The notes beneath the pieces are model-generated. The model had not been told where the DNA came from and ran no database searches. It saw nothing but the letters and a program-made list of their open reading frames with translations. A stretch of DNA of 20,000 nt from an uncultured virus (IMG/VR IMGVR_UViG_3300009183_000092) (taxonomy: Duplodnaviria > Heunggongvirae > Uroviricota > Caudoviricetes). Below are positions 1 through 20,000 of this stretch, in pieces (position 1 is the stretch's first letter; each line of letters opens with the position of its first letter). Location of the stretch: IMG/VR virus record IMGVR_UViG_3300009183_000092; one strand, 5' to 3'. A program made the position numbers and the translations under genes.

Positions 1-453
1 GCGACAGATGGAACAGGTGGAACTTCTGGTACTACAGGTACTTCAGGTACGGATGGTACTAGCGGCAGTAGTGGTACTAGCGGTAGCAGTGGAACTTCAG
101 GAACAAGTGCTACAAGTGGTAGTTCAGGAACTAGCGGAACAGATGGAACAGGTGGTACAAGTGGAACGTCAGGGACTTCAGCCACAAGTGGCACAGATGG
201 TTCGGGTGGAACTAGCGGCACTTCTGGTACGTCTGCAACAGATGGTACAGGAGGAACTTCTGGTACATCAGGCACCTCTGCAACTAGCGGTACTACAGGA
301 ACTAGTGGAACTAGTGGTACAAGTGCAACAGATGGCACAGGCGGTACAAGTGGAACAAGTGGTACAAGTGCGACAAGTGGAACAGATGGCACGTCAGCAA
401 CAAGTGGAACTAGTGGTACATCAGGAACTACAGGAACTAGTGGCTCATCAGGA
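1..453 (+). repeat. Gly-X-Y (GTS/GTT/GSS/ATD) coding repeat block 1
   Basis: 9-nt periodic ggN-acN-tcN/agY repeats. Confidence 0.9.
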
Positions 454-3400
454 TATTCAGGAGATAAGTATTATACAACTTCATCTTCAACTTTTACATT
501 AGGTAATGCAGGAACAATCATTGTTGGAACAGGATTGGCATATTCACCTGCTCAATCAATAATCGTAGTTTATGATGCCTCAAACTTTCAAGAGTGCGAG
601 GTTATAACTTATAATAGTGGAACAGGTTCATTGCAATTTGCAGCTCCAACAAGAACTGTAGGTAGTGGAACTTATTCATCATGGACAGTTAACTTGGATG
701 GTGCTAGTGGTGGTGATGGTAGCTCAGGTACTTCAGGTACTAGTGGGACATCTGCTACAGCCGGAACATCAGGGACAACAGGTACTTCTGGAAGCAGTGG
801 TACAACAGGTAGTAGTGGTACATCTGGAACTTCAGCAACAAGTGGCACTTCAGGTATTAATGGTACTTCAGGTACTAGCGGTACATCTGGGACAAGCGGT
901 ACAACTGGAACTAGTGGGAGTGCCGGAACATCAGGACGAAATGGTATTGATGGTTCATCAGGAGCTTCTATTGCTAACTGGTATGGTTCTTTTTCTGATA
1001 GTACAACACAAGTAATTACAGCAGCAAATACGCCAACTGCAATAACTTATAATACTGTTGAAATATCTAATGGTATTGCAATAAGTGGCTCTCAAATACA
1101 ATATCAACATACTGGAATATATGAAATAGGGTATTCATTACAAGTTGAAAAAACAAGTGGTGGAACTGCTGTTGATGTTGATATATTTTTAAGATTGAAT
1201 GGAACAAATATTATTAGAACAGATTCAATTTTATCTTTAGGTAGTAACAATGGTAAACAATTACCATTTGTTTCTAATATTTTTGAATTAAATGCTAATG
1301 ATTATCTAGAAGTATTATTTTGCTCTACAAGCTCGCATATTCAAATAACAGGAGTGCCAGCTCAAACAGTACCATATATTCACCCAGCAGCTCCTTCTAT
1401 TATTATTGTAACAAAACAAGTAGGGGTAGCTGTAGGTACAACATCAGGAACAAGCGGAACAACTGGGACTAGCGGTACAAGTGGAACCACAGGGACATCT
1501 GGCACTTCTGGAATTAATGGCACTTCTGGATCTAGCGGTACTAGTGGTAGTTCTGCAACTAGCGGAACTTCAGGTACAACTGGAACTTCTGGTAGTTCAG
1601 GTACAAGTGGTGGAACTGGTAGCGCAGGTACTTCTGGTACAAGTGGAACTTCTGGTTTAGCAGGCACAAATGGTACAAGCGGAACCACAGGGACATCGGG
1701 TTCTAGTGGTACTTCAGGTAGCGCAGGTACTAGTGGAACCACAGGTACATCAGGTACTTCAGCTACATCTGGAACGTCAGGTACATCAGGAACAGCTGGT
1801 ACTAGTGGTACGTCAGTATCAGTAACTGGGACAGCAGGTTATGTTGCATATTTTAATAGTTCATCAACTATTACAGGTAATTCAAATCTTTTTTGGGACA
1901 CAACAAATAACTATTTAGCAATAGGTAATCCAGCTACTCGTTTAGCACAATTACACGTTTATAATGCAAGTGCAGCAGCTTCAATGCTATTACAAACTAA
2001 TAGCACTACTGACTATTCAGAAATAGCAGTAAGGAATGATAGTTCAACGGCTACTTCTTATTTCAGACAATATTCAACGGCTGCAACAGGAAGTGATTTT
2101 GGTATATCAAGAGCAGGGTTAGCTTTATTTTTTAGTAACTATGCTACTAACTTTGCAATAGGTACAAGAAACGGAGGTGCTTTAATTTGGGGAACGGCTG
2201 ATACTGAAAGAATGAGAATTAATACTTCAGGTAACGTAGGTATAGGAAGTAGTAGCATTACAAATGGAACAACTTGGGGTGGTGGTTTGCAAACAAATTT
2301 ATTAAAATTATCTGCTGCAGGTTATCCTGCCTTAGAAATAAATACAACAAGTGATGGTGGTGGTTCTATACAATTTACTTATGGTACTAATTTGCCAAAC
2401 CAAGTAAGGGGATTTATTGGGTATAATAGCGGAGGTGGTACAGTTAATGAATTTTATTTATATAATTCAGCTTCAGGACCTTTAGTATTTGTAACTAACA
2501 CCACCGAAAAAATGAGAATAACTTCAGCGGGTAACGTATTAGTGGGAGCAACGGCAGCCGCCGCTTCAGTATTCCAATTCCAAGTTGGTAATGGAACGGC
2601 AGATACAAGAGCTTATTTTAATCCTTCAAATGCTTTTGCAATAGGGGTATCAAATTCAAGTGGTAACGCATATTATTTAGGAGTTGGAGCAAGTGGTTCT
2701 GCGGGTTCGTTTCAAATTTATAGTAATACTACGGGTAGTGCAAATTTAACAATTACTTCAGGTGGCAACGTAGGAATAGGAACAAGTTCGCCTAAAACAC
2801 TATTGTCTATTAATGGAGGAACAGGAGCATACCCAACATTGGGAACGAATGTTACTAGTTCATTAATGATAGCTAGAAATGATAATTTAATTGGAACATA
2901 TTTTGGTTATGCAAGTGATGGTAATGGTTGGATTCAACAAATGAGAAATGATAGTGCTACCGCATATAATTTAGTATTACAACCTGTTGGAGGTAACGTA
3001 GGTATAGGTACTACTCCACAATGGACATTATCAGTATTTAAAGCATTAGAAATAGATACAACAGGATTAATATATGCAGGTAGTGGTCAAATGGCTATAA
3101 CAAATAATGGATATTATGCTTCAGGTTGGAAATATAAGACAACAGATTATGCAACTAACTATACAACTGATGGCGGTACTCATGTTTGGTATAATGCACC
3201 AAGTGGAACGGCAGGTTCTGCATTAAGTTATGTAGAAAGAATGAGACTTAATTCGTCTGGAAATTTAGGAATAGGAACAAGCACACCAAACGGAAAACTA
3301 AACGTTTCAAATGGCGGTGCAGAAGGGATTGAATTTTGGGTGGTATCAGCTGCTGCAACTAACTTAATTCAATCTTATAATCGTTCAACAAGTGCTTGGA

Positions 3401-3984
3401 ATAGTTTAGAGTACAAAGCATTAGACCATATATTTTATGGTTCAGGAACTGAAAGAATGAGAATTACCAATGCAGGAAGATGTGAATTAAAATCAGATGG
3501 TTTTGTATCTCAAAAAGGAGCAAGTAATAGTGTTGGTGGTGGTTCTTTTATTGCAGTACAACAAGTAGGAACAGAAAGATGGATTTTGCAACAATTAAAT
3601 ACCTCTTATGGATTAGATTATTGGGCATATAATGGTACTAGTTGGAGTGTAATAGCAAGTATAAATGCATCAACAGGTGTTTATACTCCATTGTCAGACA
3701 TAAATAAAAAGAAAGACTTTGAGGATAGTACAATAGGTTTAAATGCTATATTAGGATTGAAGCCTACTTTATACCGTATGAAATCAGATGATACAGAAGG
3801 AAATAAAGAATTAGGATTTATTGCTCAAGAAGTAAATGAATTTATCCCTCAAGCATTTGTTGAAAGTGGTGATGAAGATAATAATTTTATAGGTTTAAAC
3901 TATAACGCAATAACCGCAGCTTTAGTAAAGTCAGTTCAAGAATTAAAAGCAGAAATAGAAGAATTAAAAGCTAAAATAAAATAA
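1..3984 (+). CDS. Tail fibre/adhesin, 5'-truncated by the window: Gly-X-Y (GTS) repeats, ERMRI..GNVGIG repeats, C-terminal peptidase S74 intramolecular chaperone
   Basis: Frame 1 is open from base 1 (ATDGTGGTSGTTGTSG...) into the listed 535..3984 ORF, so the true start is upstream. About six (ERMRI)xxxGNVGIG repeats. The C-terminus SDINKKKDFED...LKPTLY...LGFIAQEV...coiled coil is typical of S74 chaperones. Confidence 0.88.
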   Translation, partial: ATDGTGGTSGTTGTSGTDGTSGSSGTSGSSGTSGTSATSGSSGTSGTDGTGGTSGTSGTSATSGTDGSGGTSGTSGTSATDGTGGTSGTSGTSATSGTTGTSGTSGTSATDGTGGTSGTSGTSATSGTDGTSATSGTSGTSGTTGTSGSSGYSGDKYYTTSSSTFTLGNAGTIIVGTGLAYSPAQSIIVVYDASNFQECEVITYNSGTGSLQFAAPTRTVGSGTYSSWTVNLDGASGGDGSSGTSGTSGTSATAGTSGTTGTSGSSGTTGSSGTSGTSATSGTSGINGTSGTSGTSGTSGTTGTSGSAGTSGRNGIDGSSGASIANWYGSFSDSTTQVITAANTPTAITYNTVEISNGIAISGSQIQYQHTGIYEIGYSLQVEKTSGGTAVDVDIFLRLNGTNIIRTDSILSLGSNNGKQLPFVSNIFELNANDYLEVLFCSTSSHIQITGVPAQTVPYIHPAAPSIIIVTKQVGVAVGTTSGTSGTTGTSGTSGTTGTSGTSGINGTSGSSGTSGSSATSGTSGTTGTSGSSGTSGGTGSAGTSGTSGTSGLAGTNGTSGTTGTSGSSGTSGSAGTSGTTGTSGTSATSGTSGTSGTAGTSGTSVSVTGTAGYVAYFNSSSTITGNSNLFWDTTNNYLAIGNPATRLAQLHVYNASAAASMLLQTNSTTDYSEIAVRNDSSTATSYFRQYSTAATGSDFGISRAGLALFFSNYATNFAIGTRNGGALIWGTADTERMRINTSGNVGIGSSSITNGTTWGGGLQTNLLKLSAAGYPALEINTTSDGGGSIQFTYGTNLPNQVRGFIGYNSGGGTVNEFYLYNSASGPLVFVTNTTEKMRITSAGNVLVGATAAAASVFQFQVGNGTADTRAYFNPSNAFAIGVSNSSGNAYYLGVGASGSAGSFQIYSNTTGSANLTITSGGNVGIGTSSPKTLLSINGGTGAYPTLGTNVTSSLMIARNDNLIGTYFGYASDGNGWIQQMRNDSATAYNLVLQPVGGNVGIGTTPQWTLSVFKALEIDTTGLIYAGSGQMAITNNGYYASGWKYKTTDYATNYTTDGGTHVWYNAPSGTAGSALSYVERMRLNSSGNLGIGTSTPNGKLNVSNGGAEGIEFWVVSAAATNLIQSYNRSTSAWNSLEYKALDHIFYGSGTERMRITNAGRCELKSDGFVSQKGASNSVGGGSFIAVQQVGTERWILQQLNTSYGLDYWAYNGTSWSVIASINASTGVYTPLSDINKKKDFEDSTIGLNAILGLKPTLYRMKSDDTEGNKELGFIAQEVNEFIPQAFVESGDEDNNFIGLNYNAITAALVKSVQELKAEIEELKAKIK
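700..966 (+). repeat. Gly-X-Y (GTS) coding repeat block 2
   Basis: GASGGDGSSGTSGTSG...GIDGSSGA. Confidence 0.85.
1435..1815 (+). repeat. Gly-X-Y (GTS) coding repeat block 3
   Basis: GTTSGTSGTTGTSG...GTAGTSGTS. Confidence 0.88.
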
Positions 3985-3985
3985 A

Positions 3986-4357
3986 ATGAGTACAACTTAC
4001 AATTGGGTAATAAACCAAATGGACACAAAGCCTCAAGAAGGGCAATTAATGGATGTGGTAGTAACAGTACATTGGACAAGAACAGCAGAGCAATATGTAG
4101 GAGGTGAACCCATCTTAGTTTCTAGTTATGGAACTATGAATTGTACCACACCTAGTGCTACAGATTTTACAGCATACCCTGATTTAACACAAGCAGAAGT
4201 AAACTCCTGGCTTGATTCTGGGTTGGATGTGCCAACTATTGACTTGGGATTAGACAAACAAATTGAGAATATTATCAATCCACCGACTATAGTTTTGCCG
4301 CTACCTTGGATTCCTGAACCAACAACTACAACAACTACTGAGGCTCCTGTTGTTTAA
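3986..4357 (+). CDS. Conserved phage tail-fibre-associated protein (DUF7936-like)
   Basis: TYNWVINQMD..DVVVTVHW..YG..FTAYPDLTQAEVNSWL..LPLPW pattern, a family commonly found right after S74 tail fibres; family name from memory. Confidence 0.6.
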   Translation: MSTTYNWVINQMDTKPQEGQLMDVVVTVHWTRTAEQYVGGEPILVSSYGTMNCTTPSATDFTAYPDLTQAEVNSWLDSGLDVPTIDLGLDKQIENIINPPTIVLPLPWIPEPTTTTTTEAPVV

Positions 4358-4380
4358 TTAAATTAATTATACTACATTTG
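4350..4380 (+). promoter_or_regulatory. Bacteroidota sigma-A type promoter
   Basis: TTG(4350-4352)-20 nt-TACATTTG(4373-4380), 15 nt before the ATG at 4396. Confidence 0.6.
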
Positions 4381-4395
4381 TAAAAATAAAATTTT

Positions 4396-4578
4396 ATGAA
4401 TCAAGAGACAAAGCAATTACCAGTACCATCATTAACACCAGAACATGTTCAAGTATTAATGAATTATGTTAACGAACAATTACCAACTAAGTATGGTAAA
4501 GAAATCCTAGGATTTATTGAAAAAGTAGCATTGGAAGCTGAAAAAGCATCTCAAACAGAAGAAACACAAGCTAGTTAA
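4396..4578 (+). CDS. Small hypothetical protein (60 aa)
   Basis: Has its own promoter and an A-rich leader; stop codon overlaps the stop of the convergent GT gene. Confidence 0.65.
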   Translation: MNQETKQLPVPSLTPEHVQVLMNYVNEQLPTKYGKEILGFIEKVALEAEKASQTEETQAS

Positions 4579-6590
4579 ACACTAGCTTTTTTTATTTCCT
4601 CTATTACCATATCGGCTGTTATTGACCTTTGACATTCAAAGTTCTTATTTCTTGGACACCAATTCCAAAATGGATCTAATTTAATATTAGGGTCATTCCA
4701 ACAGCTATTACACACATCAGGCTTAGTTACTCGGTAGCAATCAAATTCATGGTCTGCTTCGGTAAAATTAGAAATCATGACTACTTTTTGATTCAAAGCC
4801 CATGCTAACCAAGATAATCCACTAGATAATCCAATAAACAATTTAGCCCCTTTAATTACTTCCATTGTATTTTCTATAGATGTATCACTTATTTTATGAC
4901 AATTATCAAATGGGTTATCCTCTTTAGATACATTAACTATATTTTTATACCCTGAATCATATAAATAGTTTATAACCTTTTGCCATCCTTCCCTAGTCCA
5001 AAACTTGCACTCCATTGTAGAATTTGTGGCAATTGCAATATAATCTGGTGCTTTATTACCAAGTATCTCGGTTTTAGTTTTAAGCCTAGGTTTAACTTCT
5101 TCAAATTCTAATCCAAGTATATTGGTAGCAGCTTGCTGTAGTGGTATCGTATTGCATCTTACAGGCTCTTTATTCTCATCCCACTTCCATCCAACCCTAT
5201 ATAAGGCATAACAATTAACCGTAGCCCCAGGCTCAACTAGCTCTAATTCTGGGTAGTCCAGTATTTTATTCCAAAAACTGGACATTACCACATGGCAATT
5301 ATGCTTTTCTTGGAATTTTAAGGCATATCCACTCCATGCAATTGTGTCACCTAGACTCTTACTATCAATTACTATAAAAACCCTCTTATTGGTCAGATTT
5401 AGGGTGTTTTTGTAGATTAAATAACCATCCTGCCAAACCTTAGCTGTCCATGCGGTGAAATATTGCCTGTTTAACTTAACCCAAGAGTTTGCTTTTATTG
5501 TGTTTTCGTAAGCAATACTACCTTTTTCATCTAAAAATTGAACTTTGAAATTACTATCAGAAATACCTTTAATTTCTAAAAATGGGCCATCAACAAAATG
5601 CTGTGTAATTTTTACCTTTTGTTTTTGAATAGGTAATTCTAATAATTTCTTATAAGCTGTTTCATGAGCAAAAGCAAATATTGGTGTGGTATTATCTGTA
5701 GGTACATTGTATGTACATTTTAATGTACGTAAATCTGTATCTATTGGCTGTATGTATTTGGTAAACATATCGCCATATTGAGGTAAGTTTCTAGCTATGA
5801 TAGGTAAACCAAAACTTATGGCTTCGCGTAAAACTAATGGGTTACATTCCCAAGTGCTATTAAACATGAAAATATCAGCCATCTCCATAAAAGTATCAAC
5901 ATCTTTTCTTTCTCCCCATACCTTTACATTATCTGGTATATCTTTCATCAATGGTTCCCAATAATCTTTAAAGTTCCCAGCTTGGGAACCAACAAAATGA
6001 AATGTCATGTTAGGATATTTGCGAGCAATCTCAAGTCCTTCTCCTTGATTTTTACCCCTAGTCCATAAACCCACATTAAGAACATGTTTACCATCTTTTA
6101 CTGCATTTACTTCTTGTTTATCTATTGGATATTGTATTGTAACAAACTTAGATTCCATATTAGAAAATGTTTGCTCATGGTATGGCGTACAAAAAGCATA
6201 TAAATCAGGATAAAATAATTTTTCTTCATCAGGATTAAATGAAATATCATGACACGTTTCTACTATTCTATACTTTCTATTAGGATTATAAAGTTTAGCT
6301 ACCATCTGTCTATCTAATCTTTCTGATGGTTCGTCTATATGAATGATGTCTGGTTGCCACTGCTCAATTACTTTAAATAGCTCCATTTTATCCTCATACA
6401 AAGTAGTAAAGTTTTCTAATAGTAAACTTTTTATGGCATCACGTTGTACCACAAAATCCAAGCTATGACATTGATATTCAACTACATAATATTCATTTTC
6501 GGTATAATCTTTAAGACTTTGTATTCTTTTAAGTATAAATTGCGGGCATCCCCCCGTACTAAGATGCGGTGCTAGAAATAATATTTTCAT
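4575..6590 (-). CDS. Fusion glycosyltransferase: N-terminal GT4 (GT-B) plus C-terminal Aah/TibC-type O-heptosyltransferase (GT9-like)
   Basis: GT4 motifs MKILFLAPHLSTGG, KNQ, ADIF..S.WECNPLVLREA..GLPII. C-terminal half has SKSLGDTIAW, FIGLSSGLSWLAWAL and CNSCWND..WCPR..FECQRSIT. Confidence 0.8.
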   Translation of the reverse strand: MKILFLAPHLSTGGCPQFILKRIQSLKDYTENEYYVVEYQCHSLDFVVQRDAIKSLLLENFTTLYEDKMELFKVIEQWQPDIIHIDEPSERLDRQMVAKLYNPNRKYRIVETCHDISFNPDEEKLFYPDLYAFCTPYHEQTFSNMESKFVTIQYPIDKQEVNAVKDGKHVLNVGLWTRGKNQGEGLEIARKYPNMTFHFVGSQAGNFKDYWEPLMKDIPDNVKVWGERKDVDTFMEMADIFMFNSTWECNPLVLREAISFGLPIIARNLPQYGDMFTKYIQPIDTDLRTLKCTYNVPTDNTTPIFAFAHETAYKKLLELPIQKQKVKITQHFVDGPFLEIKGISDSNFKVQFLDEKGSIAYENTIKANSWVKLNRQYFTAWTAKVWQDGYLIYKNTLNLTNKRVFIVIDSKSLGDTIAWSGYALKFQEKHNCHVVMSSFWNKILDYPELELVEPGATVNCYALYRVGWKWDENKEPVRCNTIPLQQAATNILGLEFEEVKPRLKTKTEILGNKAPDYIAIATNSTMECKFWTREGWQKVINYLYDSGYKNIVNVSKEDNPFDNCHKISDTSIENTMEVIKGAKLFIGLSSGLSWLAWALNQKVVMISNFTEADHEFDCYRVTKPDVCNSCWNDPNIKLDPFWNWCPRNKNFECQRSITADMVIEEIKKASV

Positions 6591-7935
6591 TAAATTGGTT
6601 TAGTTTATTAATATCTTTTTCGCCATGATAGAATAAGTGGTTTTGTTCCAATGGCACTTTTTGCCAATCTTTAATAAAATATTCATAGTTTCTATATTCT
6701 AGTTTATCATGCAATCCATTAATATAACAGTATGGCAATCCTTTATATGCTTTGTAGTCATATAGCATGGTTTGTAGAATTGTTTCTTCGTTGAAGCTAG
6801 CGTATTTAGAGTTGTCCTTTAGTACAACTGGATGATTGCATCTATAATACCAAAGTTCTAAAAAATCAATACAATTTTGCCCTGCTACAAAATATCCTGT
6901 TTGCCTATAACCGGTGTTGTGTCTTTCCATTTGATTTGAACCAAACAATTCACAAGCCGGAGCTTCTAATGTACCACTTAAATCTTCCATACTTTCAGCT
7001 CCACCACGCCCATTAACTATAAGATATTCATATATGCCTTCTGTGAAATAAGGATAGCTAGAATCAGTGTCAAAATAATCAAATATGGTATCTATTTTAT
7101 CAGTAGCAATGCTATCTGTATCAATGTAGGCAACAGTTTCAGCAAAGTTTTCTAATGCGTGAGCTACTATTTTAGGGCGTTCAATTAGTAGTTTATATAT
7201 TTGTTTATCTTCCCTATCAATATATTCTTTTCTTTTCTTTAAATGTATTACATCACATTGCCATTCAATGCTTAGAGTGTTTTTTATATTTACTTTAGTT
7301 TTAGAATTAAGTAGATAAACGAAAATAGGAATATCACTATAACTTCTAATGGAATTACAACAAACATCCACAAGATCCAAATAAGACTCATCAGCATAAA
7401 GTACAAAGGCTTTTTCATGTTTTACTTTTTTGTTTATATAATAGCCATAATAATTATTGCCATAAAGAAGCTCTAAGTCTGGATATCTTTGCTTCATTAT
7501 ATCTGGCGTTAAATCTGGCTGTAAATGGGTTTCATGTGTATTCCCCTCATATTCACCTTGTTCCATTTGATATGGTACTGCAACAATATATTTTTTTTTA
7601 TTTTGTTTTAAAAACAACATTACTAATTGTCCTTCCTCTACTGTCAAATGCTCTAATACATCTCCTAAAATAAAAAAATCATATTTGTCAAGTATAACAA
7701 AATCTATCGCAAGTATGTTTTTATGATAAACTACGTCATATTTTTTCTTTAATTCATATTTGTCTATATATGGTTTCCATATTTCTATTGCATCCATTTT
7801 ATAACCATAACCACGCAATAAATCAGAATAAGTACCACATCCAGCTCCAACATCTAATATTTTAGCATCTAATGGCACATGATTCAAAAACCAATTCCTT
7901 ACAGAATCTTTGTATAACGGGTAACTTGTCGGCAT
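6559..7935 (-). CDS. Class I SAM-dependent methyltransferase fused to a GT-A fold glycosyltransferase
   Basis: ILDVGAGCG and GDVLEHL in the N-terminal part; YIDTDS (DxD), QTGYFV, NEETILQ and FYHGEK in the C-terminal part. Confidence 0.75.
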   Translation of the reverse strand: MPTSYPLYKDSVRNWFLNHVPLDAKILDVGAGCGTYSDLLRGYGYKMDAIEIWKPYIDKYELKKKYDVVYHKNILAIDFVILDKYDFFILGDVLEHLTVEEGQLVMLFLKQNKKKYIVAVPYQMEQGEYEGNTHETHLQPDLTPDIMKQRYPDLELLYGNNYYGYYINKKVKHEKAFVLYADESYLDLVDVCCNSIRSYSDIPIFVYLLNSKTKVNIKNTLSIEWQCDVIHLKKRKEYIDREDKQIYKLLIERPKIVAHALENFAETVAYIDTDSIATDKIDTIFDYFDTDSSYPYFTEGIYEYLIVNGRGGAESMEDLSGTLEAPACELFGSNQMERHNTGYRQTGYFVAGQNCIDFLELWYYRCNHPVVLKDNSKYASFNEETILQTMLYDYKAYKGLPYCYINGLHDKLEYRNYEYFIKDWQKVPLEQNHLFYHGEKDINKLNQFNENIISSTAS

Positions 7936-7948
7936 AAATTATTTATTT

Positions 7949-8248
7949 TTAATATCTTTCAAAAAGGAATTTACCAACAAATGGGTGAATTTTAAACATT
8001 CCATAATTCACAGCAATTCCTTGATTACAAGAAATTACTAATTTGTGAAAACCTTTTAATTTCTCTCTAAATTCTTCTATATTATCATTCCCTTTATAAT
8101 CTTTACATGTATTACAACAAGGCATAAGATTATCATATTCCATTGATTCGGGCATCATTTGATCAACTTTCATATCATTTATTGTAATTCTTTGTCCACA
8201 ATAAGCACAAAGACCATCATATTTTTCGTATATTTTTTCTATATTCAT
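7949..8248 (-). CDS. HNH-fold protein, probably catalytically degenerate
   Basis: CAYCG...VDQMMP...NLMPCCNTCKDYKG; the usual pattern is VDHxxP...NLxxxCxxCNxxK. Confidence 0.7.
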   Translation of the reverse strand: MNIEKIYEKYDGLCAYCGQRITINDMKVDQMMPESMEYDNLMPCCNTCKDYKGNDNIEEFREKLKGFHKLVISCNQGIAVNYGMFKIHPFVGKFLFERY

Positions 8249-8270
8249 AAGTTATTTGTTTGATTTACCA

Positions 8271-8297
8271 CAAAGCTATATAATTAATTTAATTAAA
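8271..8297 (-). promoter_or_regulatory. Promoter for the glycosylation cassette
   Basis: Minus strand TTTAATTAAATTAATTATA-TAGCTTTG; the -7 box (8278-8271) lies 22 nt upstream of the ATG at 8248. Confidence 0.55.
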
Positions 8298-8333
8298 TTA
8301 AATAAATATTAATAAAATTATTACCTTTACCAT

Positions 8334-8711
8334 ATGAAAATAGAAGTAAGCATAGGTGAAGTAGTAGATAAATATACCATCTTAACCATCAAAAAGCTTT
8401 TTATACATGACAGCGAAAAGCTTGCAAACATTGAGAAGGAATGGAAGTTAATTAAATCTTCATTGGTCAAAAAGTACCCAGAAACCTTAACAGATCCATT
8501 TACCCAAGAGCTTTATGATATTAACAAAAAATTATGGAAAGTAGAAGATGATATAAGGGATTGTGAGCATAAAAGCTATTTTGGCGAAAAGTTTGTGGAA
8601 TTAGCTAGGGAAGTTTACCAATTAAATGATGTAAGAGCCATAATTAAAAAGCAAATCAACCAAAAATATGGTTCGGAACTCGTAGAAGAAAAATCTTATA
8701 AACACCATTAG
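8334..8711 (+). CDS. DUF6165-like protein
   Basis: EVSIGEVVDKYTIL.IK...LWKVEDDIR..E...F.ELAR.VY..ND.R..IK..IN...GS.LVEEKSY; this family often lies next to glycosyltransferases. Confidence 0.75.
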   Translation: MKIEVSIGEVVDKYTILTIKKLFIHDSEKLANIEKEWKLIKSSLVKKYPETLTDPFTQELYDINKKLWKVEDDIRDCEHKSYFGEKFVELAREVYQLNDVRAIIKKQINQKYGSELVEEKSYKHH

Positions 8712-8936
8712 ATGAATAAATTAAAAGAGATTTTGATTTCATATGCCACCAAGTACAACCCAACAGAAGAACAGCAGAAGGTAGCAGAAAAGAGACTTGA
8801 AATATGCATGGGATGTGAATATTGGAAGCAAACAGCCATAAGAGATTATTGCAGTAAATGTGGGTGTACGACAAGTGCCAAGGTATTTAGTCCGGTAGGT
8901 TCGGCAGCTTGCCCAGATGGGAGGTGGAAAGAGTAA
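8712..8936 (+). CDS. Small Cys-rich putative Zn-binding protein (DUF6171-like)
   Basis: RLEICMGC...CSKCGC...AK......CPDGRW. Confidence 0.7.
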   Translation: MNKLKEILISYATKYNPTEEQQKVAEKRLEICMGCEYWKQTAIRDYCSKCGCTTSAKVFSPVGSAACPDGRWKE

Positions 8937-8981
8937 CTGAAAAAAAATATATAATTTAATATAATATAACTAAATTAATCT

Positions 8982-8989
8982 TATATTTG
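8982..8989 (+). promoter_or_regulatory. Putative -7 promoter box for the lysis/membrane module
   Basis: TATATTTG 13 nt upstream of the ATG at 9003; no clear -33 TTTG. Confidence 0.45.
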
Positions 8990-9002
8990 ATAAAAAATTG
9001 AC

Positions 9003-9182
9003 ATGACCAATACTCAAGGGGATGTATCTGCAACAGTTAGTATTTTAGGTGCGGTAGTTACAATAAGTAGCATACAGCCAATTGTAAGTCTTTGTGCAGG
9101 TTTGGTAGCTATAGTTTCAGGTATTTTTGCGGTAAGATATTACTATTGGAAAACTAAACACATGAATAATGATAAATGCTAA
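9003..9182 (+). CDS. Small membrane protein, holin-like (59 aa; not in ORF track)
   Basis: Manual translation MTNTQGDVSATVSILGAVVTISSIQPIVSLCAGLVAIVSGIFAVRYYYWKTKHMNNDKC: hydrophobic segments and a basic tail. Confidence 0.7.
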   Translation: MTNTQGDVSATVSILGAVVTISSIQPIVSLCAGLVAIVSGIFAVRYYYWKTKHMNNDKC

Positions 9183-9735
9183 AAATATATTAATAGCTTT
9201 ATTGGTAATTGTTTTAGGTTTTTTTGTTTTTAGTGATCCAAAATATGTTGGGGGTGGCAATACTACCACTATAGTTACCAAGATAGATACACTTTATAGA
9301 TTAGATACATTAAGAGAATATAAGAAAGGGGATGCAATCCCTTTTGCTGTTTTAGATACAATATACGAAATTGACGAAGTGCATGTTCATGATACCACTT
9401 ATATTGTCAATGATTACAATAAGGTTAAGGTATATTCAGATACTTTACGTATAAATACAGATAATTACGTATCTATTCAAGATACGATTTCACAAAATAA
9501 GATATTTGGAAGAGGTTATAATGCTCATTTTATTGAAAAAACCATAGTAGTTACCAATGATATATACCATAAGCCTAAGAAAGAGCTTTTTGTGGGGTTA
9601 ATTGGCGATTTAAGACGTTTTGATAATAAATTAGGCGTAGGGGTTGGATTGAATTATAAGAAGCAAAATGAGGCTTATACACTGAATTTTACTACCAATC
9701 AAATTAGTTTCGGATTATATAAAAAATTATTTTAA
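9169..9735 (+). CDS. Membrane-anchored exported protein of the lysis module (spanin-like candidate)
   Basis: N-terminal TM/signal, repeated DT[LIT] motifs, C-terminal amphipathic beta-strands ending in Phe. Confidence 0.55.
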   Translation: MINAKNILIALLVIVLGFFVFSDPKYVGGGNTTTIVTKIDTLYRLDTLREYKKGDAIPFAVLDTIYEIDEVHVHDTTYIVNDYNKVKVYSDTLRINTDNYVSIQDTISQNKIFGRGYNAHFIEKTIVVTNDIYHKPKKELFVGLIGDLRRFDNKLGVGVGLNYKKQNEAYTLNFTTNQISFGLYKKLF

Positions 9736-10041
9736 ATGGCAACAAGCAAAAAAACAAGCATAACTCCATCTTTATTACCAATGGATTTTAAAACATTTGC
9801 TAAAAATCCTGTAGTAGCTACTTTATTTATTGTGTTAGGTGCTATTGGGTATTTGTATATTGATGTTAAGAGTACATTTAAGGAACAAGCTGTATCGCAA
9901 GGATTTAGAATTGAGAAAATTGAAGGCAGATTAGATATTGTTCAAGATGCATTAAGAAGAAGTGATTCTGTTAAAGCAGTTACTAGTACTCAATTAAGTA
10001 CATTGAGAGAAATGGGTGCTATAAAATCAACTATAAAATAA
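9736..10041 (+). CDS. Single-TM coiled-coil protein (i-spanin/holin-like candidate)
   Basis: TM PVVATLFIVLGAIGYLYI followed by a heptad-like region. Confidence 0.5.
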   Translation: MATSKKTSITPSLLPMDFKTFAKNPVVATLFIVLGAIGYLYIDVKSTFKEQAVSQGFRIEKIEGRLDIVQDALRRSDSVKAVTSTQLSTLREMGAIKSTIK

Positions 10042-10379
10042 TGAAATATTTATTTGTTATATTGATTGTGGGTATGTATGGGTGTCAAAATATAACAGCT
10101 CAAGGTAAAGATAAAACTTTGGCGAAAGACGCAGATTTTGAAAATTTGATGAAACAAGTTAAAGAAAATGATCAATTGACTTTTAAAATAAGTGCTGACG
10201 CAACTGCTGAACAAAAGCAAATAGTAGAAGAAACAGTTAATAAAATAGTCGCATTGAAAGAAGAAAATAAAGACTTAAAAGAACAGTTAAATGAAACAAA
10301 AGCAAAACTTGATAATGCTAGTATTGATACTCTTATCCCATTCACTCTTAGCCCAATATCCAATAAAAAGGATTTTTAA
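10041..10379 (+). CDS. Lipoprotein with coiled coil (o-spanin candidate)
   Basis: MKYLFVILIVGMYG-C lipoprotein signal; coiled coil LKEENKDLKEQLNETKAKL. Confidence 0.55.
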   Translation: MKYLFVILIVGMYGCQNITAQGKDKTLAKDADFENLMKQVKENDQLTFKISADATAEQKQIVEETVNKIVALKEENKDLKEQLNETKAKLDNASIDTLIPFTLSPISNKKDF

Positions 10380-10680
10380 GGGTGATTCGGTAGTGATAAT
10401 GAAAGTATCTCAAGCTGACACAATTAATTTGCTTTATAAAAATTATAATGATACGATAAACGATTTAAAAAATTCAATAAAAATTAAAAAATTAGTAGTA
10501 GATAGTTTAAATAGTGAAATTTTAGATTTAAACATAAAAAAAGAAAATTATAAAACAAGATATGAAGAACGATTAAAAATGCCTACAAAATACCAATATC
10601 ATGATGACGGTTGGGACTTTGCACAAAAATTAGTATTGATTGGTATTATCGTTTTACAATTTTTTACAATAAAAAGATAA
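10291..10680 (+). CDS. Exported coiled-coil protein with C-terminal TM (start may be ATG 10315)
   Basis: Signal-like MLVLILLSHSLLAQ; C-terminal LVLIGIIVLQFF; overlaps the lipoprotein gene. Confidence 0.55.
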   Translation: MKQKQNLIMLVLILLSHSLLAQYPIKRIFKGDSVVIMKVSQADTINLLYKNYNDTINDLKNSIKIKKLVVDSLNSEILDLNIKKENYKTRYEERLKMPTKYQYHDDGWDFAQKLVLIGIIVLQFFTIKR

Positions 10681-10684
10681 AAAT

Positions 10685-10951
10685 ATGAAACAGTTTTTTT
10701 GTGACGAAACAGGTCAATTAAGTATGAAGCGTATATGCGGTTTGCTTTGTACGGTATCTTTATGTGTTACTATGTACCACAATAGTTTTAGTGAAGAGCA
10801 TACAGCTCCCAGTGCAATTCTAGTAGAATCAGTAGCTTTGTTGGCTTTTGGTTGCTTAGGTTTAACAGCAGTAGAAAAAATATTTAAAAATAAAAACAAT
10901 AACAATGAAAGATCAGAAAACTCTGGAGAGAATACAACTCCTACATCCTAA
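10685..10951 (+). CDS. Putative holin
   Basis: Two hydrophobic segments, SMKR motif, charged tail; directly upstream of and overlapping the endolysin. Confidence 0.6.
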   Translation: MKQFFCDETGQLSMKRICGLLCTVSLCVTMYHNSFSEEHTAPSAILVESVALLAFGCLGLTAVEKIFKNKNNNNERSENSGENTTPTS

Positions 10952-11411
10952 ATTAAGAGAAGAAGCATTAACAATGTATGATGAAATTGTTGCTGCCTTA
11001 ACTGGTACAGCAATTTGTCGTTTTTCTTATACTTTAAGAACTTTTGCAGAGCAAGATGCACTATATGCACAAGGTAGAACAAAGCCTGGGGCTATCGTAA
11101 CTAAGGCCAAAGGTGGTCAATCTTACCATAACTATGGTCTAGCTATTGATATCGTATTATTAGTAGATACTGATAAAAATGGCACATTTGAGACTGCAAG
11201 CTGGGATTTAAAAACAGACTTTGATGGTGATGGTAAAAGTGATTGGCAAGAGATTGTAGCTATCTTTAAAAGATATGGCTATGAGTGGGGCGGAGATTGG
11301 AAATTTAATGACGCTCCCCACTTCCAAAAAACACTTGGTAAATCAGTTGCAGAGTTGCAAGCATTATATAACGCAGGCAAAGTAGATAAAAATAACTTTG
11401 TCTTAATATAA
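10905..11411 (+). CDS. Endolysin, M15 family (L-Ala-D-Glu-type) peptidase
   Basis: RTFAEQDALYAQGRTKPG, SYHNYGLAIDI (SxHxxGxAxD), WGGDW..DAPHFQ. Confidence 0.92.
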   Translation: MKDQKTLERIQLLHPKLREEALTMYDEIVAALTGTAICRFSYTLRTFAEQDALYAQGRTKPGAIVTKAKGGQSYHNYGLAIDIVLLVDTDKNGTFETASWDLKTDFDGDGKSDWQEIVAIFKRYGYEWGGDWKFNDAPHFQKTLGKSVAELQALYNAGKVDKNNFVLI

Positions 11412-11415
11412 ATTT

Positions 11416-12423
11416 ATGCCATCAATTAATGGTAATTCAAAAATAGCAAGGGCATACAGGGCTAAATACCCCGATATGCCCACTTTGAAGTTAGCAAGAA
11501 TAATGTACAATGAAAACAATCTAACTTTCCCAAATTTAGAGGGGGCTAGAGGTACATTAAGGTACATAGAAGGTAAAAATGGAGAAGGTCAAAGAAAAAA
11601 AATTACCAAAAAAAATACTGAATTTTTAAAAGAAGAAGCTAGGCCATACAATCCATATAGTCTGCCTAAATCAGATGAAACTGCATTTGAGCCTTATGTA
11701 TTCAAAGGACATAAGAAAGTTTTAATTCTTTCTGATATTCATGTGCCATATCATAGCATAGATGCCATAACTGCGGCTATCCAATATGCAAAAAAATCAA
11801 AGCCTGATGCCCTTCTTTTAAACGGAGATACCATAGACTGCCACAGATTAAGTCGGTTTATAAAAGATCCAAAAAAGCGTAACTTTAAGCTAGAGTTAGA
11901 TACATTCAAAGAGTTATTTGATGTGTTTGAAAAGCAATTAAAGTGCAAAATCTATTTTAAAATAGGTAATCATGAAGAAAGATACGAGCATTTCCTTTAT
12001 GAGAAAGCCGGTGAATTGGTAGGCATAGAGGAGTTTGAGTTTGAAAACATCATCAAAGCTAGAGCCAGAGGTATAGAAATTATAGGAGATAAAAGGCCTA
12101 TGAAATTAAATAATCTGTGGGGAATTCATGGCCACGAATACGTAGGTGGTATTTCGGCTCCTGTTAACCCTGCTAGGGGGTTATTCTTAAAAGCTAAGGT
12201 AAGTACCTTCCAAGGCCATAACCACCAAACAAGTGAGCATACAGAGCCTACATTGACTGGGAAAATGGTTACCACGTGGTCTCTAGGTTGTTTAAGTGAA
12301 TTGCATCCAGCCTATATGCCACTAAACAAATGGAACCATGGTTTTGCAGAGGTAGATTTAGATTCTAACGGAGAAGATTTTGAATTCAACAATAAGCGTA
12401 TCTTTAAGGGCAAAATATTATAG
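11416..12423 (+). CDS. Calcineurin-like metallophosphoesterase
   Basis: SDIH, NGDTID, GNHE, HGH and GHNH motifs in order. Confidence 0.88.
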   Translation: MPSINGNSKIARAYRAKYPDMPTLKLARIMYNENNLTFPNLEGARGTLRYIEGKNGEGQRKKITKKNTEFLKEEARPYNPYSLPKSDETAFEPYVFKGHKKVLILSDIHVPYHSIDAITAAIQYAKKSKPDALLLNGDTIDCHRLSRFIKDPKKRNFKLELDTFKELFDVFEKQLKCKIYFKIGNHEERYEHFLYEKAGELVGIEEFEFENIIKARARGIEIIGDKRPMKLNNLWGIHGHEYVGGISAPVNPARGLFLKAKVSTFQGHNHQTSEHTEPTLTGKMVTTWSLGCLSELHPAYMPLNKWNHGFAEVDLDSNGEDFEFNNKRIFKGKIL

Positions 12424-12427
12424 TGCC

Positions 12428-12850
12428 ATGAAGCAGAAGTTATATAAGACTTATACTTATAAGATACCTACGTTTTACGTTACCATTAAAATAATGGTTG
12501 CGCCTAAAATGTCTGATATGCTTTCCGATAAGATATTTGAGTTAGATGATAACAAAGATAACTACGCAAAAACTGCTGCTGCTTTATGCCTAACATACAA
12601 GGATGACATATACCTTTGCTTGCCAAATGAAGGCAAATTTGCCACCGAATTCATGTTTCATGAGATAATCCATGCCAAGAACTTTATATACTCAAAAAGA
12701 GGCGTTAAATTAGATGTAGACAATGATGAGAATGAAGCATACCTTGTCCAATATATTTATAGCAAGTGCGAGGATGCTAAAAAGAAATTCGCTAAATTTA
12801 TATCAAATTCTCAAAAGCCTGCTGATGAAAGCGTACCGAGTGTATTTTAA
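12428..12850 (+). CDS. HExxH zincin-like phage protein
   Basis: FHEIIHA...ENEAYL; ATG 12428 preferred over TTG 12380. Confidence 0.6.
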   Translation: MKQKLYKTYTYKIPTFYVTIKIMVAPKMSDMLSDKIFELDDNKDNYAKTAAALCLTYKDDIYLCLPNEGKFATEFMFHEIIHAKNFIYSKRGVKLDVDNDENEAYLVQYIYSKCEDAKKKFAKFISNSQKPADESVPSVF

Positions 12851-12995
12851 AAAAAACGGCATAAACCTAACTAAATTGGTCTATGCCGAGTCTTTATTGG
12901 AGGTGCTTAATCAATTCAAAGGAATGGATGTCATAATGGTAAAAGAAATTGATTTATTACCAGATGGAGATATTGATATTATTTCTTTGAATTAA
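12825..12995 (+). CDS. Small hypothetical protein (MKAYRVYF...)
   Basis: Likely start at ATG 12825 within the listed 12723..12995 ORF; last gene of the plus-strand block. Confidence 0.5.
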   Translation: MKAYRVYFKKNGINLTKLVYAESLLEVLNQFKGMDVIMVKEIDLLPDGDIDIISLN

Positions 12996-13000
12996 ATATT

Positions 13001-13198
13001 CTAATTATTTTTTATTTTATTATAATTATTAAAATCAACAGCTAATTTTATAATATTTAAAAAATCTGGGCTCTCCTCTAATCCAATAGCAAGTAAAAAT
13101 CCTAAATCCTCCATTTCTCCATCAATTTCAATTTTAGATTCATTTTCAGTTAATTCCAAATAAATTTTTGCATTTTTTGGTTTGTAGTCATATTTCAT
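13001..13198 (-). CDS. Hypothetical protein
   Basis: ORF track; tight packing in the minus-strand operon. Confidence 0.65.
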   Translation of the reverse strand: MKYDYKPKNAKIYLELTENESKIEIDGEMEDLGFLLAIGLEESPDFLNIIKLAVDFNNYNKIKNN

Positions 13199-13208
13199 TT
13201 TTTTTAAT

Positions 13209-13400
13209 TTAATCTAGTTTAATAATTAATTCATAAATATCAATGCCATTTGGTTTTACTTCCGAGTTCCATATTGCTAACATTCTTTTTCTATGATAAA
13301 CACTATGAAACTTATATTCCCTAATTAGTTTACCGCTCTTGAATAATTGCATTGTCCCCTTTATTTTGCTTCCCCAGTCTTTCGGCCTCTTGTTCATCAT
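13209..13400 (-). CDS. Hypothetical protein
   Basis: ORF track; operon context. Confidence 0.6.
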   Translation of the reverse strand: MMNKRPKDWGSKIKGTMQLFKSGKLIREYKFHSVYHRKRMLAIWNSEVKPNGIDIYELIIKLD

Positions 13401-13512
13401 AAATTTTTTTTAATTCTTTATAATCTGCAATTAATTTATTGATCCTTTCTCTCAAGGTTTCGTTTTCCAATTTAAGGAGATAGTTTTGCCCCATTTCATA
13501 TTGGTTTCTCAT
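13330..13512 (-). CDS. Small coiled-coil protein
   Basis: LKLENETLRERINKL; TAATG coupling with the upstream gene. Confidence 0.6.
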   Translation of the reverse strand: MRNQYEMGQNYLLKLENETLRERINKLIADYKELKKIYDEQEAERLGKQNKGDNAIIQER

Positions 13513-13748
13513 TAGTTGTCGGTTTCTGTGTTTGACAATATAAACTTCCTATCGGGCAATGGGTTAGCAGCCCATTTATTATATAAATCGTACATTTCCT
13601 CGTATCTCTCTTGATTATACCATGCATTGTGGTATATTTCTGCTATTATCATTTGCCTTTCGTATGGGGTGAATTCTGCAAATGTTGTGAAAGTTTGTGG
13701 TTGTGTTGGTGTTCCCAATACTTGTTCGCTGATTGATTTGTTTCCCAT
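13512..13748 (-). CDS. Hypothetical protein
   Basis: ORF track; A-rich leader. Confidence 0.65.
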   Translation of the reverse strand: MGNKSISEQVLGTPTQPQTFTTFAEFTPYERQMIIAEIYHNAWYNQERYEEMYDLYNKWAANPLPDRKFILSNTETDN

Positions 13749-13765
13749 GTTTTTTTGTTTTGTGT

Positions 13766-13969
13766 TTAAAAATTTACATCTACTGTTAATACGTGTACTT
13801 TACCTACTCTATTATACTTTATTACTTCCGGCAATATCATGTTATTCTTTATACGATATTTTATAGCCTGCTGTGTTAATGAAGCATTAGGATTCTTTCT
13901 GTTTGACCTGAAATAATCAGGACTAATTTTTTCTGAATATTCCTTAACACTAATTTGTTTCGTTTTCAT
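13766..13969 (-). CDS. Small basic putative DNA-binding protein (HTH/excisionase-like)
   Basis: ISVKEYSE...LTQQAIKYRIKNN...RVGKVHVL resembles a winged HTH. Confidence 0.5.
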   Translation of the reverse strand: MKTKQISVKEYSEKISPDYFRSNRKNPNASLTQQAIKYRIKNNMILPEVIKYNRVGKVHVLTVDVNF

Positions 13970-14162
13970 TTTTTATTTCAATTGTTTTAATAGATTCTTT
14001 GAAAGTTTCTTGTTCATTGTTAGTAATAATAGTATGAAGATAATCTTCCACTTTTGCAAGGTCAGAGCTAGCAGAATTCATTATATATCTGCCATCCTTT
14101 TCAATGTAATAAAGTACATCACCGGTAAAAGACGTTTCTTTTACGATTTCAAATTTTGCCAT
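13950..14162 (-). CDS. Hypothetical protein (start MAKFEIV, ATG 14162)
   Basis: Start trimmed from the ORF track to avoid overlap; A-rich leader. Confidence 0.65.
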   Translation of the reverse strand: MAKFEIVKETSFTGDVLYYIEKDGRYIMNSASSDLAKVEDYLHTIITNNEQETFKESIKTIEIKNENETN

Positions 14163-14175
14163 GTTTTTTGGTTTT

Positions 14176-14418
14176 TTAGTTATTAAAATATTCATTAAAT
14201 ATTGATTCAAATACGCTTAGTTTATTTGACGATGCTGAATTTATCTCTTCGGTAAATTCTTCCCATTGGTCATCATCTAAGTATATATCCCATTTCTCGG
14301 CAAGGGATTGCCACATCACAATAAGATCTTCCATGTCCAAGTATGGAAAGTTATTGTCTTTAAACATTCGGTGCATTGTGTCGCAAAGCATTGCTTCTTT
14401 TGTTAGTTCTTTACCCAT
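14176..14418 (-). CDS. Acidic hypothetical protein
   Basis: ORF track. Confidence 0.65.
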   Translation of the reverse strand: MGKELTKEAMLCDTMHRMFKDNNFPYLDMEDLIVMWQSLAEKWDIYLDDDQWEEFTEEINSASSNKLSVFESIFNEYFNN

Positions 14419-14540
14419 TTTATTATTCTTTTAAGTTCAAAAAATATGTGTGCAGTGAGGTATAAAATAATAGCTAATGGCAAACCAATAATTAACAAAT
14501 GCAAAAATTGGAGCATAGTAATGATTGTTGATTTAATCAT
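14403..14540 (-). CDS. Small membrane protein (45 aa; not in ORF track)
   Basis: MIKSTIITMLQFLHLLIIGLPLAIILYLTAHIFFELKRIIKWVKN, directly downstream of a promoter. Confidence 0.6.
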   Translation of the reverse strand: MIKSTIITMLQFLHLLIIGLPLAIILYLTAHIFFELKRIIKWVKN

Positions 14541-14555
14541 GTGTGTCGGTTTTGG

Positions 14556-14586
14556 TAAAATTAGCATTTATTTTTATTACAGCAAA
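14556..14586 (-). promoter_or_regulatory. Bacteroidota-type promoter
   Basis: TTTG(14586-14583)-19 nt-TAATTTTA(14563-14556), one mismatch to TAnnTTTG. Confidence 0.5.
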
Positions 14587-14630
14587 ATAAATTAAATTAA
14601 TTAATTTGTTAGTTGGCGCGTTCTGTGATT

Positions 14631-14819
14631 TTAGATAGAGGACAGCGCTTCCCAATAATGGTTTTCTACTTCTATGTTAAGAGCCTCTTTTAAGCCTTTT
14701 ATTTTACGCTCTACCGGTATGATATTCTTTACCTTGCCATCAGTCAGTAGCTTGTTTAATGCCTTAATTTGGCTTTTTAATTTGTTGATTTTTTGAGATG
14801 GTGTTAATGGTTTTTTCAT
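14631..14819 (-). CDS. Basic coiled-coil hypothetical protein
   Basis: ORF track. Confidence 0.65.
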   Translation of the reverse strand: MKKPLTPSQKINKLKSQIKALNKLLTDGKVKNIIPVERKIKGLKEALNIEVENHYWEALSSI

Positions 14820-14850
14820 GGTTTTTTATTTTGTTTAATATATAAAATAT

Positions 14851-14894
14851 GTGCGTTGATATCGTATGCGCACCCCACGTTAACCCAACGATAT
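14851..14894 (-). ncRNA. Unnamed intergenic structured RNA (H-type pseudoknot candidate)
   Basis: AUAUCGU-UGGGUUAACGUGGG-GUGCG-CAU-ACGAUAU-CAA-CGCAC: interleaved 7-bp and 5-bp helices, GC-rich island in an AT-rich spacer. Confidence 0.45.
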
Positions 14895-14910
14895 ATAATT
14901 AGATAAAATA

Positions 14911-15195
14911 TTAAAAGTTGGATAGGTAGTCAACTGCGGTGTAACTAACAAGAATCTTTTGGTCATCATCCAAGGATGCCAATGGGATTGCTCGGCTCCA
15001 CGATTCGCAATAGTCATATACTTGCGCCATGTCAGAGGTTGTAGTGTATTGCACACCATCACTTCCATAATTACATGAGTCACAATAAGCCTCAGCTAAA
15101 TGTTTGCTAACGAATGCATCACATTTGAATGCCTCAGCGCCATCGCAATCGGTTCCATAACCAATCACGAAATAAATTCCAATAGCTTTAGTCAT
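14911..15195 (-). CDS. Hypothetical protein
   Basis: ORF track; ATG 13 nt after HHR1. Confidence 0.65.
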   Translation of the reverse strand: MTKAIGIYFVIGYGTDCDGAEAFKCDAFVSKHLAEAYCDSCNYGSDGVQYTTTSDMAQVYDYCESWSRAIPLASLDDDQKILVSYTAVDYLSNF

Positions 15196-15208
15196 AAGTT
15201 TTATTTTT

Positions 15209-15264
15209 GGTTAATACGAGCTATTTCTAGCTCGTTTCAAGGATTCACCTATCATCAGTTAACC
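15209..15264 (-). ncRNA. Type I hammerhead ribozyme HHR1
   Basis: GGUUAA-CUGAUGA-UAGG[UGAAU]CCUU-GAAA-CGAGCUA[GAAA]UAGCUCG-UA^UUAACC; GUA site, cut between 15215 and 15214; U.U at the base of stem II. Confidence 0.85.
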
Positions 15265-15452
15265 TATGCGATAATATCATCGTGTAGCGCCTCTAATTCA
15301 TTAATCCATCCATTGTACGATATGTCACGACCATCCTCTAGGACAACACATTCAAATGTGCTTTCTAGGTCATCGTTCCACCCATTGGTAATATTTTCTT
15401 GTATTTTAGCTAGGATTTGTTCTAGTCTGATTTTGATTTCTAAATTGGTCAT
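15264..15452 (-). CDS. Hypothetical protein
   Basis: ORF track; the TAG stop overlaps the first G of HHR1. Confidence 0.65.
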   Translation of the reverse strand: MTNLEIKIRLEQILAKIQENITNGWNDDLESTFECVVLEDGRDISYNGWINELEALHDDIIA

Positions 15453-15463
15453 GTTTTTTAATT

Positions 15464-15661
15464 TTAAATAAATCTAATAATAAGATTATTGTTATCAAAT
15501 ATGTTTATGTTAAACATTCGTTCAAATTTTCTTATATCAATGGAATCTCGTTTTTGCCGAATTGATTCCGATATGAATTCATCATCGTTACATGTTAAGC
15601 AACTAAAATTGTCATCCATTTTATCTACATCAATTGAATAGACTTTAATTTGTTCTATCAT
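15464..15661 (-). CDS. Hypothetical protein
   Basis: ORF track. Confidence 0.65.
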   Translation of the reverse strand: MIEQIKVYSIDVDKMDDNFSCLTCNDDEFISESIRQKRDSIDIRKFERMFNINIFDNNNLIIRFI

Positions 15662-15665
15662 AAAA

Positions 15666-15887
15666 TTATTTTAATTGGTTTCTTAATAAATAGGATTCTA
15701 TTTTGGCATGCATGATATCAAATTGTTCCTGCATGAATTCGGTGTATCTGCTACCACCATCGCCATCATCCTCCCAAATTGTTTCAGTTGTATACTCATA
15801 GGTTTGCTTAATAAATAAATCAGCTAGCTCGCAGGCTAATTCATTAATATAGAAAGTTCCTTTTGGTGTTGCGTTTAATGTTTCCAT
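15666..15887 (-). CDS. Hypothetical protein
   Basis: ORF track. Confidence 0.7.
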   Translation of the reverse strand: METLNATPKGTFYINELACELADLFIKQTYEYTTETIWEDDGDGGSRYTEFMQEQFDIMHAKIESYLLRNQLK

Positions 15888-15888
15888 T

Positions 15889-16272
15889 TTATTTAATTTT
15901 AAATTTTGTAAATTGTTTATCTAATTCAAATGCATTCATCCAAGGTAAACTGATAGAATCATCCACAAAATAATTTGTAGGATTACCTAGAATCTCGCAG
16001 TTCCCAATTTCATCAATTTGTTGGGTGCAATATTCTTTGACATCATCATTACCCCAAGTAAGCAAATATCCAATACCCCATATCTCGCAATATGGCTCAT
16101 GATTTGCACTTTCTTGATGGTAGTTGACATCTAAGTCAGTTCCATCCTTTAATTGAAAAGAATGCCAAAAATCACCGGTATCACCGGAGGTTAAATCAAA
16201 CATAAAAACTTGTCCTAGATAATGCAAAGTCAATACTTTGTTATCATAGTCAATAACGAATTTTTTTTCCAT
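15889..16272 (-). CDS. Hypothetical protein
   Basis: ORF track; ATG 14 nt after HHR2. Confidence 0.7.
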   Translation of the reverse strand: MEKKFVIDYDNKVLTLHYLGQVFMFDLTSGDTGDFWHSFQLKDGTDLDVNYHQESANHEPYCEIWGIGYLLTWGNDDVKEYCTQQIDEIGNCEILGNPTNYFVDDSISLPWMNAFELDKQFTKFKIK

Positions 16273-16286
16273 TTTAATTTTGTTTT

Positions 16287-16338
16287 GGTTAATACCGGAT
16301 TGCTCCGGTTTCGGAAATTTATTCCTCGTCAGTTAACC
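16287..16338 (-). ncRNA. Type I hammerhead ribozyme HHR2
   Basis: GGUUAA-CUGACGA-GGAA[UAAAU]UUCC-GAAA-CCGGA[GCAA]UCCGG-UA^UUAACC; cut between 16293 and 16292. Confidence 0.95.
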
Positions 16339-16340
16339 TT

Positions 16341-16604
16341 TTAAATTGTCAATTGCCTATCATTATAGAATGGCTTTAAATCCTCATAGAATGCCTCAAA
16401 TTTTTCTTTATCTACTATGTTGGTGCAATCCACTACAAATTTATCATAGTAGCTTAATTCGTCTCTAATTGCATCATGTAGATATTCAGTTTGTTTTTTA
16501 TCACATTCGTTAACTAACATCTTGAATAATTCATCTGCATCAAATTCCTCTAGGAGATTGCTAATCCATCGCTCTAATTTTTTAGAAGGTATTTTATTTT
16601 TCAT
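16341..16604 (-). CDS. Hypothetical protein
   Basis: ORF track; stop 2 nt before HHR2. Confidence 0.7.
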   Translation of the reverse strand: MKNKIPSKKLERWISNLLEEFDADELFKMLVNECDKKQTEYLHDAIRDELSYYDKFVVDCTNIVDKEKFEAFYEDLKPFYNDRQLTI

Positions 16605-16605
16605 T

Positions 16606-16716
16606 TTACTTATTTTTTTTGAATAATATCATGTAGCATATCTTAATACCAATGGCAATGAATATGCCAAATAATACTAAGTCAAAAATTGCAGTTGCGG
16701 TTTGTAGTGTGTTCAT
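16606..16716 (-). CDS. Small single-TM protein (36 aa; not in ORF track)
   Basis: MNTLQTATAIFDLVLFGIFIAIGIKICYMILFKKNK fills the gap between two genes. Confidence 0.6.
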   Translation of the reverse strand: MNTLQTATAIFDLVLFGIFIAIGIKICYMILFKKNK

Positions 16717-16726
16717 GTTGTTTAAT

Positions 16727-17143
16727 TTAAAATTTTATAAATTGATAATCGTATTCACCTTGATATGCTCCAATAAAAATTGAATCATCGCCTAAGTTTA
16801 TTTCGTCAATCTCTTCGGGGTCTGACAATGTAATTGCGCCACTAATGAGTTTATGAAATTCTTTTTTACTTATAATTGGATGTACTTCATTTACATTGCA
16901 AAATATCATTACACCATAAAGTTTTTCAGCATTGCGAATAAAAGTAAATGAGCCTTGGTCATCACCTTTATCATATGTAATACATCCAATACTTGATTCA
17001 ATATTTTCAGCATTGGTTTGAATGTCTACTAAAGATTCCAAATATTTTTGGGCCTCAGAATCACTAGTAAATTCTTTAATGTAAGCTAGATTATCACTTG
17101 AATAACCTTCTCCGTTCCATGTTTCAGTAATTACGTATTTCAT
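16727..17143 (-). CDS. Hypothetical protein
   Basis: ORF track. Confidence 0.7.
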   Translation of the reverse strand: MKYVITETWNGEGYSSDNLAYIKEFTSDSEAQKYLESLVDIQTNAENIESSIGCITYDKGDDQGSFTFIRNAEKLYGVMIFCNVNEVHPIISKKEFHKLISGAITLSDPEEIDEINLGDDSIFIGAYQGEYDYQFIKF

Positions 17144-17161
17144 GTTGTTTAATTTAATAGT

Positions 17162-17395
17162 TTAATAATTATCTAATTCAGTCAAAATTTCGCCATCAGA
17201 TGAGATAATGCCATTATCTATCAACTGAGATGCGAAACGGCCATAAAAGCCTTGTAATTGCCAACAATCACCGGTTTTGACGAGATATGCCCATGCGCCT
17301 ATTTTTTCTCTAGGTGTAGGCTCATCCTCGCAAAAACCCTCAATAATTGAACAAGCACGATAAGAGTCCATTGGTGTTAATGTTAATGTTTCCAT
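17162..17395 (-). CDS. Conserved small phage protein (WQLQGFYGR motif)
   Basis: LVKTGDCWQLQGFYGRFA; the ORF-track TTG start lies inside HHR3, so ATG 17395 is preferred. Confidence 0.75.
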   Translation of the reverse strand: METLTLTPMDSYRACSIIEGFCEDEPTPREKIGAWAYLVKTGDCWQLQGFYGRFASQLIDNGIISSDGEILTELDNY

Positions 17396-17409
17396 GTTTA
17401 TAATTTTTT

Positions 17410-17460
17410 GGTTAAGACCACCCAAAGGTGGTTTCGGCCATTAGGCCTCGTCAGTTAACC
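17410..17460 (-). ncRNA. Type I hammerhead ribozyme HHR3
   Basis: GGUUAA-CUGACGA-GGCC[UAAU]GGCC-GAAA-CCACC[UUUG]GGUGG-UC^UUAACC; cut between 17416 and 17415. Confidence 0.95.
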
Positions 17461-18354
17461 TGCATAAATTGTCTCAAATAATCTCTCATCCAATGTCCTT
17501 TGTTGGTCAAAGGTTTTTTTCAATTTACCATGAATCAATTCATTGAATGCATTGTATACTATCCATTGGTTAGGTCTAGTATTCAATTGCTTTGTCTCGC
17601 GCTCTACAACATCAAAGATGAATCGTGCATTGGCGCTAGGCTCCGGATTCTTATCAGATGCCTCATATTTAAACAATCCTAGAGTCTTAGCAGTTACTTT
17701 AACGTAATCCTCTAAGTTGTATACCGGTCTCTCTGCAAGCACCTCAAATTTGCGCTTAAGGGTAAAGAATTCATTGTCCATGAACAATTTTACAATCTCA
17801 TCCAATTTAGGCATTACGATGTCGGTAATGGCTCCGCTATGCTTTACTGAGAATCCTATGTGAGTCTGAGCTACGTGTAATCCATTGTCACATACTTTGC
17901 GCCAAAATCCAAAGCTACCACTAGTCTTGCAACTGCCATCGTAACTATTAACGAATCGTAACATAGGGCGTAAAATATCTTTCTCACCTTTAACCTCTAC
18001 TTTGTATCGGTCATCTGCTAGGATATAATCCACTACAAAAGAGCGATTGTCACGATTAATACTACGTTGTTGGTAATAAATGTCCGCATCAATTAACTTC
18101 TCCTCTACTCCTAGGAAGAAAATCTCATTAGGCAAATGGCCATAAGAATTAGATACTACGTTCACGATTTGATTCTCACAAACGATAGCATTCTCCAAAC
18201 CCCTTCTAGACGGGATTCCGGTTAGTTTCTCCAATGGGACTACCTCAGATGTCACTAGAACATCATCTTGTCTAGAATTGGCTAAAAGGTGGCTTAATTT
18301 TGATTCTGCCTCTTGACTAGTTTTTGCTGAAAATTTGTCTTGTAATTGATTCAT
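17455..18354 (-). CDS. DUF932 (DUF945) family phage/plasmid protein
   Basis: VVSNSY..LPN..F, LRFVNSYDGS, FWRKVCDNG..., H.G and W.VYNAFNE motifs. Confidence 0.85.
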   Translation of the reverse strand: MNQLQDKFSAKTSQEAESKLSHLLANSRQDDVLVTSEVVPLEKLTGIPSRRGLENAIVCENQIVNVVSNSYGHLPNEIFFLGVEEKLIDADIYYQQRSINRDNRSFVVDYILADDRYKVEVKGEKDILRPMLRFVNSYDGSCKTSGSFGFWRKVCDNGLHVAQTHIGFSVKHSGAITDIVMPKLDEIVKLFMDNEFFTLKRKFEVLAERPVYNLEDYVKVTAKTLGLFKYEASDKNPEPSANARFIFDVVERETKQLNTRPNQWIVYNAFNELIHGKLKKTFDQQRTLDERLFETIYAG

Positions 18355-18393
18355 AAAATTAGGTCAGTTTTTTATGTGGTGGCTCCACATTAT

Positions 18394-18445
18394 GGTTAAG
18401 ACCATCCGGAGATGGTTTCGCATATTGAATGCTCCTCAGTTAACC
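18394..18445 (-). ncRNA. Type I hammerhead ribozyme HHR4
   Basis: GGUUAA-CUGAGGA-GCAU[UCAAU]AUGC-GAAA-CCAUC[UCCG]GAUGG-UC^UUAACC; cut between 18400 and 18399. Confidence 0.95.
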
Positions 18446-18449
18446 TTTG

Positions 18450-18698
18450 TTACGCTAGTCTAGGTAAAAAGTCCTCATCATCCTCTCTTAATCCATTGTA
18501 ATCGTGTGCAATTGTTTCAATGATTATTAAAGGAGTCTCAGCATTGTTTACCAATTCCTTCAGATTGTCTATGTAAGGACATAGCTTAACTGCTATATCC
18601 ATTTGTGTACGAGGTGATGCTAAATCGCCAACATACTTTTCAATGATTAATAACGTGTCACATAATTGTTCATACTTGTTGCTTAATAATTGTTCCAT
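18450..18698 (-). CDS. Hypothetical protein
   Basis: ORF track; flanked by HHR5 and HHR4; C-terminal HDYNGL....FLPR. Confidence 0.7.
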   Translation of the reverse strand: MEQLLSNKYEQLCDTLLIIEKYVGDLASPRTQMDIAVKLCPYIDNLKELVNNAETPLIIIETIAHDYNGLREDDEDFLPRLA

Positions 18699-18716
18699 GA
18701 TTGTAAATTTTTAATT

Positions 18717-18769
18717 GGTTAAGACCTGCCTAAGCAGGTTTCGGATATTGAATCCATCTTCAGTTAACC
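18717..18769 (-). ncRNA. Type I hammerhead ribozyme HHR5 (extra U after CUGAAGA)
   Basis: GGUUAA-CUGAAGA-U-GGAU[UCAAU]AUCC-GAAA-CCUGC[UUAG]GCAGG-UC^UUAACC; cut between 18723 and 18722. Confidence 0.92.
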
Positions 18770-18773
18770 TAGT

Positions 18774-18890
18774 TTAAAATCTTCTATCGTCTTGTTTATT
18801 GTGTTGTATCAATGTCTTAATGAATACAAATAATACAATAGAAATAAGGGTGAACGCGCCAATTATTATGGCATCAATTAAATTTATCAT
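18774..18890 (-). CDS. Small single-TM protein (38 aa; not in ORF track)
   Basis: MINLIDAIIIGAFTLISIVLFVFIKTLIQHNKQDDRRF; stop 4 nt before HHR5. Confidence 0.6.
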   Translation of the reverse strand: MINLIDAIIIGAFTLISIVLFVFIKTLIQHNKQDDRRF

Positions 18891-18911
18891 TTTATCTAGT
18901 ATTAAAAGTTA

Positions 18912-19133
18912 TTAAATGCAATCAGCAAACATTGTAGCAATGCTCATTGATTCGTATGTTTTAATGTTGGTTTGTTTTTCAATATCCAATGCTAATCCGA
19001 TTAAATTTCTAAGTACTTGTTTTTTTGCATCAATACAATCCATTTTTTCAGATTTCCACTCAAGGATGTTTGAACCAATAGATAATAATACTTGTTTTAC
19101 TTGATTTTCGTCAGTTAGGTTAATTTGATACAT
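18912..19133 (-). CDS. Hypothetical protein, first gene of the operon
   Basis: ORF track; ATG 11 nt after HHR6. Confidence 0.65.
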   Translation of the reverse strand: MYQINLTDENQVKQVLLSIGSNILEWKSEKMDCIDAKKQVLRNLIGLALDIEKQTNIKTYESMSIATMFADCI

Positions 19134-19144
19134 ATTATATGTTA

Positions 19145-19200
19145 TTAGGTTTCGCCATTCTGTGGCTCTTCAGTACTGCGAATATTAGCAGTAGACCTAA
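19145..19200 (-). ncRNA. Type III hammerhead ribozyme HHR6
   Basis: UUAGG-UC^UACUGC[UAAUAUUC]GCAGUA-CUGAAGA-GCCA[CAGAA]UGGC-GAAA-CCUAA; cut between 19194 and 19193. Confidence 0.93.
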
Positions 19201-19562
19201 AAGGTCAGGAATTCAATATAAGTAATAACAATGCGCTATAAATCCATATTTCAGTATGGTAGTGCTTTGTCTAATCTAGGTGGTGTTTCTCTTGTATATT
19301 ACTGCTATTCTTTGCGTACAAATAAGCCGCTTAGCTGATTTAATACTTGATACTTGACCGATTGTGGGTTGCTATGCATTGCCGTTGTCCTAACTAGATG
19401 CGGTGAACATCATCGCTTATATCTGCATCCTTTCTAGCTAGACTCTTAGCTACTATATATATTGGAGTGAATCGTTTAGGGCTATTGTGCCGACCTTTTA
19501 CATAGTCTAGAGGTAAGAGGTAGATGTGACCAAACTCAATGGTAGTAAGGGTTTGCTTGATA

Positions 19563-19601
19563 TTTCAAAGAGCGAAGTGCGATTTCGTTTCCCTCAATCG
19601 C
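19563..19601 (-). promoter_or_regulatory. Antitermination signal: hairpin followed by boxA
   Basis: GCGAUU[GAGGGAAACGA]AAUCGC (19601-19579), then CGCUCUUUGAAA (19574-19563), matching boxA GYUCUUURA. Confidence 0.65.
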
Positions 19602-19605
19602 TACG

Positions 19606-19638
19606 CTAAGGTAGTACATTATTTTATATTTGAGCAAA
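19606..19638 (-). promoter_or_regulatory. Main leftward (early) promoter, Bacteroidota type
   Basis: TTTG(19638-19635)-21 nt-TACCTTAG(19613-19606), one mismatch to TAnnTTTG, immediately followed by the hairpin and boxA. Confidence 0.6.
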
Positions 19639-20000
19639 TTAAATAAGTTTTTTTATGATTTTTTCAAGTCTTAACATTTCTTTCACAAATGCCATGCTAT
19701 GGCTTTATTGCGCATTTTAAGACGATTCTAGACACCCCAATTGTTTTTGATATAATTACCAAGGATGCCCCAAGATAATTTAAATTTGAGCAAATTAGAT
19801 TTTTAATTAATACATAACTCATTGACCAAACTAAATCCTTTAGCAATACTAATTCCTTTAGCATCATGCCCATCTCTACCACATCCCCCCCCTTCCTTAA
19901 CATACCAACCAACATATAACCAATGCAAATAAGGTAAGCAATTGCAAGACACCATGACCATAACCATGTCCATGTCCCAACCCCATAAACCAACGCCAAC

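Follow-up and report, generated by a model that had tools for sequence, protein, structure and literature searches.

A covarying pseudoknot-type RNA at the end of a hammerhead array in uncultured lake phages and its possible role as a transcription terminator

The intergenic spacer analyzed here contains an uncatalogued RNA motif of about 35 nt, with two covarying helices and a U-run behind them, which is confined to one clade of uncultured lake phages. The helices interleave without having any base in common, and the comparison of related sequences supports a compact H-type pseudoknot as the natural reading of the motif. Concerning its function, the reading preferred here, tentatively and at somewhat less than an even chance, is that of a pseudoknot-closed, probably leaky, intrinsic terminator and 3′-end cap, which would end a left-end early operon punctuated by hammerheads. 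The probability given neither to this nor to the other readings weighed below goes to the lack of any function, or to something else.

The window, i.e., the whole stretch of 20,000 nucleotides that was analyzed, belongs to an uncultured virus of the Caudoviricetes (IMG/VR record IMGVR_UViG_3300009183_000092). It is A/T-rich phage DNA (33.5% G+C), which encodes tail fibre, endolysin and HNH proteins and contains, in 13000–19200, a run of small genes on the minus strand. Five intergenic gaps of this run are occupied by type I hammerheads that start with GGUUAAC-UGANGA and end with UUAACC (Table 1). Clusters of hammerheads around prophage genes were described in 2011 (PMC3088659). A simple parse of the copies present in the window and its relatives gave stems II and III of at least 3 bp in 43 of 48 distinct hammerheads. 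Those of the window fell below the Rfam gathering thresholds, and only one of them gave, in E-value mode, a weak match to RAGATH-1-hammerhead (23.2 bits). The heptamer GGTTAAC occurs seven times in the window, always on the minus strand, versus 2.29 expected, and a count of seven was reached by 2 of 200 shuffles.

Three observations on the array are described separately. The last hammerhead has an unusual core surround (CUGAUGA-U ... U-GAAA), with a U-U pair at the base of stem II. The orthologues in L001 and L009 retain this surround, so this hammerhead may be a variant with slow or regulated activity. Directly 3′ of the cleavage site of the 18445–18394 hammerhead, and before the gene of a 299-aa protein, the minus strand forms a hairpin, UGUGGAGCCACCACA (18390–18355), also kept in L004, L007 and L009, which could be a 5′ stabiliser of the released message. 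Finally, from a promoter-like motif at 19638 to the first gene there are about 480 nt of the minus strand (19620–19140) with no convincing ORF and with a G+C content above that of the surroundings. This stretch, for which Rfam gave no match, may form a structured leader RNA. At its end stands a type III-looking hammerhead (approximately 19200–19145, core 19173–19149), with a predicted cut just 5′ of the first gene.

Table 1. Positions in the window of the type I hammerheads, of the parts of the element and of the flanking genes.
Feature	Position	Strand	Remarks
Type I hammerhead	18769-18717	minus	
Type I hammerhead	18445-18394	minus	
Type I hammerhead	17460-17410	minus	
Type I hammerhead	16338-16287	minus	
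Last type I hammerhead of the array	15209..15264	minus	HHR1 of the first-pass annotation
Upstream gene, 94 aa	14911..15195	minus	No family match; lineage-specific; between last hammerhead and element
Outer arm AUAUCGU of the first-pass annotation	14888..14894	minus	Pairs with 14867-14861 in the window only; outside the conserved element
5′ tail GGUUAAC	14879..14885	minus	Equals 5′ strand of hammerhead stem I plus core C; last two bases (AC) open S1
Helix S1, 5′ strand	14876..14880	minus	ACGUG in the window; ACGAG in most relatives
Loop L1, GG	14874..14875	minus	Invariant, also in the diverged copies L141-L144
Helix S2, 5′ strand GUGCG	14869..14873	minus	Inside the loop of the S1 hairpin
Helix S1, 3′ strand	14862..14866	minus	UACGA in the window
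Loop L3	14856..14861	minus	A-rich, 4-6 nt, final base always A
Helix S2, 3′ strand CGCAC	14851..14855	minus	
Invariant A, then U-rich tract	14838..14850	minus	AUAUUUUAUAUAU in the window; U5-U7 in most relatives
Downstream gene, 62 aa, lysine-rich	14631..14819	minus	Starts 31 nt past S2; no promoter-like motif between

On the minus strand, 14894–14851 reads exactly as quoted in the first-pass annotation, and the three complementarities drawn there (AUAUCGU/ACGAUAU, GUGCG/CGCAC and, as an alternative, CGUUG/CAACG) are all present in the window. Equally correct were the identity of GGUUAAC with the first 7 nt of the five type I hammerheads and the lack of a hammerhead core, as CUGANGA...GAAA gave four pattern matches in the window and none in 14820–14910. 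This interval is the 91-nt spacer, with the 94-aa gene on one side and the lysine-rich 62-aa gene on the other. The energy of its minus-strand fold, computed with ViennaRNA, which cannot score pseudoknots, did not surpass that of shuffled sequence (z = +0.63; 150 of 200 shuffles were at least as stable). The fold of the plus strand (z = −2.14) rests on A/T-rich flanks that, by eye, are common only to the window and to L079.

Relatives were obtained using as an anchor the neighbouring 299-aa protein (PHROG 21518), which led to 15 viral contigs. In 9 of these 15, conservation as seen by blastn was limited to the core of the spacer, and in 6 of those 9 it directly adjoins a homologue of a 62-aa gene that, in the window, precedes the last hammerhead. 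With a regular expression, each of the 14 viral contigs long enough to contain the element gave one copy and no more. A further 38 A/T-rich metagenome contigs, and one contig binned into a bacterial MAG, came from pattern scans. Pattern matches were regarded as due to chance, and dropped, when the locus exceeded 40% G+C (7 of 21 in viral contigs, 29 of 67 in metagenomes and 32 of 33 in species genomes), and the identical contigs L043, L053 and L075 (42% G+C) were set aside together with L119. The alignment obtained (A1) contained 29 distinct sequences from all sources. The patterns behind the metagenome matches fixed the 5′ octamer, GGG, GCG, ACGC and one A, and left the varying columns free, so the invariance of the octamer and of GGG, GCG and ACGC is shown by the 15 protein-anchored loci only. 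Columns 17–18, in L1, were forced by the pattern from L037 onwards, not in the 15 protein-anchored loci.

Both helices are maintained in this alignment, with 99.3% of 290 cells paired and three pairs that change on both sides. S2 (columns 19–23 with 37–41) is 100% paired in the 29 rows; at its pair 19/41, 20 rows have G-C, 7 have A-U and 2 have G-U, and at its pair 20/40, 28 rows have U-A and one has A-U. S1 (ACGNG/YNCGU; columns 12–16 with 26–30) is 98.6% paired; at its pair 15/27, 23 rows have A-U and 6 have U-A, at pair 16/26, 19 have G-U and 10 have G-C, and at pair 12/30, 27 have A-U and 2 are unpaired. The covariation score of the two-helix structure was reached by none of 500 column shuffles, and sliding the partners by 1–3 columns, as a control, left 11–58% of the cells paired. 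The independent covariation events are few (about four, over three pairs), and this weighs against the terminator. All three covarying pairs also vary among the 11 distinct protein-anchored rows, so they are not a product of the search patterns. The G-U pairs assign the fold to the gene-sense RNA, since on the opposite strand each of them would turn into a C-A mismatch. So, it can be said that the homologues which the first-pass annotation had proposed to collect do exist, and that both helices covary among them, which favours the terminator reading.

The pseudoknot first drawn for the spacer has to be modified in part. Its type, with two interleaved helices of which GUGCG/CGCAC (S2) is one, is retained; the conserved partner is the inner 5-bp S1 and not the 7-bp helix AUAUCGU/ACGAUAU, whose four testable pairs were paired in 39.7% of the cells, with a mismatch already in the nearest relative, L079. 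Moreover, a 3-nt loop crossing a 7-bp helix seems sterically unlikely. The alternative CGUUG/CAACG, though present in the window, is by eye not conserved and competes with S2. In the conserved element, both helices have 5 bp, and the loops measure 2 nt (L1), 1–2 nt (the variable S1–S2 junction) and 4–6 nt (L3), sizes that look compatible with the coexistence of the two helices; we infer that S1 and S2 form at once, rather than as alternative hairpins. Taken alone, the hairpins have mean energies of −3.8 and −5.4 kcal/mol and neither is stable, which would explain selection for both together and is a further point for the terminator. The copy in the window has the weakest S1 (four pairs, one of them G-U, plus the mismatch A14862/A14880, found only there and in L079) and an interrupted U-tract, two features that speak against termination.

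No Rfam family accounts for the element. The Rfam search, run both at gathering thresholds and by E-value and with the RAGATH motifs that the first-pass annotation had advised including, gave nothing relevant to the element in the window, the spacer, the spacer of a relative or seven distant loci. There was no Rfam match for 151 bases around the spacer even at E up to 10, nor a match of the spacer to the hammerhead covariance models (types I–III and RAGATH-1) at E up to 10. The remaining ribozyme models of Rfam 15 (twister, twister-sister, pistol, hatchet, HDV-like, hairpin and others) were likewise unmatched, with nothing above noise (sRNA, miRNA and snoRNA models at 10–20 bits), and the riboswitch models preQ1, SAM-II/V, fluoride and guanidine-III gave no match. 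A resemblance to pistol and guanidine-III RNAs was considered and discarded because their Rfam models do not match. Concerning other searches, blastn of 14300–15500 against phage GenBank records gave no match, no relatives of the 94-aa protein were found among the viral contigs, and an exact 17-mer did not occur in them. Among the papers matched by searches on phage and intergenic hammerheads and RAGATH motifs, and on phage intrinsic terminators with pseudoknots, none dealt with an element of this type. Solitary CRISPR repeat units reportedly act as RNA anti-CRISPRs, and a mimic of a CRISPR repeat was considered and rejected: the exact pattern had 33 matches in 185,579 species genomes, none of them forming an array; one (L107) is a phage-like contig of the phage family of the element and the rest are single chance matches in G+C-rich DNA.

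With a covariance model, five whole or near-whole records gave a single copy each (E 2e-12 to 4e-8), and so did the window (61.5 bits; next best, 15.5 bits). In all 14 hammerhead-carrying sequences (the window and 13 of the 14 loci L001–L014), every GGTTAAC-type hammerhead lies upstream of the element; L013 has no hammerhead of this type. The single copy downstream of the whole array speaks for the terminator reading. The element stands about 5–6 kb from the left end of a linear phage genome of about 67 kb. Also in favour of the terminator is genome G003, bounded by perfect, G/T-rich inverted terminal repeats of at least 120 nt (L152 1–120, L155 end), in which five GGTTAAC-type hammerheads (967–4705) and the element (5304) all lie within the first 5.3 kb. 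As judged by eye, the G/T-rich last 170 bases or so of the window (19830–20000) are probably the end of the linear 67-kb genome, and the ‘ORFs’ at 19697–20000 are probably not genes.

A promoter-like motif of the TAATTTGCTCAAAT type occurs twice before the array (window 19794 and 19638; G003 227 and 395; G001 1686 and 1851). In most relatives it recurs 60–190 nt past the element, within the 100–190 nt that separate the latter from a conserved lysine-rich gene, homologous to the downstream gene of the window. It is also found before the next gene, that of a membrane protein (window copy 14586–14581, minus strand). The motif is probably an early promoter of this phage group, and its placement on both sides of the array and element argues for a terminator between them. 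It resembles the −7 box of Bacteroidota and stands before gene blocks, further copies being located at 5430 in G003 and 6290 in G001. Another motif, TTATCTAA, was rejected as a promoter, its occurrences in the window being without pattern. As a separate observation, nine loci (L008, L046, L061, L063, L081, L082, L086, L091 and L096) have, 25–60 nt past the element and before the promoter-like motif, a second conserved hairpin of the CCCC-UAACA-GGGG type, which covaries with UCCA/UGGA forms and precedes GGCAAAA and a U-run; the window does not have it.

What follows S2 is equally regular. After the invariant A and 0–2 further bases, a T-rich run begins, i.e., 1–3 nt past S2, and the 8 nt next to S2 on its 3′ side contain at least 4 T in all 25 distinct variants, as compared to 0 of 53 distinct hammerheads, whose 3′ flanks are A-rich, not U-rich. 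The longest T run is of 5–7 in 19 of the 25 variants, of 4 in four and of 3 in two. T was not required by the search patterns. Considered together, the constant U-rich tract, the single copy at the end of the array and the promoter-like motif that comes next in most relatives indicate transcript-end formation. The first-pass annotation had spoken of a processing or stabilising RNA in the same system, and this option fits; the element is indeed a distinct, conserved and structured member of the hammerhead gene-boundary system.

The mechanism proposed is as follows. The early operon would start at the two promoter-like motifs near the genome end and would be split gene by gene by the type I hammerheads; the element would be its 3′ boundary and a factor-independent terminator. 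The S1 hairpin would fold first. On leaving the polymerase, CGCAC would pair with the GUGCG displayed in the S1 loop, and S2 would thus shut directly before the U-tract, like a terminator hairpin. The upstream message, once released or processed, would keep a knotted 3′ end resistant to 3′ exonucleases. The GGUUAAC tail, dispensable for the fold, may have been inherited from hammerhead stem I or be kept uniform by recombination with it. The same phage is seen to have a canonical, two-way hairpin-plus-U terminator (window 4568–4588), which lends some further weight to the proposal. On the other hand, S2 as a terminator helix, although G+C-rich and covarying, has 5 bp only and encloses 9–13 nt, which is outside the canonical geometry, and a terminator scan did not flag the element.

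The main difficulty for the terminator reading is that, in the window, L079, L010–L014 and L141–L144, the next gene on the same strand starts 22–31 nt past the element, the distance from S2 being 25–31 nt in the window, L079 and L010–L014, with no promoter-like motif between them. As a full terminator would silence this adjoining gene, termination must be partial there, or the function different. These four lineages speak for a cap or punctuation mark without termination, a reading that is considered unlikely and yet deserves some weight. A stable knot would stand after the stop codon, a host endonuclease would cut the A/U-rich strand that follows, and the knot would block 3′ exonucleases; host enzymes plus knot would then do what a hammerhead does alone. 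The knot may in addition keep the upstream coding RNA from pairing with the A/U-rich start of the next gene. The spacing agrees with such a cap, since in most relatives the stop codon UAG overlaps the element or lies 0–3 nt before it, with S1 starting about 5 nt past the stop; and 7 of 22 loci have, after the 299-aa gene, hairpins or small pseudoknot-capable hairpins without a U-run. However, the U-rich tract kept in 25 of 25 variants would be superfluous for a mere cap, and a general cap should recur at many junctions, while the element is single-copy and always the last.

A further reading is a regulated attenuator, in which the choice between termination and read-through would be set by the ribosome, a phage or host protein, or a small ligand, so timing the genes behind; this is regarded as improbable. 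The conserved loop residues (the GG of L1, the terminal A of L3 and the A after S2), present also in the diverged copies L141–L144, suggest a specific tertiary fold rather than any stable hairpin, and they fit an attenuator. The spacing fits as well, as a ribosome that pauses on the overlapping stop codon would hide S1 and leave S2 free, and so does the location of the element at a boundary between early gene blocks. Nevertheless, the lack of riboswitch or protein-binding RNA matches in Rfam (151 bases, E up to 10) is unfavourable, L2 is variable, and a binding partner is purely hypothetical. The flanking genes, moreover, differ by lineage, so the element is not the autoregulatory site of one gene; an autoregulatory operator of the downstream gene was discarded on this same ground.

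Orthologous junctions show what may take the place of a hammerhead. The gap after the orthologous 299-aa gene was read by eye in 22 loci, the classes being a judgement of the eye: a type I hammerhead is present in 5 loci (window, L001, L004, L008 and L009), a hairpin followed by a U-run in 8 (including L002, of the window's own clade), a hairpin without a U-run in 3, a diverged copy of the element followed by U6 and without GGUUAAC in 2 (L141 and L142), and another small hairpin, with a loop able to pair with the preceding bases, in 4 (L137, L138, L139 and L151). Hammerheads, terminator-like hairpins and small knots thus replace one another at one junction, which accords with the terminator reading. 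In L002–L007 the element itself comes directly after the orthologous 62-aa gene, where the window has its last hammerhead. The covariance model also matched L143 and L144, which carry a copy of the L141/L142 type. The GGUUAAC tail is found in all 15 protein-anchored elements (window and L001–L014) and is absent from the diverged copies L141–L144, and in contigs of the latter type no hammerhead was found by regular expression. It is the GGUUAAC hammerheads that the tail accompanies, and not the fold.

Two side observations belong to these junctions. In a distant 149-kb phage (L150, 10829–10845), a bare GGTTAA-GTAC-TTAACC hairpin, followed by a canonical terminator, occupies the slot in which relatives carry a hammerhead overlapping the stop codon of the 299-aa gene. 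This has the look of a hammerhead core that disappeared, or that was never acquired. The clade of L137, L138, L139 and L151 has hammerheads with a different stem I (GUGUAA/UUACAC) and, both after the 299-aa gene and after hammerheads, a small hairpin, GCGGU ... ACCGC; its loop, AGG(U), is complementary to a preceding (A)CCU. It is possibly another tiny pseudoknot family, placed about 10 nt before start codons.

The first-pass annotation had put forward the spacer as a candidate novel ribozyme. In such a reading, a new small self-cleaving or end-joining RNA would have replaced the hammerhead core and kept the GGUUAA arm, for instance for docking the UUAACC 5′-hydroxyl end from the upstream hammerhead; the knot would cleave itself, or else ligate or lock the last message's ends. 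The exchange with a hammerhead in L002–L007, the GGUUAAC common to element and hammerheads, the conserved pseudoknot with its invariant loop bases and the lack of an Rfam entry would be compatible with this. Nothing indicates self-cleavage, however, and the argument from the common slot is weakened by the plain hairpins at the 299-aa junction: since these are found there, some followed by a U-run and some not, a slot of this kind does not call for catalysis. Besides, few unpaired bases are invariant in a core that measures only about 30 nt, the arm lies outside the conserved fold, as the diverged copies without GGUUAAC show, and the element is single-copy, unlike the repeated hammerheads. This is held to be the least probable of the readings.

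The term ‘cassette end’, also used in the first-pass annotation, finds some support at the DNA level. From one lineage to another, a different gene separates the last hammerhead from the element: it encodes 94 aa in the window, 108 aa in L001 and 176/178 aa in L008/L009, and L002–L007 have no gene there. In addition, contigs of a related strain, from three runs labelled RNA-Seq but probably DNA (88% likeness to the window), join 18435 to 18760, with the loss of one hammerhead-plus-82-aa-gene unit and 11 letters common at the joint, which identifies GGTTAAC(TGA) as a recombination point. As another observation, related-strain contigs are without the 65-aa gene (15464–15661; window 15453–15665). 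All this shows that single early genes are gained and lost rapidly, and recombination at GGTTAAC(TGA) may be enough to hold the tail of the element identical to hammerhead stem I. A role mainly at the DNA level, with GGTTAAC as an acceptor or end repeat for the short-homology gain and loss of hammerhead-plus-gene units, and the rest as a passenger or a relic of a decayed hammerhead, can draw on the varying gene, on the joint and on the bare hairpin of L150. It is given little credence, because the compensatory changes and the G-U pairs possible on one strand only show selection on the RNA fold, the U-tract is conserved and the diverged copies do without GGTTAAC; recombination at the repeat can be a side effect of the common sequence.

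Compared to known systems, the closest likeness is with intrinsic terminators such as that of the T7 early operon, which is processed by RNase III and closed by an early intrinsic terminator. In common are the G+C-rich helix closing just before a U-rich tract, and the place at the end of a processed early operon near the leading end of the genome, with a promoter-like motif next in most relatives. The differences are that the helix of the element is limited to 5 bp and has its 5′ strand within the loop of a second conserved hairpin, which makes the closure a pseudoknot, that there are conserved loop bases, that the next gene is promoterless in some lineages, and that termination is here a proposal. 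To our knowledge, no intrinsic terminator closed by a pseudoknot has been described.

Classical H-type pseudoknots include those that stimulate frameshifting and the knot in the leader of phage T4 gene 32. The element resembles them in its two interleaved short helices, short first loop and A-rich last loop, and in its distance of about 5 nt from a codon where ribosomes stop; unlike them, it is not tied to one regulated gene. Frameshift knots differ further, as the element has no slippery site and in-frame stops follow in most variants, which makes recoding unlikely. In fact, recoding by readthrough or frameshift was rejected: in the common UAGUUAGGUUAAC form two frames stop at once, and the variants have neither a common slippery site nor an extended frame. 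Stem-loops that stabilise 3′ ends, and intercistronic hairpins, block exonucleases, and with them the element shares a stable structure directly behind the stop codon, inside or ending a polycistronic message; it differs in being a pseudoknot and not a hairpin, in its single copy and in its conserved U-tract. Finally, the clustered hammerheads of phages and prophages, as described in PMC3088659, have the same gene context, a slot just after a stop codon and GGUUAAC, and are interchangeable with the element at orthologous junctions. The element, in contrast, has no CUGANGA/GAAA core, no three-way junction and no model match, and its 3′ flank is U-rich instead of A-rich.

The purpose of clustered phage hammerheads has been open since 2011; message processing was suggested in PMC3088659, without the question being settled. 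That in this phage group a hammerhead, a hairpin with a U-run and a small covarying pseudoknot can each occupy the same gene junctions suggests that the job common to them is the making and protecting of the 3′ end of a message, and the natural swaps at these junctions constitute a test set for this idea. If termination does depend on the knot, the known forms of factor-independent terminators would be extended, and the element would be the first documented intrinsic terminator with a stop helix closed as a pseudoknot.

Follow-up and report, generated by a model that had tools for sequence, protein, structure and literature searches.

Six predicted hammerhead ribozymes at the gene junctions of a terminal, probably early, phage operon

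Results and discussion

Genomic context of the hammerhead array

The window (the whole stretch of 20,000 nucleotides from an uncultured virus that was analysed) carries on its minus strand an operon of small genes interspersed with six hammerhead ribozyme motifs (Table 1). The phage context proposed in the first-pass annotation was borne out by Pfam and PHROGs searches, which retrieved a tail fibre, an endolysin, an HNH protein, and the DUF932 protein. Downstream of the DUF7417 gene, the operon continues with genes coding for proteins of 138, 36, 87, 127, 73, 65, 62, and 94 aa, followed by about nine small ORFs without hammerheads. Most other operon genes had no family in Pfam or PHROGs, and no functional account of DUF932 was found in the accessible part of the literature. 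Operon junctions without a ribozyme have spacers of 1-18 nt, and inspection of the sequences preceding the operon ATGs revealed no visible GGAGG-like motif.

Table 1. Positions of the hammerheads, the neighbouring genes, and the leader in the window (bit scores refer to model R1, built for this study)
Feature	Position	Strand	Basis	Remarks
Non-coding leader	19195-19797	-	No ORF of at least 40 aa, 19195-19696, either strand	
Type III hammerhead	19145-19200	-	Descriptor	In 5' leader; predicted cut after C19194
Operon carrying the array	13001-19133	-	ORF list	More than 20 small genes
73-aa gene	18912-19133	-	ORF list	
38-aa ORF	18774-18890	-	ORF list	
Type I hammerhead	18717-18769	-	Descriptor; R1, 78.7 bits	Predicted cut after C18723
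82-aa gene	18450-18698	-	ORF list	
Type I hammerhead	18394-18445	-	Descriptor; R1, 79.9 bits	Predicted cut after C18400; helix III loop UCCG
DUF932 gene	17455-18354	-	Pfam/PHROGs: DUF932 (1.7e-15), phrog_21518 (8.7e-106)	TAA stop at 17455-17457
Type I hammerhead	17410-17460	-	Descriptor; R1, 76.7 bits	Predicted cut after C17416
DUF7417 gene	17162-17395	-	Pfam (1.8e-13)	
Type I hammerhead	16287-16338	-	Descriptor; R1, 81.1 bits	Predicted cut after A16293 (GUA); helix III loop GCAA
Type I hammerhead	15209-15264	-	Descriptor; R1, 72.9 bits	Predicted cut after A15215; helix III of 7 bp with GAAA loop

In the leader preceding the type III copy, a 22-nt box occurs twice (19776-19797 and 19620-19641) and is kept in the related loci L129 and L137; the leaders of L018, L027, and L029 did not align with that of the window. 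A structured RNA or a small gene at 19195-19625 was considered and dismissed (no folding excess, with z = +1.04, no ORF of at least 40 aa, and no Rfam match). A scan for sigma-70 promoters and terminators was uninformative (48 promoter-like sites versus 37.3 expected), and the operon may contain internal promoters. A metallophosphoesterase encoded elsewhere in the window (11416-12423) was discarded as a candidate healer of RNA ends, as no PDB relative was found by sequence.

Sequence and structure of the six hammerheads

A descriptor designed for this study, requiring CUGANGA, a helix II hairpin, GAAA, an A15.1-U16.1 pair, a non-G H17, and all three helices, retrieved six complete hammerheads on the minus strand, at exactly the coordinates first proposed, and none on the plus strand of the window. 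The array comprises one type III copy, before the first ATG, and five type I copies, at gene junctions. Over 200 first-order Markov shuffles, not a single match was obtained (mean 0, maximum 0), and the core heptamer has 11 occurrences on the minus strand and a single one on the plus strand. The core (C3 U4 G5 A6 N7 G8 A9 ... G12 A13 A14) is intact in all six copies, and in each of them the A15.1-U16.1 pair precedes an H17 other than G at the site of cleavage (GUC in four, GUA in two). A Watson-Crick pair closes helix II at 10.1-11.1 in five of the six; the sixth is the copy at 15209-15264, which holds the U.U that had been reported for one copy. This mismatch is a criterion by which Perreault et al. 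(2011; PMC3088659) rejected candidates, according to the available part of their text. The helix II closing of this copy is kept in three related copies from DUF932-selected loci, with helix III altered. GNRA or UNCG tetraloops, said to cap several copies, were recovered in three of the five helix III loops (UUAG, UCCG, UUUG, GCAA, and GAAA). In addition, the copy at 18717-18769 has an additional U following A9. At 17410-17460, the changes in a 90-95% relative, among the variants listed, lie at N7 and in the loops.

The minimum free energy structure contains the hammerhead junction for all five type I copies. That of the isolated type III element does not, since an upstream hairpin (GACCU/AGGUC, approximately 19195-19207), also kept in L129 and L137, captures its helix III strand. 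As cleavage of this copy is predicted after C19194, the ribozyme body would remain attached to the downstream RNA, at its 5' end. Taken together, the six elements are sequence-competent hammerheads, predicted to be self-cleaving.

The Rfam search suggested as a check in the first-pass annotation failed to recover them: tested against their gathering thresholds, the hammerhead families RF00163, RF00008, RF02275-7, and RF03152 gave no match in the whole window, and none reached threshold when matches with E up to 10 were admitted, either in the whole window or in the 15150-19260 region. The sole related match under these settings was RAGATH-1-hammerhead (RF03152; 17411-17484), with 23.2 bits against a cut-off of 56.3; RF00163 and RF00008 went unmatched at this E limit, also when the search was confined to 4.1 kb. 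The phage copies share the catalytic core and the three-way junction with RF03152, RF00163, and RF00008, and the RF03152 alignment spans the core, helix III, and helix I, but the additional 5' hairpin of RAGATH-1 has no convincing counterpart in the phage copy. Standard Rfam annotation thus overlooks a whole subfamily of phage hammerheads.

Conservation among related viral loci

For the family, 106 matches were obtained at 75 viral loci. Among 99 distinct relatives, the core columns vary little if at all, 98.9% of cells are paired (74.2% after shuffling and 24-41% with partners slid), and 14 of 16 pairs show compensatory changes, pairing figures that are to be read with the caveat that the alignment (A2) was fitted to the model. 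The A15.1-U16.1 pair is A-U in 99/99 rows, of which 78 have C and 21 have A as H17. Similarly, 12 of 15 pairs are compensatory in the type III elements, whose fold was recovered by RNAalifold from 13 copies. Helix I is GGUUAA in all 32 copies that were chosen without the pattern, the first core bases being identical too. Loop II reads U-N-A-R-U, with flanking A's invariant in 110/110 copies; its covariation with the 30-nt flanks, examined as a sign of tertiary contact between stems I and II, was not clearly above shuffle level, and a pseudoknot between loop II and the flanks was dropped. The 3' flank is rich in A, which makes up 65-77% at positions +2 to +7. The hammerheads in the window are members of a widespread subfamily that is borne by phages and has a fixed geometry.

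This geometry concerns in particular the position of the copies between genes. All six hammerheads in the window are sense to the genes, as first described. The type I copies start 4, 4 (past the 38-aa ORF and the 82-aa gene), and 2 nt after the upstream stop, or take it up: the DUF932 stop is the UAA of GGUUAA inside helix I of the copy at 17410-17460, and the first G of that at 15209-15264 is the final base of a TAG stop. The distances from ribozyme end to next ATG were likewise confirmed (11-39 nt; 11 nt for the type III copy, with the first ATG at 19133). Across 126 distinct type I copies at 73 loci, with L080 and L081 not counted again as they duplicate L077, an upstream stop was found at most 5 nt away, overlapping, or inside helix I in 96/114 cases (random, 187/2086; opposite strand, 7/98), and the next ATG lay 16-30 nt past the cut in 87/111 (median 23; random, 109/2116). 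Only 4/126 copies were inside a sense ORF (random, 1259/2520). At all 26 loci with several copies, every copy is on one strand, and five whole relatives, of about 67 kb, have each of their 19 type I copies no more than about 7 kb from one end of the genome. The latter position suggests that the operon is an early one.

Variable presence of ribozymes among relatives

Near DUF932, the descriptor found one to six copies in 15 close relatives, and the model up to five type I copies per locus; related viral contigs carry up to ten (L026). A type III copy precedes the type I copies in five of the seven pattern-found arrays that have one. In the cultured relative Flavobacterium phage 6H, no hammerhead was present in 19 kb around the DUF932 gene. 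Among the pattern matches in a genome collection, only 6/121 were complete hammerheads, occurring in MAGs of several phyla, and the other 115 are about as many as the chance matches estimated for such a collection size; the array is therefore placed in free phage genomes and not in prophages. These matches do not single out a host; it is probably a Bacteroidota bacterium.

At the junction orthologous to 16273-16340, with the same genes on either side, a mere spacer of 14 nt takes the place of the ribozyme in L136 and L137. The copy at 16287-16338 is also absent from one low-depth contig of run X15, one of the sequencing runs compared (three labelled RNA-Seq and one DNA, all as contigs, the former three being rated probably DNA). 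Among the listed runs that contain the stretch, none is recorded as RNA. Because relatives lack a ribozyme at an orthologous junction, it is dispensable at a given junction, and this one result argues against an essential role. In addition, one relative lacks exactly one ribozyme-plus-gene unit through a skip of 324 nt (18436-18759), whose joint falls within 11 letters common to the 5' ends of two adjacent ribozymes. Ribozyme-mediated splicing was rejected as its cause, as the cut sites would skip 18400-18722 (323 nt), with the joint elsewhere. By inspection and without formal statistics, homology breakpoints against the 15 relatives occur at almost all gene junctions, whether these hold a ribozyme or not; the ribozymes are therefore not special recombination sites, and their candidacy as privileged recombination boundaries was abandoned.

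A putative self-processing polycistron

According to the first-pass annotation, the phage processes its early polycistron without protein. The anatomy (sense orientation, gene junctions, intact cores, covarying helices, confinement to one operon) fits this proposal, which is plausible; the idea is not new, as Perreault et al. (2011; PMC3088659) already hypothesised, in the accessible part of that paper, that ribozymes process polycistrons. Judged from sequence, the six hammerheads would probably cut the polycistron of this terminal operon of a phage of about 67 kb into six pieces, and we infer that the operon is transcribed as one RNA that is cleaved in vivo to the benefit of the phage. Each element would fold during transcription and self-cleave behind its GUC or GUA site. 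The type III copy, which comes first, would remove a leader of about 440 nt, its body staying on the RNA of the first gene as a hairpin-rich cap with a 5'-OH; the competing hairpin that is predicted to sequester its helix III strand counts against this reading. Each type I body would stay at the 3' end of the upstream piece, which would end in a stop codon, two hairpins, and a 2',3'-cyclic phosphate, and the downstream piece would start with a 5'-OH and, ahead of the AUG, a short unstructured leader made up of UUAACC and 13-39 A-rich nt. The first five pieces originally predicted (471, 323, 984, 1123, and 1078 nt) agree with the descriptor cut sites. The result would be six defined pieces, each with one to about ten genes, and with stability and translation uncoupled from those of their neighbours.

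Other readings of the array have to be weighed against self-processing. That the elements are inactive relics or chance look-alikes, now serving as ordinary hairpins (stabilisers or terminators), could be argued from the silence of Rfam at threshold, the U.U beside the core of one copy, and the competing fold of the type III copy; it is highly improbable given the absence of matches in shuffled sequences, the nearly invariant core and covarying helices of 99 distinct relatives, and the fact that hairpins alone would not preserve CUGANGA, GAAA, and the UH site. A less remote, albeit still unlikely, explanation is that the ribozymes, though active, are in essence optional passengers: short inserts that fold by themselves, move between junctions through recombination, and persist since a cut just past a stop is cheap for the phage, so that no designed expression programme is involved. 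The clean presence or absence at an orthologous junction that separates the same two genes, the variable copy number among close relatives, and the loss of exactly one ribozyme-plus-gene unit are in line with it, and the identical helix I and first core bases would supply the short homologies. Yet confinement to one operon (19/19) and one strand (26/26 loci), the strict stop and start spacing, and selection maintaining an intact core and paired helices speak against mere passengers, as do breakpoints at nearly every gene junction irrespective of ribozymes.

That the main role is in translation is appreciably less probable than such optional persistence. Here, a 5'-OH end about 19-24 nt before the AUG would act as an insulator or initiation enhancer in a host without Shine-Dalgarno pairing, the cut freeing an A-rich start region from upstream structure and terminating ribosomes. 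The tight distance from cut to ATG, the A-rich 3' flank, and the lack of a visible GGAGG-like motif before the operon ATGs point in this direction, and a precedent exists in eukaryotic RNA viruses, in which hammerhead self-cleavage in the 5' UTR is reported, in the accessible part of the source, to be essential for translation initiation (PMC13725137). Against this, ribozyme-free junctions function with their short spacers (in L136 and L137, one of 14 nt), the observed spacing may be no more than that of a normal, undisturbed pre-ATG spacer, and the assumed absence of Shine-Dalgarno pairing derives from sequence and from general knowledge of the biology of Bacteroidota, a host that was itself deduced. 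It is very unlikely, finally, that the constant GGUUAA/UUAACC ends let the ribozyme or a host ligase circularise or re-order gene-length phage mRNAs. Since every type I copy has the same helix I, the 5'-OH UUAACC of a piece could re-pair with its own 3' ribozyme body or with that of another piece, which would rebuild a nicked hammerhead before joining; at the DNA level, the constant ends would let ribozyme-plus-gene units come and go as cassettes.

Comparison with known systems

In phage T7, host RNase III cuts the early polycistronic mRNA at structured intercistronic sites into gene-length mRNAs; the substrates of this protein enzyme are double-stranded hairpins, and the ends that it generates are 5'-phosphate and 3'-OH. 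The likeness, a phage early transcript cut between cistrons, is one of analogy only, as the window RNA would cut itself and give 5'-OH and 2',3'-cyclic phosphate ends instead. Synthetic ribozyme insulators are engineered self-cleaving parts that are placed before genes and standardise the 5' end of the downstream message. They resemble the present array in that a self-cleaving ribozyme immediately precedes a start region, and by analogy a similar role of the natural array may be envisaged.

The closest counterpart is found in prophages and phages, in which clustered hammerheads flank genes; tandem copies cleave in vitro, and those of A. tumefaciens also in vivo (Perreault et al. 2011; PMC3088659). 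As in those arrays, several hammerheads of the same orientation border one gene or a short gene block within a phage transcript, the window having six same-strand copies that flank the genes of one phage transcription unit. The layout has thus been known since 2011, and the window is a very clean example and not a new kind of system. As far as the accessible part of that paper goes, differences are the copy number (six, and up to ten in L026), the location in free phage genomes instead of prophages, the constant helix I GGUUAA and invariant flanking A's, the type III copy that often leads (5/7 arrays), and the confinement to a terminal operon. No description of the constant helix I and terminal-operon geometry was found in that part, and the subfamily may already be contained in its Dataset S1.

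Most genomic ribozymes were described as functional orphans in a 2019 review (PMC6765202, accessible part). The window adds no new principle on what hammerheads do in bacteria and phages. It does constitute a well-defined test case, with six copies, exactly predicted ends, strict stop and start spacing, confinement of the array to one terminal operon, and relatives lacking single copies that represent natural 'knock-outs'.

Hammerhead ribozymes in the phage operon

The first-pass annotation had placed six hammerhead ribozymes on the minus strand, and the same coordinates were returned by an explicit descriptor run on both strands of the window, which demanded the core CUGANGA, a helix II hairpin, GAAA, an A15.1-U16.1 pair, a non-G H17, and a helix I or helix III closing the junction. 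Neither the plus strand nor any of 200 shuffles yielded a match. Cleavage at the six predicted cut sites would give pieces of 471, 323, 984, 1123, and 1078 nt, the same sizes as in that annotation. The claimed position of the elements between genes was also borne out, as the type I copies lie close to or overlap an upstream stop codon (gaps of 4, 4, and 2 nt, one stop within helix I, and one overlap of 1 base) and all six elements end 11-39 nt before the next ATG when the sequence is read. Indeed, the stop codon TAA of the DUF932 gene (17455-18354, minus strand) is the UAA of the helix I sequence GGUUAA.

Hammerhead elements and phage genes of the window
Feature	Coordinates	Strand	Basis or role	Predicted cut
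Type III hammerhead	19145-19200	-	descriptor	after C19194
Type I hammerhead	18717-18769	-	descriptor	after C18723
Type I hammerhead	18394-18445	-	descriptor	after C18400
Type I hammerhead	17410-17460	-	descriptor	after C17416
Type I hammerhead	16287-16338	-	descriptor	after A16293
Type I hammerhead	15209-15264	-	descriptor	after A15215
Collagen-like tail fibre	1-3984		phage context	
Endolysin	10905-11411		phage context	

The minimum-free-energy fold was the three-way junction for 5/5 type I copies. For the type III copy, it favoured a competing upstream hairpin (GACCU-UUU-AGGUC; 19195-19210, minus strand), which overlaps both the cleavage site and the helix III strand. The stem of this hairpin is retained in the related viral locus L137, with a different loop, and the predicted structure may represent a switch or a kinetic trap on the leader ribozyme. 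The non-coding leader itself (19195-19797, minus strand) showed no excess structure over 19195-19625 and no ORF of at least 40 aa over 19195-19696. It holds two copies of a 22-nt box (TAATTTGCTCAAAT.TAAA.TA), at 19776-19797 and 19620-19641, about 155 nt apart. Both boxes are conserved in the related loci L129 and L137, and could serve the operon as promoters in tandem or as operators.

Covariation and detectability of the family

Checking with the Rfam hammerhead models, as the first-pass annotation had proposed, gave no family at gathering score, and the elements are hence invisible to standard annotation. The sole related match, under permissive thresholds, was RAGATH-1-hammerhead at 17411-17484 (23.2 bits versus 56.3). 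This miss stems from the models' own limits and does not count against the motif, which covariation within the family supports. A covariance model built from the five type I copies retrieved only these copies in the window (73-81 bits), the type III region reaching 17.6 bits and everything else at most 12.7 bits. At least 128 stretches in IMG/VR match a signature drawn from the window copies, and among the signature matches listed the model recovered 106 copies in 75 loci. Standard pairs filled 98.9% of the cells in 99 distinct rows from these listed matches, versus 74.2% after column shuffles and 24-41% with slid partners, and 14/16 pairs showed compensatory changes. Although fitting the type I alignment to the model biases it toward pairing, that bias is far exceeded by the slide result and by the number of compensatory changes. 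For the type III elements, RNAalifold yielded the hammerhead fold unaided from 13 copies, with compensatory changes in 12/15 pairs.

Geometry and sequence rules of the subfamily

Position of type I copies relative to genes (126 distinct copies from 73 loci, duplicates removed, among the matches listed)
Property	Observed	Random positions	Opposite strand
Sense stop upstream within 5 nt or within ribozyme	96/114	187/2086	7/98
Next ATG 16-30 nt past cut	87/111 (median 23)	109/2116	3/101
Copy wholly within sense ORF	4/126	1259/2520	12/126

Of the 114 scorable type I copies, 65 had the stop codon inside helix I or inside the core, as GGUUAAC-UGA provides a stop codon in two of the three frames. All copies shared one orientation in 26/26 multi-copy loci among those listed, the largest arrays of which comprised nine (L008) and ten (L026) copies. 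Helix I was GGUUAA in all 32 distinct type I copies from the window and from loci chosen by protein homology rather than by pattern, and helix II started in 16 different forms across these same copies. An unpaired A flanking helix I on both sides was invariant (110/110 copies among the matches listed), and loop II followed the pattern U-N-A-R-U. The type III copy came first in 5/7 pattern-found arrays having one, and, according to the descriptor, the window and 7/15 DUF932 relatives likewise have a type III element as their leading copy.

Presence, absence, and mosaicism

Between the genes at 16341-16604 and 15889-16272 (junction 16273-16340), the window carries a 52-nt hammerhead, whereas L136 (about 4080-4100) and L137 (about 6330-6350), two related loci, have a 14-nt spacer; this hammerhead, at 16287-16338, is likewise absent in one low-depth contig of sequencing run X15. 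This natural presence/absence pair at an orthologous junction speaks against an essential role. Furthermore, contigs 90-95% identical to the window, from three runs of one study, lack exactly 324 nt (18436-18759), corresponding to one ribozyme and the 82-aa gene 18450-18698. RNA splicing was considered as the source of this skip and rejected, given that the joint lies within the shared 5' ends of two adjacent hammerheads, where it is ambiguous across 11 common letters; the skip looks like a DNA-level indel of a gene-plus-ribozyme cassette. By inspection, homology breakpoints against the 15 relatives occurred at nearly every gene junction, with or without a ribozyme, so that the ribozymes are not special recombination sites. 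Single-gene mosaicism with borders lacking a ribozyme was also seen, contigs of two runs missing the 65-aa gene 15464-15661 through a 211-nt skip (15454-15664) with three other letters instead.

Phage context and host

The window is phage DNA, encoding an HNH protein, a glycosyltransferase, and a DUF932 protein besides the tail fibre and endolysin. The phage occurs at freshwater sites. The tail-fibre gene is adjoined (4575-7935, minus strand) by genes for a double glycosyltransferase of 671 aa (GT1 and GT9-like) and a protein of 458 aa that weakly matches methyltransferases, both of which may modify host or virion glycans. A calcineurin-like metallophosphoesterase (11416-12423, plus strand; Pfam 5.1e-10, phrog_221 4.2e-40) was found as well, for which a sequence search gave no solved structural relative. 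Among the enzymes of the calcineurin-like fold are 2',3'-cyclic phosphodiesterases that heal RNA ends, and hammerhead products would be substrates for these.

Fifteen viral contigs encode a DUF932 protein 76-91% identical to that of the window, and every hammerhead in them lies on the DUF932 strand. In five whole relatives (about 67 kb; four records classed with inverted terminal repeats, three with a completeness rating of 100%), all type I matches (19/19) fall no more than about 7 kb from one end. This location is the one, indirect, indication that the operon is early. The relatives with inverted terminal repeats bear the operon beside one end, and in the window a G/T-rich low-complexity stretch (19880-20000, minus strand) lies at the edge, upstream of the operon. 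The only cultured phages with similarity were the Flavobacterium psychrophilum phages 6H, 23T, 2A, and 1H, through the DUF932 gene only (68%), and no hammerhead was found around this gene in phage 6H. A cultured phage bearing such an array was not found. Together with the lack of Shine-Dalgarno-like motifs, the similarity to Flavobacterium phages suggests a Bacteroidota host. In a bacterial genome collection, only 6 of the 121 pattern matches contained complete hammerheads, on MAG contigs of several phyla.

Comparison with known arrays and proposed processing

The array layout was already published in 2011 (PMC3088659). In the literature searched, no description was found of the Bacteroidota-like phage subfamily or of its stop/start geometry. 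Beyond the published layout, the array described here has a helix I that stays constant, a leading type III copy, and a strict junction geometry; it is confined to a terminal operon, varies naturally by presence and absence of copies, and escapes the Rfam models.

The anatomy of the elements dictates the predicted remnants of cleavage. Each type I copy would be cut near its own 3' end. The upstream RNA would then end in a cyclic phosphate and still carry two hairpins along with its stop codon, and the downstream RNA would begin with a 5'-OH UUAACC followed by a short A-rich leader. The type III copy would be cut near its own 5' end, whereby a leader of about 440 nt would be discarded and the ribozyme body would stay on the first message as a structured 5' end. 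Segmental processing was hypothesized by Perreault et al. (2011), who showed in vitro cleavage for three tandem arrays and, for the Agrobacterium tumefaciens set, cleavage in vivo as well (PMC3088659); a 2019 review presents a processing role as still suggested and not established (PMC6765202). The arrangement found here would fit such segmental processing, which may make the stability and the translation of each block of the phage operon independent of its neighbours.

Follow-up and report, generated by a model that had tools for sequence, protein, structure and literature searches.

The window, a stretch of 20,000 nt of phage DNA that was analysed as a whole, carries an array of hammerhead ribozymes and small genes on its minus strand. 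The array is best read as lying at the end of a phage genome of ~67 kb and Bacteroidota type, with the host assigned indirectly. In a descriptor scan of the window, the type I hammerheads numbered exactly five; all are minus-strand elements, and their cores are at 18763, 18439, 17454, 16332 and 15258. All five copies have the type I core (CUGANGA, GAAA and NUH) and three stems with stem I open, and the same scan of 200 dinucleotide shuffles of the window gave no type I hammerhead. Hammerheads 1 (18717..18769), 2 (18394..18445) and 3 (17410..17460) have a GUC cleavage site, with predicted cuts after 18723, 18400 and 17416, respectively, and hammerheads 4 (16287..16338) and 5 (15209..15264) have a GUA site, with predicted cuts after 16293 and 15215. 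In hammerhead 1, A9 and stem II are separated by an additional U, the UAA in stem I of hammerhead 3 is the stop codon of a DUF932 ORF, and hammerhead 5 has a weak stem II and is overlapped at its first base by the upstream stop codon. In every copy the core is preceded by A-GGUUAA and the cut is followed by UUAACC-A, while stems II and III are different in each. Successive cuts are spaced by 323, 984, 1123 and 1078 nt. The scan thus bears out the preliminary description, which had reported five type I hammerheads with identical stem I and flanks and fragments of these lengths; the 3' flank that it quoted for a junction check is that of the hammerhead at 18445 and not that of copy four. At the head of the array there is a type III hammerhead (19145..19200, minus strand; core 19173, loop II CAGAA, cut after 19194), whose position and loop are the same in relatives. 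An 11-nt block at 18760..18770 of the minus strand is also present at 18436-18446. An Rfam search of the window was without match at E<=1, which reflects missing coverage of this hammerhead subfamily in the library rather than evidence against hammerhead identity.

The genes between the ribozymes are also encoded on the minus strand. A 73-aa ORF (18912..19133) with no family above the cut-off lies between the type III and the first type I ribozyme. The 323-nt unit (18400..18722) contains an 82-aa ORF (18450-18698), and the 984-nt unit (17416..18399) contains the DUF932 ORF (17455-18354), an assignment made in the preliminary description and recovered here with an E-value of 1.7e-15. The 1123-nt unit (16293..17415) contains a DUF7417 ORF (17162-17395) and ORFs of 138 aa (16727-17143) and 87 aa (16341-16604), and the 1078-nt unit (15215..16292) contains four small ORFs of 127, 73, 65 and 62 aa. 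Statements on whole genomes are based on five related records of ~67-kb DNA phages; reverse transcriptase (RVT_1) and RtcB were absent from all five, and RtcB was found in a Bacteroides control genome. When two single ribozymes were compared by blastn with isolated phages, only partial, chance-level matches were obtained, and no cultured phage with the array was found. Two ribozymes of this kind, spaced by 175 nt, are present in a cultured Paraflavitalea chromosome (L388).

The ribozymes have a regular position relative to the genes. The first AUG is located 17-24 nt 3' of the cut in 78 of 109 loci, and upstream of these AUGs an A is found at -11 in 78/78, at -12 in 74/78 and at -13 in 65/78. 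These A-rich positions agree with the A(-14..-11) initiation motif of F. johnsoniae, and an SD-like motif was present in 1/109 loci. Upstream gene ends fall inside the conserved 5' block in 21 of 40 distinct cases. No terminator-like sites were found at the ribozyme copies. A sigma-70 promoter scan gave 46 hits, which is not above the 38 +/- 5.5 of shuffles, with a model that does not cover Bacteroidota promoters.

Stem I was identical in 93 of 99 sequences of the lineage sample, in which stem II had 18 variants and stem III 51, and identity between loci was 0.93 for stem I versus 0.11 for stems II and III. The lineage data agree with the earlier observation that stem I varies much less than the other two stems. 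Identical stem I was found in at least 134 viral stretches and 13 genome stretches. The preliminary description had proposed to check whether stem I is uniform within but different between related genomes; it is uniform between them too, and a genome-specific stem I within the lineage was not supported. In a family sample that was unbiased with respect to stem I, GGUUAA occurred in only 23 of 177 sequences, whereas pair 1.6 was G-C in 163/175 and position 1.7 was A/A in 159/175. Pairs 1.1-1.5 had 4-6 pair types each across the 175 sequences, indicating covariation, and the only features fixed family-wide are A-G...C-A and the 6-bp helix. Across homologues, variation in stems II and III preserves their hairpins. 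Neighbouring ribozymes shared stem I in about 19 of 33 family arrays, versus 6 for stem II (Fisher p 0.002) and about 10 for stem III (p 0.046). Sharing of stems II and III between neighbours likewise exceeded background, with ratios of 2.9 and 5.5, and arrays with mixed stem I persist (L231, L197 and L185). The ribozyme bodies in the array differ from each other (60-83% over short registers).

Comparison of relatives revealed gain and loss of ribozyme-bounded genes. One relative is without the 323-nt unit and the hammerhead 1 body owing to a 324-nt deletion, the joint of which is inside the 11-nt block as microhomology; the joint was present in 4/4 sequencing runs, which are contigs of one study and probably DNA; no RNA run was among those listed. 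Clean gain or loss of ribozyme-bounded blocks kept the downstream ribozyme body in three cases and the upstream body in two. In 66 haplotype pairs with the same ribozyme body, the downstream gene was shared in 24 and the upstream gene in 6, and most DNA breakpoints lay in the 5' block, ahead of the ribozyme body, instead of at the cut. In this lineage a ribozyme is associated chiefly with the 5' end of the gene that follows it. The preliminary description had suggested that gene units could be reshuffled; units are indeed exchanged among relatives, but the exchange is seen in DNA and mostly 5' of the ribozyme body. The gene neighbour changed at 20/72 ribozyme versus 69/185 plain junctions, and at 30/82 versus 64/180, without excess. 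Because neighbour change is no commoner at ribozyme junctions, the idea that the ribozymes are special recombination hotspots was not supported, and the argument from selection is unproven.

Taken together, it is plausible, at a probability of about 0.6, that the array functions in mRNA processing and that stem I is held by structure, by overlap with stop codons and by DNA recombination between copies in the manner of the PeSL cassettes of T4-type phages. Judging from the geometry, the six hammerheads would cut one long early transcript in vivo. The type III ribozyme would trim the leader, and each type I cut would free the downstream message with a 5'-OH start about 19-20 nt before the AUG, just 5' of the A-rich initiation motif. 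The 3' end of the upstream message would be capped by the ribozyme hairpins and a cyclic phosphate, and cleavage may thereby influence stability and translation. Stem I would be identical for three reasons, which are structure, stop-codon supply and use as a recombination joint. First, the 6-bp helix with its terminal G-C and flanking A/A presumably docks on the U-N3-U loop II, with which this pattern occurs. Second, the 5' block often provides the stop codon of the upstream gene. Third, the conserved blocks are joints for the gene exchange by DNA recombination observed between related phages, and may be selected as such. A crossover inside a ribozyme would bring together two stem I strands from two parents, while each of the hairpins II and III is local; only a lineage-wide standard stem I would then keep the hybrids active, and recombination itself would also homogenise stem I. 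This suggests a general rule, by which the one helix that spans a recombining ribozyme keeps to a common standard across the lineage and the local hairpins are free to drift. Circles may arise to a minor extent, as a reversible by-product.

Simple descent from a common founder, combined with concerted evolution, would require no selection for compatibility: one founder ribozyme spread, gene conversion keeps the blocks alike, and stem I seems frozen only since paired stems I change slowly. We regard this as unlikely. It would fit the ribozyme junctions, which are no hotter than others, the persistence of the mixed-stem-I arrays and the sharing of stems II and III by neighbours above background. 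However, stems II and III are equally paired and have accumulated their many variants where stem I remained nearly invariant, and conversion alone should homogenise the intervening hairpins as well.

The universal stem I might instead be selected because the two ends of a released fragment close via the shared helix and are sealed by the ribozyme or by host RtcB, giving circular mRNAs or, by trans-ligation, chimeric out-of-order joins; such circles, as RNA or copied DNA, might also be vehicles of gene transfer. This proposal is improbable. The preliminary description knew of no precedent in a dsDNA phage operon; however, the idea has been in print since Perreault 2011 (PMC3088659), where spliced or circular products were proposed and, for clusters other than this one, neither was detected (the authors do not show the data). 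The earlier statement that the ends of a fragment can rebuild a hammerhead is correct, and in ViennaRNA predictions end pairing is feasible, so circles are possible; the prior expectation that end closure is thermodynamically impossible was not supported. Predicted end pairing of 16 short fragments had a median of 0.82 versus 0.54 in shuffles, but only 10 of the 16 were above their own shuffle mean. For the 984-nt unit the predicted value was 0.73, and only 4/17 shuffles exceeded 0.5, whereas two of the four units of the window were predicted open (0.025 and 0.005). All 74 lineage neighbour pairs are circle-compatible and neighbours across the family share stem I more often than stem II or III, but 26/65 family neighbour pairs are unable to close a perfect stem I and full cross-compatibility is found in only 14/33 arrays. 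Of the 40 pairs that are not identical, circle compatibility is seen in 14 and skip compatibility in 10, while 36 keep their own pairing; there is no bias to the circle direction. Ligation by natural hammerheads reaches about 10% in vitro, as reported in PMC3884650, the Bacteroides control genome does contain RtcB, and the two clean indels that retain the upstream body are expected of excision at the cut site. On the other hand, a ligated circle would hold an active ribozyme and re-cleave, and the five related records have no ligase or reverse transcriptase of the phage. If circles were found in vivo, they would be the first ribozyme-made circular mRNAs in a DNA phage. In the same kind of predictions, end pairing of released fragments was obtained in 11/16 short and 7/9 DUF932 fragments, and local folding gave the own stem I poorly in three of the five copies (0.01, 0.13 and 0.0), a known limit of such models; the end pairing stands against the mRNA-processing reading, and the local folding lends it no support.

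It is highly improbable that a lineage-specific tertiary contact or bound protein reads the entire GGUUAA/UUAACC helix: the helix is invariant beside a conserved U-N3-U loop II and recurs in the viral and genome stretches counted above, but the inner four pairs vary freely family-wide under the same loop II pattern, and a tertiary contact accounting for all six pairs was not supported. An integron attC-like reading, suggested by a resemblance of motifs, was dropped because the conserved bases are the hammerhead core.

The purpose of phage hammerhead clusters has been open since 2011, when Perreault et al. (PMC3088659) described clustered hammerheads flanking genes in prophages and proposed processing into gene-length mRNAs. 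In both their clusters and the present array, a phage operon contains several hammerheads of mixed type, flanking individual genes or gene blocks whose identity varies. Their clusters are in prophages, whereas the present array is at a lytic-looking genome end, has five type I copies with one stem I that is fixed across the lineage and unmatched by Rfam, and shows DNA gain and loss of ribozyme-bounded blocks among relatives. The stem I motif occurred once, in a primer, in the 11 text supplements of that paper, among which the alignments are possibly not included. Outside subscription papers, we found no published work that describes circular products of phage hammerhead clusters or an exchange of ribozyme-bounded cassettes. 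The lineage offers a natural experiment, as dozens of close relatives have one standard stem I in common, their genes are shuffled and the breakpoints can be mapped.

The PeSL cassettes, as described by Arbiol et al. 2010 (PMC2839356), are likewise small regulatory repeats situated among non-essential early genes, and indels between relatives map to the repeats, as they do here, where there is no excess over plain junctions. PeSLs are promoter-terminator units for which DNA mini-circles have been demonstrated, whereas the repeats here are ribozymes, known from contigs alone. In retrozymes and viroid-like circular RNAs, according to the account in PMC7761336, successive cuts also free units with 5'-OH and cyclic-phosphate ends that are potentially circularised. 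In those elements the ribozymes on either side are repeat copies and the released unit is a replicon or a retroelement, whereas here the bodies differ and the units are protein-coding parts of a DNA phage operon; direct repeats around a non-coding unit were not found, as the units carry ORFs. The five related records contained no RVT_1, although a host might supply a reverse transcriptase. Viroid-like RNAs are RNA replicons that usually have ribozymes in both polarities, whereas those here are on one strand only, on ~67-kb DNA phage records. Some RNA viruses, as presented in PMC13725137, have type I hammerheads in their 5' UTRs, which also cleave just upstream of a coding region. Those viruses are eukaryotic RNA viruses that use the ribozymes for translation initiation, and the ribozymes are described there as without tertiary contacts, whereas the array here belongs to a dsDNA phage and has a conserved stem I/loop II pattern.

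The array in the window is a variant of the known phage hammerhead clusters. Scanning both strands with a descriptor gave five type I hammerheads, which all lie on the minus strand. Numbered as copies 1-5 from 18769 down to 15209, they have cores at 18763, 18439, 17454, 16332 and 15258 and cuts after 18723, 18400, 17416, 16293 and 15215, successive cuts being 323, 984, 1123 and 1078 nt apart. The scan reproduced these fragment sizes and the identical A-GGUUAA and UUAACC-A flanks reported for all five copies in the preliminary description. Upstream of them lies a type III hammerhead (minus strand, cut after 19194). The type I descriptor matched none of 200 dinucleotide shuffles of the window, and an Rfam search of the window gave no match. 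The ribozyme-bounded units encode small ORFs, DUF932 and DUF7417. In copy 1 an additional U separates A9 from stem II (18756, minus strand), a feature that is common in the lineage.

Perreault 2011 (PMC3088659), in its available text, describes prophage hammerhead clusters that flank genes, three of which were shown to cleave, and considers spliced or circular products, neither of which was detected. The statement that such products had not been described for a dsDNA phage operon was thus wrong. Our literature search past Perreault 2011 found no later paper on spliced or circular products of phage hammerhead clusters, and a 2019 review (PMC6765202), as far as its available text goes, terms the purpose of such clusters undefined.

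The main role of the array is most likely processing of the early transcript, which would be cut into messages with short leaders. In 78 of 109 copies the first AUG is found 17-24 nt past the cut (mode 19-20), so that the A's following stem I fall at -13, -12 and -11 (65, 74 and 78 of these 78 copies). 5'-OH and cyclic-phosphate ends may slow RNA decay. Ribozyme presence is steadier for downstream genes, being mixed in 8 of 36 downstream versus 13 of 35 upstream gene families. According to the available part of PMC6847099, initiation in F. johnsoniae depends positively on A's at -13 to -11. A small hairpin directly after copy 2 (18371-18393, minus strand) stretches the leader to about 45 nt; in relatives it also precedes DUF932 and one further gene family.

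A search pattern with stem I fixed matched at least 134 viral stretches, and the motif is therefore widespread. A second pattern, with stem I free but with a fixed 4-bp stem II and U-N3-U loop, yielded 177 distinct type I ribozymes in 114 of 131 loci. GGUUAA/UUAACC was the most frequent stem I form in this free-stem sample, yet it accounted for just 23 of the 177. Stem I was 6 bp long in 166; among the 175 with full flanks, pair 1.6 was G-C in 163 and position 1.7 A/A in 159, with covariation at the inner pairs. This pattern suggests that structure accounts for the length and ends of stem I, not for its middle. Type I ribozymes were present in 41 of 113 protein-anchored loci, the others being short or more distant; the stem I of the window occurred in 93 of 99 ribozymes, with 18 variants of stem II and 51 of stem III. 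Stem I had an identity of 0.93 between loci in this lineage sample, as opposed to 0.11 for stems II and III. In the free-stem sample, stem I was common to neighbours in 25 of 65 pairs, compared with 0.039 between loci, and about 19 of 33 independent arrays were alike at the three stem I positions that vary most, compared with 6 for stem II (p 0.002) and 10 for stem III (p 0.046). Stem I is thus specific to the lineage and shows more uniformity than hairpin ancestry would suggest, which bears out the earlier remark that it is constant while stems II and III vary. An array at locus L018 (1300-6060, plus strand) has ten type I hammerheads, among which stem I takes eight different sequences, all compensated. 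At locus L182 (3597-7810, plus strand), nine copies have a single 3' strand sequence, while their 5' strands come in two forms differing by a G-U wobble, so that all are cross-compatible.

Stem I would be held at its ends by structure and partly also by stop-codon overlap; of 40 distinct upstream ORFs, 21 end inside the conserved 5' block (the A-GGUUAA side), including 10 that stop on the stem I UAA. We infer that the middle is fixed through recombination among copies, because stem I is the sole helix whose two strands can derive from different parents.

Gene order in the array region varies widely among 44 close loci. The suggestion that gene units are reshuffled holds for exchange in DNA. 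In contigs from four runs of a single study (probably DNA, 88% likeness), 18435 is joined to 18760 with a 324-nt gap; the joint sits inside an 11-nt block common to copies 1 and 2, and the body of copy 2 is retained, whereas excision at the cuts would drop 323 nt and retain the body of copy 1. A gene-trio list, after removal of rows that fitted no parent or stemmed from an overlooked gene in L301, gave five clean gain/loss cases among related loci: the downstream body was retained in three (L302, L303 and L141 versus L304) and the upstream body in two (the DUF7417 gene in L293/L295/L296, and L333 versus the window). The 109 distinct copies came from 42 of 60 loci; their 24 multi-member body groups were linked to additional gene families, 29 upstream and 18 downstream, and 66 same-body haplotype pairs had the downstream gene in common in 24 and the upstream gene in 6. 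If RNAs were trans-ligated at the cut, the body should stay with its upstream gene; the data tend in the other direction. Neighbours change equally often at plain and ribozyme junctions (69/185 versus 20/72; 64/180 versus 30/82), so the whole region is hyperplastic and the ribozymes are joints among others. Plain junctions carry AT-rich start-region repeats. A 32-nt AT-rich repeat occurs three times at 15883-17170, ending at start codons of ribozyme-less genes, and may mark such joints. The closest analogue of this exchange is the shuffling mediated by PeSL, the repeat cassettes of T4-type phages, as described in the available text of PMC2839356.

Circular mRNA as a selected function of the array, proposed from the shared stem I, is improbable. 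Natural hammerheads ligate in vitro to about 10% (PMC3884650, available text), and ViennaRNA predicts, contrary to prior expectation, that end pairing of released units is feasible in naked RNA: 0.20, 0.73, 0.025 and 0.005 for the four units of the window in order, and a median of 0.82 versus 0.54 in shuffles for 16 lineage fragments of at most 620 nt, 10 of which exceeded their own shuffle mean. End pairing exceeded 0.5 in 7 of 9 DUF932 units, which are near-identical in sequence, versus 4 of 17 shuffles. Together these make a small reversible circular fraction plausible. A bias favouring circles, however, is absent from the free-stem sample. A perfect circle junction (the two ends of a unit rejoined) was possible in 39 of 65 neighbour pairs and a skip junction (joining past a unit) in 35; among 40 non-identical pairs, 14 were circle-compatible, 10 skip-compatible and 36 kept their own pairing, and only 14 of 33 arrays were fully cross-compatible. 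Stem I change tracks each ribozyme's own pairing, without direction bias. The breakpoints in DNA leave room for circles as vehicles of gene exchange, because an integrated circular copy could give either pattern; against such vehicles, a search of five related records, three with a completeness of 90% or more, found no reverse transcriptase (RVT_1). RtcB was likewise not found in these five records. In a cultured Paraflavitalea strain, a prophage-like stretch of the chromosome (L388, 2332-2567, minus strand) has two type I ribozymes with the same stem I, 175 nt apart, with no ORF of at least 60 aa between them.

Relatives retrieved via DUF932 showed 76-91% identity and include records of about 67 kb, three of five of which have inverted terminal repeats. 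Among the matches listed, three array-bearing records have their ribozymes close to one end of the genome, no further than about 7 kb from it. The host is probably of Bacteroidota type, because the best isolate matches were Flavobacterium phages (56%) in 11 of 12 records, an SD-like motif preceded the start codon in 1 of 109 copies, and 7 of 13 genome hits had Bacteroidota labels, three of the genera presumably belonging there.

An ORF-free leader of about 440 nt (19200-19640, minus strand), partly conserved in related contigs, lies upstream of the type III cut, which would release it. Behind a hairpin in this leader is a motif that we take to be boxA-like (19563-19573, minus strand). It occurs in 10 of the 44 close loci; these 10 include duplicates, and most of the remaining loci end short of that upstream site. 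The motif may point to host-type antitermination of the early operon. Elsewhere in the window (4575-7935, minus strand), glycosyltransferase (GT1 and GT9 domains) and methyltransferase-like genes adjoin a gene for a tail fibre that has an S74 chaperone domain.
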